DNA from: a virus
Taxonomy: Duplodnaviria > Heunggongvirae > Uroviricota > Caudoviricetes
IMG/VR virus record: IMGVR_UViG_3300042879_005260
Location: 29,514-93,513 of that record
Direction: 5' to 3' (one strand)
Length of the DNA: 64,000 nt
Part shown: positions 1 through 64,000 of the stretch, one piece after another
Layout: the number at the start of each line of letters is the position of its first letter
Numbering within the stretch: position 1 is the stretch's first letter
Notes under the pieces: generated by a model
Database searches by the model: none
What the model was told of the DNA's origin: nothing
What the model saw: the letters and a program-made list of their open reading frames with translations, nothing else
Position numbers and translations under genes: made by a program

Positions 1-31
1 AAAGTCAGAAGATTATTATGAGATTGGTAAA

Positions 32-592
32 ATGTGTATGGATGAAAAAATGCCTAAAAATTCAGAATCTCAAATGTTATCCGCAGTTGTTAAATGGATG
101 AAGAAAAATCTGCCTGAAAAAAAGTTTTTATATACTTGGGCAGATGGTATTGTTGGAAAAGTGGGATATGTTTACCAAGGGTCTAATTTTAATTATGGTG
201 GTTTTATTTGGACTGATATTTACATTTCAGCAACTGGTGAAAAAATACATCCTAGAAGTTCAAAAGCTCTTTTAATTGAAAACGCAGAATTTGTGGGTAA
301 AGATAAATTATTTTGGATGACACCAGATTTTATGGCATTTAAAGGCATTCGAAGAGTTAGAGGCAAACAATTTAGATATATTTACCCTTTAAATAAAGAA
401 GCGAAAAAAATATTAGAAAAAAATTCCACAGTTGATTGGCAACAAAAATACCCAAAAGAAGGTGATTTATTGTGGAAAGAACAAACAGGAAAAGGTGTTT
501 ATGTCAATCTAATTGGAAAACCTGAAATGGATTTAAGTGTTGTTGAATATAACCAGAAAAATGTTAATTCACATAAAAAATTAACGGTATAA
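32..592 (+). CDS. hypothetical protein (may start upstream of window)
   Basis: ORF track 186 aa; no recognisable motif. Confidence 0.4.
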   Translation: MCMDEKMPKNSESQMLSAVVKWMKKNLPEKKFLYTWADGIVGKVGYVYQGSNFNYGGFIWTDIYISATGEKIHPRSSKALLIENAEFVGKDKLFWMTPDFMAFKGIRRVRGKQFRYIYPLNKEAKKILEKNSTVDWQQKYPKEGDLLWKEQTGKGVYVNLIGKPEMDLSVVEYNQKNVNSHKKLTV

Positions 593-1156
593 AGTTACGG
601 TACCTCTTTTATATCCGTTAAAACCTTTAATTGTTTTATATTCAACATAATAAACATAGACACCAGATGGGCAATCATCACCGTTAAGTTTTCCATCCCA
701 AAAGTCATTAAAATTTTCAGTTGCAAAAACCAAACCACCCCATTTATTGTAAACAAAAATTTTTATTTCTGCCATGTAAGAAGATATTGGTTGCCAAATA
801 TCATTGAGATTATTACTATTTGGTGTAAAAGCGTTTGGTATTGTGATAATCGGGATTCTACAATTTATTACTTTAACATCGTAAATTTCAGGTTCAGACC
901 TACAATATAATGTGTTTTCAGAAAAAAGAATTATTTTATAATCACCAACATCCTTAAAGGTATATGTCATTTCTTTACCCGTAAAAGAAAAGATTGGCCA
1001 ATTGTTTAATTTAATTTCCCAATAATATTCACAATCAGGCGAACCAATCGAATTGTATGTAAAAGTATTGTTACTATCTTCACATAATTCTATTGTTTGG
1101 TTTTGTGAATAAAGATTGAAATTTATAAATAAGAAAAGTAATAAAATTAATCGCAT
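581..1156 (-). CDS. secreted protein with T9SS type B C-terminal sorting domain
   Basis: N-terminal signal peptide MRLILLLFLFINFNLYSQ; C-terminal IPNAFTPNSNNLNDIW...GVYVYYVEYK resembles gliding-motility/T9SS type B CTD. Confidence 0.55.
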   Translation of the reverse strand: MRLILLLFLFINFNLYSQNQTIELCEDSNNTFTYNSIGSPDCEYYWEIKLNNWPIFSFTGKEMTYTFKDVGDYKIILFSENTLYCRSEPEIYDVKVINCRIPIITIPNAFTPNSNNLNDIWQPISSYMAEIKIFVYNKWGGLVFATENFNDFWDGKLNGDDCPSGVYVYYVEYKTIKGFNGYKRGTVTLYR

Positions 1157-1157
1157 A

Positions 1158-1718
1158 TTAATTATGGCCTATTGGTGACAATATCGGTAATTGCATAACA
1201 TTTACGTTTATTATTGTTGTAAAGGTACAACCAGCGTTATTATAAGTATAAGTTATATTAAAAGAACCAGCACCACTATTAACAGGACAAAATGTTGTAC
1301 CAAAAACACCAGTTCCCGACCAAGTACCACCTGCTGGATTCGCTATTAAATTTTGGCAAGGAGCGTCTTCACACATGTCATTTAAAGTAACTACTATTGG
1401 GTTTACGTCATAAATAAAAACATCCAAAGTAACTAAAGGGCTTAAACAACCGACAGAATTACTAGCTTGAACTTGGACAGCGTTTGGTATTAAACCAGGG
1501 TTAGCGGTCGACCAATCTACTGTTATTTGATTTGTACCAGGACCTGATGTAATAACGCCAGGACTAACAACAGTCCAATTGTAAGTAAGTCCTGGTGTGT
1601 TTGGTACCTCATAAATTGAAACACCGGTTGACGAGTAACAAACTGTATCTGGGTTTACCGTTGTTAATTGGGCCATAACAGTTTTTGAGAATAATAGTAG
1701 TAATAATAGTTTTTTCAT
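1158..1718 (-). CDS. secreted Ig/PKD-like repeat protein
   Basis: signal peptide MKKLLLLLLFSKTVMA; Thr/Gly/Asn-rich repeats (ITVDWSTANPG); 1-bp gap to downstream T9SS-CTD gene. Confidence 0.45.
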   Translation of the reverse strand: MKKLLLLLLFSKTVMAQLTTVNPDTVCYSSTGVSIYEVPNTPGLTYNWTVVSPGVITSGPGTNQITVDWSTANPGLIPNAVQVQASNSVGCLSPLVTLDVFIYDVNPIVVTLNDMCEDAPCQNLIANPAGGTWSGTGVFGTTFCPVNSGAGSFNITYTYNNAGCTFTTIINVNVMQLPILSPIGHN

Positions 1719-1835
1719 ATTTTAAAATTGTTTATTCCAATATTTAGGCGGTATTAATTTAAGCTGCTTACTCACTTCCGATAAAAGTTTTAAAAGCTTT
1801 CTTTTTATTTTTTTGATTTTTCTTTTTTTAGCCAT

Positions 1836-2366
1836 TTATTTCCATCCTTTCCATTTAAAATATTGATAAGTCATTTGATAAAGTTCCACTGCTTTTGGGT
1901 ATGTTATCTCAAAAGTTTGTATTTCATTGTCTTTTACAATATCAATAAGATTTACGTTATTTAATAAAATAAATTTAAGTTTTTTTCGTGAGGCCTCATA
2001 ATAGGAATAAACAACCACATCATCGTTTTCTAAAAAATTAAAAGTTTTTTCTTCTTTAACTAATTTTAATTGGAATTTACTTTTGTCTGTGGTGAATAGA
2101 ATAAGACGTTTGTTTTGTAACAAATAGTCACCCTCAAAAGTGTTTTTAATTAATTTTGGTTCTAATAAACTTGATTTATTTTTATAGTATTGCTTTACGA
2201 TCAAAAAATCAGAGCTATCTTCATAACATAATGAAAACTCAACTTCTTCAGCATTATCACTAATTAATTTTGTAGAAGTAATTTCATGTACACTGTCACA
2301 TTGCGCATAAATCATATTTAAACACAGAAAAAACATTGTAGTAATTAAAGTTCTAAGTGCTGTCAT
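1836..2366 (-). CDS. secreted hypothetical protein
   Basis: N-terminal hydrophobic signal-like segment; 176 aa. Confidence 0.4.
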   Translation of the reverse strand: MTALRTLITTMFFLCLNMIYAQCDSVHEITSTKLISDNAEEVEFSLCYEDSSDFLIVKQYYKNKSSLLEPKLIKNTFEGDYLLQNKRLILFTTDKSKFQLKLVKEEKTFNFLENDDVVVYSYYEASRKKLKFILLNNVNLIDIVKDNEIQTFEITYPKAVELYQMTYQYFKWKGWK

Positions 2367-2377
2367 TTTTATTTTTT

Positions 2378-3622
2378 TTAATTTATCATAAGAATACGTT
2401 TTGTTATGTTATTACCTATTGTAACTATATAATTACCAGAAACAATGTCACCGACTTCAAAAGTTTGTGTACCAACAAATAAAATATTGTTAAATTTTTT
2501 AACACATTGGCCAGTTATATTGTAAATTTTAATATCACCACTTTTTTCTGTGACATTTTTAAAATTTAAAAAAATAAAATTTCTATCAGTAAAAACATCT
2601 ACAGTTTTATTTGTTTCTGAAAAAAAACCAGATGGATCCGAAATTTCAACAAGTACCGAATCTTCGGAAACACAAATACCATTGCTTGATTTTAATTTAA
2701 CAACATAAGTACCAACTTGGTTATAAACATGTGAAACCGTTGTTGAAATGGTGGAGTCAACCGCTGAACCATCACCAAAATCCCATATCTGACTTACTCC
2801 ATTAATAATTGTTGCATAAAAAATAATCGGGGTATTTATTATTCCAATAATTGGATTTATGTAATTAAATTGTATTTTAACAAAGTTAGTATTTGGGATT
2901 GTAACCCAATCCTCTATTATAAAACCATCTATTTGTAACAACATTTTATAGTTTCCAGATGTCAATAAAAAAAATATCGTATCAGATTCACCACTAAAAT
3001 CGGTAACAGTACCCAAAGTATCGTTTTCTGAGTTAATCAAAGTGATATCAACATCTAAAAAATTACTTAAATATTGAGTGACAATTAAACCACTACCATG
3101 TAAAACAGATTGTACCTGGCAAGGTTCTACGATTCCCGCCACAGTAAGAGGTGGGTGTATATGTATAAAAAACCTATTGTTAAATGTACCTGGAGTTAGT
3201 GAAACAGTAACACTGTTGTTTATTCTTAGGTTTTGTTTTAAACCTGTAATAGAATCTTCAATATAAATCATACTACTGGGTGGAAAACTACTAAAGTCAG
3301 AAACTGTTATTGTGTAATTTGCCAATGTTTGTATATAAAGGCCTAATGGTATTTTAAAATCTTTATTTAATTGACCCATAACGTTGATGGCCAATTTTTC
3401 ATTATCTATTATAGTGTAAATACTTGGGACACCTGGTAATGCCGCTAACATCTTTACACCGTCACTGCTTAGATTGAAACTATCACTTCCTAATGGGTCA
3501 AAATATATTACAGTTTCATCAGCACTATTATTACCTTGTAGTTCAATACACAATAGATTAGGTATTTCATTGGCGAATAAATTGGTTGTTATTAAGCAAA
3601 AAAATAGTAAAAACTTTTTCAT
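2378..3622 (-). CDS. secreted protein with T9SS type A (Por) C-terminal sorting domain
   Basis: signal peptide MKKFLLFFCLITTNLFA; C-terminus IKIYNITGQCV...GNYIVTIGN resembles Por secretion tail. Confidence 0.5.
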   Translation of the reverse strand: MKKFLLFFCLITTNLFANEIPNLLCIELQGNNSADETVIYFDPLGSDSFNLSSDGVKMLAALPGVPSIYTIIDNEKLAINVMGQLNKDFKIPLGLYIQTLANYTITVSDFSSFPPSSMIYIEDSITGLKQNLRINNSVTVSLTPGTFNNRFFIHIHPPLTVAGIVEPCQVQSVLHGSGLIVTQYLSNFLDVDITLINSENDTLGTVTDFSGESDTIFFLLTSGNYKMLLQIDGFIIEDWVTIPNTNFVKIQFNYINPIIGIINTPIIFYATIINGVSQIWDFGDGSAVDSTISTTVSHVYNQVGTYVVKLKSSNGICVSEDSVLVEISDPSGFFSETNKTVDVFTDRNFIFLNFKNVTEKSGDIKIYNITGQCVKKFNNILFVGTQTFEVGDIVSGNYIVTIGNNITKRILMIN

Positions 3623-3625
3623 AAA

Positions 3626-4222
3626 TTAATTGTGACTTATATTTGTTATATTAGGTAATGTAGTGTTTATTACACCATTGTAAATTGGAAAAGGCACTGT
3701 AGGACAAGAGTTATTAATCCAATTCCCCCAAGTACCGTCAGCACCTGCAGTCACTTGAATTAACAAACTTTGTGGTGTACAACTATTTGCAACAGTAACT
3801 TGAAAGCAAAAACTCCAAACACAAGTTGTTCCCTCATCTCCCCAATCATCGGAAGGGATGCCATTAAGTGGGCCATTAATACCAGAATCAAAAAACCAAC
3901 CTGGCCCAACCGCACCATTTGGTGTTAGATTATTAAATACCCATACCCATTGCCCACTACCTCCCCCACAATTTGCTGGTGCTGCCATTTGCTGTAGGTT
4001 CGTCCAACCTGAGCCTAAGTTAATATCGAAACCTTCTAACCAATTTGAACCAACATTTAAACCTGGCCAACCATTCATGGTGTAACACACTGTTACTACA
4101 GTACCTGGGGTATACCCACCAGCTGGAGGAGGTGGATTTAATGTAAATGTTTGGTTACCTACACATTGACCGTAAATAAAATTACTAATTAAGATGAGTA
4201 TAACTACTAAAAATCTTTTCAT
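3626..4222 (-). CDS. secreted Gly/Trp/Asn-rich protein
   Basis: signal peptide; ends ...NISHN like the 1158..1718 product (...PIGHN); paired with downstream T9SS-CTD gene. Confidence 0.4.
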   Translation of the reverse strand: MKRFLVVILILISNFIYGQCVGNQTFTLNPPPPAGGYTPGTVVTVCYTMNGWPGLNVGSNWLEGFDINLGSGWTNLQQMAAPANCGGGSGQWVWVFNNLTPNGAVGPGWFFDSGINGPLNGIPSDDWGDEGTTCVWSFCFQVTVANSCTPQSLLIQVTAGADGTWGNWINNSCPTVPFPIYNGVINTTLPNITNISHN

Positions 4223-4917
4223 ATTTTGGATAATAAATCGTAACCATCAATAACTTCAATATCGTGATCATGTACAAAAGATAAACGCCTTTCTTTATCT
4301 CTATCGTCATCTAAGTTTTTAAAAGTTGATATTAATAATAATTTCTTATTTCTTTGGTTGGCATCCATCTTTTCATAAGTATATTTTGTAGTATCCCAAT
4401 TTAAAGATTCTATGGTAAAAATTTTTGAATCAACTTCTTTATTTGTTAATAAATTTTGGCCAAGTTCATACCAAGAAAATCCTAATTTAAATAATTTTTT
4501 TTGAAGTTTATAGGTTTCCTTAATATCAATACCGTTATAAAATAAAATAATAAAATTACCTTTTAGTACCGGTAAACCTTTACTATCTAAAGAACTTTTT
4601 TGAATATGTAGTTCATTTTTCCAAGAAAAACCTTCTTTAAAAACTTTAACAAGGCCTTTGGAAGCTAAATCTTCAAGATGTGACTTACCAAAAGTACTTG
4701 TTGAGTAACCGTCTTCATCTTTAAAAATGTAAGCTTCATAAGTTTCATTATTATTATTTTGATAAAAATCTAATCTGTGTTCAGGGTCAAACTTCTGAAA
4801 TATTAAAATATCCCAATTATTACCGCTTTTGATTGCATATTTTCTACCCGGAACAAAATCTATTTTTTTAATTTCTTCGGGGTTTAGTACCCAATCGTAA
4901 TCATCAATTATTGACAT
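4219..4917 (-). CDS. hypothetical protein
   Basis: ORF track 232 aa. Confidence 0.4.
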   Translation of the reverse strand: MSIIDDYDWVLNPEEIKKIDFVPGRKYAIKSGNNWDILIFQKFDPEHRLDFYQNNNNETYEAYIFKDEDGYSTSTFGKSHLEDLASKGLVKVFKEGFSWKNELHIQKSSLDSKGLPVLKGNFIILFYNGIDIKETYKLQKKLFKLGFSWYELGQNLLTNKEVDSKIFTIESLNWDTTKYTYEKMDANQRNKKLLLISTFKNLDDDRDKERRLSFVHDHDIEVIDGYDLLSKI

Positions 4918-4975
4918 GTAAAATTATTTACTCTTAATTTTTAAATTCTTATTATTTGCATAAATATACAAAAAA

Positions 4976-5776
4976 ATGAATAAAATTCAAAAAATAATTC
5001 ACGTCGCTGACCTTCACATTCGTCTTTTCAAAAGGCATGACGAATATAAGGAACAATTTCAAAAATTTTTCGATGAATGTCGAAAACAAAAACCTGAACG
5101 TATTGTTGTTGTTGGTGACATTGTACATTCTAAAAATACCGTAACACCAGAATTAATAAGTATGGTAACTAATTTTTTTAATGAATGCACTAAAATAGCA
5201 AAAACAGTTGTTATTTTAGGTAATCATGATTTTTTAGTTAACAATTTAGACAGGATGGACACACTTTCACCTATATTTGAAAGTATGCAAAATCCAGATG
5301 TTATTTTTTATAAACACACTGGTTGTTATGTAGATGAGAATGTTGTTTGGTGTGTTTATGGGCATATGGAAGGATCCCAAAGACCTGAAATTGAAAAAGC
5401 AAGAGCAGAATATGGTGACGATAAAACTTATATTGGACTATATCATGATCCTTTGGTTGGTTTAAAAACGGCCATAGGTTTTGAATTTGAAGATGGCAAA
5501 GATGTTACTATATTTGAAGGTTGTGATGTGGTAATGTGTGGAGATATTCATTTATATGACGTTATGTATAATAGAGAAACACCGATTGTAATGCCTGGAA
5601 GTATGATAATGCAAGACTTCGGAGAAAAAGTTAAAGGACATGGTTACATACTTTGGGATGTTGAAACTAGATCTCATAAACAAATAGATATCCCTTCAGA
5701 TTATGGATTTTATACTTTTAAGATAAAATCTTTTGAGGATATTGAAAATGAATCTGAAAAATTGGTAAATGTCTAA
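4976..5776 (+). CDS. sbcD: Mre11/SbcD-family metallophosphoesterase nuclease subunit
   Basis: calcineurin-like motifs IHVADLHI, VVVGDIVH, GNHDF, GDIHLYD; lies upstream of Rad50/SbcC-like ATPase. Confidence 0.65.
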   Translation: MNKIQKIIHVADLHIRLFKRHDEYKEQFQKFFDECRKQKPERIVVVGDIVHSKNTVTPELISMVTNFFNECTKIAKTVVILGNHDFLVNNLDRMDTLSPIFESMQNPDVIFYKHTGCYVDENVVWCVYGHMEGSQRPEIEKARAEYGDDKTYIGLYHDPLVGLKTAIGFEFEDGKDVTIFEGCDVVMCGDIHLYDVMYNRETPIVMPGSMIMQDFGEKVKGHGYILWDVETRSHKQIDIPSDYGFYTFKIKSFEDIENESEKLVNV

Positions 5777-6362
5777 AGGTGATTTTAAAATAGAAAAAAT
5801 TACTAAAAAAGAGGCTGCAACAATTTTACTACATTATCATTATTTAAAAGATAAATCTAAAAGTTTTAAAAGTGGTTATAATTATGGCCTTTTTAAAGGT
5901 ACAGAATTATTAGGTGTTATTATTTTTACAGGTTTACCAGTCCCAGAATTGAGCAAAGGTATGTTGGGGTTGGAAAGAAATCAACAAGAAGGTTTATTTG
6001 AATTAAGTCGGTTATGCATACATCCCAAAATTCAAGGTCAAGAACATAATATAACCAGTTGGTTTGTTAGTAGAAGTATAAGAAAACTACGAAAAGAAAC
6101 AAATGTACGTTTAATATTAAGTTATGCTGATGCAGAATATCATGAAGGTGTTATTTATAAAGCATGTAATTTTACATATTATGGATTAACGGATTTTAAA
6201 AAAGATTTTTGGATACAACAAGAAGATGGTTCTTACATAAAACATTCCAGAGGCTCAATTAAAAATTTAAAAGGTGAATGGCGACCTAGAAGTCAAAAAC
6301 ATCGTTATATCCTTTTATTTGATAAAAGTTTAAATATTAAATGGAAATCCCATACGAAATAA
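5769..6362 (+). CDS. hypothetical protein
   Basis: ORF track 197 aa. Confidence 0.4.
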   Translation: MSKGDFKIEKITKKEAATILLHYHYLKDKSKSFKSGYNYGLFKGTELLGVIIFTGLPVPELSKGMLGLERNQQEGLFELSRLCIHPKIQGQEHNITSWFVSRSIRKLRKETNVRLILSYADAEYHEGVIYKACNFTYYGLTDFKKDFWIQQEDGSYIKHSRGSIKNLKGEWRPRSQKHRYILLFDKSLNIKWKSHTK

Positions 6363-6865
6363 AAGAAGAAATTTTAGAGTATTGTCGATTAAACAATATT
6401 AAAGAGACTGATAAGTTTATTTTTAAAATGATCCGCCAAGGATATACGGTTGAAAAATACGGCACCTCACCAATTGTGCCACAAGTAATTGAAAAAGAAA
6501 TTATTAAAGAGGTAGAAAAAATAGTTGAGGTTCCAGTTGAAGTTATTGTTGAAAAAGAAATTATTAAAGAAGTAATCAAAGAAGTGGAAAAAATAATTAC
6601 CGACGATAAACAGGTCCAAGAATTATTAGATAAAGTAGCTGATTTAGAGGTAAAATTGGAAGAAGAAAAACAAAAAGTTTCCAATAGTGAAATAAATAAA
6701 TTGTATCAAAAAATAAGTAATTTAGAAGCACTTTTAGAGTTAGAAAAAAACAGAAATAAAGTTGACAATAAAAATACAAACCCTTTTGGGGATAAAATTA
6801 AAAGTGCTATAAATTGGATATCTAAAGAAGATAGAGCAGAGAAAAAAGATTTATATGGTGAATAA
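6341..6865 (+). CDS. coiled-coil protein with internal tandem repeat
   Basis: KEIIKEVEKIVEVPVEVIVEKEIIKEV; underlying DNA repeat gaaaaagaaattattaaaga at 6490 and 6550. Confidence 0.45.
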   Translation: MEIPYEIKEEILEYCRLNNIKETDKFIFKMIRQGYTVEKYGTSPIVPQVIEKEIIKEVEKIVEVPVEVIVEKEIIKEVIKEVEKIITDDKQVQELLDKVADLEVKLEEEKQKVSNSEINKLYQKISNLEALLELEKNRNKVDNKNTNPFGDKIKSAINWISKEDRAEKKDLYGE

Positions 6866-6871
6866 AATTAT

Positions 6872-7264
6872 TTATCTTTCAAAGACATCACCTAAATCAT
6901 CAAATAGTTTTTTATATTCGTTTTTAATCCCTTCACTCAGTCCATCATCACTAAAAATTCTTAGAAAATGATTTAACAAAAATTCTAGATTAAAATTTTC
7001 AGCTTTTTCGTAGAAAAAATGACTATCAGTTTTATCTGGAATAATTTCACCTATAAAGTAATAAAAATTATTATTTCCATTTTCTTCATCTACAATATAA
7101 TCATAACCATTAAAAGATTTTTTACCTTTTAATTTTGTTTGAAATAATTTCATTAAAAATTCAGGATTTTTTGAAGCATCACTTGGTGGTATAATATTAT
7201 AATTTTCGATCCAATCAAAATCATCAAACTCTTCCCTTAATATTTTTCTTATAAGATTTTTCAT
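6872..7264 (-). CDS. array-associated family member (conserved N-terminal module only)
   Basis: N-terminus MKNLIRKILREEFDDFDW identical to family; start abuts distal end of mini-array A. Confidence 0.5.
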   Translation of the reverse strand: MKNLIRKILREEFDDFDWIENYNIIPPSDASKNPEFLMKLFQTKLKGKKSFNGYDYIVDEENGNNNFYYFIGEIIPDKTDSHFFYEKAENFNLEFLLNHFLRIFSDDGLSEGIKNEYKKLFDDLGDVFER

Positions 7265-7277
7265 ATTTTATAAATAT

Positions 7278-7378
7278 CAGGTCAACACCTTTCGTTTATG
7301 GGTCATCTCTAGCGCCGTGAAATTAAATGATGATCTAGGTCTGCTGTCAATACCTTTCGTTTATGGGTCATCTCTAGC
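7278..7378 (-). CRISPR. mini-array A: 2 repeats (36 bp), 1 spacer (29 bp)
   Basis: repeats 7278-7313 (degenerate distal) and 7343-7378 (gene-proximal, gctagagatgacccataaacgaaaggtattgacagc in gene sense); spacer 7314-7342. Confidence 0.6.
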
Positions 7379-7707
7379 ATACGCATACATAAGTCTTTGA
7401 TTTCCTGATTGTTAAGACCAAATTTTTGATTTAATTTTCTCCAAATTTTATCATAATTAACTAATAAAATCGGATTTTTTTCATCCCTATCCGCATCATC
7501 CGCCATTAAATTTAGCCCACTTTTATCCTTATATAACATCCAACCTGGATTTTTTTCCGAAGGAATCATCTTTAAATTTGACATAATTTCATATAAAAAC
7601 TCTTCAGCGGGAGAAAATTGTTTGGTGTTACCAATCAATTCTTCTGCCCAACCAAAATCATCAAATTGTTCTTTTAGAATTTGTTTTACTATTTCACTAA
7701 TTTTCAT
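7309..7707 (-). CDS. array-associated family protein (FDDFGW...LEMTHKRKVLT); 3' end runs into mini-array A
   Basis: homologous over full length to 21508..21873, 39154..39597, 52997..53419; C-terminal LEMTHKRKVLT encoded by first repeat; ORF tail is read-through of spacer. Confidence 0.55.
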   Translation of the reverse strand: MKISEIVKQILKEQFDDFGWAEELIGNTKQFSPAEEFLYEIMSNLKMIPSEKNPGWMLYKDKSGLNLMADDADRDEKNPILLVNYDKIWRKLNQKFGLNNQEIKDLCMRMLEMTHKRKVLTADLDHHLISRR

Positions 7708-7732
7708 TATATTTAGTCAATATCATATAAAT

Positions 7733-10108
7733 ATGTCAGTAAAAGAAAAAACTAAAATTACTATCCCATCAAAAGCAACTGTTAGAGTTCAGTGGGAGGA
7801 TGAACCACAAAACTATACTAAAGATAAAGTTAAAAGAATTGAACATTATTTTGCCGAAAAATATGGTGTTGAAAAAGTTCAGGTCATCTTTAAACCCAAA
7901 AAAGTTGATTCAGTTAATGGTGAGGTTGAAATGTCAATCACTGATAATGTTATGGACAGTAACTACCAAAGACGTTTATTTAAAGAATGGTTGGACAACA
8001 ACCAAATAAATGTTGATTGGGAACGTCTTTTACGTTTAGACGATAAGGTAAATGACAAGTTAAAACAAATTAGAGATGTTGAATATCGTTATCGTAACTG
8101 GTATATAAAGGAATTGGAATGGGATAATTTTTTATCTTATGGTGATGGTAATAAATTAACTTTTGATAATTTAAAAGGTGTCACCGTTATTACATCAAAT
8201 CCTGCAAATATGGGAGGTAAAACCGTTTTATCGGTGGACTTATTGTTGTTTTTATTTTTCAATGAAACCACCAGAACTAAAGTTGCTGCTCAAATTTTTA
8301 ATAAATTCAGAGATGTTAATCATGTTAGAGTTAAAGGGGTGATTACTATTGATGGCGGTGATTATATTATTGAAAGAAGTTTAAGTCGTTCCAAAAAAAG
8401 AAACGAAGAAGGTTATAATGTAAAAACTGATTTAAATTTTCAAAAAATAATGGCCGATGGTTCTATACAAAATCTAGAAGGTGAACAACGTCGAGAAACT
8501 GATGATTTTATTAGAAAATCTATTGGCAGTGTTGATGATTTCTTATTAACTATTATCGCAACCTCTGATAACCTGGAAGAATTAATCCATACTTTACCGA
8601 CACAAAAAGGTAAATTATTGTCAAAATTTATTGGTCTAGAAGTTATTGAACAAAAAGAAGAAATAGTAAAAGAATTAAAAAGTGCTTGGGCAAAAAATTT
8701 AAAATCTGACCAGTATAATACCGCAGATTTAACTGTTGAAATAGAAAATTTAAAAGAAAAAATTAAAACTTTGGGTTTGGACATTGAAACTTGTAAAACT
8801 CAAAAAGAAAATATTGAACAAGAGATTAAAGAAACTAATGATATAAAAGAAATTTTAATATCTCAGAAAATAACAATTGATAACGACGTTCTTAGATTAC
8901 GAATTACCGACATTGAAAGGGATATTAAAGACATCACAGATAAAGGTAAAAAATCAAAAGAAAAATACGATGTTTTAAAAGCCGAGTTTGATGCTTTAAC
9001 CGAGGTTGAGTACGATTCTCAAACACATAAAGAATGGAAACAACAATTAAGTGATTTAAACACAGCAAAATCACATAGAACCATCAAAAGGGATGGTGTT
9101 GTTAGTTTAATTAAAAATTTGGAAGAAGGAGAATTTTGTTCTTTATGTAAACAACCATTAAAAGATGTTGATCACTCTGAAGAAATTGCCGGAAATAAAT
9201 TGGCTTTGGAAGAATTAAACAAAAATATTGTAGATTTGGAAAAAGAAATTTTAACAGCAAAAACTGAAATTGAAAAATTAGATAAAATAAAAGAAAAAGT
9301 AGATGAATATGATAAAAAATCTTTAATGTTGGATAAACTTAATTTAGAGATTGATAATCTTAGGATGCAGTTGAAAGATAAAAAAGAGTTAAAAAAGAAG
9401 TACGAGGACAACATTGAAAACATTGAAAAAAATAAAGAACTAGATACTAAAATATTGGGTTACTCCTCTAAATTAGAAAGGTTAAACCGTGAAAGAGATG
9501 AGGTTTTAAATAGAAGCCAAAGAAACGCTTCTGAGATATTACGAGCAGAAGATACCATAACCAAAAATGTTTCTATCATTGAAGTTATTAAAACAGAAGA
9601 AGAAGTTAAAGTTATATTTGAAATCTATTCTAGAATGGTTGGTAAGAATGGTATTACAAAATTAATTATGAAAAATGTTATACCTTTATTAAATTCCGAA
9701 TTGGAGCGATTGTTAATTGATTCTGCTAATTTTAAATTATTGGTTGACATTAATGCAAAACAAGAAGTTGATTTTATCCTTCAAAGAGAAAATGAAAACG
9801 GACAGGAAATTTCCTATCTTTTGACTGAAGGTTCTGGGTTTGAAAAAACAATCGGTTCTTTGGCTTTAAGAATGGTATTATCAAGGGTTAGTCTACTACC
9901 AAAACCAAATATTGTAGTTTTAGATGAGGTTTTAGGTAAAGTTTCTAATGATAATTTAGAATTAGTGGGTAATTTCTTTCAAAAATGTTCTGAGATGTTT
10001 GAGAATATATTTTTAATTACTCATAACCCAACGGTCAGGGACTGGGCAACAAATATTATTGAAATCGAAAAAATAAATAATGTTTCTCTTTTGAAAATTA
10101 AAAGATAA
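7733..10108 (+). CDS. sbcC: Rad50/SbcC-family SMC-like ATPase
   Basis: Walker A-like NMGGKTV, long coiled coil, CxxC zinc hook CSLCKQPL, Walker B VVLDEV, H-loop LITHN; start moved to MSVKEK (7733) because track start 7622 overlaps the minus-strand gene. Confidence 0.65.
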   Translation: MSVKEKTKITIPSKATVRVQWEDEPQNYTKDKVKRIEHYFAEKYGVEKVQVIFKPKKVDSVNGEVEMSITDNVMDSNYQRRLFKEWLDNNQINVDWERLLRLDDKVNDKLKQIRDVEYRYRNWYIKELEWDNFLSYGDGNKLTFDNLKGVTVITSNPANMGGKTVLSVDLLLFLFFNETTRTKVAAQIFNKFRDVNHVRVKGVITIDGGDYIIERSLSRSKKRNEEGYNVKTDLNFQKIMADGSIQNLEGEQRRETDDFIRKSIGSVDDFLLTIIATSDNLEELIHTLPTQKGKLLSKFIGLEVIEQKEEIVKELKSAWAKNLKSDQYNTADLTVEIENLKEKIKTLGLDIETCKTQKENIEQEIKETNDIKEILISQKITIDNDVLRLRITDIERDIKDITDKGKKSKEKYDVLKAEFDALTEVEYDSQTHKEWKQQLSDLNTAKSHRTIKRDGVVSLIKNLEEGEFCSLCKQPLKDVDHSEEIAGNKLALEELNKNIVDLEKEILTAKTEIEKLDKIKEKVDEYDKKSLMLDKLNLEIDNLRMQLKDKKELKKKYEDNIENIEKNKELDTKILGYSSKLERLNRERDEVLNRSQRNASEILRAEDTITKNVSIIEVIKTEEEVKVIFEIYSRMVGKNGITKLIMKNVIPLLNSELERLLIDSANFKLLVDINAKQEVDFILQRENENGQEISYLLTEGSGFEKTIGSLALRMVLSRVSLLPKPNIVVLDEVLGKVSNDNLELVGNFFQKCSEMFENIFLITHNPTVRDWATNIIEIEKINNVSLLKIKR

Positions 10109-10120
10109 TTCTTATCTTTG
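10091..10120 (+). promoter_or_regulatory. Bacteroidetes-type promoter (TTG..19 nt..TATCTTTG)
   Basis: TTGAAA at 10091, TATCTTTG at 10113-10120, ATG at 10147. Confidence 0.45.
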
Positions 10121-10146
10121 TTGAAGATATTTATAAAAAAAAGACT

Positions 10147-10614
10147 ATGGACAAAAGATATTTACTAATTATTATTGGAGGTTCTGAAGGTATTGAACGT
10201 GACTTAAATTTTATAGCAAACGGTAATACTGGTGTTAATTTTATCGACGGAAAAGGAATGTTTATATGTACTTTTTATAGCCCGTATACAACAGCTGAAA
10301 TCCATGAAAAACTTGTACATAGGCCTGCTATGATGTTATTTGATATTACAAACTCTGAAAATTATGGTATTAATTTACCTTCAAAATACTTTATGGGTAT
10401 TTTTCCAGAAATTGAAAAAACGTTAGAAACAACACAAACAACTTTTGAAGTTAAAACCAAAAGCAGACGTAGTAATCCAAAAAAGAAAACCAGATCTAAA
10501 AAAGTTACGGAAGAATTTGACAATGTTAATGACATTCTAGACAAACTTTCTCGTAATAAATACGATAGGGCGTGTTTAACCGAAAAAGAAATTGAAATCC
10601 TTAATAAAGGATAA
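10147..10614 (+). CDS. hypothetical protein
   Basis: ORF track 155 aa. Confidence 0.45.
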   Translation: MDKRYLLIIIGGSEGIERDLNFIANGNTGVNFIDGKGMFICTFYSPYTTAEIHEKLVHRPAMMLFDITNSENYGINLPSKYFMGIFPEIEKTLETTQTTFEVKTKSRRSNPKKKTRSKKVTEEFDNVNDILDKLSRNKYDRACLTEKEIEILNKG

Positions 10615-10616
10615 AA

Positions 10617-11099
10617 ATGGAATATTATGCGGGTATTGGTTCCAGAGAGACGCCAATAGAATTAAAAGAAAAAATTAAAATTATTGTTGAACATTTAAAT
10701 CAGAAAGGATATATTCTCCGTTCCGGTGGTGCTGAAGGTGCGGATTCTTTTTTTGAAGAGTTTGCTGATAAAAAAGAAATATATTTACCGTGGCGAGGCT
10801 TCAATGGCAACCAATCTTTACTATTTAATCCTAGTACAGAAGCTTTTTTAATGGCCGAAGAATACCACCCAAATTTTAAAATGTTAAGTTATGGTGTTAA
10901 AAAACTGATGGCCAGAAATTGTCACCAAGTTTTAGGGCAAGATTTAAAAACACCTGTTGATTTTATTGTTTGTTGGACAAAAAATGGAAATATTAATGGT
11001 GGCACGGGTCAAGCATTACGTATTGCAAAAAAACTAAATATCCCAGTCTATAATTTATTTTTTGAAGAAAGCTTTCAAAATTTATTAAAAAATGTCTAA
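10617..11099 (+). CDS. SLOG/DprA-LOG-like Rossmann-fold protein
   Basis: GIGSRETP...SGGAEGAD motif typical of DprA/Smf-like SLOG domains. Confidence 0.4.
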   Translation: MEYYAGIGSRETPIELKEKIKIIVEHLNQKGYILRSGGAEGADSFFEEFADKKEIYLPWRGFNGNQSLLFNPSTEAFLMAEEYHPNFKMLSYGVKKLMARNCHQVLGQDLKTPVDFIVCWTKNGNINGGTGQALRIAKKLNIPVYNLFFEESFQNLLKNV

Positions 11100-11335
11100 A
11101 TACTTATATTTATATTTTGAAAAACCCCAAAAAAGGTATTATTTTTGTAAAAAGTTTTTGTGATAAAGAAAAATACAAACTCAAAAGAAGATTCTAAAAA
11201 GTGGGAAAGATTCCATGAATATGAGGACGCGATTGTTATTTGGCGTTATGATTCAAAAATTAGCCAAATAAATCCCTACGAAGTAGAAGTTAAATACAAA
11301 GAAGAAATTAAAAAAAAAACAAATAAAATAAAATT

Positions 11336-12160
11336 ATGAGTATCACAAACACTAAAAGGTTTATCGACAATTCCGAAGAGAGTATTTCAAAATATCTTAA
11401 AGATGTTAGAAAACTTTCCATGCTTAAACCAGAAGAAGAGGTGGAATTAGCGAAAAAAGCACAAGAAGGTGATTCTAAAGCTTTAGAGATATTGGTAAAT
11501 TCTAACCTAAGATTCGTTATTTCAATCGCAAAACAATACCAAAACCAAGGGTTACCATTGTCTGATTTGATCGCTGAAGGTAATTTGGGATTAATTAAAG
11601 CCGCACAACGGTTTGATCACAATAAAGGTTTTAGATTTATTTCATACGCAGTTTGGTGGATTAAACAATCAATTATCCAATCCTTGAATGATAATGCTAG
11701 AACTGTTCGCCTACCTGTTAACATCACCAATAATATTTCAAAAGTAAAAAAAGAAGTTGCCGCTTTTGAACAGGAAAATGGCAGAAAACCCGATACTAAT
11801 GAAATGGATTTGTCAATACTTAATCAACCTTATTGTATGTCTTTGAATGAAACCATTAACGAAGATGGTGATGAGATGTTGGATGTAATTGAAGACAACA
11901 CTTTTGTAAGCCCAGACCAATCCTTCCAAAGTAATTCCGATTTGTTGAAAAATGAGTTGGAGAACATACTTTCCACCCTTTCAACACGTGAGCGTAATAT
12001 TATTGAACTATATTTTGGTTTAAATGGAAGTGCTTTAACTTTGGAAGAAATCGGTGATGAATATGGTTTGACAAAGGAACGTATTCGCCAAGTAAAAGCA
12101 AAAGCTTTAAGAAAATTAAGATATAAATCTTTAAATTTGTTTAAATATTTAAACGACTAA
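11336..12160 (+). CDS. sigma-70 family RNA polymerase sigma factor
   Basis: region 2 DLIAEGNLGLIKAAQRFD...FISYAVWWIKQ; region 4 LTLEEIGDEYGLTKERIRQVKAKALRKLR. Confidence 0.8.
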   Translation: MSITNTKRFIDNSEESISKYLKDVRKLSMLKPEEEVELAKKAQEGDSKALEILVNSNLRFVISIAKQYQNQGLPLSDLIAEGNLGLIKAAQRFDHNKGFRFISYAVWWIKQSIIQSLNDNARTVRLPVNITNNISKVKKEVAAFEQENGRKPDTNEMDLSILNQPYCMSLNETINEDGDEMLDVIEDNTFVSPDQSFQSNSDLLKNELENILSTLSTRERNIIELYFGLNGSALTLEEIGDEYGLTKERIRQVKAKALRKLRYKSLNLFKYLND

Positions 12161-12246
12161 ATATCACCTAGATAAACCTCATAATGTATGGGGTTTTTTT
12201 ATTTTACTTTCTTTTTTTTAATCTTATATTTATTCTAAAATTAAAT

Positions 12247-12546
12247 ATGAAAAATTTTATTACAGATTTTATGGATAAATGGGCAAACAGAATTATGTTT
12301 TTTTTGGTCATTATTATTTTTCTCAAAACTTGTTCTACTAATAACAAAATTCAAAAAACAAATGAAGAATTAACAAAAAAAATAAACAAAATAGATAGTA
12401 TTGTAATAAATACGGCAACAAAAACTGATGTTAAGATAGAAGGTCTAAAATCGGAAAAAAGAATGATCCAATCAACCGATAGAAAAATCTTAGATGTCAA
12501 TAGACAAGCTGAGATTGATAAAGAAATCCAGAATTTAGAAAAATAA
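12247..12546 (+). CDS. small membrane/coiled-coil protein
   Basis: TM segment IMFFLVIIIFL then coiled coil; start chosen at MKNFITDF. Confidence 0.35.
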   Translation: MKNFITDFMDKWANRIMFFLVIIIFLKTCSTNNKIQKTNEELTKKINKIDSIVINTATKTDVKIEGLKSEKRMIQSTDRKILDVNRQAEIDKEIQNLEK

Positions 12547-13242
12547 ATGAATATATTCAGAAGAATAATAAAAGAATCTATAACGGAAACGGAATATAAC
12601 CGTTTAATCGGTGAAGGTTTAATAAAAACCCACAACCCAAACAAAGTTATTAGTATGTTAAATAGATTTCTTCAGAATACATTAGACGTTAGATTACATC
12701 AAGAAGATAGTTCCAACAGTTACGGTATTATTTTAGTGTACCTTAAAGAAGAATTCAAAAAAACAAAAATAAATGAATTACTTTCTTTCATGGATAACAT
12801 GGGTTATTACCCAGCAGGTTTCTTCGATAAACACAATAGGTTTGTTAAAGAATATGAAGAATTAGGTGATAGTTTATACGGTATTAGGTTTGAACCCAAA
12901 TTTGATTTGGAATATATACCAGAAAGTAGATATTTGTACCATGTAACAGACGGTAAACACATATCTAAAATAAAGAAAATAGGTTTAACGCCAAGAACAA
13001 AGTCTAAAGCATTATACCATCCAGAAAGGATATATTTATCAAAAACCTTTGATGATGCGGTAAACATAAGAACAATATTTACTTTAAGTAACTTAGAGTC
13101 CGATAGTGGTTTAGTGATGTTAAAAATTGATTTACAAAATTTATTTATTCATTTACGTGAAGACTCACAATTTAACGGAGGTGTTTATACCACTGATAAT
13201 ATACCACCAAATCACATAGAGATAATTGATTTAAAAAAATAA
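12547..13242 (+). CDS. hypothetical protein
   Basis: ORF track 231 aa. Confidence 0.45.
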   Translation: MNIFRRIIKESITETEYNRLIGEGLIKTHNPNKVISMLNRFLQNTLDVRLHQEDSSNSYGIILVYLKEEFKKTKINELLSFMDNMGYYPAGFFDKHNRFVKEYEELGDSLYGIRFEPKFDLEYIPESRYLYHVTDGKHISKIKKIGLTPRTKSKALYHPERIYLSKTFDDAVNIRTIFTLSNLESDSGLVMLKIDLQNLFIHLREDSQFNGGVYTTDNIPPNHIEIIDLKK

Positions 13243-13246
13243 AAAA

Positions 13247-13825
13247 ATGATTAATTGGTTTAAAAACAATAAAAAAGGCATAATTAGAGGTTCTTTTCTT
13301 GTACCTATTATACTAGTTATGATAATATCAATATCACATGTTGTTAGTTGGTACGATTTATCTAACCCTTTTAGTTGGGCTATACATCTTTCTTTGGCAA
13401 TAGAAATTGCGGCAATGAGTTCAATATCTGCAGCTTCAGTTAAGATTAAAGGGGGTGTTTGGTTTATTTTTGTTATTGTAACTCTAGTACAGTTTATTGG
13501 TAACATATTTTTTTGTTATAAAGACACCAATATCCAATCACAGGACTTTAAAGATTGGGTGGAATTAACTGCACCCATTTTTGATTTGATCGGTTCAGAC
13601 GTTACTGACATGGTAACTCAAAGAAGATGGTTAGCTTTATTACAAGGTGGGTTACTACCTATTATTTCTTTAGCTTCTTTACATTTTTTCATTAAATACG
13701 GTGATATGAGTGAAGATAAAAAAGAAGAAAAAATAGAATCACTAGAAAGTGGAAAAGAAGAAATAAAAAAACCGTTAACTATCGATATCACCACGAATAA
13801 TGAAGATCCTAATAGATTTTTTTAA
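13247..13825 (+). CDS. integral membrane protein
   Basis: at least four hydrophobic helices. Confidence 0.45.
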   Translation: MINWFKNNKKGIIRGSFLVPIILVMIISISHVVSWYDLSNPFSWAIHLSLAIEIAAMSSISAASVKIKGGVWFIFVIVTLVQFIGNIFFCYKDTNIQSQDFKDWVELTAPIFDLIGSDVTDMVTQRRWLALLQGGLLPIISLASLHFFIKYGDMSEDKKEEKIESLESGKEEIKKPLTIDITTNNEDPNRFF

Positions 13826-14422
13826 TTGATTGATTTTGAATCTTATATTTTACCAGAAAACAATTATTATAAAGAGACCCACCAAAAAACACAAATAATA
13901 ATTGGAAATACGAATAATGTCGCAATGCAACATTATGCAGGTTGGATTTATAGAATTAATGGTAAAAATAAAAAAACATCACATTTTACAATAAACAAGG
14001 AAGGTAAAATCTACCAACATTTTGATCCAATTTATTATTCTGATTTCTTAGGTAATGAACAAGATAAATTTTCTATTTCTATCGTATTAGAAAACTTAGG
14101 TTGGTTTAAAAAAGATTCTTTAAATAATAAATACGTAGATTGGCTTGGTAGGGTTTATGTTAAAAATGAAAAAGAAGTTTTAGTAAAACGTTGGCGAAAT
14201 CATATTTATTGGGATATTTATACTGAGGAACAAATGCTTTCTTTAAAAAAGTTAGTTTCTGAATTATGTAGTAAGTACGGTATTGAAAAAAAATCAGTAA
14301 ATACTAACGTCCATAATGAAGATATTGATTTATTTAATGGTATAACTTTCCGAAGCAATTACTACCAAGAATTAACAGATGTTAATCCTTCTTTTAATTT
14401 TGAGGTATTACAAGAAATTTAA
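13826..14422 (+). CDS. PGRP/amidase_2-like protein (possible T7-lysozyme-type N-acetylmuramoyl-L-alanine amidase, zinc ligands not all evident)
   Basis: SHFTINKEGKIYQHF and SISIVLENLGW segments resemble amidase_2 core. Confidence 0.4.
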   Translation: MIDFESYILPENNYYKETHQKTQIIIGNTNNVAMQHYAGWIYRINGKNKKTSHFTINKEGKIYQHFDPIYYSDFLGNEQDKFSISIVLENLGWFKKDSLNNKYVDWLGRVYVKNEKEVLVKRWRNHIYWDIYTEEQMLSLKKLVSELCSKYGIEKKSVNTNVHNEDIDLFNGITFRSNYYQELTDVNPSFNFEVLQEI

Positions 14423-14431
14423 AAAATTAAA

Positions 14432-14974
14432 ATGAAAAAACAACAAGACGACATTAGAAACATTCTTAGTAAGATTCGTAAACTACAAAAAGAAAACACT
14501 AAAATAGATGTCACAGGTACTGATGATGTTAGATCTTTTTTAGAGAATAAAAAAAGAGAAAAAATTTTAAAAAATTATCCAAATAAAAGTTTATTAACGG
14601 AAGAAGAAAACTATCAAGATTTAACAACAGAAGAACAACGAGAAGAAGAAAACAAGTTTAAAGAAGTAGTTTCTAAATTGGTAAAATTTGAAAAATTAAA
14701 AGTTTATCGGCAAAACGTTGAATGGTCTGGAGAATTGCTTCGTGAAAAAATTAAATGGGTTTTTTCTTTAAACGAAAACGACGGTTGTTATATCTCCATC
14801 GAAACCGAAGATATGTTACAATTAACAGACCAGGTTATTGAAACTTTAAAAAAATTAAAAGGTTATTATAGTGTCTGGGGTGATGATTGGGGTTCTAGAT
14901 TAACCGGGACACCTGAAAAAGGTGGTGAAACGGGTACTGCAGCACCAGAAGCTGGGGGTGAATTTGGTCTTTAA
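14432..14974 (+). CDS. hypothetical protein with Gly-rich C-terminus
   Basis: ORF track 180 aa. Confidence 0.4.
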   Translation: MKKQQDDIRNILSKIRKLQKENTKIDVTGTDDVRSFLENKKREKILKNYPNKSLLTEEENYQDLTTEEQREEENKFKEVVSKLVKFEKLKVYRQNVEWSGELLREKIKWVFSLNENDGCYISIETEDMLQLTDQVIETLKKLKGYYSVWGDDWGSRLTGTPEKGGETGTAAPEAGGEFGL

Positions 14975-14997
14975 TAAAAAAATTAATATAAATAAAA

Positions 14998-15426
14998 ATG
15001 GTTAAAAAATTTTTCACAGAATTAGACCTTAAAGGTTGGACAATTATTATTTTGGGTGGTATTCTTATTGTTATGTTTTTATATTTGATGTTAAAGCCTT
15101 CTGGCTGGCGAAAAAAAATTAAATATTACGAAAAAATTAACAAAGAATTACAAGATAAAAGAGATTCTTTAGATAAAGTTAATGCTGAACTTAAAAAATT
15201 AGCAATAAAAGATTCTTTGGAAATTGTTAAATATCAAAACCGGATTGATTCCGTTGCAAAGTTAATCGTCGTTAAAAACGCAGAAATATCAAAACTAAAA
15301 AAAGATGTTAAGGATACGGAACAAAAAATGAAAAAAACAAAAGAGGAAATTCAAAAATTAACTGACAACCCGATTAAAAGAACTGGTGACAGTTTGTTAG
15401 AATCTATTAAACAAAAAACTAAATAA
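14998..15426 (+). CDS. membrane-anchored coiled-coil protein
   Basis: N-terminal TM then K/E-rich coiled coil. Confidence 0.4.
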   Translation: MVKKFFTELDLKGWTIIILGGILIVMFLYLMLKPSGWRKKIKYYEKINKELQDKRDSLDKVNAELKKLAIKDSLEIVKYQNRIDSVAKLIVVKNAEISKLKKDVKDTEQKMKKTKEEIQKLTDNPIKRTGDSLLESIKQKTK

Positions 15427-15427
15427 C

Positions 15428-15928
15428 ATGAAAAACTTTTTATTTACTATTGTATTATTTTTATTCACCTTTACTATAAAGGCACAAGTTTCAGATTTAC
15501 CAAAATACTACATAGTTAATAATGATACTTTAGGTATTATTTTAACAGTAGAGCAGGTTCAAAAACTTGATAACGATGTTGAGTTATTAAATCTTTTTGA
15601 AAAACTACAAATAGATTGTGAAAATTTAACAACACATTATATTAAAATCATAAATTCTCTGGAAGAAAAAAATATTCTTATGGAAGTTTCAGTCAAAGAA
15701 TTAAAAAATAAAAGCAAAGAACAAGATGATTTAATAACAAATTTAAAATCACAATTAAAAAATTGTGAGATTAATAAAAATTTGTGTGATAGTATTTCAA
15801 AAAATAAAGACAAAGAAATTACTGTTTTAAAAGGTGAAATGGTAAAACAAAATATTAAAAAAGGTGCAAGTATTGTTGGTAACGTTATTTTGTTTGTGGT
15901 TTTAGTTACCTTAATTATAAAAATGTAA
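15428..15928 (+). CDS. signal-peptide coiled-coil protein with C-terminal TM
   Basis: MKNFLFTIVLFLFTFTIKA signal; C-terminal hydrophobic segment. Confidence 0.4.
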   Translation: MKNFLFTIVLFLFTFTIKAQVSDLPKYYIVNNDTLGIILTVEQVQKLDNDVELLNLFEKLQIDCENLTTHYIKIINSLEEKNILMEVSVKELKNKSKEQDDLITNLKSQLKNCEINKNLCDSISKNKDKEITVLKGEMVKQNIKKGASIVGNVILFVVLVTLIIKM

Positions 15929-15941
15929 AATTAAATAAAAA

Positions 15942-16256
15942 ATGAACCAGCAAATCCAAAGGTTATTAGAGGACATTAAAAATAATGGCAACAAAAAAGT
16001 TGTTTTATATACAATGACACATTGTCCCGCATGTAAAGAATTAAAAAATAAATTAAATCATTTGAACATAACGTATGAAAATGTAGAAATGGAAGGTAAT
16101 GATGATGTTTGGAAAATTTTAAAAGAAGAAGGTGGTAAAGATTATGTCCCACAAGTTAGAATTGAAAAAAAATTGATTAACGATTTTGATACCGTAAACG
16201 ATTTAATTGGGTTGGTTATTTCTGAAATGATTAATCGTAAAGTTATTATTAAATAA
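15942..16256 (+). CDS. glutaredoxin-like thioredoxin-fold protein
   Basis: VVLYTMTHCPACKELKNKL CxxC active site. Confidence 0.6.
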   Translation: MNQQIQRLLEDIKNNGNKKVVLYTMTHCPACKELKNKLNHLNITYENVEMEGNDDVWKILKEEGGKDYVPQVRIEKKLINDFDTVNDLIGLVISEMINRKVIIK

Positions 16257-16278
16257 TTTTTTAAAAAAAATAAAAATT

Positions 16279-16309
16279 AACCGTCTTAAAAAAAAAAGAC
16301 GGTTTTTTT
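16279..16309 (+). terminator. rho-independent terminator
   Basis: hairpin accgtctt...aagacggt followed by T-run. Confidence 0.55.
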
Positions 16310-16506
16310 GTGCTTTGCTGATATTTATATAAAAATAACAGAAAATAAAAAAAAATAAAAATGGCAAAAAAAGTATTACGCTACACAGAAGAACAATTTA
16401 TTACTCTTTTGGAAAATATCGTTAAAAAAGTAAAACAAGAAGAAAGACTTAACGAAAACAGAAACATTAACAGACCTACAAATCTAAGAAATAGACGTTT
16501 ACGTTA

Positions 16507-16791
16507 ATGAATCGAAATTTAGTAAAACAAATCCTTAAAGAAGAACTTAACAAATCAGATGAGGCTAAAATTAAAAAATTAGCTCGTGATGAATTTGATA
16601 AGATGATTAAGAAACACCTTAAAAGTGATGCACTAGAAAAGGTGATTTCGGATTTGGTTATTAAAAACATTAAAAAAGACAAACCAACCCAAAAAGAAGT
16701 TGCGAAAATAACAAAAGAAGTTTTAACAAAACTTTATAAAGTACTTTGGACCAAGAATAACTTTTGGTCTAACGATTTGGAAAATATTTAA
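16507..16791 (+). CDS. hypothetical K/E-rich protein
   Basis: ORF track 94 aa. Confidence 0.35.
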   Translation: MNRNLVKQILKEELNKSDEAKIKKLARDEFDKMIKKHLKSDALEKVISDLVIKNIKKDKPTQKEVAKITKEVLTKLYKVLWTKNNFWSNDLENI

Positions 16792-17951
16792 TGAAAACAG
16801 AAAAAGACCCAAGAGCAAAAGAAGGCATGCGAATTAAAATTATATCCATGTACGATGATCCAAATCCCGTTCAATCAGGAACCGAGGGTACCATAAAATT
16901 TATTGACGGTATGGGTAATATTCATGTTAAGTGGGATAACGGCAGAGTTTTGGGTGTTATTCCAGGTGTTGATGAATATCAGTTGTTAGAATCTAATATG
17001 GTGCCTAAAGCAGCTCCAGTACCTAAAGTTAAAATAACAGGTCCTAAAGGGAAACCTTCTAAAACCCCTGAAATAAAAGTTAAAGAAGGTAAAAAAGAAG
17101 TTAAAACAAATAAAAACCCAAAGGATAAAAAAGTTAAAACCGAAACTACTGCAGCTGCCGGTGGGGCTTCTACCGGTGCTTATGTCGGCCCAATGGGAGC
17201 TACAAAACCAATGTGGGGAAAAGGGCCGTTAACAACAAAAAAAGGTATTAAAGAAACCACTCTTTCAAGAGAGTCTAATATTGATGACACAACAGAAGAG
17301 GCTTGGGCAGATAAAAACAATGATGGATGGTGGTGGAATGATAATCCTGTTATTGATGGTGGTAAAATTGTCGACCCGTTGGCTAAAATGAAAACAACCT
17401 GGGATGATGATAATTTAGATATATCAAAAGAGTGGGACAAAGTTCAAACACTTAAAAAAGAAGACCTTTTTAGACTGGTAAAAAATCGTATTAATGAGGC
17501 AAAAAAAGATAAAAAACCCAATAAAAAAAAGGAAAAAGAAGACATTGAAGAAACAACAACTTTTGGTTCTGCTTTAGGTAGTGGTTCCCCAGTTGTACCA
17601 GCTTTTGCAGCAAAACAAGGTCAATGGAGAGCTTCTAAAAAAACTATGTATCCTGGTGGTAAAATTGTACAAAAAATAGACAACAGTGGCATTTTAAACC
17701 CAGTTAATGAGGCTAATACAGTAAAATACAACCCAGGTGGTAAATTTGTAAAAGTAAAAAAGAAATGTACCAAATTCCCTTATTGCAATCAAGGAGCTAT
17801 TGATAATCCGTTAGATGTATCGGATAAAATTAAAGGTGACGGTAACTATGTAGAAGAACAACTAATGAGAAATATTCATGAAGTTGCAATGGAAACAGGA
17901 AAAACTTTTGATGAGGTTTATAAAATTGTTAAAAATAACCTGGATAAATAG
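16791..17951 (+). CDS. Lys-rich protein with Cys-containing basic C-terminal tail
   Basis: KKKCTKFPYCNQGAIDNP tail shared in style with 26732, 41379, 43056 products. Confidence 0.45.
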   Translation: MKTEKDPRAKEGMRIKIISMYDDPNPVQSGTEGTIKFIDGMGNIHVKWDNGRVLGVIPGVDEYQLLESNMVPKAAPVPKVKITGPKGKPSKTPEIKVKEGKKEVKTNKNPKDKKVKTETTAAAGGASTGAYVGPMGATKPMWGKGPLTTKKGIKETTLSRESNIDDTTEEAWADKNNDGWWWNDNPVIDGGKIVDPLAKMKTTWDDDNLDISKEWDKVQTLKKEDLFRLVKNRINEAKKDKKPNKKKEKEDIEETTTFGSALGSGSPVVPAFAAKQGQWRASKKTMYPGGKIVQKIDNSGILNPVNEANTVKYNPGGKFVKVKKKCTKFPYCNQGAIDNPLDVSDKIKGDGNYVEEQLMRNIHEVAMETGKTFDEVYKIVKNNLDK

Positions 17952-17974
17952 ATATTTATTATAAAAACAAAAAC

Positions 17975-18958
17975 ATGTCAAAACTAAATAAATTAATTAA
18001 AGAAAACATTAACAACCTTTTAGAAGGCTCTGAGATGTTTGATGATATGACAGTTGCTTTTGGTGTAAAACACAAAAGTAATAATTTATCTGATGCCGAA
18101 AAAAATCAATTTGGACCAATGGGTCAACTAAAAACCGATAAAGGAGGTAGTTTTGAAAACCCAAATTTTCCTGGAAAAACAATTACCGATAAATCCAAAA
18201 AAGAGGCTGGTAAAGAAGCACAAGCTTACTACAAAGAAGTACTTAAAAAAGTTCAGGATTATCAAAATCCAAATGACGAAGAAGAATTTGATGCACCAAA
18301 AATACCAACAAACACTTCAGATAGTGAAACTGAAAATGAAAGGTTAAAACTAACTGGATATGATACTGGTGTTAGTGGTATGGAAGTAGTTATGGATAGA
18401 GCTGCTAAAAGTGGGGGTTCTGAGGCTACTAAGAAAAAATACAAAGAAAGAATGGACAAACTTCAAGGTGATAAAATGAATTACGATTACATGAAGAAAA
18501 GTGCCAGAAAAACAAATGATTTAAAATATACAAAAGATGCACAAAATGGCAGACCAATAAAATCACAAACATCAAAACAACCAGAGAATTTGGATGAGAA
18601 TAATGTTTATTATAATACCCTAGAAGAAAATACTTTTAAAGTAAAAGGTAAATTGGTTTCTGAAGAACAAGTTATTAAATTAGCAAATAAAGTTCCTTCA
18701 AGAATTAAAATTGATGAAACCACATTTGCAATTACTGACGGTGAAAACACATATAAAATGATTTGGGAAGGTGATTCAGAAACAGGGGAACCAGTAATTA
18801 CTAATTTTAAAAATAACCAAATGGTTAACGAAGATATTCAAAAAATGAAACACCTTTGGGGGTTCAAAACTAAAGATAATTATGAAACTAAAAAGAACAT
18901 AACCGAAAATGGTGATGAAGCTTTTAGGAGAATCTTTAAGATGGTAAAAAATAAATAA
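17975..18958 (+). CDS. Lys-rich hypothetical protein
   Basis: ORF track 327 aa. Confidence 0.45.
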   Translation: MSKLNKLIKENINNLLEGSEMFDDMTVAFGVKHKSNNLSDAEKNQFGPMGQLKTDKGGSFENPNFPGKTITDKSKKEAGKEAQAYYKEVLKKVQDYQNPNDEEEFDAPKIPTNTSDSETENERLKLTGYDTGVSGMEVVMDRAAKSGGSEATKKKYKERMDKLQGDKMNYDYMKKSARKTNDLKYTKDAQNGRPIKSQTSKQPENLDENNVYYNTLEENTFKVKGKLVSEEQVIKLANKVPSRIKIDETTFAITDGENTYKMIWEGDSETGEPVITNFKNNQMVNEDIQKMKHLWGFKTKDNYETKKNITENGDEAFRRIFKMVKNK

Positions 18959-18961
18959 TAA

Positions 18962-18987
18962 AAACCCCCGCCAAAGGGGGTTTTTTA
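18962..18987 (+). terminator. rho-independent terminator
   Basis: cccccgccaaaggggg hairpin plus T6. Confidence 0.7.
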
Positions 18988-19046
18988 TGCAATGCAATAT
19001 TTATAATAAAAAATAGTATTTTATATTATAATAAAAAATAAATATT

Positions 19047-19496
19047 ATGGATTTTATTGATTATGTTTCAAAACCAATGAATAAAGAAGACGTTATCTTA
19101 ATGTATAAGATTAATAACGTGATACCTGAAAGAAGTGGCTTATATCTTGATTTTTCAGAAACACTATTTGATTTAATAGTTTCTACTTATTTGGGTGATA
19201 ATATAATGAATGAAAAAACGGTAAAAGAACATTTTGATTGGTGTTGGTCTAAAACTATTAATATTTTTAAAAAAGAAAAAATACTTTTTGAAAACCAGGA
19301 ACTTTATGATTATTTTTTTATCTTATTTCAAGAAACATTTTATAACGAAAAAGATAAATCGGAAGTTAATTTCTTATTAAATTTTTGGCGAGACATTTTT
19401 AATTATTCAAGGGTAAAAACAAATTCAGAACTTGAATCTTTTTTGGAATTATATAAAATTTTTGATAAATCTTTAGTTAATTTACTTGATTTTTAA
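19047..19496 (+). CDS. hypothetical protein
   Basis: ORF track 149 aa. Confidence 0.4.
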   Translation: MDFIDYVSKPMNKEDVILMYKINNVIPERSGLYLDFSETLFDLIVSTYLGDNIMNEKTVKEHFDWCWSKTINIFKKEKILFENQELYDYFFILFQETFYNEKDKSEVNFLLNFWRDIFNYSRVKTNSELESFLELYKIFDKSLVNLLDF

Positions 19497-19509
19497 ATAT
19501 TAAATCTTA

Positions 19510-19764
19510 ATGTTAAATAAAAATGTTATGGAAAGAAAAGTTTTAGATTTGATTACAACAAAATATGTTGTCGAAAGAGCGAAAGCTGAAGTTGAAATTG
19601 AAAAAGCTGTTACCGCTAAAGCTTTTGAAAATAACATGGACATTGATAATTTCACTAATTCCATAATGACCAAAATTAGTAAATTACGTGAAATAAATTC
19701 AGATGCCCAATTATGGGAAAACATTGTCACTCAAATAGTAACACAAGTGCCTGAAAAGGAATAA
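19510..19764 (+). CDS. hypothetical protein
   Basis: ORF track 84 aa. Confidence 0.35.
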   Translation: MLNKNVMERKVLDLITTKYVVERAKAEVEIEKAVTAKAFENNMDIDNFTNSIMTKISKLREINSDAQLWENIVTQIVTQVPEKE

Positions 19765-19788
19765 TAACAAATAAATAAATGATTAAAA

Positions 19789-19974
19789 ATGGAACAAAAC
19801 AATTTAAACAGATTTAAAGAATTGGTTTCAGAGTTTGAAACAGACTATCTAAAGTTTACTGAAAAAGGTAACAAAGCGGCAGGAACACGTGCACGTAAAG
19901 CGTTACAAGAAATCAGAAATCTTTCAAAAGATATCAGAACTGAAATTAGTTCAGCCAAAAAAACAACAGCTTAA
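19789..19974 (+). CDS. hypothetical small protein
   Basis: ORF track 61 aa. Confidence 0.3.
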   Translation: MEQNNLNRFKELVSEFETDYLKFTEKGNKAAGTRARKALQEIRNLSKDIRTEISSAKKTTA

Positions 19975-20180
19975 TGTTAACAACTCTCTTAAATAAAATT
20001 TTATTTTTATTTTTCTTTTTGGCTTGTTTTAATATCTTAAAACACATCTGGAAAGTTTTTATAAAATTAAGAGAGGAAGATGTACCTAACAAATATGAGC
20101 TCCCTAAAAACGAGCTCATATTATTGGGTATTTCCATAGCTTATTTATTAACCACAATATTTACAGGAATTACAATATGA
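19974..20180 (+). CDS. small membrane protein
   Basis: two hydrophobic segments. Confidence 0.3.
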   Translation: MLTTLLNKILFLFFFLACFNILKHIWKVFIKLREEDVPNKYELPKNELILLGISIAYLLTTIFTGITI

Positions 20181-20587
20181 TACAAAACATATTTAAAGAA
20201 CTAGACCCATATCTTAGAGGTTTAAAAATAGCAGAAAATTACAATATAGTTGAAGTTTTACTTAAAAAAAGTTGGACTTATAAAGATTTTCTGCCTGAAG
20301 ACATCCAATTCAGTCAAACCAAAGAACATAGTAACAAAAATTACTATCACGGGGCTTTGTATTCGGAAAATAAAAATTTTGACCAAATGATTGAAATTCT
20401 AAAAGATATTGTTGAAAAAAATTTAGAAGAGGAAGAAAAAGAAAGGCTTTTATCATCTAAAGTAGAAGAACTTAAAAAAATGTTTCAAGAAACTTCTTTG
20501 GATAAATTAAAAGATTTGTCTTTTAATTATAACACAAAATTTGATGGCTCTACCCAAGAACTTCAACTCCAAGAAGAATCTAAGTAA
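20177..20587 (+). CDS. hypothetical protein
   Basis: ORF track 136 aa. Confidence 0.4.
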   Translation: MIQNIFKELDPYLRGLKIAENYNIVEVLLKKSWTYKDFLPEDIQFSQTKEHSNKNYYHGALYSENKNFDQMIEILKDIVEKNLEEEEKERLLSSKVEELKKMFQETSLDKLKDLSFNYNTKFDGSTQELQLQEESK

Positions 20588-20852
20588 TAGAATTGATTCT
20601 TTAAATAATTTAATTTATTGTACGGTTAAATATGATTTTACTTTAACTGATCAAAAAATAGATGAATTTGATGTTGAAAATGAAGTTACCGGAGTTAAAG
20701 AAGTTTATGCCTTAAACCAAGAACAAGCTAAAGCCAAAATAGAAAATTGGTTTACAGTTTTAAAAGAAAAAAATATCATAGAAAATTATAAAATTAATTC
20801 TATAGAGAACAAAAGTTTTTACGAAACTTTAAAAGATAAAAACATAATTTAA
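20541..20852 (+). CDS. hypothetical protein
   Basis: ORF track 103 aa. Confidence 0.35.
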   Translation: MMALPKNFNSKKNLSNRIDSLNNLIYCTVKYDFTLTDQKIDEFDVENEVTGVKEVYALNQEQAKAKIENWFTVLKEKNIIENYKINSIENKSFYETLKDKNII

Positions 20853-20853
20853 A

Positions 20854-21474
20854 ATGGTTCTTAATCAAAACATAAAAGGTTACAAATGTTTTATAAGATT
20901 AAGTCATTTCACTAAAAAAATCGAAGACCAAGACACTTTTCATGAAGGTTATGCTTTTGGGATTCAATCAGTAAATTCTAAAATACTTACTTTCCATGTT
21001 ATGACAGATTATGGGATGTTGCGTAGTAGGGTACCATTAAGTGAAATTTTTTTAAAAAAACCTACTAAAGATATTCCTTATCATTTTAAACAATTGTGGG
21101 ATTGTTTTTCAGAAAATGTATCAGTCATTGAATATGATTTTTTAAAAGAAAAACGTTGTCAAGTTATTTTAAGAGATTCAACAAAAATATGGGCAACTTA
21201 TTTATTCACGGTAGATTGGTTTAACAACGGATTTTCTGATGAACCATCAGATTATAAATGTGGCCATATTTTGGTTGCTGACGATGGTTATTTATTATGC
21301 CAACCAAACAATAGAATATTTTGGAAAGATTCAAACCTGGTCGTTAAAAAATTCCCAATTAATCCAAAAGAAATTAAAGTTGATACCCAATTGCTTTCGG
21401 TTGAAAACATTTCAGATAGATGGGTGTCAGAAGATTCAGATTCTTTTTATTACGATATTAATTTACAGGCTTAA
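20854..21474 (+). CDS. hypothetical protein
   Basis: ORF track 206 aa. Confidence 0.45.
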   Translation: MVLNQNIKGYKCFIRLSHFTKKIEDQDTFHEGYAFGIQSVNSKILTFHVMTDYGMLRSRVPLSEIFLKKPTKDIPYHFKQLWDCFSENVSVIEYDFLKEKRCQVILRDSTKIWATYLFTVDWFNNGFSDEPSDYKCGHILVADDGYLLCQPNNRIFWKDSNLVVKKFPINPKEIKVDTQLLSVENISDRWVSEDSDSFYYDINLQA

Positions 21475-21507
21475 AATTTTTATAAGTCATAAAGATATTT
21501 ATATCAT

Positions 21508-21873
21508 ATGAAAAACCTTATAAGAAAAATATTAAGGGAAGAATTTGATGATTTTGATTGGGTGGGGGAAATTAAACAATTTTCACCCGCTGAAGAGTTC
21601 TTATATGAAATCATGTCCAATTTAAAGGCGGTTACTTCGGAAAAAAATCCAGGTTGGATGTTTTATAAGGATATAAGTGGACTAAATTTAATGGCGGATA
21701 ATGTGGATAGAGATGAAAAAAATCCTTATTTATTAGTTGATTATCGTCAAATTTGGAGAAAATTACGTCAAGAATTTGGCCTTAATGAACAAGAAATCAG
21801 TAATTTATGCGTGCGTATGCTGGAAATGACCCATAAACGAAAGGTATTGATAGCTGCATCTCCCGGATTTTGA
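21508..21873 (+). CDS. array-associated family protein; 3' end is first repeat of mini-array B
   Basis: MKNLIRKILREEFDDFDWVGEIKQFSPAEEF...CVRMLEMTHKRKVL; stop lies inside spacer 1. Confidence 0.55.
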   Translation: MKNLIRKILREEFDDFDWVGEIKQFSPAEEFLYEIMSNLKAVTSEKNPGWMFYKDISGLNLMADNVDRDEKNPYLLVDYRQIWRKLRQEFGLNEQEISNLCVRMLEMTHKRKVLIAASPGF

Positions 21874-22115
21874 AACGGTGCAGAGCTGGAAATGACCCAT
21901 AAACGAAAGGTGTTTACAGCAAAAACTTGACGAACTTTTTTCGGAGTCGCTGGAAATGACCCATAAACGAAAGGTGTTTACAGCGCCAATTCATAATTCC
22001 TGGCAAATCCCTCTGCTGGAAATGACCCATAAACGAAAGGTGTTTACAGCTGTTACTGATGGTGGTATTGTGGCATACAGCTGGAAATGACCCATAAACG
22101 AAAGGTATTACTCCA
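21819..22115 (+). CRISPR. mini-array B: 5 repeats (36 bp), 4 spacers (30, 28, 30, 29 bp)
   Basis: repeats at 21819, 21885, 21949, 22015, 22080 (consensus gctggaaatgacccataaacgaaaggtgtttacagc; first and last degenerate at 3' end); spacers 21855-21884, 21921-21948, 21985-22014, 22051-22079. Confidence 0.7.
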
Positions 22116-22641
22116 CAAAATTAGTCCATTGGTCAGATTGTATTTCATTTAAATAAAAAGAATCAATACGACCAGTAGATTTCATTTCTTGACCCCAATT
22201 TTTAAAAGTACCAAAGTGTTTTGGGCGATCGTCCCATAATTCAATATCACGAATAGTTGGATATCTATATAATATTAAATCAAGATATTTTATTTTTTCG
22301 TTTAACGTACTACCACCTTTATTAAAAAAATAAAAATCAAAGTACAATTCGTTATCATCTAATATTTCTTTAACTAGACCCGCTAAAGATTCTAACCTAC
22401 CAGTGGACATAATCATCAAACAGTTAGGGTCTTCACTATATTTCAAATAATCGTTATAAACCTCTTTAATCGGTTCCATAGTCCAAACATTTCTATCTAA
22501 AGATTCTGGTCTACCCCACCAACCTTTATAAGCCCATGGTTTTCCGTAATAAGAGGCCCATTTTTCTTTATTCTCAGGTGAAGCAACAGGTGTGTCTATC
22601 AAAGTTCCGTCAAAGTCGAAATAACATAATTTAGTTTTCAT
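22108..22641 (-). CDS. HAD-superfamily phosphatase
   Basis: motif I FDFDGTL at N-terminus; 177 aa. Confidence 0.55.
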   Translation of the reverse strand: MKTKLCYFDFDGTLIDTPVASPENKEKWASYYGKPWAYKGWWGRPESLDRNVWTMEPIKEVYNDYLKYSEDPNCLMIMSTGRLESLAGLVKEILDDNELYFDFYFFNKGGSTLNEKIKYLDLILYRYPTIRDIELWDDRPKHFGTFKNWGQEMKSTGRIDSFYLNEIQSDQWTNFVE

Positions 22642-22706
22642 ATTTATTTTTCAATCTTATTACTTATAATTATCTAACAAATATAACAAATATAAACTTA
22701 TAAACA

Positions 22707-23102
22707 ATGAAACTTTTTTTATTTATTTTAATCGCCTATGGAATGTCAAACATAATTGTTTTTAGTTCCATTTTTAAAGGTTGGCGAACATTTTGGTCGA
22801 CTTTAAGTCCTAATTTTTTTGGTACCTTATTCAATTGCATGATCTGCTGGCCTTACTGGGAAGGGGTTTTAGGTTCCACAATTGTTTGGTCACCAACACT
22901 TTATTATGGATTAATTACAGAACCTGTAACATTTTTTGGTCTTTTTGAAATACCAAATGTGTTGACCGCAGCATTTTTGGATGGTTGTTTTACATCGGGA
23001 ATTGTTTGGTTAATTCATTCATTCCAAGAAGCGCTCGAAAGACATTTTAATGTTAACAATCATAATGACGATACCGAAGTAATTAATGTTGATTTTCCGT
23101 AA
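22707..23102 (+). CDS. membrane protein
   Basis: multiple hydrophobic helices. Confidence 0.4.
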   Translation: MKLFLFILIAYGMSNIIVFSSIFKGWRTFWSTLSPNFFGTLFNCMICWPYWEGVLGSTIVWSPTLYYGLITEPVTFFGLFEIPNVLTAAFLDGCFTSGIVWLIHSFQEALERHFNVNNHNDDTEVINVDFP

Positions 23103-23128
23103 ATAGAAAAAATAAAAACTAAAATTGA

Positions 23129-23156
23129 ACCCCACTTTATTATGTGGGGGTTTTTG
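23129..23156 (+). terminator. rho-independent terminator
   Basis: ccccac-loop-gtgggg hairpin plus T-run. Confidence 0.6.
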
Positions 23157-23597
23157 TTGATATTTATAAGTATGAGAGAATCAGTAGGTATTGTTATAAT
23201 AGCAAAAGAAACAAAAAATTTTTTATTACTACATAGAGTTAATAAACCAGTTGTCTGGTCAACCTTAACAGGTAAAATGGATAAAAAAGGTGAAACACCT
23301 TTGGAAACGGTTAAAAGAGAAATCTGGGAAGAAATTGGTGTTAACCCATCAAACATAAAAAACATCCAAGAAGTTGGGGTTACAAATAACGGACATCACA
23401 TTATGGTTGGTTTTGTTAATACCGAGTTTAAAATACCAAACCTTAAAAAAGATGAGAATGATGATTATGGTTGGTTTAATGAAAATAACCTACCATCACC
23501 AATGCATCAAAAATGGCCAGAAACTTTTCAATATGTAAAAAATTTCTTAAATTTAAAAGAAGAGATTAGAAAAATTAAAAAATTAATTAATGTATAA
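23142..23597 (+). CDS. Nudix hydrolase
   Basis: Nudix box GKMDKKGETPLETVKREIWEEIGV. Confidence 0.65.
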   Translation: MWGFLLIFISMRESVGIVIIAKETKNFLLLHRVNKPVVWSTLTGKMDKKGETPLETVKREIWEEIGVNPSNIKNIQEVGVTNNGHHIMVGFVNTEFKIPNLKKDENDDYGWFNENNLPSPMHQKWPETFQYVKNFLNLKEEIRKIKKLINV

Positions 23598-23784
23598 AAA
23601 AGACACATTTAAAAGTGAGGAATTAAAAATGCGACAAGATATTGTTGCAACAGAAATTAAAAAAGAAATTTTTATCCAAGAAATTAAAAACGGCTTAGGA
23701 GATGAAATACTAAAAGAACCGAATAAAAAACAAAAAAAGTTAACTATTTGGCAAAAAATTAAAAAAATCTTTTCACATGGGTAA
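23590..23784 (+). CDS. hypothetical small protein
   Basis: ORF track 64 aa. Confidence 0.3.
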   Translation: MYKKDTFKSEELKMRQDIVATEIKKEIFIQEIKNGLGDEILKEPNKKQKKLTIWQKIKKIFSHG

Positions 23785-24025
23785 TGTCATATTAAAAACA
23801 ACAACTTTAAAAGAATTTGTTGATTTTGCGTTTTCTTTAAAAGAAATGGAAGAAGTTAAAAAAAACGGATTTCCGATACCACATTCATTAACCTTTAAAT
23901 TAGATGATAGAAATCACCAAGCTTTACAAAAAGAAATTTTAAAGCAAAAAGAAATACCTTCACAAGAATTGGTAGATGTTTTTGAAATGGAACTGTATGG
24001 TATTACTTTTATTTTTGTTAAATGA
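23777..24025 (+). CDS. hypothetical small protein
   Basis: ORF track 82 aa. Confidence 0.3.
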   Translation: MGNVILKTTTLKEFVDFAFSLKEMEEVKKNGFPIPHSLTFKLDDRNHQALQKEILKQKEIPSQELVDVFEMELYGITFIFVK

Positions 24026-24603
24026 AATCAGATATTGATATTACGATTGAAAATGTTGCTTCATTAGATGAAGTGGGTAGAGGTTGCCTTTCTGGGCCCG
24101 TGGTCGCTGCAGCTGTAATTCTGCCTAAAGATTTTAGTTCACCTTTAATAAAAGATTCTAAAAAGTTAACTGAAAAACAAAGAGAAAAAGCTTTTGAGTT
24201 AATAAAAGAAGTTGCTATCGATTATGCTATTTCTTTTATCTCACCACAAGAAATTGACAGGGTTAATATATTACAAGCAACAATGACAGCTATGCACATT
24301 TGTTTAAAAGAACTAGAAAAACCTTTTCAACATATATTGGTTGATGGTAACTATTTTAAAAAATATAAAGAAACGGAACATACATGTGTTATAAAGGGTG
24401 ACAATACTTATTATTCTATTGCTGCCGCTTCTATTTTAGCTAAAGTCACCAGAGACGAACATATGAAAATGTTACATCAGGAATTCCCAATCTATAATTG
24501 GGTAAATAATAAAGGTTACGGTTCTAAAGAACATATAGAAAAAATTAAAAGTTTTGGTATTACCGAACATCACCGTAAAAGTTTTTTAAAAAACATTCTC
24601 TGA
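24022..24603 (+). CDS. rnhB: ribonuclease HII
   Basis: DEVGRGCLSGPVVAAAV catalytic motif; VDGNYF; 193 aa. Confidence 0.8.
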   Translation: MKSDIDITIENVASLDEVGRGCLSGPVVAAAVILPKDFSSPLIKDSKKLTEKQREKAFELIKEVAIDYAISFISPQEIDRVNILQATMTAMHICLKELEKPFQHILVDGNYFKKYKETEHTCVIKGDNTYYSIAAASILAKVTRDEHMKMLHQEFPIYNWVNNKGYGSKEHIEKIKSFGITEHHRKSFLKNIL

Positions 24604-24604
24604 A

Positions 24605-25084
24605 ATGCCGATTCCAAATGATATTTTAAAACTTATCACAGAAAATTGTGAAGAAAAAATAAATAATCATAAAAGAGTTGATGGTTTTTTTACTGAAAAG
24701 GCCATTATAGAAAATAAAGTTCGAGAATTATTTAAAACAGAAGGTATTAAAGTTGACGATATTGTTTGGATAAAAGATGTTTTTGTTTTACGGGAAAAAA
24801 TCAAAAACTTAAAAAATCCTTGGGTTTATCACTATAAAACTAATATGCCTTGGGTTTTGTTTTATAAAAGTTTTTATGAATCTTGTTTAAAAATAAAAAA
24901 CAAATCTTGTAAAAAATTTATTAATGAAGGCAAAGAAACTTATAATAAAATAGTTTTACTCAAAGACATATTAGATAATGTTGATGGTATTGTGGAAGCA
25001 ACGGAAAACAATACAACGGTTTATTTAGTGAAAATAGATGTTAATCTTATAAATTGTGATATTAAAAATTTTACCTTGAATTAG
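24605..25084 (+). CDS. hypothetical protein
   Basis: ORF track 159 aa. Confidence 0.4.
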   Translation: MPIPNDILKLITENCEEKINNHKRVDGFFTEKAIIENKVRELFKTEGIKVDDIVWIKDVFVLREKIKNLKNPWVYHYKTNMPWVLFYKSFYESCLKIKNKSCKKFINEGKETYNKIVLLKDILDNVDGIVEATENNTTVYLVKIDVNLINCDIKNFTLN

Positions 25085-25712
25085 TTCGATACAGGCGGTT
25101 ATATCCAATTCCCAATCTTTTATGGAGTCTTTTATACCAAACCTTACTACTTATCTTATCAACAATACCAAAAAACAAAATATCATTTATTTTATTTTCA
25201 TAACAATAAGTTCTAATCCTATTATATAACTTTAAAGCTTGTTCTGAATTTTTACAAGTCACCAAAAAAAGTTCCAAACTTTCAATAATTAATTTATTTT
25301 TTAAAACCAATAATTGTTTTGGATTCTTTTTTTCTTTTCTAACAAGAACTAAATTATCAAGAATTTCTTTTGCAGTTAATTTTCGATTAACATTGGTTAC
25401 ATTAAAAGTTTCTTCAACCCCATAAGGTGAAAAATCAATAATTATCCATTCAGGATCATTAGATTTCATCTCCACAAATTTACCAATCTCATTTTTCATT
25501 ACTTTATCTTTATCATTTTCATCTCTTTTTTTTAAAAGAAGAATTTCATAAGTAACATGTTCTAATTTTTTATTTTTATAAATTTTAGTTTTTGGAAAGA
25601 AAAAAGCTTGAGATTTTAGTTCCCGAAATTTATTATTAGCATCGTTTTTCCTGTTATATCGGTGTAAAATACTTATTTTACGTTTATTCTCTGTTAAAAC
25701 AATTTGAAACAT
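25071..25712 (-). CDS. hypothetical protein
   Basis: ORF track 213 aa. Confidence 0.4.
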   Translation of the reverse strand: MFQIVLTENKRKISILHRYNRKNDANNKFRELKSQAFFFPKTKIYKNKKLEHVTYEILLLKKRDENDKDKVMKNEIGKFVEMKSNDPEWIIIDFSPYGVEETFNVTNVNRKLTAKEILDNLVLVRKEKKNPKQLLVLKNKLIIESLELFLVTCKNSEQALKLYNRIRTYCYENKINDILFFGIVDKISSKVWYKRLHKRLGIGYNRLYRTNSR

Positions 25713-25753
25713 ATTTTTTATAATAAATATAAGAATACTAAAAATAAACTTTA

Positions 25754-26719
25754 ATGGCTGAAACTTTATACGATGTTTTAGGTCTTAACAAGACAGCAAC
25801 AAAAGAAGAAATAAAAAAAGCTTATCGTAATTTAAGTAAACAACACCATCCAGATGTTGGCGGTGATGAGGAGGTTTTTAAAAAAATATCCCATGCCTAT
25901 AACATTTTGTCTGATGATGACAAAAGAAAAAATTATGATAACCATGGTAGTGAAAAAAACCAAAGATTTAACCCATTTGCCGGTAATCCCTTTACCAATA
26001 TTAGAATGCGACCAAGACCTATAAACATTGAATTACGTTTAACGGTGGAGGAAGTTTATAACGGTTCTTTAAAAAAAATCCATTTTAAAGTTGAAAAACC
26101 CTGTAGCACATGTAACGGTGTCGGTGCAACGGAAACTAAACGCTGTGATGTTTGTGAAGGTAAGGGTGCGATTATTCATCAAATACAAAATATGCAACAC
26201 ATTACAATGTGTACTACATGTAACGGTAGTGGTATAATACCTATTAAAAAATGTAATACATGCAACGGTATCGGCAGACAATTAGTGTCAGAAAATCATG
26301 ATATCGACATACCTAAAGGGGTTACAGAAGGTAACACTTTAATCTTAGAAGGTTTTGGTAATCAAAATACAGCTGGTTATCGTGGTGATGTTTTTTTATT
26401 AATAAAAGTAGAACCACATCCTGTTTACACAATAGAAGGCCTTGATATTAGCAAAAAAGAAGAATTACCTTTTATTGATATGGTTTTAGGTTGTAATTAT
26501 GAATTAGAAACTTTAGGTGGTAAATTTAAAATTACAATACCAGAAAGTTGCGAATCAAACAAAATTTTTCGGTTAAAAGGCCAAGGTATTAAGGATGAAA
26601 ATTCTGGACGTGTTGGTGATTTATATGTGAAAGTAATACCTAAAATACCAAAAGAATTAACAACAGAAGAAAAAAATACTCTTTTAAGTCTTAAAAACTT
26701 TAGTAATAAATTTTCCTGA
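25754..26719 (+). CDS. dnaJ: DnaJ-like chaperone
   Basis: J domain with HPD (YRNLSKQHHPDVGGD); four CxxCxGxG zinc-finger repeats. Confidence 0.8.
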   Translation: MAETLYDVLGLNKTATKEEIKKAYRNLSKQHHPDVGGDEEVFKKISHAYNILSDDDKRKNYDNHGSEKNQRFNPFAGNPFTNIRMRPRPINIELRLTVEEVYNGSLKKIHFKVEKPCSTCNGVGATETKRCDVCEGKGAIIHQIQNMQHITMCTTCNGSGIIPIKKCNTCNGIGRQLVSENHDIDIPKGVTEGNTLILEGFGNQNTAGYRGDVFLLIKVEPHPVYTIEGLDISKKEELPFIDMVLGCNYELETLGGKFKITIPESCESNKIFRLKGQGIKDENSGRVGDLYVKVIPKIPKELTTEEKNTLLSLKNFSNKFS

Positions 26720-26731
26720 TATTTATTATTA

Positions 26732-28150
26732 ATGAACAAAAAAGAATTATTAACAGAAATTACAGGTGTACCAAAAGCTATAAATTTTTGGATTGAACAA
26801 TTATCAACCATAATAGCTGATTTAACTGAAGAATTGGTTGAAGAAAATAGTTTTAATGAAGTTAACGTTGAATATTTAACCTTAACTGAACCTAAAGAAA
26901 TAAAAAAAGGTATCGCACTAATGGATGGTTATAACGTTAGTGGTGAGTATATAAATAAAAAAGTTATTAAAAATTCTGGTGTCGGTAATGAAAAGGGGTT
27001 ATTACAAGATCCAAGATTCCAAAGTTATCCTCTTTATGCTCCTAAAATTTCTTTAGATGTTAAATTCATACCAGATGAATTTTATGATATAGAATTTAAA
27101 AGGCCTTATGACGGCATAGAAGGTGAACATGGATTCGATAGTGGAAGTAAAATGATTTCTAATATTGAAGGCGTTAAAATTTTTATCTTACAAGAGTTTG
27201 AGTTTGTTTTATATTTGCCAATGCGATATTTAAAAAATTTTAACAAAAACACAATTAAATCAATAATAAAACCAACAATAAACCACGAATTGGTTCACGC
27301 ATACGAACTTTACCGTAAATTAGAAACCAAAGAAGACCCGTTTCAGGGACAAGAAACTTTTTTAAACGTTATAAAAAAAGTTTTACCTGATACAAATTTA
27401 AAAATGGTTAATAAATTTATGCACTTAATTTATTTACATTTATATTTTGAAATAAATGCAAGAGTAAGTCAATTGTATCAGGAAATGGTTGAGGATGGTG
27501 TAACCAGAAAAGAAGAATTTTTTGAAGCAGTTAAAAAATCTAGTATCTGGGGAGAATTTAAAAAATTAGAATCTTTTAACGCGGATGAATATTTATCATA
27601 TTTAGTTACTAATTTTGGTGATCAAAAAGTTAAAAATTTCATTAAAAAATGGGATTCCAGTTTACAAACAATAAATACCATTTTTAAAGAACAAGGCATT
27701 TATAAAGGTAAATTTATGGATTTAGTACCAAAAGAAGCTAAAGAAAATCCAAAAGTCTTTTTTAAATTTTTTGAAAAAAGATTCCATAATAAAGCCGCAG
27801 AATTTAAAAGAAAAATATTACGTTTATATAATCTTGTTGTTAATAAGCCATTTGTTAATGAAAACAAACAAGTAGTTTGCCCCTCTTGCTCCCATGATTG
27901 GACAACGGAAGTAAATGATGAAAACCCTTATTTATGTCATATGTGTGGTTATGATGTAAAAGATAAAAAATATAAACAAAAAGAAATGAATCAGTTTTGG
28001 GATAAAGAATTACAAGAAAAATGGAGTAAAAAATATAAAAAATCCATAAATTGCAGTAACCCCAAAGGATTTAGTCAAAAAGCACATTGTGCCGCTAGAA
28101 GAAAAAGAAAAGCAGGTCAAAAAACAAAATCAAAATCACCTTTTAATTAA
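26732..28150 (+). CDS. HExxH motif protein with C-terminal zinc ribbon and basic tail
   Basis: INHELVHAYELY; CPSCSHDW...CHMCGYD; tail CSNPKGFSQKAHCAARRKRKAG. Confidence 0.45.
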   Translation: MNKKELLTEITGVPKAINFWIEQLSTIIADLTEELVEENSFNEVNVEYLTLTEPKEIKKGIALMDGYNVSGEYINKKVIKNSGVGNEKGLLQDPRFQSYPLYAPKISLDVKFIPDEFYDIEFKRPYDGIEGEHGFDSGSKMISNIEGVKIFILQEFEFVLYLPMRYLKNFNKNTIKSIIKPTINHELVHAYELYRKLETKEDPFQGQETFLNVIKKVLPDTNLKMVNKFMHLIYLHLYFEINARVSQLYQEMVEDGVTRKEEFFEAVKKSSIWGEFKKLESFNADEYLSYLVTNFGDQKVKNFIKKWDSSLQTINTIFKEQGIYKGKFMDLVPKEAKENPKVFFKFFEKRFHNKAAEFKRKILRLYNLVVNKPFVNENKQVVCPSCSHDWTTEVNDENPYLCHMCGYDVKDKKYKQKEMNQFWDKELQEKWSKKYKKSINCSNPKGFSQKAHCAARRKRKAGQKTKSKSPFN

Positions 28151-28151
28151 T

Positions 28152-28439
28152 TTATTCGTTTTCAGTAGGTATTTCTTTATCTTTGGTAAACCTTCTAATA
28201 GCTAATAAAGCAGAACCAATAGTAAATAATGCAACACTTTGCATGGTTATTGTTGTTAGTATAGCGTTTGTTTGATCATTTACATTACGTGTGAAAACAG
28301 CTTCTATTGAGGCAACACCAAAAACTAAAACTGAAACTATACAAGCAAAAAAGCCAACGATTTTACCTGGACTTGTACGACCTTTGGAGTCGTTAAAAAT
28401 TTCCCGCCATTCAAATTTATGTAAATTAGGTTTTTCCAT
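28152..28439 (-). CDS. small two-TM membrane protein
   Basis: hydrophobic helices; lone minus-strand gene between plus-strand genes. Confidence 0.35.
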   Translation of the reverse strand: MEKPNLHKFEWREIFNDSKGRTSPGKIVGFFACIVSVLVFGVASIEAVFTRNVNDQTNAILTTITMQSVALFTIGSALLAIRRFTKDKEIPTENE

Positions 28440-28487
28440 GATTTTCTTTTTTTATATAAATACTTATATTACATAAAAGAGATTATT

Positions 28488-28742
28488 ATGATTAAGAAAA
28501 AATTAAAAAAATTTCATTTTCAAACCCCAGAGAAAGACACAAGTTTAGCAGATTATTGGGGACCGATTGTTGAGGGTCTTATAAATAGACAACAGACTCA
28601 AGAGGTGTTATTAAATTTTGTACCCACAAATGTAAATATAACTTATACTGTTTTAGAAGATGGCTGGTATACTGATGGTTATTATGATACCACTTTTGTG
28701 AAAAGTGATATTATACCTTTTAATTTTAAAATTAAAAAATAA
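28488..28742 (+). CDS. hypothetical small protein
   Basis: ORF track 84 aa. Confidence 0.3.
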   Translation: MIKKKLKKFHFQTPEKDTSLADYWGPIVEGLINRQQTQEVLLNFVPTNVNITYTVLEDGWYTDGYYDTTFVKSDIIPFNFKIKK

Positions 28743-28748
28743 ATATTT

Positions 28749-28777
28749 TTGATAATTAAAAATATTTCGTATCTTTG
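28749..28777 (+). promoter_or_regulatory. Bacteroidetes-type promoter
   Basis: TTG at 28749, 18-nt gap, TATCTTTG at 28770-28777, ATG at 28793. Confidence 0.5.
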
Positions 28778-28792
28778 TAAAAAATAAAAAAC

Positions 28793-29002
28793 ATGGCAAC
28801 AGAAGATTTGATTAATAAACTTGAAAAAAAAGTAATTGGTTTAATGGGTAAAATTAAAAATAACGAAATTACACCCGCAGAATCTAAAATCGGTAAACCT
28901 TTAAATCTTTTAAAAGACTTAGATCTTCCACTTTATGAAAAACTTTTAGCAGAATATAAAATAGTTTTAGAAAATTATAAAAAAAATATTGACAATAAAT
29001 AA
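28793..29002 (+). CDS. hypothetical small protein
   Basis: ORF track 69 aa, preceded by promoter motif. Confidence 0.35.
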   Translation: MATEDLINKLEKKVIGLMGKIKNNEITPAESKIGKPLNLLKDLDLPLYEKLLAEYKIVLENYKKNIDNK

Positions 29003-29154
29003 CTTTTTACGATCTTTGTGTATATTTATTAATCAAATGAAAAATTTAACAAACATATTACCTTTTATGCCGACGGTGGAATTTCAGCTTAAAATAGCTA
29101 GGCTCGGGTTTTTGTTTAATTGTTAAATTTTAAATTTAATCAATATATAGAAAA

Positions 29155-29181
29155 AACCTGAGAATCTCTCAGGTTTTTTTG
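29155..29181 (+). terminator. rho-independent terminator
   Basis: cctgagaatctctcagg hairpin plus T7. Confidence 0.6.
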
Positions 29182-29208
29182 TTTTATGACTCTTTGAAAT
29201 ATTTTAAT

Positions 29209-29279
29209 GTCCGATGGTGTAACGGCTAACATTTCTGAATTTGACTCAGAAGATTTCAGGTTCGAATCCTGATCGGACA
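29209..29279 (+). tRNA. tRNA-Gln(UUG)
   Basis: acceptor GTCCGAT/ATCGGAC, anticodon arm TCTGA-ATTTGAC-TCAGA, T-arm TCAGGTTCGAATCCTGA. Confidence 0.7.
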
Positions 29280-29288
29280 ACCATAACC

Positions 29289-29361
29289 GGAGCTTTCGTA
29301 TAGCTGGTGCGTACGTTGGACTGAAAATCCAAAGGACTAGGCTCGATTCCTAGAGGCTCCA
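29289..29361 (+). tRNA. tRNA-Phe(GAA)
   Basis: anticodon arm TTGGA-CTGAAAA-TCCAA; T-loop CTCGATT. Confidence 0.7.
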
Positions 29362-29367
29362 CTGAAC

Positions 29368-29441
29368 GGCGTCGTAGTCAAGTGGTTTAAGACAGGACTC
29401 TCATAAGGTCCCATTCGGGGGTTCGAATCCCTTCGACGCTA
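29368..29441 (+). tRNA. tRNA-Met/Ile2(CAU)
   Basis: anticodon arm GGACT-CTCATAA-GGTCC; T-arm GGGGGTTCGAATCCCTT. Confidence 0.65.
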
Positions 29442-29446
29442 CAAAT

Positions 29447-29519
29447 TCTCCTGAAGCATTGCTGGCGATGCACCTGACTTGTAATCAGGATACAATCGGT
29501 TCGATTCCGGTCGGGAGAT
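29447..29519 (+). tRNA. tRNA-Thr(UGU)
   Basis: anticodon arm CCTGA-CTTGTAA-TCAGG; T-loop TTCGATT. Confidence 0.65.
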
Positions 29520-29525
29520 CCAAAT

Positions 29526-29597
29526 AGTTCTGTAACTCAATGGAAGAGTACCAAGCTTACATCTTGGCTGTCGTTAGTTCGATTCTAACCAGAACTA
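29526..29597 (+). tRNA. tRNA-Val(UAC)
   Basis: acceptor AGTTCTG/CAGAACT; anticodon arm CCAAG-CTTACAT-CTTGG. Confidence 0.65.
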
Positions 29598-29604
29598 CTT
29601 AAAT

Positions 29605-29679
29605 GCCTCCATGGCGGAATTGGTAGACGCGTCACTCTTAGAAAGTGAATTTTTGTAGGTTCGAATCCTACTGGGGGCA
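29605..29679 (+). tRNA. tRNA-Leu(UAG), short variable arm
   Basis: Leu-type D-arm GCGGAATTGGTAGACGC; anticodon arm TCACT-CTTAGAA-AGTGA; discriminator A; only 75 nt. Confidence 0.55.
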
Positions 29680-29690
29680 CAAAAAAATAT

Positions 29691-29721
29691 TTGGTAAATT
29701 AAAAAATTTTATCTATATTTG
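29691..29721 (+). promoter_or_regulatory. Bacteroidetes-type promoter inside the tRNA cluster
   Basis: TTG at 29691, 20-nt gap, TATATTTG at 29714-29721, directly upstream of tRNA-Glu. Confidence 0.45.
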
Positions 29722-29733
29722 TACAACAATAAC

Positions 29734-29805
29734 GGTCGGTTCATCTAAGGGTTAGGATACAAGATTTTCATTCTTGTCATAGGGGTCCGAATCCCCTACC
29801 GACTA
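29734..29805 (+). tRNA. tRNA-Glu(UUC)
   Basis: anticodon arm CAAGA-TTTTCAT-TCTTG; T-arm AGGGGTCCGAATCCCCT. Confidence 0.65.
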
Positions 29806-29876
29806 CAAAAGGTTGATTGGGAATTCGGTGAACCGATGAGGTGAGTGAAACTAATCATAAAGTTCTTTGATATTAT

Positions 29877-29964
29877 GGCTGGGTGGCGAAATTTGGTTAT
29901 ACGCGAAAGACTTAAAATCTTTTGGACCGTGAGGTCCGTGCGGGTTCGAGTCCCGCCCCGGCTA
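29877..29964 (+). tRNA. tRNA-Leu(UAA), class II
   Basis: anticodon arm AAAGA-CTTAAAA-TCTTT; long variable arm TGGACCGTGAGGTCCGT; T-arm GCGGGTTCGAGTCCCGC. Confidence 0.7.
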
Positions 29965-29970
29965 CTAAAC

Positions 29971-30047
29971 ATGGTGATAGAGGAGTCAGGTTTATCTCGC
30001 TTGGTTTGGGACCAAGAATTACGTGGGTTCGAATCCCACTCACCATA
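29971..30047 (+). tRNA. tRNA-Pro(UGG)
   Basis: acceptor ATGGTGA/TCACCAT; anticodon arm CTTGG-TTTGGGA-CCAAG. Confidence 0.6.
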
Positions 30048-30055
30048 CTAAACAA

Positions 30056-30128
30056 GCCCTCGTGGCGCAACGGTGAGCGCAGGATGCTTATATCATCAAG
30101 GCTGTTGGTTCGAGTCCAACCGAGGGTA
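30056..30128 (+). tRNA. tRNA-Ile(UAU) candidate
   Basis: anticodon arm GGATG-CTTATAT-CATCA gives anticodon TAT; T-arm GTTGGTTCGAGTCCAAC. Confidence 0.5.
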
Positions 30129-30227
30129 CTAAAAAAAATATTAATCCTAGATTAAAATGAAAATAAAATATAAATATAAACAGTAAGGTTAGTCCACTAC
30201 GAATGGGCTAACCTTATAAAATGTTAA

Positions 30228-30299
30228 CCGCTCGTAGCAAACTGGTGTAGGCAATAGACTTTTAATCTATGGGGCTGGGTTCGACTCCCAGCGGGCGGA
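30228..30299 (+). tRNA. tRNA-Lys(UUU)
   Basis: anticodon arm ATAGA-CTTTTAA-TCTAT; T-arm CTGGGTTCGACTCCCAG. Confidence 0.65.
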
Positions 30300-30324
30300 C
30301 AAAAACCAAATTAAATAAGATTAC

Positions 30325-30840
30325 ATGAAAAATGATATGATATTAGTTTTAAACTCTGATTACACACCACTGACGGTTGCAAGTGTTAACAGGGCTTTTA
30401 AATTAATTTATAAAGAAAAAGCTGAAATTATAATATCTAAAGGTTATATTAAAACTGAAAAAAAAGATTACGAAAAACCTTTAATAATTAGATTATATAA
30501 TCATATAACTTATCCGTATAAAAAAGCAACGTTATCCAGGTACAATTTATATAAAAGAGACAGTTATAAATGCCAATATTGTGGTTCCGATAAAAACCTA
30601 ACCATGGATCATATTTTACCAAGAAGCAGGGGCGGTAAAAATACCTGGGACAACCTGGTTACTTGTTGTAACAGATGTAACGTTTATAAAGGTGATAGAA
30701 CGCCAGAAGAGGCAAATATGTTTTTAATTAAAAAACCTTTTGCACCAAATCATTTATTTTTTATAAATAAAATGTATAAAACACACGAAGAATGGAAACC
30801 ATATTTAAAGGAAACTAAAAATGAACAAATTGATTTTTAA
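30325..30840 (+). CDS. HNH homing endonuclease
   Basis: CQYCGSDKNLTMDHILPRSRGGKNTWDNLVTCCNRCNVYKG HNH motif. Confidence 0.75.
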   Translation: MKNDMILVLNSDYTPLTVASVNRAFKLIYKEKAEIIISKGYIKTEKKDYEKPLIIRLYNHITYPYKKATLSRYNLYKRDSYKCQYCGSDKNLTMDHILPRSRGGKNTWDNLVTCCNRCNVYKGDRTPEEANMFLIKKPFAPNHLFFINKMYKTHEEWKPYLKETKNEQIDF

Positions 30841-30914
30841 ATATCTGGGTTGGTTACTTTACCCAGATGGTAAACAAGGAAAAGAACATAGGCATAAAAA
30901 TTTAAAAAATATTT

Positions 30915-31106
30915 ATGGAAAATAATAAAGCCATATTTGAAGAAGGTCGGGATTATTACTTAAAAGATGGTAAAGTCATTATGACCGAATATTATTTAAT
31001 TAAAAAAGGTCGTTGTTGTGGTTCGGGTTGTTTATTTTGCCCTTATGAACCTTTTCATACTAAGGGAACCACTAAATTGAGAAATATACCTAAAGATAGT
31101 TATTAA
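30915..31106 (+). CDS. small Cys-rich protein
   Basis: GRCCGSGCLFCPYEP cysteine cluster. Confidence 0.35.
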   Translation: MENNKAIFEEGRDYYLKDGKVIMTEYYLIKKGRCCGSGCLFCPYEPFHTKGTTKLRNIPKDSY

Positions 31107-31109
31107 AAA

Positions 31110-31141
31110 TTTTTTTTAATGAAAAAAAATACTTATATTTG
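31110..31141 (+). promoter_or_regulatory. Bacteroidetes-type -7 box (TTATATTTG)
   Basis: TATATTTG at 31134-31141 overlaps the track ATG at 31139, so the real start is probably ATG 31163. Confidence 0.4.
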
Positions 31142-31162
31142 TACCACAAAAAAAATAAAAAA

Positions 31163-31417
31163 ATGAACTGGATAAAAAAATTAATTCCCGCCTATGTTGA
31201 AGTTAGGTCTTTGTACTGGGTAAACTATTCTAAAAAAATGGACGCAGAACTAAATAGAATTTTTGAATCTATTGACAACGATGATTATGTAACAGCAGAA
31301 AAACTTATTGCTGAATTTGAATCAAAACATAGTCAAGGTGAAGTTCCTTTGTGGGTTGCTGTTGAAATGGCGGCAATACACAGAGCAAAATCAATGTTGA
31401 ATTTTTTAAATTCTTAA
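31163..31417 (+). CDS. hypothetical protein (start adjusted to MNWIKK)
   Basis: track ORF 31139..31417 trimmed because the promoter -7 box overlaps its first ATG. Confidence 0.35.
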   Translation: MNWIKKLIPAYVEVRSLYWVNYSKKMDAELNRIFESIDNDDYVTAEKLIAEFESKHSQGEVPLWVAVEMAAIHRAKSMLNFLNS

Positions 31418-31603
31418 TATAAAAACCAAAATAACTATGATAAAAAACAAGTACATTTTAATGGCGGCAGCTGCATTATCAGTTCCCTTCATTCTAGCAT
31501 GGACATTTAACCATGTCAATCCATGGCTCGCATTCGGAGCCGCACTATTTTTAGTATTATTAATCAATAACTATTTCACAACAAACAAAAACAACAATCA
31601 AAA

Positions 31604-32434
31604 ATGAAAACAAAAATGAAAACAAAAATGAAATCAATCCTTTTTAGCTTAATCGTAGTAGTAACCCTTAGCTCATGTGAGCGTGTCGCACCCAATTATT
31701 ATGGAGTTCTCATGGAAAACTACGGTAAAAATGGCAAAGAAGACTACTCGAAACAACAAGGGAGAGTAAACACAACTGCTCCAGGTACAGAACTGTTTCA
31801 AGTACCAGCTTTTGAACAAAGAGCCGCATTTACTAATGAAGACGGTACCGATCGTGTATTGAAGCTCAAAGCAGCAGATAACACTGAGTTTAATGCCAAA
31901 CCACTTTATTCCTATAAGGCAATGCCTAATCGAGTAGTTGATTTGGTATTTCAAAATGCTCGACTTGGTAGTGGTGATAGCTTTATGAAATCCCTAGAAG
32001 ATAATGTGTTAGAACCTCATATTTACGATTTAATCAAAGAAGAAAGTAGAAAATACATTACTGACTCTCTTATGGCTAATGGTGGTTCATTAAAGTTTGA
32101 AGAGCGAGTACAAGCTCTAGTTAAGAAATCTTTCGAAGACAAAGGTTTAGAGTTAATTACCTTCAGTGCAAACCTTGACTTCAGTGATAAAGTAAAAGCT
32201 AAAATTGATTCTCGTAATGAAGTAAATACAAACATATCAGTGTTAGATCAACAAATTGCTGAGCAGAAAAAGAGAAACGAATTGGCTGAATTACAAGCAC
32301 AGGAAAACATAATCAAATCAAGAGGTATTACTCAAGAGTTGTTGCAACAACAAGCACTTGAAAAATGGAATGGTGTGTTACCAAGTACTTGGGCTGGGAA
32401 TGGTAGTTTACCTTTTGTAAAAGCAGTTAAGTAA
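31604..32434 (+). CDS. SPFH/band-7 domain lipoprotein
   Basis: lipoprotein signal ...TLSSC; prohibitin-like core with C-terminal coiled coil AEQKKRNELAELQAQE. Confidence 0.55.
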   Translation: MKTKMKTKMKSILFSLIVVVTLSSCERVAPNYYGVLMENYGKNGKEDYSKQQGRVNTTAPGTELFQVPAFEQRAAFTNEDGTDRVLKLKAADNTEFNAKPLYSYKAMPNRVVDLVFQNARLGSGDSFMKSLEDNVLEPHIYDLIKEESRKYITDSLMANGGSLKFEERVQALVKKSFEDKGLELITFSANLDFSDKVKAKIDSRNEVNTNISVLDQQIAEQKKRNELAELQAQENIIKSRGITQELLQQQALEKWNGVLPSTWAGNGSLPFVKAVK

Positions 32435-32443
32435 TAAAGGTTT

Positions 32444-32520
32444 AGTCAGGTGGCTGAATTGGCGACAGAGGCACTCCATTAGACAATGGGTGGATGCAGG
32501 TTCGAGTCCTGTCCTGACTA
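32444..32520 (+). tRNA. tRNA-like element with aberrant anticodon region
   Basis: acceptor AGTCAGG/CCTGACT and T-arm GCAGGTTCGAGTCCTGT are canonical, but the central region forms an extended CCATT-AGAC-AATGG hairpin instead of a 7-nt anticodon loop. Confidence 0.4.
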
Positions 32521-32540
32521 CTAAAAAATTAAAAAATAAA

Positions 32541-32570
32541 TTTGACTTTAAATAAAAAACACTTATATTT
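32541..32570 (+). promoter_or_regulatory. Bacteroidetes-type promoter (TTGACT..19..TATATTTG)
   Basis: TTGACT at 32541, TATATTTG at 32563-32570, ATG at 32596. Confidence 0.5.
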
Positions 32571-32595
32571 GTATTAAAATCAAACATTTAGACTT

Positions 32596-33510
32596 ATGAA
32601 AAAGAACTCACTCTCAACTGCCGGACTTTCGTTATCTCAAGCACAATCAATTAGTAATCTTTGTAATCAAAGAGCTAAAGATATTGAGGCGGATTTAAAA
32701 AATGTTAATAATGTTGAGAAGGTTTTAAAAATAAACAATGAAGTTTATGTTGAAACGACCGCAAAAAAACTGCCTGAAAATACCATAGAGATTTTATCAG
32801 AGAAAGCAAAATTACATGCTTGTCAGGCATTTTTAATGGAAAACATAAAAGCCAAAGATCAGTTGATAACTGAATTACAACGTAAAGTTTTTGTTTCTAA
32901 TTTAGAAGAACCTAAAATACCAGAATATAAAACATACGATGAATTACCTTTGGTGAATGAAGTTTGGGGTTGGGGCCAGCTTTCGGTTTCTGAATATAAT
33001 GAATATTTGGAGGCAGAGGCTTACGCATCCCATATTGGACAGTTTATCCATAAAGACGGTAAATTGGACACTCTTCGTAGAGAACTACCAAATATTAAAA
33101 CTTTGGAGTGGATTACGATTAAAGATGGTGAAAAAACACCTTTAAAGGTTACTATTCACCACACTCAGAGCCAATTATTGGAATTACATGAAAATTTGGC
33201 CGCAATGCACCGTAAATACGAACAACGTGTTAATTACTTTAAAGCAAAAGTAAAAAACATGGTAACCGAAGAAAATGCTCGTATTTCTAAGGAAAATGCA
33301 TTTAAGTTGGCGGAAGTAATAAAAGAAAACGAAATTCTTGAAAAAGAATTCACCAACCTGTATAAAAATTACCAATCTGAAAACCTAAAATTGAAACAAG
33401 ATTTTGAGGTGAGTCGTCAAGAACAAATTAAAGAAGTTTCTTCTTTAAGAATTCAGGTGGACCCAAGATTTCAAGAGGTTGTTAATTTTTTTTTAAGTAA
33501 AATGGCATAA
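32596..33510 (+). CDS. coiled-coil hypothetical protein
   Basis: ORF track 304 aa. Confidence 0.4.
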   Translation: MKKNSLSTAGLSLSQAQSISNLCNQRAKDIEADLKNVNNVEKVLKINNEVYVETTAKKLPENTIEILSEKAKLHACQAFLMENIKAKDQLITELQRKVFVSNLEEPKIPEYKTYDELPLVNEVWGWGQLSVSEYNEYLEAEAYASHIGQFIHKDGKLDTLRRELPNIKTLEWITIKDGEKTPLKVTIHHTQSQLLELHENLAAMHRKYEQRVNYFKAKVKNMVTEENARISKENAFKLAEVIKENEILEKEFTNLYKNYQSENLKLKQDFEVSRQEQIKEVSSLRIQVDPRFQEVVNFFLSKMA

Positions 33511-33849
33511 TGAAGGTGGTTCAAAAGTAAGCATAAGCCGATATTTTGAACTTTTGTATTTGGTGGTTTGGTTCTTAATGTAATGAATATTACTCAATAA
33601 TTAATTTACATTTTTTTATCATCTAGGTGATAAAAATACCAAACCGCTTCCTTACAAACTTTAAAAACTGAGATAGAACTCACGGTTAGACAGGTTATCC
33701 TATAGTGGAAGAATTGGCTAACAAATTGAGACTTGGTTTTTGGCTTTGTCTTTGATGTGAGGAAGGTCTTTGATTTAGTTTTTGATTTAGACGTTATCTA
33801 CACACCAAATCACTAAATAACTTCATAAAACATTAGTTCTTTAAATTTT

Positions 33850-34121
33850 GCACCTGTAGCTCAGTTGGATTAGAGCAACTGCCTCAAATCGGGGGTGTTA
33901 TGTCAGAAATGACATAATAGAATTCATCAAATTCGGGGAATCCTGTAAAATGGTAATCCCGAGCGAAGCCTGAAAAGGAACGTGTAGAGACTTGACGGTG
34001 AACACCTAAGTTAGAATCTAATAAGGTGATGGGAAAGTCCAGACCACAAACGTAAATGGTAGTGAAAACTATAGTGGTATGTCTAAGCAGTAGGTCCCAG
34101 GTTCGAATCCTGGCAGGTGTA
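33850..34121 (+). tRNA. tRNA-Arg(UCU) interrupted by a group I intron
   Basis: 5' exon GCACCTGTAGCTCAGTTGGATTAGAGCAACTGCCT (33850-33884); 3' exon TCTAAGCAGTAGGTCCCAGGTTCGAATCCTGGCAGGTGTA (34082-34121). Spliced product closely matches bacterial tRNA-Arg(UCU). Exon ends in U, intron ends in G. Confidence 0.6.
33885..34081 (+). ncRNA. group I intron (trnL-intron-like core), ~197 nt
   Basis: GGTAATCCCGAGCGAAGCC resembles the trnL intron GGGCAATCCTGAGCCAA element; GTGTAGAGACTTGACGG resembles the catalytic-core GCAGAGACTCAATGG; P7 pairing GACUU/AAGUC present. Confidence 0.55.
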
Positions 34122-34341
34122 CAATGAGTAAGAGATACTCAGCAGTCTTTGGTTCAAGACTCATTTAACAATGAACCCGTTCAAACTGGACAGCGGAATG
34201 CCAGTTCTTAGGGTCAAAGGCGCCAATCACAGCTCCTCCTTCGTAGTGTGACTTTTTTAATAGGGGATGCCCTGTAGGTTTCATCAATAGGAAAAAAACC
34301 GGAATGACTACTCACCTGGAATCTCAAGGTGGGGAAATTTA

Positions 34342-34433
34342 GTCGGGTGGCGGAATTGGTAGACGCTGGCTTGAGAAGAATGTAGAGAGAGCCTTAAAGG
34401 ACATTCAATACAGGTTCGAATCCTGTCCTGACA
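34342..34433 (+). tRNA. tRNA-like element (Leu-type D-arm), anticodon arm unresolved
   Basis: GGCGGAATTGGTAGACGC D-arm and AGGTTCGAATCCT T-arm; 3' half nearly identical to the 32444 element; middle forms a GAATGT...ACATTC hairpin with a 17-nt loop. Confidence 0.35.
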
Positions 34434-34455
34434 ACTAAAAAAAATACAAAAATAC

Positions 34456-34486
34456 TTGATAGATTAAAAAATATTTAGTATCTTTG
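34456..34486 (+). promoter_or_regulatory. Bacteroidetes-type promoter P1 in RNA island
   Basis: TTGATA..20 nt..TATCTTTG (34479-34486). Confidence 0.5.
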
Positions 34487-34597
34487 TTATGTTCTTTGGA
34501 AAGGAGGTCTGGTGTGAACCTGAGATATTTGAGATTCCCGATAAGGGAACGATTTTAAGCGACTCAGTAGCACATTCCAAACAACAAAAAAAATATT

Positions 34598-34628
34598 ACA
34601 AAAGTACTTGACAAATTAAAAAATGTTT
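34598..34628 (+). promoter_or_regulatory. Bacteroidetes-type promoter P2 (near-duplicate of P1)
   Basis: TTGACA..20 nt..TATCTTTG (34621-34628); ~50-bp block nearly identical to P1. Confidence 0.5.
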
Positions 34629-34634
34629 AGTATC

Positions 34635-35810
34635 TTTGTAAGACAAAATCGGGAAACCGAATCGTTCTTTGAAAAAATAGATTATCCGTTCAGGTGAAAG
34701 TAAGTTCTTCGGAACTATGATAACTTGATAAAGATATTGGGCCGTGTATAGTCCTTAAATAAACTACGAAAGTAGGATAAAGTGAAATCATCTGTGTTAG
34801 TGGTTTTGCGTCTTGGGAAACCGAGGTCGAGTACACAAGTGGGATATCATCTAACCTTTAGTACTGAGGGCAACGCTTTAGGGAAAATGGTTAGATGACT
34901 AAGCAATGTGGATTGTTTAGTTGAGGTGGGAACACCGATAAGAATAACCCATAGGAATCTTACAAAAAATGTGATTATCCAGTTACATTATTGTGGGTTC
35001 CAATACAAGAGAGGACTTAAAACCGAAAGGTAAGATGGAGAACGAGTGGTGTCGCTACCATCCCTATCAAAGATTTACCAAAATCTTGATATGAAGTAAT
35101 CTTAAAATATGGAAATGGGGACATTTCACTGAGTAGTTTGGTATTCTTTTCTTCAAAAGAGAACGGAGCCTACGACGGACCACTACTTGGACACATCCAC
35201 AACACAAAAACTTTATTATGAAAATTAAAGTCCATTTAATAAATAATTCTAAAGCAAAAGTGTTCGTCAGGTGTTGATGAAAGGTGATTACATAGTCATG
35301 AGTTGTTCATGGCACACTGAGACCGCAAGTTGATGTGTATTCTTGTGAAAAACCTCTAGTCCCGCAAGGATCAACTGGGGAGGCATCCTCGGAGAGAGTT
35401 GAGTAGAAAGAGAGTAGTTGGCACCTCTAGGAGTTGTATACCTAAAAAACCATCACTGAGAAATACTTCTCAAAAGGAAGTGGAAATAAAGGGAAACAAT
35501 AATCCTTTTAAAGGTTCTCACAAAAAACGTGTATTCTCAGCGTAAGTTTTAAAAAATATTTTAAAAGTAAAAAATCAAAACCACTGGTTAAACCCACTGG
35601 GGATTAGGCTCTAATGATGTCCACCCTTTGGTAAGTACTCACAATAGGCCGGCTTCTTTAATGGCTGATACGTGTATAAGTCCGAGCATAAAACACGAAC
35701 TCTACTTACTTTGTGAAATTACTGCCAATTGCAGACTACTATGTGGAATAAATAGATGACCTTCTGAACATAAAGATAAGTGCTCTTGGTTTGATTTTGT
35801 TATAATATAA
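34635..35810 (+). ncRNA. candidate large structured non-coding RNA (~1.2 kb, unknown family)
   Basis: downstream of promoter P2; no ORF above 60 aa on either strand; locally GC-richer than genome; many local hairpins; T-arm-like GGTTCGATTCC near 35855. Confidence 0.3.
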
Positions 35811-35959
35811 GGCGGGCGGACAGGTTGGTATCTGAGGAAGTCTCATAAGCTTCAAAAATCTGGTTCGATTCCAGAGCGTCGCAACTAATGTGTCACCAAT
35901 CCCTGGTTCAAATTGGTGGTCTCGGTGAAAGGTACTAGTCCTATTTCACCCAAACATAA

Positions 35960-36030
35960 GCGAGTATAGCATAAAATTAATGCGCCGGTTTTCCAAACCG
36001 AAGAAGGTGGAGAGTTACCATCTACTCGCT
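35960..36030 (+). tRNA. tRNA-Gly(UCC) candidate with atypical D/T loops
   Basis: acceptor GCGAGTA/TACTCGC; anticodon arm CCGGT-TTTCCAA-ACCGA; T-stem GGTGG/CCATC with non-canonical loop AGAGTTA; D-loop lacks GG. Confidence 0.4.
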
Positions 36031-36039
36031 CAAAAATAA

Positions 36040-36110
36040 GCGGTATTTGTGTAGTGGTAAGACATGACATTGCCAATGTTAAGACGTAAGTTCGATTCTT
36101 GCATACCGCT
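36040..36110 (+). tRNA. tRNA-Gly(GCC)
   Basis: acceptor GCGGTAT/ATACCGC; anticodon arm TGACA-TTGCCAA-TGTTA; T-arm GTAAGTTCGATTCTTGC. Confidence 0.6.
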
Positions 36111-36156
36111 CTATTGATTTTTTTACATTGTAAACATATATTTATATTAAAAAAAT

Positions 36157-36708
36157 ATGAAAGATAAATTTGATGATTTTGGTGACGACTTTTTTGGTCG
36201 TTGGGAAGAGTTTAATAGATTAATGGTTAACTCACCTTTGATAAGAGATGAAATGGAAAAATTTCTTCGAATGCTAATGGATTCCAATGATTTAAATAAC
36301 GAAATTTCAAATATTAGAATCATACCTTTGAATGCTTATAAGCCAAATGATATTGATTCTTTTGATATTCCAGAAAACGAATTGGATGTTGAAAAAGGTG
36401 AAAATGAAAACGGTAAATGGGAAACTAAAAGTTGGACATCTCCAGATGGTTCTATGAGTTTTAAATCTTTTAGTATGTCATCAACACCCGAAGAATTTTT
36501 TTATAAAAATTTAATGTCAGATCTTTTTCAAACTGGTGACAATAGAAATTCAAAAAAATATACTACAGAAGATTTGAAAAATTTTAAAATAGAAAAACTC
36601 CAAAAATCTTTAAATGCCGCAGTTGAAGTTGAAGATTATGAAAAAGCTGCGGAACTTAAAAAAATGATTGAAAAAATAAAAGAAGAAAATTTTGATAATA
36701 AAAAATAA
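36157..36708 (+). CDS. acidic protein with UVR-like motif
   Basis: C-terminal LQKSLNAAVEVEDYEKAAELKKMIEKIK resembles UvrB/UvrC (UVR) domain. Confidence 0.4.
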   Translation: MKDKFDDFGDDFFGRWEEFNRLMVNSPLIRDEMEKFLRMLMDSNDLNNEISNIRIIPLNAYKPNDIDSFDIPENELDVEKGENENGKWETKSWTSPDGSMSFKSFSMSSTPEEFFYKNLMSDLFQTGDNRNSKKYTTEDLKNFKIEKLQKSLNAAVEVEDYEKAAELKKMIEKIKEENFDNKK

Positions 36709-36727
36709 TTTTATATATTTGTGATAT

Positions 36728-36890
36728 ATTTATAAAACAGAAAATGAAAAATTGGCAAAACATATCGATTAACCATAGTAACCGAATTAGTTCGGAATGT
36801 ATGAGGTGTGTCTTGTCCAGATTTAAGGTATAATTATTTTTATAAAAAATTGGATAACCCACCTCAAGAAATTTGATGGTGGGTTTTTTG
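36728..36890 (+). ncRNA. candidate small RNA (~160 nt) between promoter and terminator
   Basis: TTGATA..TATATTTG promoter at 36692-36721; terminator hairpin 36856-36885 plus T-run; only a 29-aa ORF inside. Confidence 0.3.
36855..36890 (+). terminator. rho-independent terminator
   Basis: aacccacc...ggtgggtt hairpin plus T6. Confidence 0.6.
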
Positions 36891-37006
36891 TTATTTGACA
36901 TATTGGAAATAAATTGGAGAGTTAAGCAGATGCATTGGAGCGTCGACCAGCTTTGAAACCTGGGTCTCGTTAAATTGAGTGGGGGTCGGGTCCTCAGCTC
37001 TCCGCT

Positions 37007-37081
37007 GTGTCTGTAGCTTAGATGGTTTAAAGCGTCTGATTGTGGTTCAGAAGACCGTGGGTTCGAATCCCACCAGACACC
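37007..37081 (+). tRNA. tRNA-His(GUG)
   Basis: acceptor GTGTCTG/CAGACAC; anticodon arm TCTGA-TTGTGGT-TCAGA; T-arm GTGGGTTCGAATCCCAC. Confidence 0.65.
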
Positions 37082-37087
37082 TTATAG

Positions 37088-37159
37088 GGGGGTGTAGCTC
37101 AGAGGCAGAGCAAACTACTGTTAATAGTTAGGCCGAGATTTCAAAATTCTCCATCCCCG
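37088..37159 (+). tRNA. tRNA-Asn(GUU)
   Basis: acceptor GGGGGTG/CATCCCC; anticodon arm AACTA-CTGTTAA-TAGTT; T-loop TTCAAAA. Confidence 0.55.
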
Positions 37160-37165
37160 CAAAAT

Positions 37166-37238
37166 AGTACCGTGTCTGAACGGTTTAGGAACTATCCTGA
37201 TAAGATAGGAAAAGTGGGTTCGACTCCCACCGGTACTA
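37166..37238 (+). tRNA. tRNA-Ile(GAU)
   Basis: acceptor AGTACCG/CGGTACT; anticodon arm CTATC-CTGATAA-GATAG; T-arm GTGGGTTCGACTCCCAC. Confidence 0.65.
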
Positions 37239-37244
37239 CAACAT

Positions 37245-37326
37245 GCATCTGCTCATTGGTGTGACCAACCGGCTCCAACCCGGTAATGCGTAAGCGTGGT
37301 TAAGAGTTCGAATCTCTTCGGATGCG
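37245..37326 (+). tRNA. tRNA with anticodon CCA (Trp?) and long extra arm, atypical
   Basis: acceptor GCATCTG/CGGATGC; anticodon arm ACCGG-CTCCAAC-CCGGT; T-arm AAGAGTTCGAATCTCTT; 82 nt. Confidence 0.4.
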
Positions 37327-37331
37327 CAAAA

Positions 37332-37418
37332 GGAAGATAGGTAAATATTGGTTTGTTACAACATCCTGCTAAGATGTCCCAGGTAAAACTGGTGAGGGTT
37401 CAATTCCCTTGTCTTCCG
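37332..37418 (+). tRNA. tRNA-Ser(GCU), class II
   Basis: anticodon arm ACATC-CTGCTAA-GATGT; long variable arm CCCAGGTAAAACTGGT; CCA encoded. Confidence 0.65.
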
Positions 37419-37424
37419 CCAAAT

Positions 37425-37499
37425 AGTCCCATAGCTCAACGGATTTAGAGTACAGTGCTACGAACACTGCGGTTGAAGGTTCAAATCCTTCTGGGACTA
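37425..37499 (+). tRNA. tRNA-Arg(ACG)
   Basis: acceptor AGTCCCA/TGGGACT; anticodon arm CAGTG-CTACGAA-CACTG; T-arm GAAGGTTCAAATCCTTC. Confidence 0.65.
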
Positions 37500-37540
37500 C
37501 AAACATTTACTAAAAAAAGAAAATTTCATATTATTCAAAT

Positions 37541-38041
37541 ATGATTAAGAAAAATATTAAAAAACATTTTCTTCTTGAAAATAATGTTAATTCTTTAACT
37601 ATAAGTGGTCCTGGTCTTACTCTTGGTCAAAGTCTTAATATTGTTATGAATAATGGGATTGTGTTAACACAACCAATACGTTATTGTTTATCAATACAAC
37701 GTAACCAAGGGGTCAAAAGATTTTATGTTAACCTTTTAAACCCTATATCTTATGTATATAATAACAATTTTAATCGAGAATGGTTACCACTGCATTTAAA
37801 AATTACAGATTCTATTAATTGTGACTCACCCCAAGAATGGTTTCAGGATTGGTTCTTCGATGATCAACAACAAGGTACTTTTTTAACCTTAGAAAAAATT
37901 AACCCTACAGGTGAAATTACTGGTTGTTATAATTTTCACAATTCTTTTTTACAAGAACTCAACAATGAAGTTGTTTTTGATAGATTGGTAAATCCTATAG
38001 AAATTAAGATTAAATACGCTAATATGAATGTTTTGTTTTAA
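37541..38041 (+). CDS. hypothetical protein
   Basis: ORF track 166 aa. Confidence 0.4.
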   Translation: MIKKNIKKHFLLENNVNSLTISGPGLTLGQSLNIVMNNGIVLTQPIRYCLSIQRNQGVKRFYVNLLNPISYVYNNNFNREWLPLHLKITDSINCDSPQEWFQDWFFDDQQQGTFLTLEKINPTGEITGCYNFHNSFLQELNNEVVFDRLVNPIEIKIKYANMNVLF

Positions 38042-39105
38042 ATTCTATCATAAACATCTTCTTCAAAGTAAGGTAGAACTTCTTTTCTACTAGGATATTC
38101 ATCAAACCTTGGAGACCAAAGTTGCCCATTTTCCGTTAACATATTTTCAAATAAACTTTTAAATAGATAAGAGTCAAAATCATGACAATCATCACAATAT
38201 TCTTCAGGATTTTCAACTTTACGGTTATTTAAACAATGTTCAAAACAACCATAAAAATAATCATTAATCACCCCTTCAAATAAGTCAGTAATATCAAATT
38301 TTAAAAAATATTTGGTTCTACCTTTTTCGTTAGTTGTGGTACCCTCAATAGGTTGACCAAATACATCTGTTATGGCTTCTTTTATAGATTTATAAATATT
38401 GTCAGTTGTGGCAACATTATAAGCACTATCATAAGCCCAACCAAACTCTCTTTTTAATTCTAAAAAAGTATCGTCATCATCTATTAAACGACCTAAAGAT
38501 TCTGGGTTTTCTGTTAACCAATTAAAATATTCGTTATCCAATAGACGTTCTTTTCCTCCGGACATTAAATCTTCAACATAATAGATTTCTCTTTTCTCTG
38601 GTAAATTACCAAAAATATCTAATTGTTTTGGGTTGTAATTATCAGGGATAACATATTCTTTTTTAATATGTTTTAAAATATATTCATAAAGTTTATTATT
38701 ACCTACAACACCTTCTAACCAAACATCATTAAACCAACTGCCGTAGGTATCGTTATAAGGTTCCCACCAATTGTTTTCATCACAAAATATTTTTTCAACC
38801 AACCAAGAATTAACTATACCGTATTGGGTTAAATTATCATCATTTTTGAAAAAACCAGTAAAGTCACAAAAACCATCTACCGTCATCATAATTCTATCAC
38901 CTTCTAAATTTATATCACTAAATTCGGAGGCTAGTATTGGCATGATTCTTTTTTTAAGGTTTACACTTTTTGATTTGCCGTAATTTGCACGATACCAAAG
39001 TATGCCAGCCGGAATTTCAACTGTTTCAACATTATCAATTAAATCTCCCACCCAATCAAAATCATCAAATTCTTCTCTCAATATTTTTCTTATAAGGTTT
39101 TTCAT
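38038..39105 (-). CDS. array-associated family member (conserved N-terminal module fused to an unrelated 330-aa body)
   Basis: MKNLIRKILREEFDDFDWVG then unrelated sequence; start abuts distal repeat of mini-array C. Confidence 0.5.
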   Translation of the reverse strand: MKNLIRKILREEFDDFDWVGDLIDNVETVEIPAGILWYRANYGKSKSVNLKKRIMPILASEFSDINLEGDRIMMTVDGFCDFTGFFKNDDNLTQYGIVNSWLVEKIFCDENNWWEPYNDTYGSWFNDVWLEGVVGNNKLYEYILKHIKKEYVIPDNYNPKQLDIFGNLPEKREIYYVEDLMSGGKERLLDNEYFNWLTENPESLGRLIDDDDTFLELKREFGWAYDSAYNVATTDNIYKSIKEAITDVFGQPIEGTTTNEKGRTKYFLKFDITDLFEGVINDYFYGCFEHCLNNRKVENPEEYCDDCHDFDSYLFKSLFENMLTENGQLWSPRFDEYPSRKEVLPYFEEDVYDRI

Positions 39106-39118
39106 ATTTTATAAATAT

Positions 39119-39286
39119 CAGGTTAACATTTTTCGTTTATGGGTCATCTCCAGCTATGCCATTGGTAGCAGAGTGGTCTCTAACGCTGTCAATACCTTTC
39201 GTTTATGGGTCATCTCCAGCCAAAGTTCCCACGTTTTAAAAAGACATGCAGCTGTCAATACCTTTCGTTTATGGGTCATCTCCAGC
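39119..39286 (-). CRISPR. mini-array C: 3 repeats (36 bp), 2 spacers (30 bp each)
   Basis: repeats 39119-39154 (degenerate distal), 39185-39220, 39251-39286 (gene-proximal); spacers 39155-39184 and 39221-39250. Confidence 0.65.
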
Positions 39287-39597
39287 ATACGCACGCATAA
39301 GTCTTTGGTTTCCTGATAGTTAAGACCAAATTTTTGACTTAATTTTGACCAAATTTCATCATAATCAACCCATAAACAAGGGTTTTTTTCATTTCTATCC
39401 ACATTATCCGCCATTAAATTTAGCCCACTTTTATCCTTATATAACATCCAACCTGGATGTTTTTCCGAAGGAACCGCCTTTAAATTGGACATAATTTCAT
39501 AAAGAAATTCTTCAGCGGGGGAAAATTCTTTAATTTCCCCCACCCAATCAAAATCATCAAACTCTTCCCTTAATATTTTTCTTATAAGATTTTTCAT
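39154..39597 (-). CDS. array-associated family protein; 3' end runs through mini-array C
   Basis: MKNLIRKILREEFDDFDWVGEIKEFSPAEEF...CVRMLEMTHKRKVLT; ORF tail is in-frame read-through of repeat-spacer units (each 66 bp). Confidence 0.55.
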   Translation of the reverse strand: MKNLIRKILREEFDDFDWVGEIKEFSPAEEFLYEIMSNLKAVPSEKHPGWMLYKDKSGLNLMADNVDRNEKNPCLWVDYDEIWSKLSQKFGLNYQETKDLCVRMLEMTHKRKVLTAACLFKTWELWLEMTHKRKVLTALETTLLPMA

Positions 39598-39610
39598 ATT
39601 TTATAAATAT

Positions 39611-39844
39611 CAGGTCAACACCTTTCGTTTATGGGTCATCTCCAGCTCAAATCAACTTCAATCAAAGTCCGATTCAGCTGTCAATACCTTTCGTTTATGG
39701 GTCATTTCCAGCACCCTCGCCCGGATTGTTGGAGGTGAAAAGGCTGTCAATACCTTTCGTTTATGGGTCATTTCCAGCCAGCGAATGTGAAGCGTGACAC
39801 CTCCGGTTGCTGTCAATACCTTTCGTTTATGGGTCATTTCCAGC
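39611..39844 (-). CRISPR. mini-array D: 4 repeats (36 bp), 3 spacers (30 bp each)
   Basis: repeats 39611-39646 (degenerate distal), 39677-39712, 39743-39778, 39809-39844; spacers 39647-39676, 39713-39742, 39779-39808; spacers about 50% GC in a roughly 30% GC genome. Confidence 0.7.
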
Positions 39845-41346
39845 ATACGCACGCATAAGTCTTTGATTTCTTGTTCATTAAGACGAAATTCTTGATTTAA
39901 TTTTAACCAAATTTCATCATAATCAACCCATAAATAAGGATTTTCTTTATCTCTATCCGCATCATCCGCCATTAAAGTAACCCCGCTTTTATCCTTATAT
40001 AACATTAAACCTGGATTATTTTCCGAAGGAACCACCTTTAAATTGGACATGATTTCATACAAAAATTCTTCAGCGGGTGAAAATTGTTTGGTGTTACCAA
40101 CTAATTCTTCTGCCCAACCAAAATCATCGGATTCAAATAAATTATTTATAATATCTTGAACTTCTTTTTGGTAGATACCAATTTTTTTAAACTTAATTCT
40201 ACCCGATTCAAGATGTTTTAAAAAATCAATAACATAATAACCAATTTTATGTTTTATACCATTAACTGAGTCTTCCCAGGAAATTATAAAATCATCATAC
40301 CCATCTTCCACTCTTAACTCTTCTATTTTATATTCTTCATTTGGTTTGTTGGTATAATAAAAAATAGAACCTATATAATCTTTTGGGTTTTGAAACTTAT
40401 TTTCTTTATTTTCATATAAACTACTTATTATATCATAAGCGTTTGGTAAATCACCTAAATTTTTTAAAACAAAAAAACCATTATTTAAATATTCAATAAG
40501 GATACTTATTGTCATTGTAGAATATTCTGTCATTGGTTCACCATCTTCATTTAGATCATCAGGGTCTTCCCATTCAATGTCAATTAAGTCAACAGAACTA
40601 TCTTGATCCCAAATACGATATACCACAAATTCTTCAGGGCTATAAAACTCAAATCCAATTAGATTTTCATCTTTTAAAAAATCAAATTTACCTTCCAATA
40701 ATAAAGAATTATTTTTTTCTTTATTTTCTTGAATTTTATTTTTGTTAAATAAATTTTTTAAACCATGGGTACCAACAGCCATAATAATACCACTCAAAAG
40801 TTCTTGAACATTATTAATAGTAAAACCTTTTTCTGTGGTTAAATTTTTAATAAAATCTAAAACCGGAACTGATAAAAATGTAAAACTTAAAATATCTAAT
40901 AAATCGTTAATCATGTAACCAAATTTTTTACCAAATATTTTAAATAAATTGATTGTTTTGGAAATAAAATTTAAAACTGGTGATATTTCTTTTTCAAGGC
41001 CTCTTTCTTTAATCTTATCAACAACCTCATCAATTTCTTCTTTTGGTTTTGATAGGATAATATAAATCGCAACAATTGTTAAAAGTGCAACATCATAATC
41101 CGTAACATTTAAATTTTTATTTTCTAACAAAGATTTAACTGGGCCAATAAAAGCGGAAATACCAACTCCATAAGTCATTATAAAGTTGAAATTACTTTTT
41201 AGCTGTGAAATGATTTCTTTTAACACTGGATTAGTTTTTACATCGAAACCTTTATTAATTATATTTTCATTTAAAGAATTAAGTTTACCTTTAAGATAAA
41301 CCTCTTCTAGTAGTAAATTTAAAGAGATATTAGAAATGTTACCCAT
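39658..41346 (-). CDS. large protein (562 aa) whose C-terminal ~130 aa is the array-associated family domain; 3' end runs through mini-array D
   Basis: ...FESDDFGWAEELVGNTKQFSPAEEFLYEIMSNLK...CVRMLEMTHKRKVLT; N-terminal ~430 aa unrelated. Confidence 0.55.
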   Translation of the reverse strand: MGNISNISLNLLLEEVYLKGKLNSLNENIINKGFDVKTNPVLKEIISQLKSNFNFIMTYGVGISAFIGPVKSLLENKNLNVTDYDVALLTIVAIYIILSKPKEEIDEVVDKIKERGLEKEISPVLNFISKTINLFKIFGKKFGYMINDLLDILSFTFLSVPVLDFIKNLTTEKGFTINNVQELLSGIIMAVGTHGLKNLFNKNKIQENKEKNNSLLLEGKFDFLKDENLIGFEFYSPEEFVVYRIWDQDSSVDLIDIEWEDPDDLNEDGEPMTEYSTMTISILIEYLNNGFFVLKNLGDLPNAYDIISSLYENKENKFQNPKDYIGSIFYYTNKPNEEYKIEELRVEDGYDDFIISWEDSVNGIKHKIGYYVIDFLKHLESGRIKFKKIGIYQKEVQDIINNLFESDDFGWAEELVGNTKQFSPAEEFLYEIMSNLKVVPSENNPGLMLYKDKSGVTLMADDADRDKENPYLWVDYDEIWLKLNQEFRLNEQEIKDLCVRMLEMTHKRKVLTATGGVTLHIRWLEMTHKRKVLTAFSPPTIRARVLEMTHKRKVLTAESDFD

Positions 41347-41378
41347 ATGATATAAATATATGGAATATTGTAGTTTGT

Positions 41379-42092
41379 GTGATATTTATTTATAAATCAA
41401 ATTTAATTATGAAAAATATAATTACACTTAATGAAAATCAACTTGAAAAATTGGTTAAAAAAATTATCCAAGAAAATGATGAAAAAGAAAGCAATCGTTA
41501 TATGTTTTTTTCCAATCTAGAACAAATGCATAGGCAAACAGCAATGTTGTTGGAAATGGATGAAGAAACAATAACAAATATATTGGAAAACGGTCATGAT
41601 TGGGCACAAGACCATATCGCAGAAGCAAAAAATAATATGGACCAAGTTTTCGATTTTTTAATGAACGAAACTAAAGGTGGTGACCACGAGTATGATGACT
41701 ATGATGATGACTATGATGATGACTATGATGATAATGAGATGATGGTTATGGAACCGCAACTAGAATCTTATTTAAGAGAAAATTCTGATAGAATTATAGA
41801 TTTTGATGAATTTGGTTTTACTGAATTACTTCCTATAAATGAAGCTAAAGGTAAGGGTGCTTGTGCTAATAGAGGTTTAAGTAAACCATGGTTAACACCT
41901 GGTGGTCCTAAAAAACGTTCTGTTTGTGTTAAAAACGCAAGTGGTAATGTGGTTAAAGTAAACTTTGGTGACCCAAATATGAGAATAAAAAAGTCTAACC
42001 CAAAAAGACGTAAATCTTTTAGAGCTCGTCATAAATGTAGTAACCCAGGTCCTAAATGGAAGGCAAAATATTGGAGTTGCCGCGCGTGGTGA
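41379..42092 (+). CDS. protein with acidic DDYDDDYDDDYDD repeat and basic Cys-containing C-terminal tail
   Basis: codon-level tandem repeat at 41694-41740; tail ...HKCSNPGPKWKAKYWSCRAW. Confidence 0.4.
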   Translation: MIFIYKSNLIMKNIITLNENQLEKLVKKIIQENDEKESNRYMFFSNLEQMHRQTAMLLEMDEETITNILENGHDWAQDHIAEAKNNMDQVFDFLMNETKGGDHEYDDYDDDYDDDYDDNEMMVMEPQLESYLRENSDRIIDFDEFGFTELLPINEAKGKGACANRGLSKPWLTPGGPKKRSVCVKNASGNVVKVNFGDPNMRIKKSNPKRRKSFRARHKCSNPGPKWKAKYWSCRAW

Positions 42093-42978
42093 TCATCAAC
42101 TCAATACCTTTATAAGATTTTAACTTACCTTTAATAACTTTAGTTATATTTGACCTATCTAAATTATTTTCTTTACAAAATTTAGATAGGTCATTTTTTA
42201 ATATTTCCATAATTAAATTTTTGTTTCTATCGTAAAAATTTACCACTTCAAGATTTAAATTATCATATTCTTGACATTTTGTTAAAATTTTATTGTCAGT
42301 TTGTTGAGTATCTAAAAAACAATAGTAACCTTTATTTCTTTTAATATTTTTTATATGACCCCTTAATGTATTAGTAAAAAAATGTATTTTTAAATTATTT
42401 TTTTCACAAAAATCTTCTAAACTTTTAATTCTTAAAATATTGTTTTGGGCATCAACTAAAACCCAATTCTTTGCTTTATTTTTATTTTGTTCTACTAATC
42501 TAGATGTGTTTTTTTGGCTTATTTTATTTTTATGTTCCTGACTAAATTTTTTACCCTTATTAGACATAATGAATTTTTTAACTTTTTCTTGATATTCCAC
42601 ACTATTTAAAGTTTTTTGCCATTTTTCCGATTTTTTTAAACCGTCAGAAATTATTTTAGATAAACATTCAGACACCATTCGCATCCTGTTTTTTTGACCA
42701 CCACCTAAAATATTGTACCCATTGGGTGTTATAGAGCTTAATTGTTTTATCCAGTAAATTTCTTTTTCATCTAATTCTTCTAAAGTTGAAGCCTTATCTA
42801 TTATTTCCCATTCAAAATTTTCTATACCATATTTTTTTATGGCATTTAAAAACGGCCTATTACTTTTATCAAGTTTTGATTCTTTTAAATGACCTTTAAT
42901 TCTTTTATCTAAATTTCTAATTGTTTGACCAATATAGATTTTGTTATTTATTTTATTTTTAACTCTGTAAATTATCAT
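42052..42978 (-). CDS. GIY-YIG homing endonuclease
   Basis: MIIYRVKNKINNKIYIGQT...R..KGH GIY-YIG motif; 308 aa with extended C-terminal region. Confidence 0.7.
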   Translation of the reverse strand: MIIYRVKNKINNKIYIGQTIRNLDKRIKGHLKESKLDKSNRPFLNAIKKYGIENFEWEIIDKASTLEELDEKEIYWIKQLSSITPNGYNILGGGQKNRMRMVSECLSKIISDGLKKSEKWQKTLNSVEYQEKVKKFIMSNKGKKFSQEHKNKISQKNTSRLVEQNKNKAKNWVLVDAQNNILRIKSLEDFCEKNNLKIHFFTNTLRGHIKNIKRNKGYYCFLDTQQTDNKILTKCQEYDNLNLEVVNFYDRNKNLIMEILKNDLSKFCKENNLDRSNITKVIKGKLKSYKGIELMITTRGNSNILPSI

Positions 42979-43055
42979 GCTTATTGTATATTTATAATAT
43001 AAATATGCATAATTTTTAATGGAGTTATGAATTATGGTAAAAAATTTAAAAATAC

Positions 43056-43517
43056 ATGAAACATATAATTAAAGAAATATTATTACAAGAAGCAAAGAAA
43101 AAAGATGACCGTTGTACCAGGATTGCTAAACGTAAATACGATGTTTGGCCTTCTGCTTACGCATCAGGTGCAGTAGTTAAATGTCGCCAAGGTAAAATTT
43201 GGAAAAATGAAAATTTAGAATATGATGATTTTTTATTGTTTGAAAACGATGAATATGAAAATATTTTAATTGAGGAATCTAAAAAAGATTTTAGTAAAGA
43301 AAAAGAAGAAGGTTTACATGGTTGGTTTGCAAGACAAGGCGGTAGTGGTAAAGGAAAAGGCTGGGTAGATTGTAACACCTGTAGAACCGATAAAAAAACA
43401 GGTAGAAAAAAGTGTAAAACTTGTGGCCGTCAAGAAGGTGAAAAAAGAGCTAAATACCCAAGATGCAGACCAACACCATCACAATGTAAAGGATATAAAA
43501 GACCGGACGAAAGATAA
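43056..43517 (+). CDS. basic Cys-rich protein
   Basis: C-terminal CNTCRTDKKTGRKKCKTCGRQ...CRPTPSQCKGYKRP. Confidence 0.4.
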   Translation: MKHIIKEILLQEAKKKDDRCTRIAKRKYDVWPSAYASGAVVKCRQGKIWKNENLEYDDFLLFENDEYENILIEESKKDFSKEKEEGLHGWFARQGGSGKGKGWVDCNTCRTDKKTGRKKCKTCGRQEGEKRAKYPRCRPTPSQCKGYKRPDER

Positions 43518-43518
43518 A

Positions 43519-45789
43519 ATGCCTTATAGAGTAGATCCTAAAAATAAAAAATGTGTGCAAGTTAAAAAATCGGGCAAATGGCAACGTAAAGGTTGTACAG
43601 ATGGCCCTGTTAAAAAATATCTTGCGGCATTATACGCAAATACCGAAGATATTACTGAATCAACCGAAAATCAATTTGATTGGGTAGAAAATATCATTGG
43701 TAAGATTTCTTTTGGATCTTTTAAAAAACATCTTAAAGAGGGTGATAAAGTTATTTTAAGTGGTGAAATAACTGATGATATGGGTGAAACTTGGTGCTCT
43801 GTAGAAGAAGAACCTTTTTCTGTTGAAGAAATTACAGCCAATAATTCTATATATTTAAAATGGGTCAGAGATGTGAGTGAAAGACCTGCTGATTGGGAAT
43901 CTATAACAAATGATTTTGATGTTATTTATTTTACGAAAGATACCGAAGAATATGATAATAACTTAATAGTTACCATTTTTAAAGACATAAATTTAAACGA
44001 AAATACTGAAAATTCTGAATGGTGGGAAGATGTTATGGAAAATAGATTAAAATTTGGTAACATAAGAAAACATTTGCAAGAAGGTGATATCATAAATTTA
44101 ACCGGTGATTTAAAGGATAGTGACGGCAATATTGAATTGACTTTAAATGAGGAACCTTTTATTGTGGTACGTAATGTAAATGAAGGTAAAATGGTTATAT
44201 TAAGATTTTTAAACTTTTCAAAACCAGATGATTTACCTAAAGGTTGGGATGTTGTTGCAAATCTTGGTAACGGTGATGTTTATTTTAGAAATTTCACCAA
44301 AAAATATGATGATGAACTTATTGTTACATTTAACGATGATAATAGATTAAATGAAAATTTTGAAGATTCTGAATGGTACATGGATATTATAAATGACCCT
44401 GGTAGTGTTTTAAACTTTAAAGGGAAAGAGATTATGATAGATGTTAGAGGGTTATCTTTTGAAGAAAAATTAAGGTTATTAAAAATTATAACACCATATG
44501 TTAATGAAAGTAATATTGAAAGAAACCAAAATAGTTCAGAACAAGATGATTGGGCACCTGAATGTTTATTAAGAAGTACTAGGGTTATGAGTATAAGTTT
44601 ACATTGTGGTACTGAAGAAACTGATTACATACCCGAATCAGGGAACTTTTGTTGTCTTACATATAGTTACGAACATGAAGAAAATACACCAAAAGAACTT
44701 ATTTTACCACTAAATGCTAGAGATATTTTAAATTCATATCATCTAAATGAATCTGATTTTGATTGGATTAATGATCTTTTAGAAAAAAAACCACCTTTTC
44801 CACCACCAAATACTCCGGTAACAATGGATAATTGGGATCAATATAAAACGGTTAAAGTCATTAGGGGTAAAGATTGGGATTGGGGTGATCAAGATAATAA
44901 TGGTTTTGGTAAAATAGTTGGTGAACCTTTTAATGAAACCGAGGGCAATGAATGGTGGATAGAAGTTAAATGGGATAATGGTCACAAAAATAATTATAGA
45001 GTTGGTGAGGTGTATTATGACCTTTATTTTTACACACCAGAAATTTGGATAAAAAATCCTTATGAAAAAAAATTAAATGAATCAAATCGGCATAAAGGTT
45101 TTGTTAATTTAATAAAAGAAGGAAAATATGATAAAATAACTGGTCTTGCTGTTAAAGATATCATGCGTATTTTAAATACCATCACGGAAAAAGATAAAAA
45201 AAAATCTAAATACAGTTTCTCACTACCAAATGATTTAAAACTTAAAAATCAAAATGAATATTACCAAGAAGGCCTGCAATTTGGTATTAATTTGGAAATT
45301 TATTACGTTGATAATTTAAATTCTGGGGAAGATTTCGAAGTTGTTTCGGTTATTACAAAAGATAGATATGTTAGGGATTACGAACAAGAAAATAATATAT
45401 TAATAAAAATCAAAATAAAAAAAGGCACAGATAAAACAATCTTTAATAGAATATACTATAAATTAAATGAAGATATTAGGCATGAAATAGAACATTTTAA
45501 ACAATCAGGGCCTAATTTAATTCCAGGTAGACCAAAGCCAAAAGATTCTAAGTATTTTAAAACAACATTTGGCCATCATAAAAATTTGGCAGAAATACCT
45601 GCTTTAGTTCACGGTTTTTATCGTCGAGCAAAAAAAGAAAAAAAACCTTTAGATGTTGTCATGATAGAAGATTTGGATAAAGAAGTAACAAGAGGTGATA
45701 TAAATTTAAAACAAAAAGAAAAATTATTACAGATTTGGATTGATTACGCGAAACAAAATATCCCAACTGCCATTTACAAAAACTTTTAA
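43519..45789 (+). CDS. large hypothetical protein with C-terminal HExxH module
   Basis: start moved to MPYRVDPKNKK (track ORF overlaps upstream gene); C-terminal RHEIEHFKQ...KKPLDVVMIEDLD homologous to 62195..63178 product. Confidence 0.5.
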   Translation: MPYRVDPKNKKCVQVKKSGKWQRKGCTDGPVKKYLAALYANTEDITESTENQFDWVENIIGKISFGSFKKHLKEGDKVILSGEITDDMGETWCSVEEEPFSVEEITANNSIYLKWVRDVSERPADWESITNDFDVIYFTKDTEEYDNNLIVTIFKDINLNENTENSEWWEDVMENRLKFGNIRKHLQEGDIINLTGDLKDSDGNIELTLNEEPFIVVRNVNEGKMVILRFLNFSKPDDLPKGWDVVANLGNGDVYFRNFTKKYDDELIVTFNDDNRLNENFEDSEWYMDIINDPGSVLNFKGKEIMIDVRGLSFEEKLRLLKIITPYVNESNIERNQNSSEQDDWAPECLLRSTRVMSISLHCGTEETDYIPESGNFCCLTYSYEHEENTPKELILPLNARDILNSYHLNESDFDWINDLLEKKPPFPPPNTPVTMDNWDQYKTVKVIRGKDWDWGDQDNNGFGKIVGEPFNETEGNEWWIEVKWDNGHKNNYRVGEVYYDLYFYTPEIWIKNPYEKKLNESNRHKGFVNLIKEGKYDKITGLAVKDIMRILNTITEKDKKKSKYSFSLPNDLKLKNQNEYYQEGLQFGINLEIYYVDNLNSGEDFEVVSVITKDRYVRDYEQENNILIKIKIKKGTDKTIFNRIYYKLNEDIRHEIEHFKQSGPNLIPGRPKPKDSKYFKTTFGHHKNLAEIPALVHGFYRRAKKEKKPLDVVMIEDLDKEVTRGDINLKQKEKLLQIWIDYAKQNIPTAIYKNF

Positions 45790-45829
45790 AATTTTTATTA
45801 TTATCCTATAATTTTTAATTTTTAAAATC

Positions 45830-46033
45830 ATGGGAAAAAACGCGAAAGAACATCGTAAACGTGTAGAAGCACGTAACCGTAGAATTGAAACTACAAGAAA
45901 TAATTTTAGAAAAAAGTTTCAAGAAGAACTTTTAAAACAAATCGAACACCAAAAAACCCTTCAAAATGAAGAAGGTACCGTTGTTTCTGAAATAAAAAGG
46001 GTTAATCCTGAAATTGAAAATGATGCTGAGTAA
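45830..46033 (+). CDS. small basic protein
   Basis: ORF track 67 aa, Arg/Lys-rich. Confidence 0.35.
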   Translation: MGKNAKEHRKRVEARNRRIETTRNNFRKKFQEELLKQIEHQKTLQNEEGTVVSEIKRVNPEIENDAE

Positions 46034-46048
46034 AAAAAAATTATTATT

Positions 46049-46678
46049 ATGGAAAATATAGTGGAAGAGTATAAAATTGTTGATCGTGAAATTAAATACG
46101 AGGGTAGTAACAATTTTAAAATAGAAGAAATAACTTTACAAAAAGGTGATAAAAAAATTAAAAGACAGATTTTTGACAGGGGTAATGCAATTGCCGCACT
46201 TGTTTATAACACCGAAACCAAAAAATTTCTTTTTGTAGATCAATACCGTGCAGGAACAAACGGTAATATGTTAGAAATTGTTGCAGGTGGTATTGAAAAA
46301 AGTGAAAAACCAGAAGATGCTGTTAGACGTGAAATTGCGGAGGAATTAGGTTATAAAGTAGATAAGATAACTCACATTAAAGATTTTTATGTTTCACCTG
46401 GAGCTAACACAGAAATTACTGCACTTTTTTATGTTGAGGTTAGTGAAAAAATTTCTGAGGGTGGTGGTGTCGATGATGAAGATATTAAAATTGTTGAAGT
46501 TGAAGATTTAGGTTTGAGTGGTAATGTTTTTTTCGAAAACATAGATAATGGCGTATTAAAACCACCATATCAAATGATAGACGCAAAAAGTATTATTGCA
46601 ATAAATTGGTGGGTTTCAAATAGTATGATGAAATCTCTTTGGACAACAATTTCTGATTTTAAACTCAAATCTATTTAA
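46049..46678 (+). CDS. Nudix hydrolase (ADP-ribose pyrophosphatase-like)
   Basis: Nudix box GGIEKSEKPEDAVRREIAEELG. Confidence 0.6.
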   Translation: MENIVEEYKIVDREIKYEGSNNFKIEEITLQKGDKKIKRQIFDRGNAIAALVYNTETKKFLFVDQYRAGTNGNMLEIVAGGIEKSEKPEDAVRREIAEELGYKVDKITHIKDFYVSPGANTEITALFYVEVSEKISEGGGVDDEDIKIVEVEDLGLSGNVFFENIDNGVLKPPYQMIDAKSIIAINWWVSNSMMKSLWTTISDFKLKSI

Positions 46679-47292
46679 TGAAAACAATATTTTGGTGTGT
46701 TAACGCACAAGAGGATTTTTTTGAGGGTGGCGTAATCAACATAAAAGGTTCTAACGAAATTAAACCTAAAATAAGCCAATTAACCAATTTCGCTAAGGAA
46801 AATAAAATAAAAACAATTACTGTTGTTTCTTGGAATAAAACAGATGAGGAATGGTTTTCTAAGGATCCAGATTATGTTAAAACTTTTCCACCACATTGTA
46901 TTGAAAACACAAAAGGAACTAATATTATTTCAGAAGCTTTGCCAGACAATAATTATTTTTTAATAAAAAATGATATCCCATATATAATATTTCCTGAAAT
47001 ACATAAACATAGAAATATTATTATTTTTAAAAATAATATTAATTTGATTGAAGGTAATAAATTTGCTGATAGTATTTTAAATAATCTAGGTACCGTAATA
47101 ATGGAAAGACCAAAATATATTGTTTACGGTGTTGGAGCTAATTTGGTAGCTAAAGATTTAACTAAACGTGGTTATGAGGTTAAAGTTGTAAAGGACGCGT
47201 CAGTTGATTTTCCTGGTTTTGAAATTAATTTAGAAGAAAATAATATTGTAACTACAACAACAGAAGATTTACTAACAACACAAGTAGTTTAA
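46678..47292 (+). CDS. isochorismatase/nicotinamidase-family hydrolase
   Basis: IFWCVNAQEDFFEGG...TITVVSWNK...FPPHCIENTKGTN matches isochorismatase-like (PncA-type) signature ...DxQxDF...PPHCv.GT.G. Confidence 0.5.
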   Translation: MKTIFWCVNAQEDFFEGGVINIKGSNEIKPKISQLTNFAKENKIKTITVVSWNKTDEEWFSKDPDYVKTFPPHCIENTKGTNIISEALPDNNYFLIKNDIPYIIFPEIHKHRNIIIFKNNINLIEGNKFADSILNNLGTVIMERPKYIVYGVGANLVAKDLTKRGYEVKVVKDASVDFPGFEINLEENNIVTTTTEDLLTTQVV

Positions 47293-47307
47293 TATAATAA
47301 AAAAAAT

Positions 47308-47913
47308 ATGGAATACACAGAAGAAGAACTTATAGAAGTTGTTCAGAGATGGGAACACACTGGACTTTTATCTAATTTACCACTTTACGAAAAACAAGAG
47401 TTAGCACCACTTTTTGATAACGCTACAAGAGTATTTTTATCTAAAAATTTAGACGAAATAACAAATGATTTAGTGGAAACAGTTTTATACCCCATCTGTA
47501 GACGCCTATATAGACGTGTTGGTTTAGATTTTAATATCGAAAACATGGTTGATTCATTGATTAAAAAAGTTAAAGAAGACAAAGAAATTTTATTAAAAAA
47601 CAATATTGATAGTAGGGTAAATTCTGTTGTTGTATTTTCGGTCAATTTTGCGGATATTTATGAAGATGAAACTACTAATAAAAAACAATTTGATGATGAT
47701 GAATACCTCGATAGAGTTAATAAACTTTTAAATACAATGAAAGAAATTCTTATAAATAAAGAAATGGTTTCTTTTGTGGATAGAACCCAGGATAATTGGG
47801 AGGTTATAACTTCTGATGGTAAAAAATCTGATAAACAAATAAGACATTGGAATCAAAAAATAGCTAGGGAAGTTTTTGAAACCATTTTAAAAGATACAAA
47901 CAAAGGCATATGA
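47308..47913 (+). CDS. hypothetical protein
   Basis: ORF track 201 aa. Confidence 0.4.
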   Translation: MEYTEEELIEVVQRWEHTGLLSNLPLYEKQELAPLFDNATRVFLSKNLDEITNDLVETVLYPICRRLYRRVGLDFNIENMVDSLIKKVKEDKEILLKNNIDSRVNSVVVFSVNFADIYEDETTNKKQFDDDEYLDRVNKLLNTMKEILINKEMVSFVDRTQDNWEVITSDGKKSDKQIRHWNQKIAREVFETILKDTNKGI

Positions 47914-48653
47914 ATGAATGGATACGTAAAGGTGCGGTAGTATTTTCACTTGCAACAAGTAAGGTGGAAAAGGATTTATTGGCACAAAATGAAAGTGAAG
48001 ATATCTTACGTAATAATCATGCTATTATAAATCCTTATAGTAGCAATAAATTAATGAATGATCTTAAGCAAGGTAATGTAACTCGTGAAGTAAAAGAGTT
48101 TCGTAGGAGACATTATCAAATTTTAAAAGAATCCGCTAAATATAAATTTAAAAATGGACAACTTTTATCGGAAGAAGAAGCAAAACATATGAAAATTACA
48201 CAAGGTGATCCCCATGATACTTACCCTGTGGAAGTTGTTTTCAATAATAAACCAATCGGGGCGGCTTTATATGGAACACAAGAAATAAGACCACTAAAGG
48301 TTAAAAGAGGTGTTATTCCAAGGTATAAAATAGAAAATCATACTTCAGTAGTACATATTAGAAATGTTGATGGAGAATATAAACTTTTAGATTTTTACAT
48401 ACCAAAATCTACTGATAATCATTTATTATTGAATGAATTAGAAAATTTAAAATTAAACAAAAAAATAAACGATTTAGTTAACATCACTGAATGTAGTTTT
48501 ACGACTCAAGATTCTGAGATGTTAAATTTTTCATATAAAGTAGTTGCTTTCCATAAAGTTGTTGAATACAATAACAATTATATTGTTAAATTATTTGCAG
48601 AAGTTGTTGAAGACGGTCGATGGATTGCGGATTGGACCCAGATAATTGACTAA
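47910..48653 (+). CDS. hypothetical protein
   Basis: ORF track 247 aa. Confidence 0.4.
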   Translation: MNEWIRKGAVVFSLATSKVEKDLLAQNESEDILRNNHAIINPYSSNKLMNDLKQGNVTREVKEFRRRHYQILKESAKYKFKNGQLLSEEEAKHMKITQGDPHDTYPVEVVFNNKPIGAALYGTQEIRPLKVKRGVIPRYKIENHTSVVHIRNVDGEYKLLDFYIPKSTDNHLLLNELENLKLNKKINDLVNITECSFTTQDSEMLNFSYKVVAFHKVVEYNNNYIVKLFAEVVEDGRWIADWTQIID

Positions 48654-48691
48654 AAAAAAATAACTTTATTTATATTTATATTAAAAATATT

Positions 48692-48997
48692 ATGAACTTT
48701 AAATTACCAAATTTTAAAAAAAGAACACCTACACAAATTAATAAAAGTGTTGCAGAAGGTGATTACACCGGTGGATACCAATTCTTACCTTGGTTATTTT
48801 ATTATCAAAAATTGGTTCTTGTTGCTTTTTTTCTTAATATCTTTTTCGGTGTCAAAGCTTTTGGAATTTATATAAATGCCGGTAACGAAACTTTTACAGC
48901 AATTGTTTCCGTATATTTTGGTTTATTAATCCCTTCTCTTATTGTTTTTTTACTTGTTCGTGAGTATAAACAAAAAAAGAAAGGCATATCAAAATGA
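48692..48997 (+). CDS. small membrane protein
   Basis: two hydrophobic helices. Confidence 0.35.
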   Translation: MNFKLPNFKKRTPTQINKSVAEGDYTGGYQFLPWLFYYQKLVLVAFFLNIFFGVKAFGIYINAGNETFTAIVSVYFGLLIPSLIVFLLVREYKQKKKGISK

Positions 48998-49497
48998 CAT
49001 TTAAAATTAAAAAAGGTAAACATTATTGTGATCAATTTTTATATAAACTATTAAACCTTTTTAATTTTAATAAAAAAATAGAGTATATTGTTAAATTTGA
49101 CAGTTCTTGCATTTACGAATTAAATAAAGAAGACCAATTGGATATTAATAAACTTTTTGGATTTTCTTCTGGATTTTCACACCACCAAAACTCAGTTCGC
49201 TTTGGTTGGAACTATATAGAAGGTAAAATAGTTTTATATGCTTACTGTTACGATGATGGTAAAAGAATTAAATCATATATTTGTCGTGTAGATGTTGAAG
49301 ATGAAATTAAATTGACTATATTTGTGGAAAATGATGCTTACGTTTTTGAAGTTCAAAAATTAAAATTAGGTTCCAGGTCAAAAGTTAAAATGTACAAAAC
49401 AAAAAAGTTTTTATTTGGTTACAATTTGTGGCCATATTTTGGTGGCAATAATGTTGCACCACACGAAATGTCAATTCAAATGACTAAAGTTAATTAA
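48994..49497 (+). CDS. hypothetical protein
   Basis: ORF track 167 aa. Confidence 0.4.
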   Translation: MTFKIKKGKHYCDQFLYKLLNLFNFNKKIEYIVKFDSSCIYELNKEDQLDINKLFGFSSGFSHHQNSVRFGWNYIEGKIVLYAYCYDDGKRIKSYICRVDVEDEIKLTIFVENDAYVFEVQKLKLGSRSKVKMYKTKKFLFGYNLWPYFGGNNVAPHEMSIQMTKVN

Positions 49498-49505
49498 TTA
49501 TATTT

Positions 49506-50030
49506 ATGAGAGAAAAAAAAGTTTCACATCGTTTGAATGCGGAAATTAAACATCGCCAAATTAGGATTATTGGTGACGGTATTGAATCAAAAGTTTGTTC
49601 AGTTTTTGAAGGTATTAAAATTGCAGAAAGTTTGGGTGCGGATTTGGTGGAAATAAACTCAACAAATAACCCACCGATTTGTAAAATCATAAAATATGAT
49701 AAGTTTTTATATGAAGAGAAAAGAAAACAAAAAGAAATTGAAAGACGTAATCGTGAATTACGGGTCGATATTAAAGAAATTAGGCTAACACCTAACATAG
49801 ACACCCATGATATTCAATTTAAAAGCAAACATGCTGCAAATTTTTTATCTCAAGGTGATAAAGTTAAAATTGTAATGCAATTTAAAGGTCGTGAGATTGC
49901 TTATACTGAAAAGGCGGAAAAAACAATCTTAGAATTTGTTCAAAACTTAACTGACTATGGTGCGGCTGAAAGTCTACCTAAAATGGAAGGTAAAAAAATG
50001 TTCATTATAGTTTCACCACGTAAAAAATGA
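49506..50030 (+). CDS. infC: translation initiation factor IF-3
   Basis: HRLNAEIKHRQIRIIGDGIESKVCSV...DLVEINSTNNPPICKIIKY...ELRVDIKEIRLTPNIDTHD...QGDKVKIVMQFKGRE matches IF3 N- and C-domains. Confidence 0.75.
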   Translation: MREKKVSHRLNAEIKHRQIRIIGDGIESKVCSVFEGIKIAESLGADLVEINSTNNPPICKIIKYDKFLYEEKRKQKEIERRNRELRVDIKEIRLTPNIDTHDIQFKSKHAANFLSQGDKVKIVMQFKGREIAYTEKAEKTILEFVQNLTDYGAAESLPKMEGKKMFIIVSPRKK

Positions 50031-50100
50031 ATCGAATAGCAGTTTCAACTAGAATTTCAGTTGTTATCCTTATTTTTTTAATTGTTTACTTGTTGAGTCT

Positions 50101-51573
50101 TTAAACAATACGTTTTCGTACCCATCTCGTTTCATTTGTTTGTGTTTTTTTAACCACTTTATACCCTTCTGTAGACACTTTTTCTATGCGATTATAAGTT
50201 TCTCTATTAATTCTTTTACCGTTACTTAATTGAATACTTTTTTCTGCAACCCTAGTAACTTTTAATTTTTCCCCACTACCCCATCGTCGAAATCCAGATC
50301 TATAAATAACCGTATCACCAACTTTTAACTCACTAGGTCTTATAAATTTATTTACTTTTATTTTTAAATCATTAAAAACATCAACCATATTGTTAAAAAC
50401 AACCTCAACTTCTTGAAGTGTAAAATTTCTTAACACATTAAAAAATGTAAGATTAGATACATTTAAATCGTCAAAAAAGTCAACCTTTATACTATTATAA
50501 TCGATAATATTGTCCGAATCACTAAAATTTTTGAAATAATCCCATTTATAAATTACTGTAGCTGATTTTACGGGTAAACCAATTCCTTTTTCTAAAATCA
50601 AAATAGGATATCCTATTATTTCATCATATTCAAGTTTAAATTTATCTTTAAAATAATTTTCCTGATTTTTATTACGTGTGTCAATAATTATATAGTACTC
50701 AATTGTAGAATTTTCATCTAATTTTTTTTCAGCAAAGAAAAGACTATTCTTTTTTATATCTTCTAAATCTAAAGTATTTCTTTTTTCTAAAATTTTATAA
50801 AATTCATCTATGTAATTTTTGATTTTTTGTTTAATTGTCTCACCCATTAAATTTAAACCTAAGTTAACTGAAAATTTGGCATCTTCCATGTCGTAAAACT
50901 CCCATTCCATTTCATTTTTTAAATCCTTAAAATATATATAAATCGCAAATTTATAGGAATTTGCATCGGGTTTTAACAAATTCACACCTTTTTTATCTAT
51001 TACAAAAATTAAAATACCATCTTCGACATAGTTTTGAAAATAATTAGTATTCGAGGTTGAAACACACCAATTGGAATGTGCTCCATACTGACAAGAGGCT
51101 TCGTGTGTTAAAGGTGTTACCACTAAGTATCTATCATCTTCATATATTTTTATCCTAGATGCGTTTTTAGGGATTATTTTTTCAAAATATTGACATAAAA
51201 TATCTATTGATTCTACTGAATAAACATTGATATCTTTTGGTGATTTTAAAATTCTTTGTACAGTGGAAATAGGGCCACCATCTTTAAAAGCTTCAGTAAC
51301 ATTTTTTTCATTTAAACGATTATAATTGTCATGAAAACATTTAGTTGCGTTAACAGTTTTTTCAATAGACGCTTCAATATCGTCAATTTCCTGTTGTAAT
51401 CTAATAACCTCTTTAACCATCCATTCCAAATATTTGTTATTACCAGAGGGATCATTTATTGAAAGGTCTTTTATCCAGATTTCAGATAATTTTTCAGAAT
51501 ATTTTTTTACCATATCTTCTAAACGACCTTCATTTAGTAATGTTTCTAAAATAATATAGTTAATTGACTTCAT
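50101..51573 (-). CDS. paralogous-family protein A (PL-T-EAS..YGA..WC motif)
   Basis: DDRYLVVTPLTHEASCQYGAHSNWCVSTSN shared with 52115..52975 and 61286..62179. Confidence 0.45.
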   Translation of the reverse strand: MKSINYIILETLLNEGRLEDMVKKYSEKLSEIWIKDLSINDPSGNNKYLEWMVKEVIRLQQEIDDIEASIEKTVNATKCFHDNYNRLNEKNVTEAFKDGGPISTVQRILKSPKDINVYSVESIDILCQYFEKIIPKNASRIKIYEDDRYLVVTPLTHEASCQYGAHSNWCVSTSNTNYFQNYVEDGILIFVIDKKGVNLLKPDANSYKFAIYIYFKDLKNEMEWEFYDMEDAKFSVNLGLNLMGETIKQKIKNYIDEFYKILEKRNTLDLEDIKKNSLFFAEKKLDENSTIEYYIIIDTRNKNQENYFKDKFKLEYDEIIGYPILILEKGIGLPVKSATVIYKWDYFKNFSDSDNIIDYNSIKVDFFDDLNVSNLTFFNVLRNFTLQEVEVVFNNMVDVFNDLKIKVNKFIRPSELKVGDTVIYRSGFRRWGSGEKLKVTRVAEKSIQLSNGKRINRETYNRIEKVSTEGYKVVKKTQTNETRWVRKRIV

Positions 51574-51687
51574 TTTGATATCTTTTTAATTTCTTTTTAA
51601 TAAATAAATATCTAAAGTTTTGTTTGACTTAATATTTTTATTTCTTTATTTTTAAAAGCATATTCTATATTACTCAAAAAAATAAAA

Positions 51688-52113
51688 ATGAAAACAATAA
51701 TTGATGAAACCCTGATTATTAATTTAAAACCAGAAATCATTAAAGACGAAACTAGAGGTCTCATAGGTGCAAAGTTTAAATGGGGTATTTTGGCTAAACC
51801 TGAAATTATCTCAAAAGATGAAAATGGAGTAAAAGTTTTCTGTCCAAACAATATCGATCCTAAAATTGGTATCAGAGACGTACAATCTATGCGTTTATTT
51901 TCTATACACATTGTTAAGCAAATGATTGAAAACAAAGAACAAATAGATCAAACAGAAGTATATTCAAAAATAAATTTTGAGTTACCTGATGATATTAAAA
52001 ATTTTATTGTTAAAGTTCTAGAGGAGTTGGAAATTAAAGTCCTGGATGAAATCTTTTATCACAATAATCCAATAAAACCTATAAAAGAAGAAATTAAAAA
52101 AATATCAATTTAA
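51688..52113 (+). CDS. hypothetical protein
   Basis: ORF track 141 aa; co-directional with downstream genes. Confidence 0.35.
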   Translation: MKTIIDETLIINLKPEIIKDETRGLIGAKFKWGILAKPEIISKDENGVKVFCPNNIDPKIGIRDVQSMRLFSIHIVKQMIENKEQIDQTEVYSKINFELPDDIKNFIVKVLEELEIKVLDEIFYHNNPIKPIKEEIKKISI

Positions 52114-52114
52114 A

Positions 52115-52975
52115 ATGGGAAAAAAAGAACTTAAAGAACAAAATCCAGATTTAATATTGGATTTAGTTGAGGTCATAAATAAATTTGATCCAACAAAAAC
52201 AGGGAAACTTACTGCTTTTTTAATAAAAATGTTTCGAAAAGGTATAACTAAACATTTTGTTTTTGAAAATACTCAAAAAATAGTAGGTAATAACGACCTT
52301 GAAAATGTTTGGATTAATTTTTTATTTGACTGTTATGGTGATGAAAATTTAAAACATTTAAAAGAATATTCTGAACATTTAGAAGCAGACAGAATTCCTT
52401 TGGGAAAAAGAGATATTAATAAAATAGAAAATTGGGATGAATTGATTAATATTGTCTCAAACGCTAAAATTAAATTGGCAGAAAAAAAATTAAAAAAAGA
52501 GATAATGGTAGTTTTCGAAGATGAGGATTATTTGGTTGTTAGACCTTTAAGTTTTGAGGCTTCTACGACTTATGGTTCTGGTACTAAATGGTGTACGGCT
52601 TCAATAAATAATCCAGATTATTTTTATCGTTATTCAAAAAAAGGCGTCCTATCTTATCTTTTTGATAAAAAAAATAATAAAAAATTTGGTATCATCTATG
52701 AAAAAGAAAATAATTCTATTTCTTTTTGGAACGAAAAAGATGATCGTCTAGATAGTATTGAAACAAATTTACCAGATTTTTTACTTAAATTTGTTTACGA
52801 ATATTCAAAAAAAGAAGAAAGTAATTATTATTATTTCACAACAATAATTAAAGAAATTTGTGATAAAAATTTATTTGGAATGGATGAAGGTGTGTTGGTT
52901 GCAATGCCAACGGAACAAGAGTATGTTCATAGAGAGGAAGAATTTATTTATGATAACAACAATCTAAATTTTTAA
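52115..52975 (+). CDS. paralogous-family protein A member
   Basis: DEDYLVVRPLSFEASTTYGSGTKWCTASIN. Confidence 0.45.
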   Translation: MGKKELKEQNPDLILDLVEVINKFDPTKTGKLTAFLIKMFRKGITKHFVFENTQKIVGNNDLENVWINFLFDCYGDENLKHLKEYSEHLEADRIPLGKRDINKIENWDELINIVSNAKIKLAEKKLKKEIMVVFEDEDYLVVRPLSFEASTTYGSGTKWCTASINNPDYFYRYSKKGVLSYLFDKKNNKKFGIIYEKENNSISFWNEKDDRLDSIETNLPDFLLKFVYEYSKKEESNYYYFTTIIKEICDKNLFGMDEGVLVAMPTEQEYVHREEEFIYDNNNLNF

Positions 52976-52996
52976 ACAGACGGATATTTATATTAT

Positions 52997-53419
52997 GTGA
53001 AAAACCTTATAAAAAAAATATTAAGAGAAGAGTTTGATGATTTTGATTGGGTGGGGGAAATTAAAGAATTTTCCCCCGCTGAAGAATTTCTTTATGAAAT
53101 TATGTCCAATTTAAAGGCGGTTCCTTCGGAAAAAAATCCAGGTTGGATGTTATATAAGGATAAAAGTGGGCTAAATTTAATGGCGGATAATGTGGATAGA
53201 AATGAAAAAAACCCTTGTTTATGGGTTGATTATGATGAAATTTGGTCAAAATTAAGTCAAAAATTTGGTCTTAACTATCAGGAAACCAAAGACTTATGCG
53301 TGCGTATGCTGGAGATGACCCATAAACGAAAGGTATTGACATCTGATGGCCTGCCTGCACGGTTTCTTGTTTTGCTGGAGATGACCCATAAACGAAAGGT
53401 ATTAACCTCATATTTATAA
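52997..53419 (+). CDS. array-associated family protein (apparent GTG start); 3' end runs through mini-array E
   Basis: VKNLIKKILREEFDDFDWVGEIKEFSPAEEF...CVRMLEMTHKRKVLT; ATG at 52994 is followed by TGA, GTG in frame. Confidence 0.5.
   Translation: MKNLIKKILREEFDDFDWVGEIKEFSPAEEFLYEIMSNLKAVPSEKNPGWMLYKDKSGLNLMADNVDRNEKNPCLWVDYDEIWSKLSQKFGLNYQETKDLCVRMLEMTHKRKVLTSDGLPARFLVLLEMTHKRKVLTSYL
53308..53409 (+). CRISPR. mini-array E: 2 repeats (36 bp), 1 spacer (30 bp)
   Basis: repeats 53308-53343 and 53374-53409 (degenerate distal); spacer 53344-53373 tgatggcctgcctgcacggtttcttgtttt. Confidence 0.6.
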
Positions 53420-53422
53420 AAT

Positions 53423-53806
53423 ATGAAAAATTTTATAAGAAAAATATTAAGAGAAGAGTTTGATGATTTTGATTGGGTGGGGGAAATTAAAGAATTTTCC
53501 CCCGCTGAAGAATTTCTTTATGAAATCATGTCCAATTTAACAATGATTCCTTCTGAAAATTATCCAGGTTGGATGTTGTATAAAGATGAAATCGGAAGAA
53601 TATTAATGGCTGATGATATTGACCTTAATGACGGGGCTCCAAGTTTATTAATATCTTATCATGGAATATTTCAAATTTTAAGAAATAAGTTCAAACTTGA
53701 ATATGGTGAGATGGTGAAATCATCTAAAAAAATATTTAATTTGGTACACAAACGCCAAGTTGATGCTGTCGGAGCACTTTATAACTTACATTTATCACAA
53801 TTTTAA
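53423..53806 (+). CDS. array-associated family member with diverged C-terminus (no array)
   Basis: MKNFIRKILREEFDDFDWVGEIKEFSPAEEF... ends LVHKRQVDAV instead of LEMTHKRKVLT. Confidence 0.5.
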   Translation: MKNFIRKILREEFDDFDWVGEIKEFSPAEEFLYEIMSNLTMIPSENYPGWMLYKDEIGRILMADDIDLNDGAPSLLISYHGIFQILRNKFKLEYGEMVKSSKKIFNLVHKRQVDAVGALYNLHLSQF

Positions 53807-53815
53807 CGGTAAAAT

Positions 53816-54043
53816 TTAAGCTTTTTTTACCACATCTTTAACAAAAGAACGTAGTTTACCATCTTCCATTATGATTTCAAAAATAGGTACCATGTCTGGA
53901 TACATACTTTTTAAAGTTTCATCAGGAATCATGTAACTTTCAACTTCATACATATCTGCGACACGTCCTTTTAAAGGTGGGTTAAAACTGGTAATTAAAA
54001 CGTTATCGTTAATTTTCATATTGTTTATTATGGTTTTTTTCAT
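53816..54043 (-). CDS. hypothetical small protein
   Basis: ORF track 75 aa. Confidence 0.3.
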   Translation of the reverse strand: MKKTIINNMKINDNVLITSFNPPLKGRVADMYEVESYMIPDETLKSMYPDMVPIFEIIMEDGKLRSFVKDVVKKA

Positions 54044-54615
54044 TTTTTAGAATTTTTTTCAATATTATCAAAAAGAACTTTAGACATTCTTAATTCTGTT
54101 TTCATCCCACTAAAATTAAGTAAAATACCATCATAGTAAACTTCACTAATTAATTTATCTAAAATAATATTTTCTTTTTTATCGTGAATTGTTTTTTGGA
54201 TAAATTTAAACTTATTAAAATCAAAAGATTCTTCAGTTACAAAAATAACATCCATAAAAACACCTTCTAAGGTTTGTAAAGAAGTCATAACAACGTCACT
54301 AGTAACTGGGTAGTTATAACCTTCTTCCTCAATTAAAGAAAATTTATTAAAAACACAATCTTCTAAAACATTTATTGGCATATTAACTATTTCTTCATTA
54401 TTTACTTGTATTATTATATCACCTTTTTTAATACCAAAATCGTGAAATTCCTTTTTAATCTCCCAATTTTTTTTTAAAATTTTATTTAGATTTTTATTCC
54501 AAACATTATTAAGGGTTTCTGAGTTTTCTATCTCTTGATAAACATTTTTTGTGATGACGCCCCTCACGACATCGTAGCCTTCAGTTCCTTTAAGAATTAT
54601 TCTTACGATATCCAT
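54040..54615 (-). CDS. hypothetical protein
   Basis: ORF track 191 aa. Confidence 0.4.
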   Translation of the reverse strand: MDIVRIILKGTEGYDVVRGVITKNVYQEIENSETLNNVWNKNLNKILKKNWEIKKEFHDFGIKKGDIIIQVNNEEIVNMPINVLEDCVFNKFSLIEEEGYNYPVTSDVVMTSLQTLEGVFMDVIFVTEESFDFNKFKFIQKTIHDKKENIILDKLISEVYYDGILLNFSGMKTELRMSKVLFDNIEKNSKK

Positions 54616-54734
54616 AGTATATTAAATTTAAGATTGTTATTGTTAACCTTAACTTTTAATAAATATCTTCTCGGTCAGACTCTTAAATTATTTAAAGTTT
54701 AATTTTTAATTAAAACCTATATATTTATTTTTAT

Positions 54735-54920
54735 ATGTTAATAGTTAAAGTCACAGGAAAAATAGATTCAGCAATTAAAGCTTTACGTTCAAAAGTTATT
54801 AAAACCCGCCAAATGCGAGAACTTAATGATAGAAGAGAATATAAAAAAGATTCAGAAAAGCGTAGAGAGATGGTAAAGAAGGCAATTCACGTTCAAAAAA
54901 AATATAAAAACAAAGATTGA
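54735..54920 (+). CDS. rpsU: ribosomal protein bS21
   Basis: 61-aa basic protein MLIVKVTGKIDSAIKALRSKV...RREYKKDSEKRREMVKKA follows the S21 pattern (IKV..AL+.F+....+....RRRE.YEKP). Confidence 0.55.
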   Translation: MLIVKVTGKIDSAIKALRSKVIKTRQMRELNDRREYKKDSEKRREMVKKAIHVQKKYKNKD

Positions 54921-54923
54921 TTT

Positions 54924-55826
54924 TTATATTTTTTGCATCCAAACCCTTTTATCTGGTTGATTATTCATTAAATCAACAAAGGTTGCATTTTGTATAACAC
55001 CATCAGATATGAATGTCGCTTGAATTTGACCACTCCAATCACCGTTAAAAGTAGTGAAATTATAGAGAGAAAGGCTTTTCATATTATTACCAACTATACC
55101 CGATAAACTATAATTTTTAGGGGTCGAATTATTCCAGATATATTCTGTTTCTGAAATAAATGTAATTGTATCATTCACTGTTATGTTAGTTAAATTATCT
55201 AAATAATTAGTTAAAACCCAAGTAGTACCTGCTAATGTCTGTACTGGTGAACCAAGGTTGATAAGCCCACCATATTCATAACCATATGGTACAGATGGTA
55301 TAATTGGTGTTATTCCCGGGTTAGAAGTAAAAGTTAAGATTGTGTAAAATTTAAAATTACTGTTGTTACTATTTCCATAACTTTCATAAATTTTAAAAGA
55401 TATAAAATCATTATATCCCGAAATTATTTCCATGATTCTGGAACTTCCATTTTCCAACCCAATAACTTTATAAACACCAGGAAGTACTTCAAAATCATAA
55501 ACTAAAACGTTGTTTAATGTAAATTTTTTATTATTTTCAGAAAATTGCCAGGTTGTTACGTTTTTAATTATGTTATCAATTGGTAAAAAAGTGGTACTAA
55601 AAACATCTAAATTACTTTCTGTTTGGTTTACACCAAAATGGTCATAATATGTAAATGTATTTCCGTCTAAATCTTCGATAAAAACTTTTGCATCGTACAA
55701 AGTCCAAACTTTATTTAACGGACTTTGTGAGGCTGTTGGATATTTCTCATAAAAAGTGCTAGGTTTAATTTCTTCTTTGTTACAACATATAAGAAAAAAA
55801 TAAACTAAAAATATTAAATATCGCAT
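54924..55826 (-). CDS. lipoprotein, hypothetical
   Basis: MRYLIFLVYFFLICC signal with lipobox-like Cys. Confidence 0.4.
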   Translation of the reverse strand: MRYLIFLVYFFLICCNKEEIKPSTFYEKYPTASQSPLNKVWTLYDAKVFIEDLDGNTFTYYDHFGVNQTESNLDVFSTTFLPIDNIIKNVTTWQFSENNKKFTLNNVLVYDFEVLPGVYKVIGLENGSSRIMEIISGYNDFISFKIYESYGNSNNSNFKFYTILTFTSNPGITPIIPSVPYGYEYGGLINLGSPVQTLAGTTWVLTNYLDNLTNITVNDTITFISETEYIWNNSTPKNYSLSGIVGNNMKSLSLYNFTTFNGDWSGQIQATFISDGVIQNATFVDLMNNQPDKRVWMQKI

Positions 55827-55832
55827 TTTATT

Positions 55833-57674
55833 TTAAATTTTGATTTTGTAATTATTGGGTAGATGATTTTTATTTAAAAAATTAATTAATTCTTCTGCAA
55901 TTTTATCGTTTTCATCGATTGGTTTTTGGTTTCCTTTTGTTGGGTAATTACCACTATGTTGAGCCTTTCTAAAAATCAATGATTCTTTATAAATTTTATC
56001 TAAAGTATTATCTTCATAAATAACTATGCACTTCTCTTCAAAAGAAGTTGGTTCGTAAACTTCTTTAATGTTAATCGTTGTATTTTCTTTATTTATTTTT
56101 TTTGTTATCGGCAAATACACCTCAAGAGTGGAACCAGAATTTTCTGTTTGTATATGGAAAATACGTGAATACCCATTTTTTACCTTATTACCGTAACCAC
56201 CAACACAATGACCCATCATTTGGCCTTCAGATTTAAGATCAATAACGGTTGTTAACTCTTTAACATTTTTTGCCCATTTAAAATCTTTAAGGTCAATTTT
56301 ATCAACCAATTCTTTGGTGTTTGTTTCTTTTTCTTTTTTAAAAATTTCTAAAATAACATCATTAGTAATAGTATTACCTATTAAATCTTTATATTCTGAC
56401 CAATTCAAGGTTTCCAAAGAACCAATAAACCATTGGCCTTCTTTGTTTGTTAGATTTTTTATAAATTTAATAATTTGATAAGTTTCTTCTAACGTATTAG
56501 TGTGTTTTAAAAAATTACGCAATCTACCGTGTTCATGACAAAATTCATCGACATAATCAACATGTTTAACATTAAAATTACATTTATAATAATCTTTTTT
56601 TGACATCAACATCTCAAAAGTAAACCTATAGGAATTATAAGTAGGTTTTATTTCTGATTTATTCTTATCATCATCATTTCGAACCACTCTTTCCCAAACA
56701 TCTTCAACAGACTTTTTATCCAAAAAAACATTTTTATAAAATATTTTATTTATTTTATTTTGTTCACTTTTGTTACGATAATTATACATCAAATCCCAAA
56801 TCTTTTTTAATTTCGACATATTGTCAACAGATTCAAAGATGTCAAAATTTAACACAGGATCATAAGACCACAAGTTTTCTTTAATTTCGACATCATTGTG
56901 ATATTGTAAATCACTTGGTTTTAAAGGCCTTAAAATAAAATATTTTTCTATTTCATTTTTAAATTTATCATATTTTATTTTTGTTTCAGGGCCAATAATT
57001 TTGTTGATAGTTCTGTTGTTAAGGTTTTTTGCTGCAGCGGTTAAAAATCGCATTTCGTGTTTTATATCACAATAAGCGTTTAATTCTTTTATTTTTTTAA
57101 ATAACCTGATACTGCTCTGGATAGGTGAACAAGGGTTTATAACTCTGATTTGTTTGGTTTTTAAAAAATCCACAAATTCTGGTGTGTATATGATTTTTTC
57201 AGATTCTAAATCCAAACCGGCTTTACAACAATTTAAATCAAAACCGTCGATAACAACGTATTTTTCATTTTTATCACCATTACCCTTTTTATAAATATAA
57301 TTAATATTGTTGATTAAACCATTACGTGAATGGTTCACTACCCTCATCATAGAACCAGTTTCTGTTATGAAAATACGACCATAATGATCATCAACAATCT
57401 GTAAACCACTTTCAGTGATAAATGTTGTTGGGTACCAATTATCTTTAATCGATTTTACACCATTAATATTTGATTTTTTTTCTTCCTCGACACGGTGATA
57501 AACATCAATATCATTAATTACAGGTTGGCCACCGTGAACCATGGATGTTAGAATATTGGATACGGAGCCACCTGCGATAAAATCTTCGTTATTAATTTTA
57601 TCAATGTTAACGTATCTTTTTAAAATTTCTAAAACTTTATAGTAAGTTTCTTTTGAATCTAAAAACTGTTTCAT
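55833..57674 (-). CDS. hypothetical protein (613 aa, start adjusted)
   Basis: track start 57755 lies inside a terminator hairpin; the ATG at 57674 (MKQFLDSK) is preceded by TTATATTTG -7 box. Confidence 0.45.
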   Translation of the reverse strand: MKQFLDSKETYYKVLEILKRYVNIDKINNEDFIAGGSVSNILTSMVHGGQPVINDIDVYHRVEEEKKSNINGVKSIKDNWYPTTFITESGLQIVDDHYGRIFITETGSMMRVVNHSRNGLINNINYIYKKGNGDKNEKYVVIDGFDLNCCKAGLDLESEKIIYTPEFVDFLKTKQIRVINPCSPIQSSIRLFKKIKELNAYCDIKHEMRFLTAAAKNLNNRTINKIIGPETKIKYDKFKNEIEKYFILRPLKPSDLQYHNDVEIKENLWSYDPVLNFDIFESVDNMSKLKKIWDLMYNYRNKSEQNKINKIFYKNVFLDKKSVEDVWERVVRNDDDKNKSEIKPTYNSYRFTFEMLMSKKDYYKCNFNVKHVDYVDEFCHEHGRLRNFLKHTNTLEETYQIIKFIKNLTNKEGQWFIGSLETLNWSEYKDLIGNTITNDVILEIFKKEKETNTKELVDKIDLKDFKWAKNVKELTTVIDLKSEGQMMGHCVGGYGNKVKNGYSRIFHIQTENSGSTLEVYLPITKKINKENTTINIKEVYEPTSFEEKCIVIYEDNTLDKIYKESLIFRKAQHSGNYPTKGNQKPIDENDKIAEELINFLNKNHLPNNYKIKI

Positions 57675-57722
57675 AAAAATTATTTTCTGATTACAAATAT
57701 AAAAAATTTTATTGATATTATC

Positions 57723-57749
57723 AATAAAAAAACCCCTGAATTCAGGGGT
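57723..57749 (-). terminator. rho-independent terminator for minus-strand ncRNA
   Basis: cccctgaattcagggg hairpin followed on the minus strand by T7. Confidence 0.55.
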
Positions 57750-57756
57750 TTTCAAA

Positions 57757-58236
57757 AGGCCAAGGATTTATCCCCTGACTCCACCACCTAATTTTTACTG
57801 ACAAAAACAAGGAAAAAGATTTAAAGTGGAGATGTTGGGTGCCGCCCCCAAGTCTTGTTCTAACTCAAAAATGTCTTCTACATACTTAGGATAAAGTTTT
57901 CTAACTTTCCAAAAATATTCAGTTCCCTTATTGTACAGTTCGGTTTACTAACAACTTTACCTCTGCCATCTTATCTTTTCCAAGGTTAAGATGTTACCTG
58001 ATTCGGACTTCTGTTCCTAGGTTATCTGTCTACCGACCCGACGTTGTGTTAATCTTAGATTACGCTACAACTTCTGCCCCTTCAGTAGCAAAGCTACCTA
58101 CAGTTGCGTTTGCGAATACATCGCCATTTGGAATTTTGAGAGTTGGTTTTTAAGAGCCACCCTAACAAGTCTCTGTATGCTTACACATAATCGATTATTA
58201 GCCAATCAATTCTATTTCATCCCCATATTTTCAAAG
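57757..58236 (-). ncRNA. candidate ~480-nt structured ncRNA (unknown family)
   Basis: minus-strand promoter TTGACC..17..TTATATTTG at 58243-58274; terminator at 57723-57749; no ORF; visibly GC-richer than flanks; transcript would start near GGGGAUGAAAUAGAAUUGAUUGG. Confidence 0.35.
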
Positions 58237-58242
58237 AACAAT

Positions 58243-58274
58243 ACAAATATAAGAAACTTTTTTTAAATGGTCAA
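58243..58274 (-). promoter_or_regulatory. Bacteroidetes-type promoter (minus strand)
   Basis: reverse complement reads TTGACC, 17 nt, TTATATTTG. Confidence 0.45.
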
Positions 58275-58275
58275 A

Positions 58276-58467
58276 TTAAAGACTACCTAATGCGGCCGCT
58301 AATCTTTGTAGTTTTATCATTTCTTCTTTTAATTCTTTGATTCTTTTATGATCTTCAGGTGTTAAATTAAAATTAGATTCGATTAAACTTACTTCTCTTG
58401 TTAATTTATCGTGTTCTAACAATAAACTATTAAATTGTTTTGCCTTTTGTTCTACATTTGTATTCAT
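58276..58467 (-). CDS. hypothetical small coiled-coil protein
   Basis: ORF track 63 aa. Confidence 0.3.
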   Translation of the reverse strand: MNTNVEQKAKQFNSLLLEHDKLTREVSLIESNFNLTPEDHKRIKELKEEMIKLQRLAAALGSL

Positions 58468-58604
58468 AATATATTTTTAAATAAATATACCTAATATTTA
58501 TATATTATAAATGTTGTTTTATATGAAAAATTTAATTCGTAAAATAATAAAAGGTGAAAGGGATTATTTACTAAAATGACATAAAACTTAAAAGAAGAAT
58601 TTAA

Positions 58605-59210
58605 TTATTCACCATGATGGTCAACGTTAGAAATTTCTCTTTTTACCATTATTTCTTTAATTTCCTGGTAAGAAATCGGTTTATAATCAATACAGTTACA
58701 ACCAACATCGAGTACTTTTCGTCGATAATAATCTTGGTTTGATTTTATTAAACTGCCGTGGCAGTGCCCATGGATCATCCAACTGCCGTGATGTGCCCTA
58801 TTCCAACTAAGGATTGGATAATGACTCATTACTATTTGTTGATACCCATTTGCACCTCTTGCTTTTTTGTTGTCATCATCTTTAACCCAAATTTCGGTTC
58901 CATATTCGTGAATAGATTCCCAACGGTCAAGTTTAACAATATCTTTCATGTTGTCATGGTTTCCCATAATAAAATGTATTTTACCGTTAACAGAGTGTAC
59001 AAACCATTTTGCAACATCGCTACGACCAAAGCTTAAATCACCTAAATAATAAACAATATCTTCAGGTTGAACCACTTGGTTCCAGTTTTTAACTAATTCA
59101 GCGTGCATCTCCTCAACGGTCGCAAAAGGCCTGGAATCGTATTTTAAAACGTTTTTGTGACTTAAATGTAAATCACTTATAAAATATATGTTTTGAGTTT
59201 CGTACCTCAT
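58605..59210 (-). CDS. metallophosphoesterase (Ser/Thr phosphatase-like)
   Basis: ISDLHLSH, GDLSFG, GNHD, MSHYP, GHCHG motifs. Confidence 0.65.
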   Translation of the reverse strand: MRYETQNIYFISDLHLSHKNVLKYDSRPFATVEEMHAELVKNWNQVVQPEDIVYYLGDLSFGRSDVAKWFVHSVNGKIHFIMGNHDNMKDIVKLDRWESIHEYGTEIWVKDDDNKKARGANGYQQIVMSHYPILSWNRAHHGSWMIHGHCHGSLIKSNQDYYRRKVLDVGCNCIDYKPISYQEIKEIMVKREISNVDHHGE

Positions 59211-59398
59211 ATGGAATAATCAACTTTGTGTTTTGATTTTCTAGAATAATCCTTTACGGATTTGTGTGTTTGGTTTTTTGGACGATTGTGGAAACCAGAT
59301 TCAATCATCTCATTCCTGCGATTTGCTTTGTTTGCCTTAACCAAAGTACTTTTGGTGATATGTATTGTCATTGTTTTCATACCACAAAGATAAATCAA
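59207..59398 (-). CDS. hypothetical small basic protein
   Basis: ORF track 63 aa. Confidence 0.3.
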   Translation of the reverse strand: MIYLCGMKTMTIHITKSTLVKANKANRRNEMIESGFHNRPKNQTHKSVKDYSRKSKHKVDYSI

Positions 59399-59425
59399 AA
59401 AAACATATTGGCAAAATATTTTATC

Positions 59426-59932
59426 TTATTTTATATCATAAGAAATATCCTTTTCTTTCAAAACATCTTCAATAACCGGATTTGGTTTTGTTAATATAAC
59501 TTTAATAATATATTTATTCAAATTTGTAACATCCCCAAAGACCCTTTCTTCCATTTCATCGTATTCCCTACCACCAAATTGTGAATAAGGTGTTATTTTA
59601 TAATTTTGTGAAATTTTATCGCCATCTAAAACAAATTGTACATTATCATCTGTTCTTATATAATTTTTGTTCCTAGTAAAAGAAATAAATTCTTTCATTT
59701 TTATTTTATCTTTCGGTATCAAATTACCAAAAATAAAATAAAAATCTTCGGGTTTATTTCTAAAATCTGTTACAATATTGTTTGTGTATGATTGTGCAAC
59801 TAACTTATTGTCTTTTAAAATATTTATCGCATTTATTGGTGATGTGTTATGATATAAAATACCAACTTTTTTCCCTTCAGTAAGATTTACATTTTTAAAC
59901 TTTTCAATAAGTAACCTCATCTCTTTACTCAT
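59426..59932 (-). CDS. hypothetical protein
   Basis: ORF track 168 aa. Confidence 0.4.
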   Translation of the reverse strand: MSKEMRLLIEKFKNVNLTEGKKVGILYHNTSPINAINILKDNKLVAQSYTNNIVTDFRNKPEDFYFIFGNLIPKDKIKMKEFISFTRNKNYIRTDDNVQFVLDGDKISQNYKITPYSQFGGREYDEMEERVFGDVTNLNKYIIKVILTKPNPVIEDVLKEKDISYDIK

Positions 59933-59960
59933 AATTTTGTTTTATAAATAAATATATAAG

Positions 59961-60347
59961 TTAGAAGTTTTGTTTTTTAAAATTCTCCAGGTAAGAAACA
60001 ATATTGACCTTTCCAACGGGATTGGCGGAATGTACTTTATATTTTGGTAATTTTAAATTGTTATCAAGACAGTACTCACACAACCATTTTGCGGCATCAT
60101 ATCCTGTTTTTTCTTTAAAATTAGCTTCCATTGGGTCAGGTGGACTTTCATGGCCACCGTTGTTATAAAACCATCTTGTATGTTCAAAACCAAGGTCATG
60201 GTCAAAACTAATAAAATCTGGAAGGCCAAACTTTTGGATAAAATTAACAAATTCGTGGTAATTTCTGGCTATGGCCCAATCTTTGGGTTTATAATTTGGG
60301 TATATCATGTTGATATCCCTAACGTCATCTAAAAAAAGATTTTTCAT
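59961..60347 (-). CDS. hypothetical protein
   Basis: ORF track 128 aa, adjacent to DHFR. Confidence 0.4.
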   Translation of the reverse strand: MKNLFLDDVRDINMIYPNYKPKDWAIARNYHEFVNFIQKFGLPDFISFDHDLGFEHTRWFYNNGGHESPPDPMEANFKEKTGYDAAKWLCEYCLDNNLKLPKYKVHSANPVGKVNIVSYLENFKKQNF

Positions 60348-60363
60348 TTTACAAATATAAGTA

Positions 60364-60831
60364 TTATTTTTTTCTTATCCAAGTCTGATATTTAAAGTTT
60401 TCTTTTTGTTCTTTAAAATAAGAACGCCAATCTTTTTCACTATATTCGGGAAAATAAGTATCACCATGGTATTCACCATCAACAACGGTGGCATATATCC
60501 TATCTATCATTGGGAAAAACTCTTTATAAATCTGGCCACCACCAATAACAAAAACTTCTGCGTCTTTTGAAACTTCTTTAATAACTTCTTTAATGTCGTG
60601 AAAGACCAAACAATTTTCAGCTTTAAAACTTTTATCTTTGGTTAAAATAATGTTAAGTCTATTGGGTAAAGGTTTCCCTATGGACTCAAAAGTTTTTCGA
60701 CCCATAATAACGGCATGGCCCTGGGTTAACTTTTTAAAACGTTTTAAATCTTCAGGAAGGTACCACAATAATTTGTTGTCACCGCCAATTAAAAAATTTT
60801 TATCGTGAGCAACAATAGCAGAAAGTATCAT
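60364..60831 (-). CDS. folA: dihydrofolate reductase
   Basis: MILSAIVAHDKNFLIGGDNKLLWYLPEDLKRFKKLTQGHAVIMGRKTFESIG...VIGGGQIY matches DHFR. Confidence 0.8.
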   Translation of the reverse strand: MILSAIVAHDKNFLIGGDNKLLWYLPEDLKRFKKLTQGHAVIMGRKTFESIGKPLPNRLNIILTKDKSFKAENCLVFHDIKEVIKEVSKDAEVFVIGGGQIYKEFFPMIDRIYATVVDGEYHGDTYFPEYSEKDWRSYFKEQKENFKYQTWIRKK

Positions 60832-61013
60832 TTTATTAATTCTACCTTATAAATTTCTAAAAGTTTTTTGGGTTCTAGGTTTTTAATATCAGCAAAAAAT
60901 CGAATTGCGATTTCTAAACTTTCGGTTTGAACCTTTTTAAGGGTTTCACCAGATTTGTTTACTAGTTTATATTCTTTCATACGTGAAGTTTTTTTTATGT
61001 AAAAATAAATCAA
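60828..61013 (-). CDS. hypothetical small protein
   Basis: ORF track 61 aa. Confidence 0.3.
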   Translation of the reverse strand: MIYFYIKKTSRMKEYKLVNKSGETLKKVQTESLEIAIRFFADIKNLEPKKLLEIYKVELIK

Positions 61014-61285
61014 AAAATATAAAAAGTAAAAATATTTTTGTTTTTTTTTAGAGTGAGGAGGGGATTTTCACCCCTCGATGTCTCTTTTCGTGTTAAATCT
61101 AAAGGTACCTGATTTAGACCTTATAATTTGAGGCCAAACTTTCCGTCAAAAGTTCGCGTATGTCCTCCGCCACTCACTACTAAGAACAAATATAAGAAAT
61201 AAAAATTAATTTATCAACAGCTGACACCATTTTTTATTTCACCCCATTCTGGCATCTTATTTTATTTTGATGATATTTATTTAGT

Positions 61286-62179
61286 ATGACAAATATAGTA
61301 AAGAATATTATATTAGAACAACTTTTATTTGAAAATAGAAAACAAAAAATTACTGATTACTGGATATCTGCTTTAGAAAAATCAGGTCTTAATTTAAGAT
61401 ATCACTATACTGATACCACTATTAAAACTGTTATCGATTATTTATCAACCCAGGATCCTTCCAATGCAAACAAATATCTTGATTGGCTAACAAAACAAGT
61501 TTTTGGAAACCAGGTTTCTATGTTTAGTGCTAAAATGCACGCTGAACTTGATTATTACCATAAAAATTTACATAGAATAACACCAGATTTTTTAAATTAT
61601 TTAAGAAATTTAGAAAATGTTGGTTTAAGTTATGCAACGGATGAAAAAAAAATATTAAAAAACCCAAAAGATATTAACTCATTTTCAAATACTGATTCAT
61701 TAAAGTTTTTTAATGAAAATCTAAAAAATTTTAAAACCAAAGGCCAACTTTCAAAAGAAGAAATTGAATCAAAAAAAGTAATTAAATTATACGAAAGCCC
61801 ACACGTCTCGGTTGTTGTACCTTTAACAATGGAAGCTTCTTGTCGATATGGTGCAGGAACCAAATGGTGCACTGCGGCAAGACAAGAAAACGCTTTTGAA
61901 CATTATAATAAATTTAATGTATTAATTTATGTAATCCCCAAAAATCCAATAACGCCAGGTGTAAAATTGGCAATTCAAATACCACTCAAACAAACCGCAC
62001 CAGCAGGTTACCATTTCACGGCTTATGATGAAAAAGATCATCTGATACCGAATAAATTTGATATGTATGAAATTTTAATGATCTATATTAGAGATAAAGA
62101 CAACAACCCATTACCTATGGAGGCCCAAGACGTTGAAAAAGAAATTTGGCATTATTTTTTTCAACAAAGTGAAAATTAA
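61286..62179 (+). CDS. paralogous-family protein A member
   Basis: SPHVSVVVPLTMEASCRYGAGTKWCTAARQ. Confidence 0.45.
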   Translation: MTNIVKNIILEQLLFENRKQKITDYWISALEKSGLNLRYHYTDTTIKTVIDYLSTQDPSNANKYLDWLTKQVFGNQVSMFSAKMHAELDYYHKNLHRITPDFLNYLRNLENVGLSYATDEKKILKNPKDINSFSNTDSLKFFNENLKNFKTKGQLSKEEIESKKVIKLYESPHVSVVVPLTMEASCRYGAGTKWCTAARQENAFEHYNKFNVLIYVIPKNPITPGVKLAIQIPLKQTAPAGYHFTAYDEKDHLIPNKFDMYEILMIYIRDKDNNPLPMEAQDVEKEIWHYFFQQSEN

Positions 62180-62194
62180 AGATAATTATTATAA

Positions 62195-63178
62195 ATGAAA
62201 AATTTAATTACCGAGGGTAGATATGATAAAGTAACCACTGATGTTTCCAGAGAAATTGTGGAAACGGTTAAAAAAGGCCGTAAAAGTTTACAAACTAGAA
62301 TTAAACTCTTTGAAAGAACTTTTGTTGACATTAGTGTTTACATGCATTATGATGATAAAAAATTCATTAATGTTTATGGTGCGGCATATATAAACCCTAA
62401 AAGCATTAGAAAGTACTATAAAAACAAAAGAATTGTTTTACATATAGACCTCCCAATGTCATTAAAATTAAGAATGAAAACATTATCAGGTTTAATACCT
62501 GAAATTAAAAATATTGTTCGCCACGAAATTGAACATATAACGCAAAGTAAGTTTACCGATAGAGAACGTAAAAACTTTTTTTCACAAAGCAGAAATTATC
62601 CTGGAGATATAGAATATTGGGAATACCTAACGGAACCATATGAGGTTGAAGCACATGTTAGAGGTTTATATAAAAAAGCAAAAACAGTTAAAAAACCTTT
62701 AAATGATATGCTTCAAGATTATTTTAACTATTTAGGGGAACCTGAAGTTAATATGGATTCTGATGAAATTGACGCAGTTAAAAAAGCTTGGATTGCGTAT
62801 GCGAAGAAAAATCTTCCACAAAACGAAATGCGAAAATATGGTTATTTTGATGAAGAAGGCGTTGAAGAAGTAAATTATATCCGGGAAAATCATCGAGTTA
62901 TGGGTTTTAGGTATAAAAACCCCGATGTTAATGTTAGAATTAGCTTTAATACAACACCAGAAACAGGGAATATAAGATTTAAATTGATGGATATGATGGA
63001 TGAATTAGCTGTTAAAGTTAATTCGGTTATGGGGGGTGGTGGTAACTTGAATACTTATGTTATCGATATTAACGTATATGACGAAGTTGAAGCTCAAAAA
63101 ATTATCAATGATATGCGGTTGAAATTGTTATTAAATGGTATTATTGTTGATGATATCACTTACACGATAAAAAAATAA
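62195..63178 (+). CDS. HExxH-module protein (paralog of C-terminus of 43519..45789)
   Basis: RHEIEHITQ...KKPLNDMLQDYFNYLGE...AWIAYAKKNLPQ. Confidence 0.45.
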   Translation: MKNLITEGRYDKVTTDVSREIVETVKKGRKSLQTRIKLFERTFVDISVYMHYDDKKFINVYGAAYINPKSIRKYYKNKRIVLHIDLPMSLKLRMKTLSGLIPEIKNIVRHEIEHITQSKFTDRERKNFFSQSRNYPGDIEYWEYLTEPYEVEAHVRGLYKKAKTVKKPLNDMLQDYFNYLGEPEVNMDSDEIDAVKKAWIAYAKKNLPQNEMRKYGYFDEEGVEEVNYIRENHRVMGFRYKNPDVNVRISFNTTPETGNIRFKLMDMMDELAVKVNSVMGGGGNLNTYVIDINVYDEVEAQKIINDMRLKLLLNGIIVDDITYTIKK

Positions 63179-63186
63179 ATTTAATT

Positions 63187-63384
63187 ATGTTATTTTTAGA
63201 TAAAAACGGTAAAGAAATCAAACTTAAAGATTGTTTAGATGTTCCGTTAGATATTTTCTCTAACGGTGTTGTAACTAAAGACGAAAACAATAATCTCGCT
63301 TTGGAACTAAGATATGAATCTAAAAAAATACCATTACATAGTCTTAGTGAAAATATTTTTAAGTATATAAAAATATTAAATTAA
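63187..63384 (+). CDS. hypothetical small protein
   Basis: ORF track 65 aa. Confidence 0.3.
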   Translation: MLFLDKNGKEIKLKDCLDVPLDIFSNGVVTKDENNNLALELRYESKKIPLHSLSENIFKYIKILN

Positions 63385-63398
63385 AATTTATATAATCG

Positions 63399-63470
63399 AG
63401 GCCAGAGCAGAAATCGAATCTGCCTAAGGGTTTTTGCAGAACCCCACCTAAACCACTCGGTCATCCGGCC
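63399..63470 (-). tRNA. tRNA-Cys(GCA)
   Basis: reverse complement: acceptor GGCCGGA/TCTGGCC, anticodon arm GGGTT-CTGCAAA-AACCC, T-arm GCAGATTCGATTTCTGC. Confidence 0.55.
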
Positions 63471-63477
63471 ATTATTG

Positions 63478-63550
63478 TGGACCACAACGGAATCGAACCG
63501 TTAATTTCACTTGAATGCAAATCAAGTGCCCTACCTTCGGGATGTAGCCC
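63478..63550 (-). tRNA. tRNA-Ala(UGC)
   Basis: reverse complement: acceptor GGGCTAC/GTGGTCC with G3:U70; anticodon arm CTTGA-TTTGCAT-TCAAG; T-loop TTCGATT. Confidence 0.55.
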
Positions 63551-63564
63551 ATTTAATATTTTTG

Positions 63565-63637
63565 CGGTCCACACGGGAGTTGAACCCGTTCCATACTCCG
63601 TGACAGGGAGATATCTTAACCGTTTGACCTGTGGACC
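63565..63637 (-). tRNA. tRNA-Asp(GUC)
   Basis: reverse complement: acceptor GGTCCAC/GTGGACC, anticodon loop CTGTCAC, T-arm ACGGGTTCAACTCCCGT. Confidence 0.55.
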
Positions 63638-63641
63638 AGGG

Positions 63642-63729
63642 TGGGTGTGGTAGGACTCGAACCTACGATGTTTAGTCTAAAGACCTTTGATTTACAGTCA
63701 AAGCCAATCGCCACTATGGTGACACACCC
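63642..63729 (-). tRNA. tRNA-Tyr(GUA), class II
   Basis: reverse complement: acceptor GGGTGTG/CACACCC, anticodon arm TTTGA-CTGTAAA-TCAAA, long variable arm, T-arm GTAGGTTCGAGTCCTAC. Confidence 0.6.
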
Positions 63730-63748
63730 GAATATTTTAAAAACAAAA

Positions 63749-63786
63749 ACCCCACAACTTTTTAGGATTACCTGTAAGTTGTGGGG
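63749..63786. terminator. bidirectional hairpin (11-bp stem) flanked by A-run and T-run
   Basis: ccccacaactt...aagttgtgggg. Confidence 0.45.
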
Positions 63787-64000
63787 TTTAAAATTTTTAG
63801 TTTTTATCTTGTTATGAGAAAAGATTAAACACACCACAACCAATAACGTCACAATACGCTTTACAATCGGCTTTTGTTTTATATGTGTAATTCTTTTTCA
63901 TTTTCTTTTTTTTTATTTAAGGGTTTTAGTTGTTGACAAACCCCGTTCTGTATTTGCCTTTTATGGGGTGATTCTATTAAACCCGTTTAGAATCACAACT

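Follow-up and report, generated by a model that had tools for sequence, protein, structure and literature searches.

The classical group I introns of bacteriophages are of the IA2 type and often carry homing endonuclease genes. Those of T4 (td, nrdB and nrdD), Twort and the SPO1-like DNA polymerase genes are phage-borne and self-splicing but interrupt open reading frames rather than tRNA genes. According to a 2014 review (PMC3984707), all phage introns lie in protein-coding genes, despite the many tRNA genes that phages carry. A search of the literature after that review, conducted mostly outside subscription journals, yielded no description of a phage tRNA gene interrupted by a group I intron. 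In bacteria and plastids, small (~200-250 nt) ORF-less introns interrupt the anticodon loops of Azoarcus tRNA-Ile(CAU), Anabaena and plastid tRNA-Leu(UAA) and Agrobacterium tRNA-Arg(CCU). Group I introns of tRNA-Arg(UCU) itself are recorded at positions 34/35 (Bacillota, Bacteroidota and Campylobacterota) or 36/37 among the Table S5 entries examined (Nakagawa et al., 2026; PMC13011429).

Positions 33850-34121 (+ strand) of the 64,000-nt stretch of DNA analysed here (the window) are a tRNA-Arg(UCU) gene interrupted between U33 and U34 by a group I intron. Its parts are as follows.

33850..33884, + strand: 5' exon of tRNA-Arg(UCU), comprising the acceptor 5' strand, the D arm (A20 present), the anticodon stem 5' strand ACUGC, C32 and U33
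33884, + strand: 3' end of the 5' exon (...ACUGC-CU)
33885..34081, + strand: ORF-less group I intron of 197 nt with a core of apparent IC3 type (Rfam RF00028, 61.3 bits; ARAGORN i(36,197))
34081, + strand: omega-G at the 3' splice site, a G in 31/31 and 9/9 aligned relatives
34082..34121, + strand: 3' exon, comprising U34, C35, U36, A37, A38, the anticodon stem 3' strand GCAGU, the variable loop, the T arm and the acceptor 3' strand

These boundaries agree with those from an ARAGORN intron search, which returns tRNA-Arg(tct) [33850,34122] i(36,197). This search and the cloverleaf formed by the exons confirm the split gene, the site after U33, the length of 197 nt and the terminal G put forward in an earlier note on this DNA. 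When joined, the exons give a canonical 7/4/5/5 cloverleaf of tRNA-Arg(UCU) with a G1·U72 pair in the acceptor stem; the 3' exon begins UCUAA-GCAGU, the discriminator is A73 and CCA is not encoded. The intron runs from CAAAUCGGGGG at its 5' terminus to GGUAUG at its 3' terminus, and no alternative splice register combines a 7-nt anticodon loop, a preceding U and a terminal G. The longest ORF overlapping the intron encodes 35 aa on the opposite strand, and no homing endonuclease ORF is present in the 197 nt. Neither default ARAGORN nor the Rfam tRNA model, run over the window, calls the split gene. Two further ARAGORN intron-mode calls in the window, Ser(aga) at 29605-30129 and His at 37006-37239, were discarded as false chimeras.

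The group I identity proposed in the earlier note was borne out by the Rfam check that it had suggested: the match to RF00028 (Intron_gpI) covers 33875-34062 with E=4.3e-13 over the whole 64-kb window, and its score exceeds the gathering score of 50 bits. Since this match stops at 34062, it is the P9 helix that fixes the true 3' end. The two core motifs that the note had quoted each occur once in the window, at 33952-33970 and 33982-33998, against a chance expectation of 0.

The secondary structure was compared in two alignments, one of 31 phage tRNA introns with a P1-P9 structure built by hand and one of nine distinct Arg-33/34 introns. The sequences were gathered by exact patterns, and the invariance of P7 in the 31-intron alignment and of P9 in the nine-intron alignment is by construction. 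All helices from P1 to P9 are present, together with the U·G pair at the 5' splice site and the terminal G:

33880..33897, + strand: P1, in which exon UGCCU (33880-33884) and intron C1 (33885) pair with segment 33892-33897 of the internal guide GGGGGUG (from the Rfam alignment)
33898-33905 / 33910-33917, + strand: P2 hairpin of 8 bp, with the GAAA tetraloop L2 at 33906-33909
33923..33928, + strand: P3 5' strand, pairing with 33997-34002
33997..34002, + strand: P3 3' strand, in a pseudoknot with P7
33933-33938 / 33957-33962, + strand: P4, enclosing P5 and the L5 region CCUGUAAAAUGG; 99.5% paired in the 31-intron alignment
33942-33943 / 33952-33953, + strand: P5; 98.4% paired, with GC/CG swaps, in the 31-intron alignment
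33963-33965 / 33981-33983, + strand: P6, with G33965-C33981 here and C-G in most relatives
33969-33971 / 33976-33978, + strand: P6a, with a GAAA loop
33987..33993, + strand: P7 5' strand G(A)GACUU, with bulged A33988, pairing with 34035-34040
34035..34040, + strand: P7 3' strand AAGUCC; 100% paired (invariant by construction among the 31 introns)
34004-34007 / 34024-34027, + strand: P8; 100% paired, with 2 compensatory pairs, in the nine-intron alignment
34011-34014 / 34018-34021, + strand: P8a
34043-34047 / 34074-34078, + strand: P9, enclosing a small variable hairpin and P9b; 98.7% paired, with 2 compensatory pairs, in the 31-intron alignment
34059-34062 / 34069-34072, + strand: P9b, with the loop UGAAAA; 98.4% paired, with 4/4 compensatory pairs, in the 31-intron alignment

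The wobble at the 5' splice site is formed by U33 (33884) and G33893, flanked by C-G, C-G, G·U and U·G pairs; it is kept in 9/9 Arg-33/34 relatives, in which P1 is 96.3% paired. Compensatory changes affect seven of the eight P2 pairs in the nine-intron alignment, where this helix is 100% paired, and all eight in the 31-intron alignment. P3 is paired at 98.9% (31 introns) and 100% (nine introns), with four and three compensatory pairs, respectively. For the P6 pair in columns 127/151 of the 31-intron alignment, CG was found 23 times, GC seven times and UA once, with no unpaired case. P7 is expected to be the guanosine-binding helix, and its last pair swaps between UA and AU in 4/9 of the Arg-33/34 sequences.

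P5 has just two Watson-Crick pairs. The L9 loop, UGAAAA (6 nt), is not a clean GNRA tetraloop, and no convincing P9.0 pairing was found in the intron. G33892 and G33891 could alternatively pair with U34 and C35 of the 3' exon as P10, which is 2 bp here versus 3-4 bp in the relatives. For the bacterial IC3 tRNA introns, Zaug, McEvoy and Cech are reported to have argued in 1993 that the tRNA body holds the exons, so that P10 is short. A short P10, a minimal P5 and a non-GNRA L9 are features common to the relatives and to some bacterial IC3 introns in Table S5 (PMC13011429). Tetraloop-receptor contacts between L2 and P8 and between L9 and P5 exist in IC3 introns (PMC11571812). In the present intron, at the sequence level, L2 is GAAA, L9 is UGAAAA and an internal loop of P8 (CCUAAG/UAAGG) seems to resemble an 11-nt or IC3 receptor.

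Covariation supports the core from P3 to P9, including the P3/P7 pseudoknot, as group I membership requires. In the 31-intron alignment the model is 88.1% paired versus 75.3% in shuffles, and 34 pairs are changed on both sides. The covariation score of 0.386 (shuffled, 0.147) was not reached in any of 500 shuffles, although the aligned introns are related and the shuffle control therefore overstates significance; the slid controls, which score at most 0.09 and are 27-46% paired, are the fairer comparison. The nine-intron alignment, to which the same caution applies, is 96.6% paired (shuffled, 86.4%) with 22 compensatory pairs and a score of 0.327 (shuffled, 0.136; 0/500). The minimum free-energy fold of the precursor independently recovers the acceptor stem, T arm, P2, P4, P5, P6, P7/P8 and P9b (z = -3.67).

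Judged by its sequence, the intron core is of the IC3 type that is common to bacterial tRNA-Leu(UAA), Arg, Ile, fMet and Lys introns. It has a single P2, no P2.1 or P5abc, a short P5, P6/P6a and a P9 with an extra hairpin, and it is inserted in an anticodon loop (33/34) with exons that form the tRNA body. The P1-P9 layout and the GAAA-capped P2 are shared with the bacterial IC3 tRNA introns, whose receptor-like P8 loop and GAAA-type L9 the present loops seem to resemble in sequence. P4, P6, J6-7 and P7 are near identical to those of the IC3-labelled introns in Table S5 of PMC13011429 (GGUAAUCCCGAGC.AAGC...GUGUAGAGACU.GACGG). J7/3 is UUGACGG here and UAGACGG in several bacterial examples, and overall identity to the bacterial IC3 examples compared is 50-63%. 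The present intron differs in that the host gene is phage-encoded and that the insertion is at Arg-UCU 33/34 rather than Leu-UAA 34/35, Arg-CCU 36/37 or Ile-CAU 36/37. The description of the core as 'trnL-type' in the earlier note thus holds for the IC3 core shared with the tRNA-Leu(UAA) introns but not for the location: that lineage is inserted between U34 and A35, whereas here the host is tRNA-Arg(UCU) and the site 33/34. The intron also lacks the encoded homing endonuclease ORF of a mobile intron.

The bacterial Arg(UCU) introns in PMC13011429 interrupt the same isoacceptor, are classified as IC3 and have an almost identical anticodon arm (AACUGCCUUCUAAGCAGU in one from Bacteroidota). They nevertheless belong to a different sublineage: those at 34/35 are 56-61% identical to the present intron and the one at 36/37 is 51% identical, with P4-P6 of the form UAUCGGUGAA...GGCAAUACCGAGGAAAC; some are 639 nt long and carry homing endonuclease genes. 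The claim that group I introns in tRNA-Arg(UCU) are rare needs correcting in view of these records, which already span three bacterial phyla, and a bacterial Arg(UCU) 33/34 intron may exist among the further entries of the same table. The bond after U33 is also the site of IC3-core introns in bacterial tRNA-fMet, tRNA-Ile2 and tRNA-Leu(UAA), although these occupy other tRNAs, are 252-305 nt long and show 51-61% identity (fMet and Leu compared).

The closest relatives are instead viral. Introns at tRNA-Arg(UCU) 33/34 that are ~81% identical occur on 14 IMG/VR viral contigs, some of them adjoining a GOLLD RNA like the present gene, and phage tRNA-Leu(UAA) introns come next; the contigs with relatives are up to 321 kb in length. 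Of 120 IMG/VR loci with the P7 17-mer, a core motif, 48 are cleanly embedded in tRNA genes; ARAGORN intron calls at such loci that break the rule of a preceding U and a terminal G ('Pyl', 'SeC' and Arg-ccg, for example) were excluded from the counts. IC3-type tRNA introns are common in the phage tRNA genes of IMG/VR. Group I introns in phage tRNA genes, which the earlier note had called rare, are rare in the literature but not, on these counts and the 14 Arg(UCU) 33/34 contigs, in the data. The hosts of the lineage include Leu-UAA, Arg-UCU and Lys-UUU, tRNAs for the A/U-ending codons on which AT-rich phages depend. A 23-mer of P2 specific to the window has 0 matches in the IMG/VR collection searched, which indicates that this collection does not contain the phage itself. 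When the pattern of the 3' junction was compared with 185,579 species genomes, 51 matches were found, of which one is a real Arg-33/34 intron and the others are due to chance; the real match comes from a contig of 922 bp that had been assigned to a Bacteroidia MAG. A search of IMG/VR with the spliced junction returned 12 intron-less phage tRNA-Arg(UCU) genes that match this gene from the anticodon arm up to and including the T-stem 5' strand. None of the 12 has the acceptor stem of this gene, and no presence/absence polymorphism was found among them.

Among GenBank phages, megablast of the 26-40 kb region of the window gave only tRNA-sized matches, and hence no close sequenced relative. The huge phages LR756501 and LR756503 and the cultured Agrobacterium jumbo phage Atu_ph07 have introns of the same lineage inserted in the anticodon loop of a phage tRNA, but the tRNA is Leu(UAA), the site is 34/35 and the introns are unannotated. 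That of LR756501 (735 kb) is among the best GenBank phage matches, with 73% global identity and 79.6% over the core, while that of Atu_ph07 (278 nt) is enlarged by a long insertion in P8 and, at 48.9 bits, falls just short of the Rfam cutoff. The core is also shared by introns that split capsid genes, namely those of Pelagibacter phage HTVC120P (75% over 155 nt; RF00028 score of 48.6 bits, just below 50) and uvDeep KM23-C739 (88% over 72 nt; 78 bits).

From the content of the window we infer that the split gene is part of a tRNA array in the genome of a phage. Over 20 tRNAs form a cluster with a GOLLD RNA at 29.2-37.5 kb. Among the proteins with PHROG matches are a sigma factor of phage type, one resembling SbcC and a homing endonuclease, and another protein is most similar to proteins of 630-640-kb phages and Lak megaphages. 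The gene at 42052-42978 encodes a GIY-YIG homing endonuclease and is free-standing, and a T9SS sorting-domain protein is encoded at 2378-3622. The GC content is 29.4%; AGA makes up 50.5% of the Arg codons in the long ORFs (AGA and AGG together, 64%), and the only other Arg tRNA found in the window by default ARAGORN is ACG.

The locus is very probably a functional tRNA-Arg(UCU) gene that belongs to the tRNA array of a huge-phage-like genome of low GC content, with a 197-nt ORF-less IC3 intron that is likely to be a neutral selfish element. The analysis establishes the boundaries, the family membership, the conserved structure with its covariation, the relatives and the codon usage, whereas self-splicing, tRNA function and the mode of spread are inferred, the mechanism by analogy with the family. 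The precursor would be co-transcribed with the neighbouring + strand tRNAs, and the intron would fold into P1-P9, with the guide GGGGGUG pairing with UGCCU (the 3' part of the anticodon stem plus loop) to form P1, in which U33·G marks the point of cleavage. An exogenous guanosine held by P7 would attack after U33, G34081 would then take over the G site and the freed 3'-OH of U33 would attack before U34. The exons, held by the tRNA body and the short P10, would be ligated to give ...CU/UCUAA..., so that the junction would read ...ACUGCCU followed directly by UCUAAGCAGU..., i.e. GCACCTGTAGCTCAGTTGGATTAGAGCAACTGCCT joined to TCTAAGCAGTAGGTCCCAGG. After processing of the 5' and 3' ends and CCA addition, the mature tRNA would read AGA and AGG, the dominant Arg codons of the phage. 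The intron is one of a lineage found in many different U33/U34-containing tRNA genes of phages, and also in some of their capsid genes; most probably it survives as a selfish element that is phenotypically neutral, and it may spread by recombination, reverse splicing or trans-acting endonucleases.

The weak 2-bp P10, the minimal P5 and the failure of default tRNA finders to call the gene could also be read as signs of a decayed intron that no longer splices and has inactivated tRNA-Arg(UCU). We regard such a pseudogene as highly improbable: the core helices are all intact, the U·G pair, omega-G and bulged A of P7 are retained, the exons still form a perfect cloverleaf and the dominant Arg codon is read by no other tRNA in the window. 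Moreover, the changes relative to the ~81% identical introns are overwhelmingly compensatory (22 pairs, 96.6% paired), including G-C for C-G in P6. It is slightly less improbable, yet still unlikely, that the intron splices but that its splicing is regulated or serves the phage in some selected way, which would make it more than a neutral selfish element, for example in timing the supply of tRNA-Arg(UCU), hiding the anticodon loop from host anticodon nucleases until late or shielding the DNA of the gene from site-specific endonucleases. Retention of the same insertion across at least 14 viral contigs, the preference of the lineage for tRNAs for A/U-ending codons, the free-standing GIY-YIG gene and the position 33/34, which is also where the anticodon nuclease PrrC cleaves tRNA-Lys, are consistent with such a role. 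However, the intron is minimal, with no ligand-binding or extra domain in its 197 nt, the spliced tRNA would be as exposed as any other, the U33/U34 preference is simply explained by the group I need for a U before the splice site, and phage tRNA-Arg(UCU) genes that share the anticodon arm but lack the intron are common as well.

The least probable of the alternatives is that the gene belongs to a low-GC bacterium, MAG or plasmid and that the intron is another bacterial tRNA group I intron like those catalogued in 2026. The relative binned in a Bacteroidia MAG and the T9SS sorting-domain protein would fit a bacterial source, but the clustered tRNAs with GOLLD, the PHROG matches and the best protein matches in 630-640-kb and Lak phages argue for a phage, as does the occurrence of this arrangement, sought with the same junction pattern, in 14 viral contigs versus one of 185,579 species genomes.

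Taken alone, the locus adds one more IC3 tRNA intron with a presumably textbook mechanism. The intron is real, probably of ordinary mechanism and of a known kind; its context, a phage tRNA host, is apparently undescribed. Its relatives give the wider picture: in environmental phages, dozens of introns of a single lineage are embedded in the tRNA genes of many isoacceptors, and further copies lie in capsid genes, which is the opposite of the situation set out in the 2014 review (PMC3984707). We suggest tentatively, and with somewhat less than even confidence, that the tRNA arrays of phages, jumbo and huge phages in particular, form a large and as yet undescribed reservoir of ORF-less IC3 introns that hop among U33/U34 loops (Leu-UAA, Arg-UCU, Lys-UUU, Ser-UGA and others) and occasionally into structural genes, that phages are plausible vehicles for them and that the Arg(UCU) 33/34 clade is essentially phage-specific. 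If this is true, transport by phages could help to explain why tRNA introns occur so sporadically across bacterial phyla, a long-standing puzzle. The scans make the idea of phages as vectors of tRNA introns directly testable by phylogeny.

Annotation is affected as well. Because default tRNA finders miss the split gene, the phage seems to be without a tRNA for its commonest Arg codon, and in Atu_ph07 a spurious CDS is annotated over the equivalent split tRNA-Leu.

The tRNA-Arg(UCU) gene occupies 33850–34121 on the plus strand and reads, as exon / intron / exon, GCACCUGUAGCUCAGUUGGAUUAGAGCAACUGCCU / caaaucggggg...gugguaug / UCUAAGCAGUAGGUCCCAGGUUCGAAUCCUGGCAGGUGUA. No tRNA was called at this position by default ARAGORN or by the Rfam tRNA model. 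The ARAGORN intron search returns tRNA-Arg(tct) [33850,34122] i(36,197), in agreement with the boundaries proposed in an earlier note made from the sequence alone.

33850–33884, plus strand: 5′ exon (sequence)
33885–34081, plus strand: intron, 197 nt (sequence and ARAGORN intron search)
34082–34121, plus strand: 3′ exon (sequence)

The spliced exons form a canonical cloverleaf with the anticodon loop CU-UCU-AA, and this splice register is the only one that satisfies a U before the 5′ site, a terminal G and a 7-nt loop; no CCA is encoded in the gene. The two motifs that had been likened to the core of trnL group I introns are present in one copy each (33952–33970 and 33982–33998; chance expectation 0). 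The Rfam scan, on which the earlier note had staked its reading, gave a match to RF00028 (Intron_gpI) at 33875–34062 (61.3 bits; gathering score, 50; E=4e-13). The observation is confirmed and its interpretation supported.

Helix assignment drew on the Rfam alignment together with the sequence itself and its homologues. Since the Rfam match ends at 34062, the true 3′ end of the intron is defined by P9 and P9b.

Helices of the intron (all plus strand; numbered from 33885)
Exon UGCCU (33880–33884) and intron C1 with guide G8–G13 (33892–33897): P1, with splice-site wobble U33·G9
14–21/26–33: P2, capped by a GAAA tetraloop
39–44/113–118: P3
49–54/73–78: P4
58–59/68–69: P5
79–81/97–99: P6
85–87/92–94: P6a, GAAA loop
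103,105–109/151–156: P7, bulged A104
120–123/140–143: P8, receptor-like internal loop CCUAAG/UAAGG
127–130/134–137: P8a
159–163/190–194: P9, closing 3 nt before terminal G197 (34081)
175–178/185–188: P9b, loop UGAAAA

The intron resembles those of Azoarcus tRNA-Ile, Anabaena tRNA-Leu and Agrobacterium tRNA-Arg(CCU) and is a standard IC3-type tRNA intron. MFE folding of the entire precursor, unaided, reproduces the acceptor stem, T arm, P2, P4, P5, P6, P6a, P7/P8 and P9b (z = −3.67). A possible P10, U34-C35 with G8-G7, has 2 bp here compared with 3–4 bp in relatives; Zaug, McEvoy and Cech reportedly noted in 1993 that a short P10 is usual in tRNA introns, the exons being aligned by the tRNA body; this work is cited in PMC3984707.

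The closest relatives by global identity are introns at the same position of tRNA-Arg(UCU) on viral contigs (about 81% for L041/L092, 202 nt, and L049, 205 nt), followed by phage Leu(UAA) introns (69–77%), phage Thr and Asn introns (73–75%) and an intron from a bacterial metagenome contig, L174 (71%). The bacterial IC3 introns compared, taken from Table S5 of PMC13011429, are 51–63% identical, and those in Arg(UCU) at 34/35 among them 56–61%. Among GenBank phages, the top matches are to the 735-kb huge phage LR756501/LR756503 (79.6% over 162 nt). At about 190286–190526 of LR756501.1 (L001), a record without annotation, an intron of this lineage (205 nt; RF00028, 56.6 bits) splits a tRNA-Leu(UAA) at 34/35; the split gene is identical in LR756503.1. 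The next matches are capsid-gene introns of Pelagibacter phage HTVC120P and uvDeep KM23-C739, and Pseudoalteromonas phage pYD6-A. A Leu-intron query found an unannotated tRNA-Leu(UAA) with a 278-nt 34/35 intron in the cultured Agrobacterium jumbo phage Atu_ph07, the genome paper of which does not contain the word intron.

MH598807.1 19433–20607: HTVC120P (L002), split capsid gene, RF00028 48.6 bits
KT997847.1 21756–22832: uvDeep KM23-C739 (L003), split capsid gene, RF00028 78 bits
JF974296.1: pYD6-A (L004), intron core between two hypothetical CDSs, RF00028 74 bits
MF403008.1 about 112890–113251 (L176 494–855), minus strand: Atu_ph07 split tRNA-Leu(UAA), RF00028 48.9 bits, slightly under the cutoff, E=4e-11

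The annotation treats each of the two split capsid genes as a pair of distinct 'capsid protein' CDSs, and in Atu_ph07 a CDS for a 'hypothetical protein' (AUZ94936.1) covers the 3′ part of the split tRNA.

A scan of IMG/VR with the J6/7-P7 17-mer GTGTAGAGACTTGACGG gave at least 120 loci. Among the matches listed, 67 lie within tRNA genes (ARAGORN intron mode) and 48 of these follow the group I rule (exon ends in U, intron ends in G): Leu(UAA) 34/35 (33), Arg(UCU) 33/34 (five), Arg(UCU) 34/35 (three), Lys(UUU) (two), Ser(UGA) (two), and UCA, Ala(UGC) and Asn(GUU) 35/36 (one each). For about 55 of the matches listed (L005–L124), ARAGORN gives no position within a tRNA gene; these presumably split protein-coding genes or RNAs of other kinds. 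Several ARAGORN calls of odd isotype (Pyl/cta, SeC/tca, Stop/tta) may be intron-bearing suppressor tRNAs or mis-parsed boundaries. L031 is an IMG/VR contig whose tRNA-Arg(UCU) has an intron at 34/35; on it, an abiF RNA motif (11857–11893, 53.8 bits) lies directly upstream of the split tRNA and a wcaG RNA motif (8191–8285) about 3 kb from it.

Covariation was assessed in two alignments: 31 distinct rule-abiding introns from the GTGTAGAGACTTGACGG matches, and nine distinct tRNA-Arg(UCU) 33/34 introns collected by searching for the 3′ junction sequence TAGTRGTANGTCTAAGC. In the former, the proposed structure is 88.1% paired versus 75.3% in shuffles, 34 pairs show both-sided changes, and the covariation score is 0.386 versus 0.147 (0/500 shuffles as high). 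Compensatory changes occur in P2, P3, P5, P6, P6a, P8, P9 and P9b; P7 is invariant because the search pattern fixes it. The P6 pair G81-C97 of the window is C-G in most relatives and is unpaired in none of the 31. In the Arg set, 96.6% of cells are paired versus 86.4% in shuffles, with compensatory changes in 22 pairs and a score of 0.327 versus 0.136 (0/500 as high). The splice-site U·G is present in all nine and one P7 pair changes from U-A to A-U in four sequences, while the invariance of P9 follows from the construction of the search pattern. Because the aligned sequences are related, slid controls are a fairer benchmark than shuffles; they are decisive in both sets, and in the larger a slide of 1–3 columns leaves at most 46% paired and a score of at most 0.09. 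A decayed relic that no longer splices is unlikely, given that the helices and the tRNA body are intact and the substitutions compensatory. A regulated or defensive role for the intron is possible, although nothing in its minimal 197-nt architecture demands one.

The junction pattern TAGTRGTANGTCTAAGC places the Arg(UCU) 33/34 arrangement on 14 IMG/VR contigs of at most 321 kb (L041, L092, L195, L049, L053, L054, L194, L198, L199, L193, L179, L192, L201 and L183). Among 185,579 species-representative bacterial and archaeal genomes, the same search finds the arrangement once, in a Bacteroidia MAG on the 922-bp contig L174 (76.1 bits); as the pattern fixes the P9 3′ strand, it could overlook bacterial versions that have diverged. 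This contrast, together with the gene content, makes a bacterial rather than phage origin of the split gene unlikely.

A catalogue of 333 tRNA group I introns in 4,934 bacterial genomes (81% subgroup IC) shows nearly all anticodon-loop positions occupied (Nakagawa et al., 2026; PMC13011429). The catalogue lists Arg(UCU) introns at both 34/35 and 36/37, and 33/34 insertions in fMet, Ile2 and Leu; the portion of its table consulted has no Arg(UCU) case at 33/34. Neither a tRNA-Arg(UCU) group I intron nor a 33/34 insertion is therefore new. The rarity ascribed to such introns in the earlier note does not hold: Arg(UCU) introns are known in bacteria, and phage tRNA introns are common though apparently undescribed. 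A phage tRNA gene as group I intron host looks unreported; no report was found in the full-text literature searched, coverage of which is incomplete, so that an earlier description is possible. A 2014 review places every phage intron in a protein-coding gene, although phages have many tRNA genes (PMC3984707). Phage group I introns were still described in 2025 as preferring nucleotide- and DNA-metabolism genes (PMC12350094), and the huge-phage paper does not mention introns. What gives the window case its value is mainly the wider occurrence of introns in phage tRNA genes, which it brings to light, together with the annotation blind spot for split tRNA genes.

By analogy with its family, the folded intron would bind free guanosine in P7, the 3′-OH of which would attack the bond after U33884, positioned in P1. 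G34081 would then take over the G site and the 3′-OH of U33 would attack the bond before U34082, ligating the exons and freeing a G-tagged linear intron; end processing and CCA addition would yield the finished tRNA-Arg(UCU). No ORF overlapping the split gene exceeds 35 aa, so a homing endonuclease gene is absent and self-driven homing is not expected. That the lineage occupies eight or more anticodon-loop contexts as well as capsid genes argues for occasional transposition. It may spread by recombination, with the help of a trans-acting endonuclease, or by reverse splicing into sites that contain a U.

The window has a GC content of 29.4%, and among the Arg codons of its 55 long ORFs AGA makes up 50.5% (AGA and AGG together, 64%). 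Since ACG is the only further Arg tRNA identified in the window, the split gene supplies the predicted decoder of the Arg codon that the phage uses most. The gene is part of a plus-strand cluster, with GOLLD RNA about 1 kb downstream.

29.2–37.5 kb, plus strand: cluster of more than 20 tRNAs
37425–37500: tRNA-Arg(ACG)
34736–35574: GOLLD RNA by full-length homology to L049 (35129–35543 by Rfam, 306 bits)

The GOLLD is 76.6% identical over 850 nt to that of L049/L053/L054, contigs that share the Arg(UCU) 33/34 intron; on L049-type contigs with this intron, GOLLD lies within about 2 kb. PHROG family matches among window proteins include an SbcC-like nuclease, a sigma factor and a GIY-YIG homing endonuclease, and one protein has its best matches in 630–640-kb metagenomic phages and Lak megaphages. 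A protein encoded at 2378–3622 (minus strand) has PKD domains and a T9SS C-terminal sorting domain (Por_Secre_tail). This domain hints at a Bacteroidota host, which would fit the Bacteroidota-like tRNA-Arg anticodon arm and the protein matches to Lak and huge phages. Judged by its content, the window is probably part of a huge, AT-rich phage genome.

The GIY-YIG endonuclease is free-standing and encoded some 8 kb away from the intron (42052–42978, minus strand; phrog_314, E=2e-33). Upstream of GOLLD, at 34456–34484 and 34608–34636, there is a pair of almost identical promoter-like repeats (TTGAyA-17-TATCTT), both with an A-rich tract before them; the segment 34579–34675, which includes the second, is kept in L049. 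Two tRNA-like paralogues, at 32444–32521 and 34341–34434, have a common acceptor (AGUCrGG/CCUGACw) and T-arm with aberrant anticodon arms; possible readings are processing punctuation, pseudo-tRNAs, or tRNAs that carry unusual inserts. The former is called 'tRNA-Stop (tta)' by ARAGORN, yet has A at position 33, and TAA terminates 44 of the 55 long ORFs; in the latter (tRNA score 30.3 bits) a 38-nt stretch replaces the anticodon arm.

Follow-up and report, generated by a model that had tools for sequence, protein, structure and literature searches.

The locus described here consists of three genes and two short repeat-spacer arrays, all on the minus strand of a viral genome. It lies in a stretch of 64 kb that was analysed as a whole and is called the window. 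The first gene encodes 562 amino acids (39658..41346), and its last ~115 residues (about 39811-40140) are a copy of the domain that forms the leader genes described below; the protein has no match to any Pfam, PHROG or PADLOC family. Its 3' end runs into array D (39611-39844), which has four repeats of 36 nt (39809-39844, 39743-39778, 39677-39712, and a degenerate terminal copy at 39611-39646) and three spacers of 30 nt each (39779-39808, 39713-39742 and 39647-39676, with GC contents of 57%, 57% and 33%). Translation continues through the first three repeats to a stop codon in the third spacer. Next comes a leader gene of 147 amino acids (39154..39597), made up of the 115-residue domain and a read-through tail. 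It ends in array C (39119-39286), with three repeats (39251-39286, 39185-39220 and the terminal, degenerate 39119-39154) and two 30-nt spacers (39221-39250 and 39155-39184). The third gene, of 355 amino acids (38038..39105), carries no array and has only the N-terminal module MKNLIRKILREEFDDFDW in common with the leader genes. The sequence-only reading, from which this analysis started, had described both arrays and the three open reading frames, and its coordinates and features all hold.

Two duplications are visible within the locus. A segment of 281 nt recurs at 89% identity (39809-40089 and 39251-39531), and another of 112 nt at 93% identity (39044-39155 and 39536-39647). The latter spans the terminal repeat, the junction and the N-terminal module. 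The last repeat decays to ...GACCTG and then merges into ctgatatttataaaatATG. The junctions also contain a gene-start motif, GATATTTATA, at 39602..39611 between array D and the next gene and at 39110-39119 between array C and the gene that follows it, both on the minus strand. This motif occurs 9 times in the window, where 0.83 occurrences are expected, each time 4 nt upstream of a gene start. A single transcription unit had been proposed for the locus. Because many of these genes are unrelated to the family, each gene downstream of an array may have its own start signal.

The same arrangement of gene and array is found elsewhere in the window. The locus is real, but the earlier count of two arrays is too low, as five are present. 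Array A (7278-7378, minus strand; repeats 7343-7378 and 7278-7313, one 29-nt spacer) belongs to a leader gene of 132 amino acids (7707..7309) and is followed by a gene with the N-terminal module (7264..6872, minus strand). On the plus strand, a leader gene of 121 amino acids (21508-21873) forms a cassette (21508..22115) with array B, whose five repeats and four spacers of 28-30 nt occupy 21819-22115. Array E (53308-53409, plus strand; repeats 53308-53343 and 53374-53409, one 30-nt spacer) completes a cassette (52997..53409) that begins with a leader gene of 140 amino acids with a GTG start. Over the five arrays, the 36-nt repeat occurs 16 times, and the 11 spacers, all unique, measure 28-30 nt. 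A search of the window for the 36-mer with at most 3 mismatches gives 11 matches against 0 expected, and a 17-nt core of the repeat gives 16 against 0.5.

In each of the five arrays, the first repeat is the in-frame C-terminus of the upstream gene, LEMTHKRKVLTA, its last twelve codons. The repeat reads G|CTG GAG ATG ACC CAT AAA CGA AAG GTA TTG ACA|GC, with eleven whole codons, and is translated as LEMTHKRKVLT(A). Terminal repeats, of which there are 36 variants, all diverge within the last 5-13 nt, at the 3' end. The open reading frame upstream of every array is conserved and has a confident predicted fold, so it is not a non-coding AT-rich leader. They are genuine CRISPR-type mini-arrays, unusual in that a protein-coding gene serves as leader and supplies the first repeat from its final twelve codons. 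The proposal of CRISPR-type arrays fused to related phage genes at their 3' ends is supported.

The arrangement is not peculiar to this site; the locus exemplifies an architecture that is far more widespread and older. Protein searches find the window repeat type in at least 154 metagenomic protein clusters and another repeat type in at least 622, more than 770 in all, and the proteins of both types have a conserved motif followed by random tails. Homologues at 26-36% identity (HHalign probability 98.4%) end in arrays of 36-nt repeats and 29-32-nt spacers with a different repeat, which matches a different C-terminal peptide. Since relatives down to 26% identity end in such arrays, the fusion of gene and array is old. 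To judge from these sequences, the repeat dictates the C-terminal peptide. One homologue, found by protein similarity alone (59% amino acid identity), has upstream DNA that is 72% identical and a repeat identical at 36/36 positions. Relatives without arrays drift at synonymous sites; a divergent paralogue of 127 amino acids in the window (53423..53806, plus strand) keeps H-K-R-x-V at the homologous place with different synonymous codons and continues ...DAVGALYNLHLSQF. At least one spacer is kept in 117 of 119 family members, and the other two end at the motif. The arrays are scattered beside unrelated genes, with the leader gene as their only conserved partner. Two counter-defence genes, Acb3 and Tad6, occur no more than 10 kb away from one copy of the other repeat type.

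Related lake phages have the same arrays with different spacers. Compared with its counterpart in one such phage (L010), array D differs by two gene-proximal units, an exact insertion of 132 nt (2 x 66), while the trailer spacer is common to both and the flanks are 93% identical. Likewise, the counterpart of array E in another phage (L022) has two extra gene-proximal units (132 nt), the same trailer spacer and flanks that are 97.6% identical. The gene had been proposed to act as the leader of its array. The 66-nt unit differences fall exactly at the junction of gene and repeat and the degenerate repeat is the distal one, as that proposal has it. The 132-nt differences may alternatively reflect loss through recombination between repeats.

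A set of 72 unique spacers, with a modal length of 30 nt, was assembled from the window and related contigs. The spacers are compositionally foreign to the phage: their GC content is 38.4%, against 30.2% in random phage 30-mers (p = 1e-11). Simple duplication of phage DNA had been named as the finding that would speak against the arrays, and the spacers have no match in the window or in 446 kb of DNA from related phages. Protospacers were likewise absent from GenBank phages and, for the five spacers tested there, from IMG/VR. An in-frame stop codon occurs in 30 of the 55 spacers of 30 nt, more often than in the other two frames. As about half contain such stops, there is no coding selection on the spacers.

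A search for cas families among the 79 ORFs of at least 80 amino acids in the window finds none, so the reported absence of cas genes in 64 kb is confirmed. The sole matches to Cas9 coincide with matches to HNH homing endonucleases. DNA of related phages, about 450 kb in all, likewise has no cas genes beside its arrays, a result that covers the large flanking ORFs on about 40 other contigs. Cas13b is found on no IMG/VR contig of this phage group and on one unrelated IMG/VR contig only. The repeat core is absent from 185,579 GTDB species-representative genomes and from non-phage JGI metagenome contigs; it is restricted to phage-like contigs with a GC content of 28-33%. Strain-level or unsampled hosts with a matching repeat are possible. 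The carrier is a large uncultured T4-like phage of freshwater, and T9SS sorting domains point to a probable host among the Bacteroidota, in agreement with the host suggested earlier.

Among the comparisons proposed for the repeat, the one with type VI-B gives a signal. Type VI-B is defined by a 36-nt repeat and a spacer of ~30 nt (bioRxiv 10.1101/092577). VI-B arrays are transcribed from leader to array and acquire spacers in trans (PMC8092290); in Bacteroidota such as Flavobacterium columnare, the II-C Cas1-Cas2 acts in trans and non-phage (host) spacers are also taken up (PMC8092290; bioRxiv 10.1101/092577). The phage arrays resemble these in their 36-nt repeats and 30-nt spacers, leader-proximal gain, leader-to-array orientation, lack of adjacent cas1 and cas2, and complementary repeat ends of the GUUG...CAAC type (GCUG...CAGC in the window, GUUG...CAAC and GUUG...CAGC in relatives). 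The predicted minimum-energy fold of the window repeat has the VI-B layout (PMC8209922), at -7.9 kcal/mol and z = -3.0; its second stem is not conserved in the other repeat type. Intrinsic terminators lie 3' of the arrays, in the gene-sense direction, on three related contigs (L171 and L003/L009), which fits transcription of the arrays in the gene sense.

A pattern derived from the ends of the phage repeats recovers true Cas13b loci, with a match to NF038190 in 6 of 8 adjacent large ORFs. A covariance model was trained on 85 VI-B repeats fished with this pattern. The phage repeats are its top 10 matches in the window, full length and on the gene-sense strand only (20-23 bits, E about 0.01-0.05), and the repeat of L195 reaches 24 bits, scores that are partly circular because the training repeats were fished with the ends of the phage repeats. 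Over the 24 columns outside the search pattern, the window repeat scores 2.6 bits, which only 0.5% of random 36-mers attain, against a median of 20.5 and a 5th percentile of 6.5 for true repeats. By covariance model and position weights alike, the phage repeat scores only marginally. It has AAC (A18 A19 C20) where at least 90% of the 85 true repeats have UUU, with T18-T20 and G21 conserved; its loop is A-rich (CAUAAACGAAA), whereas the VI-B loop is conserved and U-rich. The other repeat type has the UUU, shifted by one position. Further differences are that the phage element has no cas13b nearby, and that its leader is coding where the VI-B leader is AT-rich and non-coding.

The explanation judged probable, if only just, is that these are phage-borne, VI-B-like mini-arrays with a coding leader, which are fed by host adaptation enzymes and load or titrate a Cas13b-like effector of the host. 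Inside the cell, a Cas1-Cas2 adaptation complex would insert spacers into the phage genome. By analogy with the type VI-B arrays of Flavobacterium, this complex would most likely be the host's, acting in trans. The array would be transcribed in the sense of the gene, as the 3' part of its mRNA. A host Cas13b-like effector would then bind the repeat hairpins and cut just 3' of each repeat, freeing ~66-nt RNAs of spacer plus repeat and an mRNA 3' end that carries the first repeat. As a result, the effector pool of the infected cell could become loaded with RNAs supplied by the phage. Such RNAs may plausibly guide the effector to rival elements or transcripts of the host, a use somewhat likelier than pure titration, which is put forward tentatively; both may operate. 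A point against this explanation is that activation of Cas13b normally leads to dormancy, which would be harmful to a lytic phage too.

Among the closest known systems are the mini-CRISPR arrays of viruses, such as those of the Saccharolobus portogloboviruses SPV1 and SPV2 and those of prophages and viruses in the survey of Faure et al. (PMC6858448, PMC11656645). The phage arrays share with them one to four spacers, a viral genome without cas genes, presumed use of host machinery, and spacer content that differs among related viruses. In the known cases, repeats are identical to those of the host and most spacers match related viruses (PMC6858448, PMC11656645), whereas here neither a host repeat match nor a related-virus target was found. 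Other differences are the density of five arrays per 64 kb, the conserved coding gene as leader, the coding first repeat, and an architecture kept across two repeat types. On the preferred explanation, the arrays are a new kind among virus-borne mini-CRISPR arrays, one with a coding leader.

A rather doubtful alternative is an RNA anti-CRISPR decoy. In this case the repeats would mimic host VI-B repeats, and an accessible hairpin at the end of every abundant gene transcript would soak up Cas13b; the spacers, whose sequences would be irrelevant, would be by-products of a host adaptation complex that takes the mimic for an array. Viral repeat mimics are known anti-CRISPRs (PMC10651486), and expression of a functional extraneous crRNA in trans ties up Cas13b and weakens phage defence (PMC13187072). 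Repeat mimics encoded by a phage and transcribed from a strong unit upstream could likewise titrate the effector, and coding sequence followed by a first repeat is laid out like an extraneous crRNA. Structure prediction for arrays C and D has the first repeat folding alone, without an inhibitory leader-repeat hairpin. A decoy would also fit the presence of at least five copies in 64 kb, the lack of a detectable target for any spacer, the neighbouring Acb3 and Tad6, and the aberrant loop, which could suit binding without function. Described mimics of this kind, called Racrs, are solitary repeat units without spacers, not arrays; they lie downstream of a promoter, often next to acr genes, and were found for every CRISPR type except type VI (PMC10651486); the phage repeats have real spacers that turn over and are fused to an ORF. 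Turnover between phages with nearly identical flanks, with new spacers reaching assembly-consensus frequency, is easier to understand under selection on spacers, and almost all family members retain at least one.

It is also conceivable, though unlikely, that leader gene and array form a self-contained mobile phage module, hitherto undescribed, in which the C-terminal codons of the protein also serve as a CRISPR repeat and the protein itself takes part. It might bind the RNA or DNA of its own repeat, bring in adaptation enzymes, or work with an unrecognised effector encoded by the phage.

Less probable still is a phage-autonomous RNA-guided system, with an effector and perhaps adaptation genes, possibly of an undescribed kind, elsewhere in the 120-320-kb genomes. 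The contig measures at least 122 kb, of which only 64 kb is visible, and large phages are known to have CRISPR systems with missing parts (PMC11656645). The confinement of the repeat to phage-like contigs, its absence from species-representative genomes, and its departure from host VI-B repeats where these hardly vary would be expected of such a system. Against it, no Cas family appears in the window or in the large ORFs flanking arrays on other contigs, IMG/VR contigs of this phage group have no Cas13b relative, and the arrays are scattered without a conserved partner besides the leader gene.

Arrays can also arise from non-array sequence. In neo-CRISPR formation, Cas1-Cas2 integrates at a non-canonical site that resembles a repeat, and an array grows by repeat duplication and spacer insertion; such ectopic events are sporadic and unselected. 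Array growth here could have been similar, and the arrays might then be functionless, neutral scars at a place where coding DNA resembles a host repeat by chance. The repeat does belong to a real protein with a conserved fold, the array-less paralogue keeps the motif, the arrays are short, and half of the spacers contain in-frame stops. What makes this very improbable is that the fusion is kept in hundreds of gene clusters with two repeat types, between proteins as little as 26% identical, that repeat nucleotides are frozen while the remaining gene diverges, and that the C-terminal peptide follows the repeat and co-evolves with it, the opposite of what accidental resemblance predicts. Hardly credible is a protein-level device that varies the C-terminal tail, or a repeat protein whose linkers vary: 24 of 120 homologues of the window repeat type do have two or three motifs in the called protein, as a 66-nt period equals 22 codons, but in-frame stops are enriched in spacers, spacers of 28, 29 and 31 nt shift the reading frame, the nucleotide sequence itself is conserved with synonymous sites included, and terminal repeats decay from the 3' end in the style of CRISPR arrays.

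Under the preferred explanation of VI-B-like mini-arrays with a coding leader, the occurrence of the same arrangement in hundreds of related environmental phage genes suggests that these phages reprogram or jam the RNA-guided, Cas13b-like immunity of their hosts. If instead leader gene and array were a self-contained module, these widespread aquatic phages would run a heritable, adaptive RNA-guided system of their own, beyond borrowing the host's Cas13b.

The tandem locus on the minus strand of the window contains three open reading frames and two repeat-spacer mini-arrays, and it is present in the sequence with all the coordinates and features that a sequence-only reading had given it. A 562-aa ORF (41346..39658, minus strand) runs into array D, which consists of four 36-nt repeats and three 30-nt spacers (39611-39844). 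Likewise, a 147-aa ORF (39597..39154, minus) runs into the three repeats and two spacers of array C (39119-39286), and a 355-aa ORF (39105..38038, minus) lies downstream of array C. Three further arrays of the same kind are located at 7278-7378 (array A, minus), 21819-22115 (B, plus) and 53308-53409 (E, plus), each at the 3' end of a paralogous gene of about 115 aa. In total, the window has 16 repeats and 11 spacers. The spacers are all distinct and 28-30 nt long, with a mean GC content of 44% compared with 29.4% for the window.

The repeat of the window, termed F1, is GCTGGA(A/G)ATGACCCATAAACGAAAGGTATTGACAGC. It is read in the frame G CTG GAG ATG ACC CAT AAA CGA AAG GTA TTG ACA GC, giving LEMTHKRKVLT(A). 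In arrays C and D the terminal repeat ends in ...GACCTG, overlapping the stop codon and the string ATATTTATAAAATATG. The 36-mer occurs 11 times in the window with at most three mismatches (0 expected), and its 17-nt core 16 times (0.5 expected). A chance origin of the copies is excluded.

The 64 kb had been described as free of cas genes. This agrees with a PADLOC and Pfam scan of the 79 ORFs of at least 80 aa, none of which belongs to the Cas1, Cas2, Cas12 or Cas13 families; the longest ORF has at most 828 aa. Weak “Cas9” matches coincide with matches to HNH homing endonucleases. With gathering thresholds or with E <= 10, the arrays matched neither CRISPR-DR nor any other Rfam family.

The leader gene is the phage gene whose C-terminal codons form the first repeat of its array. 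Unrelated tails come after the motif LE[MAVIT]THKRKVLT in 117 of 119 homologues, and in 24 homologues the motif occurs two or three times. Thus, arrays are the rule in this gene family. Since loci fished by nucleotide pattern are biased by ascertainment, codon analysis of them was set aside in favour of a locus retrieved through its protein (L171, 59% identical). There, the DNA upstream of the repeat is 72% identical, while the repeat is identical at 36/36 positions. Array-less relatives (the paralogue at 53423-53806 and a homologue at locus L188) keep H-K-R with other synonymous codons and have a different C-terminus. By these comparisons the leader is a real gene, constrained by the repeat.

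Searching IMG/VR with a protein profile brought up homologues at 26-36% identity, which lie on other viral contigs that are AT-rich. When the leader protein is aligned with them by HHalign (probability 98.4%, E = 6e-15), the alignment stops exactly where the repeat begins. These distant homologues, too, have mini-arrays at their ends: the repeats are 36 nt and the spacers 29-32 nt long, and the terminal repeat is truncated and runs into the ATG of the next gene, which starts MKQLIRKILKEE. Their repeat, F2, differs from F1; for instance, it is GTTGGGTGAGGTCTATAATTTAAGGGGAATCACAAC in contig L195, encoding W-LGEVYNLRGITT. The two repeats are in register, with 21/36 positions aligned. A search with F2-type proteins gave at least 622 clusters in which a conserved motif is followed by random tails. 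Because distant homologues carry arrays with another repeat, the gene-array cassette is a long-standing unit, and evolution tracks the nucleotides of its repeat rather than the peptide. One F2 cassette, on NCBI contig JBFDMU010002652.1 (246.5 kb), lies at most 10 kb from Acb3 and Tad6 (L221 1-1398), members of an anti-CBASS and an anti-Thoeris family, respectively. Cassettes may therefore sit in counter-defence regions.

The conserved junction ctgatatttataaaatATG that had been noticed between the tandem genes is present but is not peculiar to these loci, since GATATTTATA precedes many gene starts. This motif has nine sites in the window against 0.83 expected (7269, 10126, 14213, 16320, 21494, 23159, 39110, 39602 and 52983), all of them on the strand of the gene, 4 nt upstream of its start codon. 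The motif probably serves as a promoter or gene-start signal specific to the phage, so the tandem genes, for which a single transcription unit had been proposed, may have start signals of their own. Between these genes, the gene (minus) strand showed no terminator-like site. A sigma-70 family protein is also encoded in the window.

Downstream of a cassette there is usually a gene that shares the N-terminal module, and this sharing would offer a simple route for tandem spread by recombination. Several genes that are otherwise unrelated begin with the module (MKNLIRKILREEFDDFDW or a looser variant of it), namely the 355-aa ORF and those at 7264..6872, 53423-53806, 16507-16791 and 43056-43517. 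It is also repeated inside the 788-aa ORF at 43423-45789, where DFDW-like segments recur. In the distant phages L195 and L197 the same module heads genes downstream of arrays.

Scans with the repeat core retrieved about 45 related phage contigs (GC 28-33%), in which arrays with the same repeat and mostly different spacers occupy homologous places. Two comparisons show how the arrays change. Array D equals the array of contig L010 plus an exact 132-nt gene-proximal insertion of two repeat-spacer units; the trailer-most spacer is common to both and the flanks are 93% identical. Contig L022 has array E with two more gene-proximal units, again with a common trailer spacer and with flanks 97.6% identical. 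Units are thus gained or lost next to the gene-repeat junction. The degenerate repeat is always terminal, and its decay starts from the 3' end. There are signs that spacers continue to turn over within phage genomes.

Together, the window and related contigs have 72 unique spacers, and 55 have a length of exactly 30 nt. Simple duplication of phage DNA, which the sequence-only reading had named as a result that would refute it, is excluded as their source: they match neither the window nor 446 kb of related phage DNA. Their GC content is 38.4%, compared with 30.2% for random phage 30-mers (p = 1e-11). An in-frame stop occurs in 30 of the 55, and spacer lengths of 28, 29 and 31 nt break the reading frame. 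As the spacers are under no coding selection, the variable protein tails are incidental read-through. Array variation, terminal decay and spacer composition speak for working arrays of the CRISPR type.

Searches for protospacers matched 0 of the 72 spacers in GenBank phages, only the spacers themselves in IMG/VR (five spacers, as 20-mers) and none in related phage fragments. In the reverse direction, 879 host VI-B spacers gave no target in the DNA of these phages; one AT 20-mer match was dismissed as low complexity.

Type VI-B systems have a 36-nt repeat with GUUG...CAAC ends and a U-rich loop, 30-nt spacers and a 66-nt spacer-plus-repeat crRNA (bioRxiv 10.1101/092577). The phage arrays resemble them in repeat length, spacer length and GYUG...CARC ends, and the predicted fold of the repeat has the same layout. 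A pattern of the phage repeat ends plus GGY found 120 arrays in bacterial genomes, mostly of Bacteroidota and including Segatella buccae and Flavobacterium columnare; six of eight large ORFs adjoining such arrays are Cas13b (NF038190).

A covariance model of 85 distinct true VI-B repeats was run unfiltered on both window strands. Its ten best window matches are all full-length phage repeats in gene-sense orientation. Their scores run from 14 to 23 bits, eight of them being 20-23 bits (E about 0.01-0.05), although the model's training set had itself been retrieved by a pattern derived from the phage repeat. Over the 24 unconstrained columns, the score of the phage repeat is 2.6 bits. For true repeats the median is 20.5 and the 5th percentile 6.5, and for random window 36-mers the mean is -22.7, with 0.5% of them reaching 2.6 bits. 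In its handles the repeat is VI-B-like (8.7 vs 11.4 bits for true repeats), but in its loop it is not (-6.1 vs +10.2 bits): it is AAC, whereas at least 90% of true repeats have UUU. In F2 repeats a UUU is retained one position away, and the VI-B repeats nearest to them are of the Chryseobacterium type. The closest host repeats, from Aquimarina for F1 (L090) and Chryseobacterium for F2 (L091/L057), are both borderline above a shuffled-middle null. Given these caveats, the repeat is classed as VI-B-like and not as a proven VI-B member.

Judged by sequence only, the orientation is ambiguous, as a position-weight matrix slightly prefers antisense because of its T-rich loop. Sense was chosen in view of the covariance model, the polarity of the arrays, the terminators downstream of them and the F2 repeats. 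In the gene-sense direction, some arrays have an intrinsic terminator after them, and VI-B arrays are transcribed from leader to array (PMC8092290).

An exact two-copy F1 repeat-core pattern had 0 matches in GTDB species representatives, and a metagenome scan found the F1 core on phage-like contigs and on no non-phage contig. One metagenome match, L036, was a chance match to an ordinary 68-nt tandem repeat. No Cas13b relative was found on IMG/VR contigs of this phage group. The sole one found in IMG/VR (IMGVR_UViG_3300033419_000075, L170, 6449-7530) belongs to an unrelated, canonical VI-B locus. This 21-kb “viral” contig (GC 35%) has about 17 repeats of 35 nt (GTTGTAAATGCCCTTGTTTGAAGGGTAAAAACAAC). 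It could be a piece of a host genome, or the VI-B system could truly be MGE-borne.

The window belongs to a large uncultured phage. Its relatives are contigs from metagenomes of freshwater lakes; they reach 108-318 kb and carry genes for a T4-type portal, prohead protease, baseplate and family-B polymerase. GenBank phages include no DNA-level relative of the locus and, by tblastn, no homologue of either leader-protein type (F1, F2). The ORF at 2378-3622 (minus) and another ORF encode PKD-domain proteins that bear C-terminal sorting domains for type IX secretion (Por_Secre_tail, CHU_C), and these sorting domains point to a Bacteroidota host.

The window carries 21 tRNA genes (29208-30300, 36040-37500 and 63398-63729 among their positions), a full-length GOLLD RNA between tRNA clusters (35129-35543, plus; Rfam RF02032, 306 bits, E = 9e-87) and a group I catalytic intron (33875-34062, plus; RF00028, 61 bits). 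One tRNA (anticodon UUA, 32444-32521, plus) is a predicted ochre (UAA) suppressor, which could shift the true ends of some ORFs, including the array read-through tails. A GIY-YIG homing endonuclease ORF lies at 42052-42978 (minus) and an HNH endonuclease elsewhere. The ORF scan also found RNA-repair-type domains (PF20274 cREC_REC, PF10307 HAD_SAK_1), IF3, RNase HII, DHFR, two NUDIX and two Mom-family proteins. RNA repair and a large tRNA set would suit a phage facing damage by HEPN RNases, such as Cas13b collateral cleavage. An SMC-like ATPase (7622-10108, plus) adjoins the leader gene of array A in divergent orientation and matches the Lamassu LmuB model (PADLOC E = 1e-17), and another ORF matches MzaA (E = 5e-43); both are defence-type genes on the phage. 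A perfect 12-nt tandem repeat, ATGATGACTATG (3.4 copies, 41692-41744), encodes a D/Y-rich acidic stretch in the ORF at 41379-42092 (plus).

The anatomy of the arrays, the gain or loss of units next to the junction and the conservation are shown, whereas for the origin and use of the arrays we infer transcription, enzymes and processing as follows. Each cassette would be transcribed from the gene's start signal through the array. Cas1-Cas2 in the infected cell would insert new units at the gene-repeat junction. In Flavobacterium, II-C Cas1 supplies a cas1-less VI-B array in trans, and many non-phage spacers are taken (PMC8092290). A Cas13b-like effector would recognise each repeat hairpin and cut just 3' of the repeat, as is known for Cas13b (PMC8209922). 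The products would be spacer-plus-repeat RNAs and an mRNA of the gene truncated after repeat 1. This account is the best supported, and we lean towards it with modest confidence.

The loaded effector could then interfere in a targeted way with rivals or with host transcripts, or the array RNAs could act by titration, soaking up the effector pool. In support of titration, a functional “extraneous crRNA” expressed in trans does sequester Cas13b and weaken defence (PMC13187072). Hosts suppress extraneous crRNAs by a leader-repeat hairpin, and the first repeats of arrays C and D are predicted to fold freely, without one. Between near-identical phages, spacers turn over at consensus frequency, which speaks for a role of the spacers. 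It is also a real, though lesser, possibility that the gene-array module, with or without an unseen phage effector, is something more independent. A type II reading was dropped, as no tracrRNA-like anti-repeat was found in the window.

The nearest known kind of element is the virus-borne mini-CRISPR array (PMC6858448, PMC11656645), which is likewise a short cas-less array on a virus. Here, however, the searches found no identical host repeat and no related-virus target, and each genome has many arrays. The main difference is that leader and first repeat are coding, a feature conserved across two repeat types. Nor is the locus a Racr-type solitary repeat unit. CRISPR repeat units on mobile elements have been described for every type except type VI (PMC10651486), as have plasmid-borne CRISPR systems (PMC11656645). 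The repeat sequence is in no searchable paper, and no description of this gene-array arrangement was found in the literature.

Here, a VI-B-like repeat family is abundant on phages, with more than 770 protein clusters and several arrays per genome, and it comes from lakes of several sampling projects. It is a clear natural case of dual coding, in which one sequence serves as CRISPR repeat and as the C-terminus of a protein. Across a long evolutionary distance, changes of the repeat are followed by the peptide, and each spacer gain rewrites the protein tail. The family also provides a defined sequence set with which hosts, targets and processed RNAs can be sought in existing lake metagenomes and metatranscriptomes. 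If the arrays do not load host Cas13b, another effector is left to find. If they do, lytic T4-like phages would program or disarm an RNA-targeting, dormancy-inducing immunity, a testable new route of counter-defence or inter-phage conflict.

Follow-up and report, generated by a model that had tools for sequence, protein, structure and literature searches.

CRISPR repeats and mini-arrays without cas genes are already known on viruses. Racrs, the solitary viral repeat units, are intergenic, lie behind a promoter and are proposed to titrate the host effector by means of non-targeting repeat RNAs; the survey that described them recovered viral repeat units of all CRISPR types save type VI (Camara-Wilpert et al. 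2023, PMC10651486). For type VI, sequestration of Cas13b by 'ecrRNA' has been demonstrated experimentally, and over-expressed non-targeting crRNA, which sequesters Cas13b, lowered phage defence about 1000-fold (PMC13187072). The mini-arrays of Sulfolobales viruses hold 1-4 spacers, lack cas genes and apparently depend on host machinery; their spacers, which have matches in closely related viruses, bring about superinfection exclusion (Medvedeva et al. 2019, PMC6858448). Phage crRNA-like regulatory RNAs, from phage mini-arrays that compete with host crRNAs, reprogram Cas proteins and silence host immune genes (bioRxiv 10.1101/2024.10.29.618823). Among bacterial systems, the type VI-B array of Flavobacterium columnare is loaded in trans via the Cas1 of a co-resident II-C locus, and it tolerates host-derived spacers, with host and phage spacers about equal (PMC8092290).

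The DNA examined here (the window) is a 64-kb stretch of a contig that is 122.6 kb or longer, and it carries five cas-less mini-CRISPR arrays. It belongs to a T4-like phage of a Bacteroidota host, as indicated by gp20, gp23, PolB and gp32 in its relatives and by T9SS sorting domains in ORFs of the window. A comparison of 7 kb of window DNA with known phages gave no match. The arrays contain 16 copies of one 36-nt repeat in five clusters, separated by mutually unrelated spacers of 28-30 nt; 11 copies with three mismatches or fewer were found in the window against 0 expected by chance. Each array starts inside the 3' end of a copy of a conserved small phage gene, here called X, which is paralogous and encodes about 120 aa. 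The first-pass annotation had passed over this fusion, as it had the lack of a cas gene in the window.

Array D (39611..39844, minus strand), which the first-pass annotation had placed exactly, is composed of four 36-nt repeats and three 30-nt spacers. The repeats lie, in minus-strand order, at 39844-39809, 39778-39743, 39712-39677 and, as a degenerate terminal copy, 39646-39611, and they enclose spacers at 39808-39779 (56.7% GC), 39742-39713 (56.7% GC) and 39676-39647 (33.3% GC, the oldest). The adjoining ORF (39809..41346, minus strand) is listed as 562 aa; its C-terminal part of about 115 aa is the X domain, ending in translation with LCVRMLEMTHKRKVLTA, and its true coding sequence finishes with the 36 nt (39844-39809) that form the array's first repeat. 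The listed ORF extends through the array to 39658 only because a repeat plus a spacer make 66 nt, or 22 codons.

The same arrangement was seen at the other four arrays. Array C (39119..39286, minus strand) is made of three repeats, with a degenerate copy at the far end, and of two spacers at 39250-39221 (36.7% GC) and 39184-39155 (46.7% GC). Its X copy (39251..39597, minus strand) starts at 39597 with MKNLIRKILREEFDDFDW and ends in the first repeat (39286-39251), and the listed ORF continues through the array to 39154. A 355-aa ORF (38038..39105, minus strand) begins 13 nt past the array; it joins the 18-aa N-terminus of X (MKNLIRKILREEFDDFDW) to an unrelated body and marks where conserved DNA resumes beyond the arrays, as the ORF at 6872-7264 (minus strand) does after array A. 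Array A itself (7278..7378, minus strand) has two repeats and one 29-nt spacer (7314-7342, 37.9% GC), and the 3' end of its X copy (7309..7707, minus strand) is the first repeat at 7378-7343. On the plus strand, array B (21819..22115) is the longest, with five repeats, of which the last is degenerate, and four spacers (30, 28, 30 and 29 nt long, with 50, 35.7, 43.3 and 41.4% GC). The X copy at array B (21508..21873, plus strand) encodes 121 aa, is identical to the database protein P0001 and contributes the first repeat at 21819-21854. Array E (53308..53409, plus strand) has two repeats and one spacer (53344-53373, 50% GC); its X copy (52997..53419, plus strand) has the first repeat at 53308-53343 and an ORF that continues through the array. 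An X paralog without an array follows (53423..53806, plus strand), with a C-terminus (...IFNLVHKRQVDAV...) that has diverged from the repeat-coded peptide.

The period of 66 nt raises the alternative that these are not CRISPR arrays at all but units of a coding tandem repeat in the C-terminal end of the X protein, with a GC excess that reflects codon or stop-avoidance constraints. One repeat frame is open, and gene predictions in databases pass through as many as three repeats, which agrees with this alternative. Nevertheless, we consider it very improbable. The periods of array B are 66, 64, 66 and 65 nt, so that any reading frame is broken, and in-frame stops are present in half of the first spacers (10 of 20 are stop-free, against 11.9 expected from shuffled spacers); the repeats are therefore not a protein repeat. 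Moreover, repeats within one array are identical or near-identical in DNA while the spacers have nothing in common, and spacers are gained at one end only. The view that these are not tandem repeats derived from local sequence was thus borne out: they are CRISPR-type repeat-spacer arrays, and no spacer maps to the window. A practical consequence of the 66-nt period is that gene callers extend X through the arrays, which leads to many chimeric 'proteins' in public protein sets.

Comparison with related phages showed that the arrays gain spacers at the X-proximal end. The oldest spacer of array D matches, at 29 of 30 nt, the sole spacer of the corresponding array in two relatives (L007 and L012), and the two additional spacers in the window are both on the X side; one further relative (L005) likewise differs from another (L001) by one additional, X-proximal spacer. 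The degenerate repeat is invariably at the far, old end, where it abuts the next gene or a terminator, and the leader-repeat junction is conserved as TTATGCGTGCGTAT|GCTGGA. Of the 32 unique spacers compared, taken from the window and from related phages, 24 were exactly 30 nt long. The same modules recur in related phages with different spacers. Scans for sigma-70-type promoters and terminators around the arrays gave nothing above background, with a model that does not describe Bacteroidota promoters. Unlike Racrs, then, the repeats in the window form growing mini-arrays rather than solitary units, are present as five copies and lie inside an ORF.

The fusion of array and gene was examined in the X family, which comprises at least 153 representative clusters; the X-family relatives are lake phages. 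Translation of the first repeat in frame 2 gives LEMTHKRKVLTA, a C-terminus conserved in 111 X homologs; the first repeat consists of the final 36 nt of the X coding sequence, and the last 50 nt or so of the gene serve as the leader-repeat junction. In an AlphaFold model of X (pLDDT 86) the repeat-coded residues close the last helix. Members with only 20-35% identity to the X of the window also end in arrays made from their own 3' ends, visible as reading frames that continue through tandem repetitions of each member's C-terminal peptide. The repeat changes in step with the gene in which it lies; the DNA of three loci (L044, L045 and L048) has 36-nt repeats with 30-nt spacers. No description was found in the literature of a CRISPR leader and first repeat doubling as the conserved 3' end of a protein-coding gene.

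In distant array-bearing homologs the gene body had 62-68% nucleotide identity, compared with 87-100% for the leader and 81-92% for the repeat. The corresponding values in the array-less homolog L027 were 67% for the leader and 61% for the repeat, and there the peptide LAMTHKRKV was retained through synonymous changes. Retention of the peptide in L027, its position in a confidently folded helix and the shortness of the arrays are all in line with a neutral by-product, in which X needs its C-terminal peptide for the function of the protein, the DNA coding for that peptide happens to resemble the repeat of the host, Cas1-Cas2 integrates off-target and the arrays are functionless scars. In E. coli, off-target formation of 'neo-CRISPR' arrays has been reported for sites that resemble a repeat. 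We regard this explanation as rather unlikely. The fusion persists in X homologs down to 20-30% identity, with its own repeat in each, and the additional nucleotide-level conservation of leader and repeat is found only where arrays exist. Five modules are present within one 64-kb window, and variants of the repeat alter amino acids (M to A, V to A, L to S) and still allow the predicted stem to pair. Together, these observations argue for selection on the repeat as a nucleic acid.

The geometry of 36-nt repeats and 30-nt spacers is that of type VI-B, and the repeat was compared with that of CRISPR-2 of F. columnare, which we take to be the VI-B locus loaded in trans. The repeat sequence is available from PMC5395568, and the VI-B locus was studied in PMC8092290. 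Ungapped identity was 20-22 of 36 positions in five of seven repeat variants (17-22 over all seven; shuffle p < 1e-4 for those five), with about equal scores for the reverse complement, and the 3' 16 nt matched at 12-14 of 16. Identity to II-C and V-A-like repeats was 9-17 of 36 in the better of two orientations. The leader-proximal end (GTTGG/GCTGG), the distal end (ACAAC/ACAGC) and the GAARGGTA motif are also shared with VI-B arrays; the variant in L033 has the ends GTTGG...ACAAC, against a VI-B repeat pattern of GTTG...GAAGGGTA...ACAAC. As in VI-B arrays, the leader-to-array direction follows the direction of the upstream gene. In distant X subfamilies the similarity to VI-B was marginal and often better in reverse, and no Rfam CRISPR-DR family matched the repeat.

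In the predicted minimum-energy fold of the repeat, GCUG is paired with CAGC and an inner stem is present (-7.9 kcal/mol, z = -3), a weaker central hairpin than the -11 to -12 kcal/mol of bona fide VI-B repeats. Across 18 variants 94% of cells were paired, with covariation no better than in shuffles. In bacterial VI-B arrays an inhibitory hairpin arises between the leader RNA and the first repeat (PMC13187072). For the phage arrays, by contrast, folds of 43 nt of leader plus the first repeat predicted no leader-repeat hairpin, and the repeat's own hairpin was kept in arrays D, C and A; this predicted difference would fit a decoy role. The phage arrays also differ from VI-B arrays in being on a lytic-type genome, in having only 1-4 spacers, in a leader and first repeat that are protein-coding, and in having no cas13b or csx27/csx28 nearby in the phage DNA examined.

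Scans of the 78 ORFs of the window with Pfam and PADLOC found no cas gene, and the large unassigned ORFs in the loci of the relatives had no match to any cas model. A PADLOC match to 'Cas9' was rejected, as it corresponded to the HNH domain of a 171-aa homing-type endonuclease. Bacterial arrays with this repeat were searched for with exact-match patterns, and neither such an array nor a cas13b came to light. In GTDB (185,579 species genomes) a full-length degenerate pattern and a two-copy 13-nt core returned nothing, or only a leucine-rich-repeat gene, and in metagenomes five tandem ACGAAAGG copies at fixed spacing returned only unrelated arrays with 32-nt repeats and 44-54% GC. A diverged host repeat would escape these scans, because they need exact matches. 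The outcome is nonetheless what would be expected of an autonomous phage system, with an effector, an integrase or both encoded outside the window and a repeat that does not mimic that of any host. Huge phages carrying compact Cas proteins provide a model for such a system. About half of the phage genome lies outside the data, so that a cas gene elsewhere in the phage is compatible with them, and several large ORFs in relatives are without family assignment. An autonomous system is quite improbable, however, given that no cas-like protein is encoded by the ORFs of the window or by the large ORFs of the relatives, that the arrays are scattered, each adjoining X and not an effector, and that the repeat resembles Flavobacterium VI-B repeats.

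The GC content of the spacers was compared with that of the window. The 11 spacers averaged 44.4% GC (33-57%), against 29.4% for the window, for which the first-pass annotation had estimated about 30% by eye; all 11 exceeded the window mean. The 30-mers of the window had a mean of 29.4%, with a standard deviation of 10.5% and 95th and 99th percentiles of 46.7% and 56.7%. The spacer mean was 5.5 standard deviations above the mean of 11 random window 30-mers, and none of 100,000 resamplings reached 44.4%. A Mann-Whitney test against 2097 non-overlapping window 30-mers gave p = 7.9e-6, or 1.8e-6 when RNA-gene-rich regions were left out. The enrichment proposed in the first-pass annotation is thus confirmed for the set of 11 spacers, which is clearly higher than the 30-mers of the window, while several single spacers (33-38% GC) are well within that distribution. 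Some of its individual values needed correction: two array D spacers put at about 53% GC are 56.7% each, and the third is 33.3%; for arrays B, C and E the range of 43-50% was somewhat high, with a correct upper value of 50% and actual values down to 35.7% (B) and 36.7% (C). When related phage contigs were included, 35 unique spacers had a mean of 41.2% GC (standard deviation 10%), compared with about 30.5% for the loci, and individual spacers reached 69%. Avoidance of stop codons, or ORF read-through, was rejected as a cause of the GC excess, as stops were as frequent as in shuffled spacers.

None of the 11 spacers matched the window, and none of the 35 matched the 511 kb of related phage contigs, so a phage origin of the kind that would have contradicted the first-pass annotation was not observed. 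Searches of PLSDB plasmids and E. coli genomes gave no protospacer, and neither did INPHARED (50,697 phage records), apart from one match at E = 5 between an L032 spacer and an intergenic region of Flavobacterium phage FCOV-S1 (23 of 24 nt; 25 of 30 nt over the full spacer). For six single spacers, five GC-rich and one AT-rich, an exact 22-23-nt core matched only the spacer's own array in IMG/VR. Since no protospacer was found in the collections searched, we infer from composition, and so only indirectly, that the spacers may have been taken from DNA other than that of this phage, be it a host chromosome, a plasmid or a competing phage. The GC shift, the lack of self-matches and the recent, polarised gain of both 57% GC spacers of array D agree with the foreign origin that had been proposed earlier. 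Most Flavobacterium genomes have a lower GC content than the spacers, which average 41-44% and reach 69%, and the chromosome of a Flavobacterium host would therefore not account for the spacer GC by itself. The protospacer flanking motif of F. columnare is TTTANNNNN, upstream of the protospacer.

Foreign spacers might also indicate an interviral weapon, in which a host (or phage) effector is directed by the mini-arrays at phages or plasmids that compete within the same host, and the GC-rich spacers come from competitors of higher GC. Virus-borne mini-arrays with such a role are known in Sulfolobus viruses (PMC6858448), the spacer content changes fast between related phages, and the FCOV-S1 match would be of the expected kind. 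We consider this role unlikely. The spacers of Sulfolobales viruses match closely related viruses, whereas those of the window and its relatives match no related phage contig (0 of 35) and differ from the phage in composition; beyond the FCOV-S1 match INPHARED provided no target, and neither did IMG/VR for the six spacers searched there. Type VI target recognition triggers collateral RNA cleavage and dormancy. With a Cas13b effector, recognition of a target would therefore also abort infection by the phage that carries the array. Host-directed guides like those of the phage crRNA-like RNAs would suit the host-like GC of the spacers; those RNAs have partial complementarity to host promoters, and their description omits type VI and Cas13 (bioRxiv 10.1101/2024.10.29.618823).

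The reading that we prefer, with a probability of roughly 50%, is that the phage carries VI-B-like arrays into which host machinery writes DNA of non-phage origin, and that these arrays would act as decoys for Cas13b. During infection, the host adaptation machinery would recognise the leader and repeat on the phage and insert 30-nt fragments of whatever DNA is at hand; by analogy with F. columnare, a type II-C Cas1-Cas2 might do so in trans on the VI-B-like repeat. Fragments of the phage itself would direct the host effector against the phage and be purged by selection. The surviving spacers would be non-phage DNA of higher GC, most simply from the degraded host chromosome, or from other elements in the cell. 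Such purging of phage-derived spacers would explain both the GC excess and the lack of self-matching spacers. The arrays would be transcribed with X, giving repeat-bearing RNAs with harmless guides that load and tie up a host effector of the Cas13b type, as an RNA anti-CRISPR, and five modules per 64 kb would raise the decoy dose.

A stronger version, which we hold to be doubtful, makes X and its array a dedicated and ancient counter-defence module, in which one transcript would supply both decoy crRNAs and an X protein directed against the effector or adaptation complex. The 3' end of the transcript would be processed into decoy crRNAs by the host Cas13b-type effector, and the first of these would be guided by the X coding sequence itself. 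The X protein would target that effector too, or else the adaptation complex. Cas1-Cas2 of the host would write on the lytic phage genome and leave there a short record of DNA from past hosts.

In our best reading, the gene-fused arrays are a variant of the virus-borne mini-arrays and RNA anti-CRISPRs already described. In the 3' end of X a protein and a CRISPR repeat share the same bases, and the recurrence of this fusion across the X family of lake phages, with the repeat diverging along with the gene, is a natural experiment on dual coding. The X arrays are a testable candidate for a natural Cas13b decoy, and a laboratory decoy has been shown to work (PMC13187072). If the GC-rich spacers are host fragments, the adaptation machinery of the host is at work on phage DNA in the course of lytic infection; if this is true, the spacers that phages carry could serve to link uncultured phages with their hosts. 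Should X and its array prove to be a dedicated counter-defence module, it would represent the first anti-CRISPR RNA aimed at a type VI system.

The five arrays of the window, A to E, are CRISPR in both geometry and dynamics. Array D occupied exactly the positions at which the first-pass annotation had placed it (39611-39844), with a 36-nt repeat present four times and three spacers of 30 nt between the copies, and the same repeat made up array A (7278-7378), array B (21819-22115), array C (39119-39286) and array E (53308-53409). The repeats were near-identical and the spacers were unrelated to each other; across the window and its relatives, spacers measured 28-31 nt (exactly 30 nt in 24 of 32). 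Every array had a degenerate repeat at one end, and the same repeat was found with other spacers on related contigs (IMG/VR, lake metagenomes). Two comparisons showed that array growth is polarised. The 33% GC spacer of array D was the sole spacer of the corresponding array in the related contigs L007 and L012, so the two 57% GC spacers were added later, on one side; L005 carried one spacer more than L001, on that same side. A protein tandem repeat was excluded, as the periods of array B were 64 and 65 nt and in-frame stops were as common in spacers as in shuffles (10 of 20 spacers stop-free, against 11.9 expected from shuffled spacers). Because the 66-nt period equals 22 codons, ORF callers read through the arrays. 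ORFs spanned arrays on both strands (39002-39316, +; 39154-39597 and 39658-41346, -), and public protein sets contained many chimeric 'proteins' of the phage gene X with repeated LEMTHKRKVLT (e.g. P0003, P0005, P0046).

Directly upstream of each array, in the same orientation, was a copy of gene X, which encodes approximately 120 aa starting with MKNLIRKILREEFDDFDW and ending with LCVRMLEMTHKRKVLTA. The final 36 nt of the X coding sequence were the first repeat, frame 2 of which encodes LEMTHKRKVLTA. Since the arrays grow at their X end, the leader-repeat junction is the conserved TTATGCGTGCGTAT/GCTGGA, which encodes LCVRM/LE. On the distal side, 13 nt separated the degenerate repeat from the start codon of the following gene, or a terminator took the place of this gene in some relatives, and the gene after the array often had the 18-aa N-terminus of X irrespective of its body. 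The gene start of approximately 54 nt that encodes MKNLIRKILREEFDDFDW was present at 7211-7264, 39052-39105 and 39544-39597 on the minus strand and at 21508-21561, 52997-53050 and 53423-53476 on the plus strand, with a weaker copy at 58521-58569. It headed X genes and, after arrays, also the unrelated ORFs 6872-7264 and 38038-39105 (-), so that conserved DNA flanks each array on both sides and could permit cassette shuffling by recombination.

The 111 close homologs of X (53-100% identity) were all metagenomic, and none had a Pfam or PHROG match. Their most conserved stretch was LCVRMLEMTHKRKV, the residues of which terminate the last helix in an AlphaFold model of X (pLDDT 86), a fold with no informative relative. 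At the DNA level, distant array-bearing homologs were 62-68% identical in the gene body, 87-100% in the leader and 81-92% in the repeat. In the array-less homolog L027, identity was 67% in the leader and 61% in the repeat, and the peptide LAMTHKRKV was retained via synonymous changes. As judged from this conservation, the 3' end of X, which is also the repeat, is under constraint at both the protein and the nucleic-acid level. That the arrays are a neutral integration scar appears unlikely.

A profile search with X returned 153 representative clusters. Members only 20-35% identical to X of the window were also read-throughs in which the member's own C-terminal peptide recurs in tandem (LEEDYKLKGFTP, VEEAYKIKVETT, VERAFKHKVSTP in three copies, and LVERQYNLRVVLT). 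The DNA of three loci from distant lineages (L044, L045 and L048) had a 66-nt period made up of a repeat of 36 nt and a spacer of 30 nt, the repeat was likewise the 3' end of an X homolog, and spacer GC (27-40%) was above that of the surrounding DNA (loci of 23-29% GC). The fusion of X to arrays is old and family-wide. Four tandem copies of GAGGGTGTAAAT directly followed the degenerate last repeat in L044 (808-850). L048 is a phage contig of 130 kb (23% GC) with a distant X-array module; encoded on it too were an IS605-type TnpB (OrfB_IS605, Cas12f1-like_TNB) with a Y1 transposase (5545-7067) and an ORF with major-vault-protein shoulder domains (18116-20555).

The first-pass annotation had noted that the spacers are GC-enriched relative to the genome, and had taken this as a hint of foreign origin. 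Its value of approximately 53% GC for two array D spacers was too low (measured, 56.7%), and the third had 33.3% GC. The enrichment itself was real and not a chance effect. The 11 spacers of the window had a mean GC of 44.4% (range 33-57%), all 11 exceeding the window mean of 29.4%, and their mean was reached in none of 100,000 draws of 11 random window 30-mers (z = 5.5; Mann-Whitney against window 30-mers, p = 7.9e-6). Taken one by one, about half of the 11 were within the window's own 30-mer distribution (sd 10.5%, 95th percentile 46.7%, 99th percentile 56.7%). The pooled GC of 35 spacers from the window and related phages was 41.2% with an sd of 10.0% (binomial sd, 9.0%), as could be given by random 30-mers of one source of approximately 41% GC or by mixed sources.

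Concerning foreign origin, the non-self part of the claim held, as no spacer matched the window or 511 kb of related phage DNA, but no source was found in the collections searched: INPHARED, PLSDB and E. coli collections yielded no matches, and neither did IMG/VR for six spacers that were queried one by one. The sole match linked a spacer of the related locus L032 to Flavobacterium phage FCOV-S1, in an intergenic region (MK756094.1, 35486-35509), at 23 of 24 nt and 25 of 30 over the full spacer (E = 5), which is a lead and not evidence. This same spacer (10785-10814, CTATTCGTTTATGGGCTTAACTTTTTAAAA) includes the repeat core in reverse complement. In F. columnare, a VI-B array without its own cas1/cas2 is loaded in trans by a II-C module, and its host and phage spacers are about equal in number, the host-derived ones without visible counter-selection (PMC8092290). 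Self-derived spacers on a phage genome would be suicidal and the survivors would be non-phage DNA, which would account for both the GC excess and the missing self matches. The host is tentatively preferred as the source, with somewhat less than even probability.

Contigs of the relatives encoded T4-type portal, major capsid, PolB and gp32 proteins; the portal (gp20) of L015 (1712-6124) was a 1471-aa ORF with an intein and an HNH endonuclease domain. More than 20 tRNA genes were clustered in the window, and it also harboured a group I intron, homing endonucleases and a GOLLD RNA. ARAGORN predicted 21 tRNA genes (29208-37500 and 63398-63729) and Rfam three further ones (34341-34434, 35960-36030 and 63565-63637); the tRNA at 32444-32521, with anticodon UUA, is a possible ochre suppressor. 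The full-length GOLLD RNA lay inside the tRNA cluster (35129-35543, +; RF02032, 306 bits, E = 9e-87), which is consistent with a lake phage, and the intron was in the tRNA/RNA-gene region (33875-34062, +; RF00028, 61 bits). ORF 2378-3622 (-) and a second ORF, with a CHU_C match, encoded PKD domains and type IX secretion C-terminal sorting domains, which indicates a Bacteroidota host. A region syntenic with L034-L036 (43423-50030, +) encoded a NUDIX protein, a 788-aa MIB_HERC2-domain protein and a homolog of translation initiation factor IF3, probably ORF 49506-50030. Sigma-70 factor, DnaJ, DHFR, RNase HII and Mom-like proteins were encoded elsewhere in the window, and 3.4 perfect tandem copies of the 12-nt unit ATGATGACTATG (41692-41744, +) coded for an acidic DDYDDDYDDDYDD stretch in ORF 41379-42092.

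No cas genes were found among the 78 ORFs of the window or the large unassigned ORFs of relatives, and use by the arrays of an effector encoded by the phage beyond the window is very improbable. A PADLOC Cas9-model match (E = 3e-9) was false, being confined to the HNH part of a 171-aa endonuclease among the tRNA genes (30325-30840, +); a second homing-endonuclease-like ORF was present at 42052-42978 (-).

Several CRISPR types fit a geometry of 36-nt repeats and 30-nt spacers. Seven repeat variants of the X family were compared with the Flavobacterium repeats listed in PMC5395568 (Table 4). Without gaps, they were identical to F. columnare CRISPR-2 at 17-22 of 36 positions, and five of them at 20-22 (shuffle p < 1e-4 for these five), with 12-14 of the 3' 16 nt identical. 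Identity to the II-C and V-A-like repeats from these genomes was 9-17/36 in the better of two orientations. The phage variant L033 had the canonical GTTGG...ACAAC ends. The CRISPR-2 sequence is presumably the type VI-B locus. In the VI-B system, the F. columnare locus of which is the subject of PMC8092290, the leader adjoins the GTTGG end and transcription proceeds from leader to array, and the polarity of the phage arrays agrees with this. The reverse complement scored about equally against the Flavobacterium repeats because the repeats are partly palindromic, and for distant subfamilies the similarity to Flavobacterium VI-B-type repeats was no more than marginal. The repeat had no Rfam match and no significant covariation, and exact-match scans of GTDB and metagenomes found neither a bacterial array with this repeat core nor cas13b. 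On these sequence similarities the repeat is probably VI-B-like, and it is not classed as a VI-B member.

The architecture, the polarity, the dual constraint on the repeat and, in the DNA covered, the lack of cas genes and self-targets are demonstrated. Beyond these, the most likely mode of action may be proposed. The host adaptation machinery would write into the phage-borne leader and repeat, X and array would be transcribed together, and the resulting repeat-bearing RNAs would occupy a host effector. Such occupation is supported by a non-targeting crRNA (leader plus VI-B repeat, expressed in trans) that sequesters Cas13b and lowers phage defence approximately 1000-fold; a leader-repeat hairpin keeps bacterial VI-B arrays from producing such a crRNA (PMC13187072). 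Unlike in the bacterial arrays, this inhibitory hairpin was not predicted in folds of the phage leader with the first repeat, and the repeat's own fold was retained in arrays D, C and A, the behaviour expected of a decoy. Offensive use of the arrays against competitors is less likely, as the searches gave no viral target for the spacers and activated Cas13b would also cut short infection by the very phage that carries the array.

The nearest known systems are mini-arrays borne by viruses (PMC6858448), solitary repeat units of viruses together with RNA anti-CRISPRs (PMC10651486), and phage crRNA-like regulators (bioRxiv 10.1101/2024.10.29.618823); the survey of viral repeat units detected every CRISPR type but type VI (PMC10651486). 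The main finding is the gene-fused array module. Its putatively VI-B-like repeat and its presence in multiple copies are new, and new above all is the fusion of leader and first repeat to the 3' end of a protein-coding gene, conserved across a large phage gene family.
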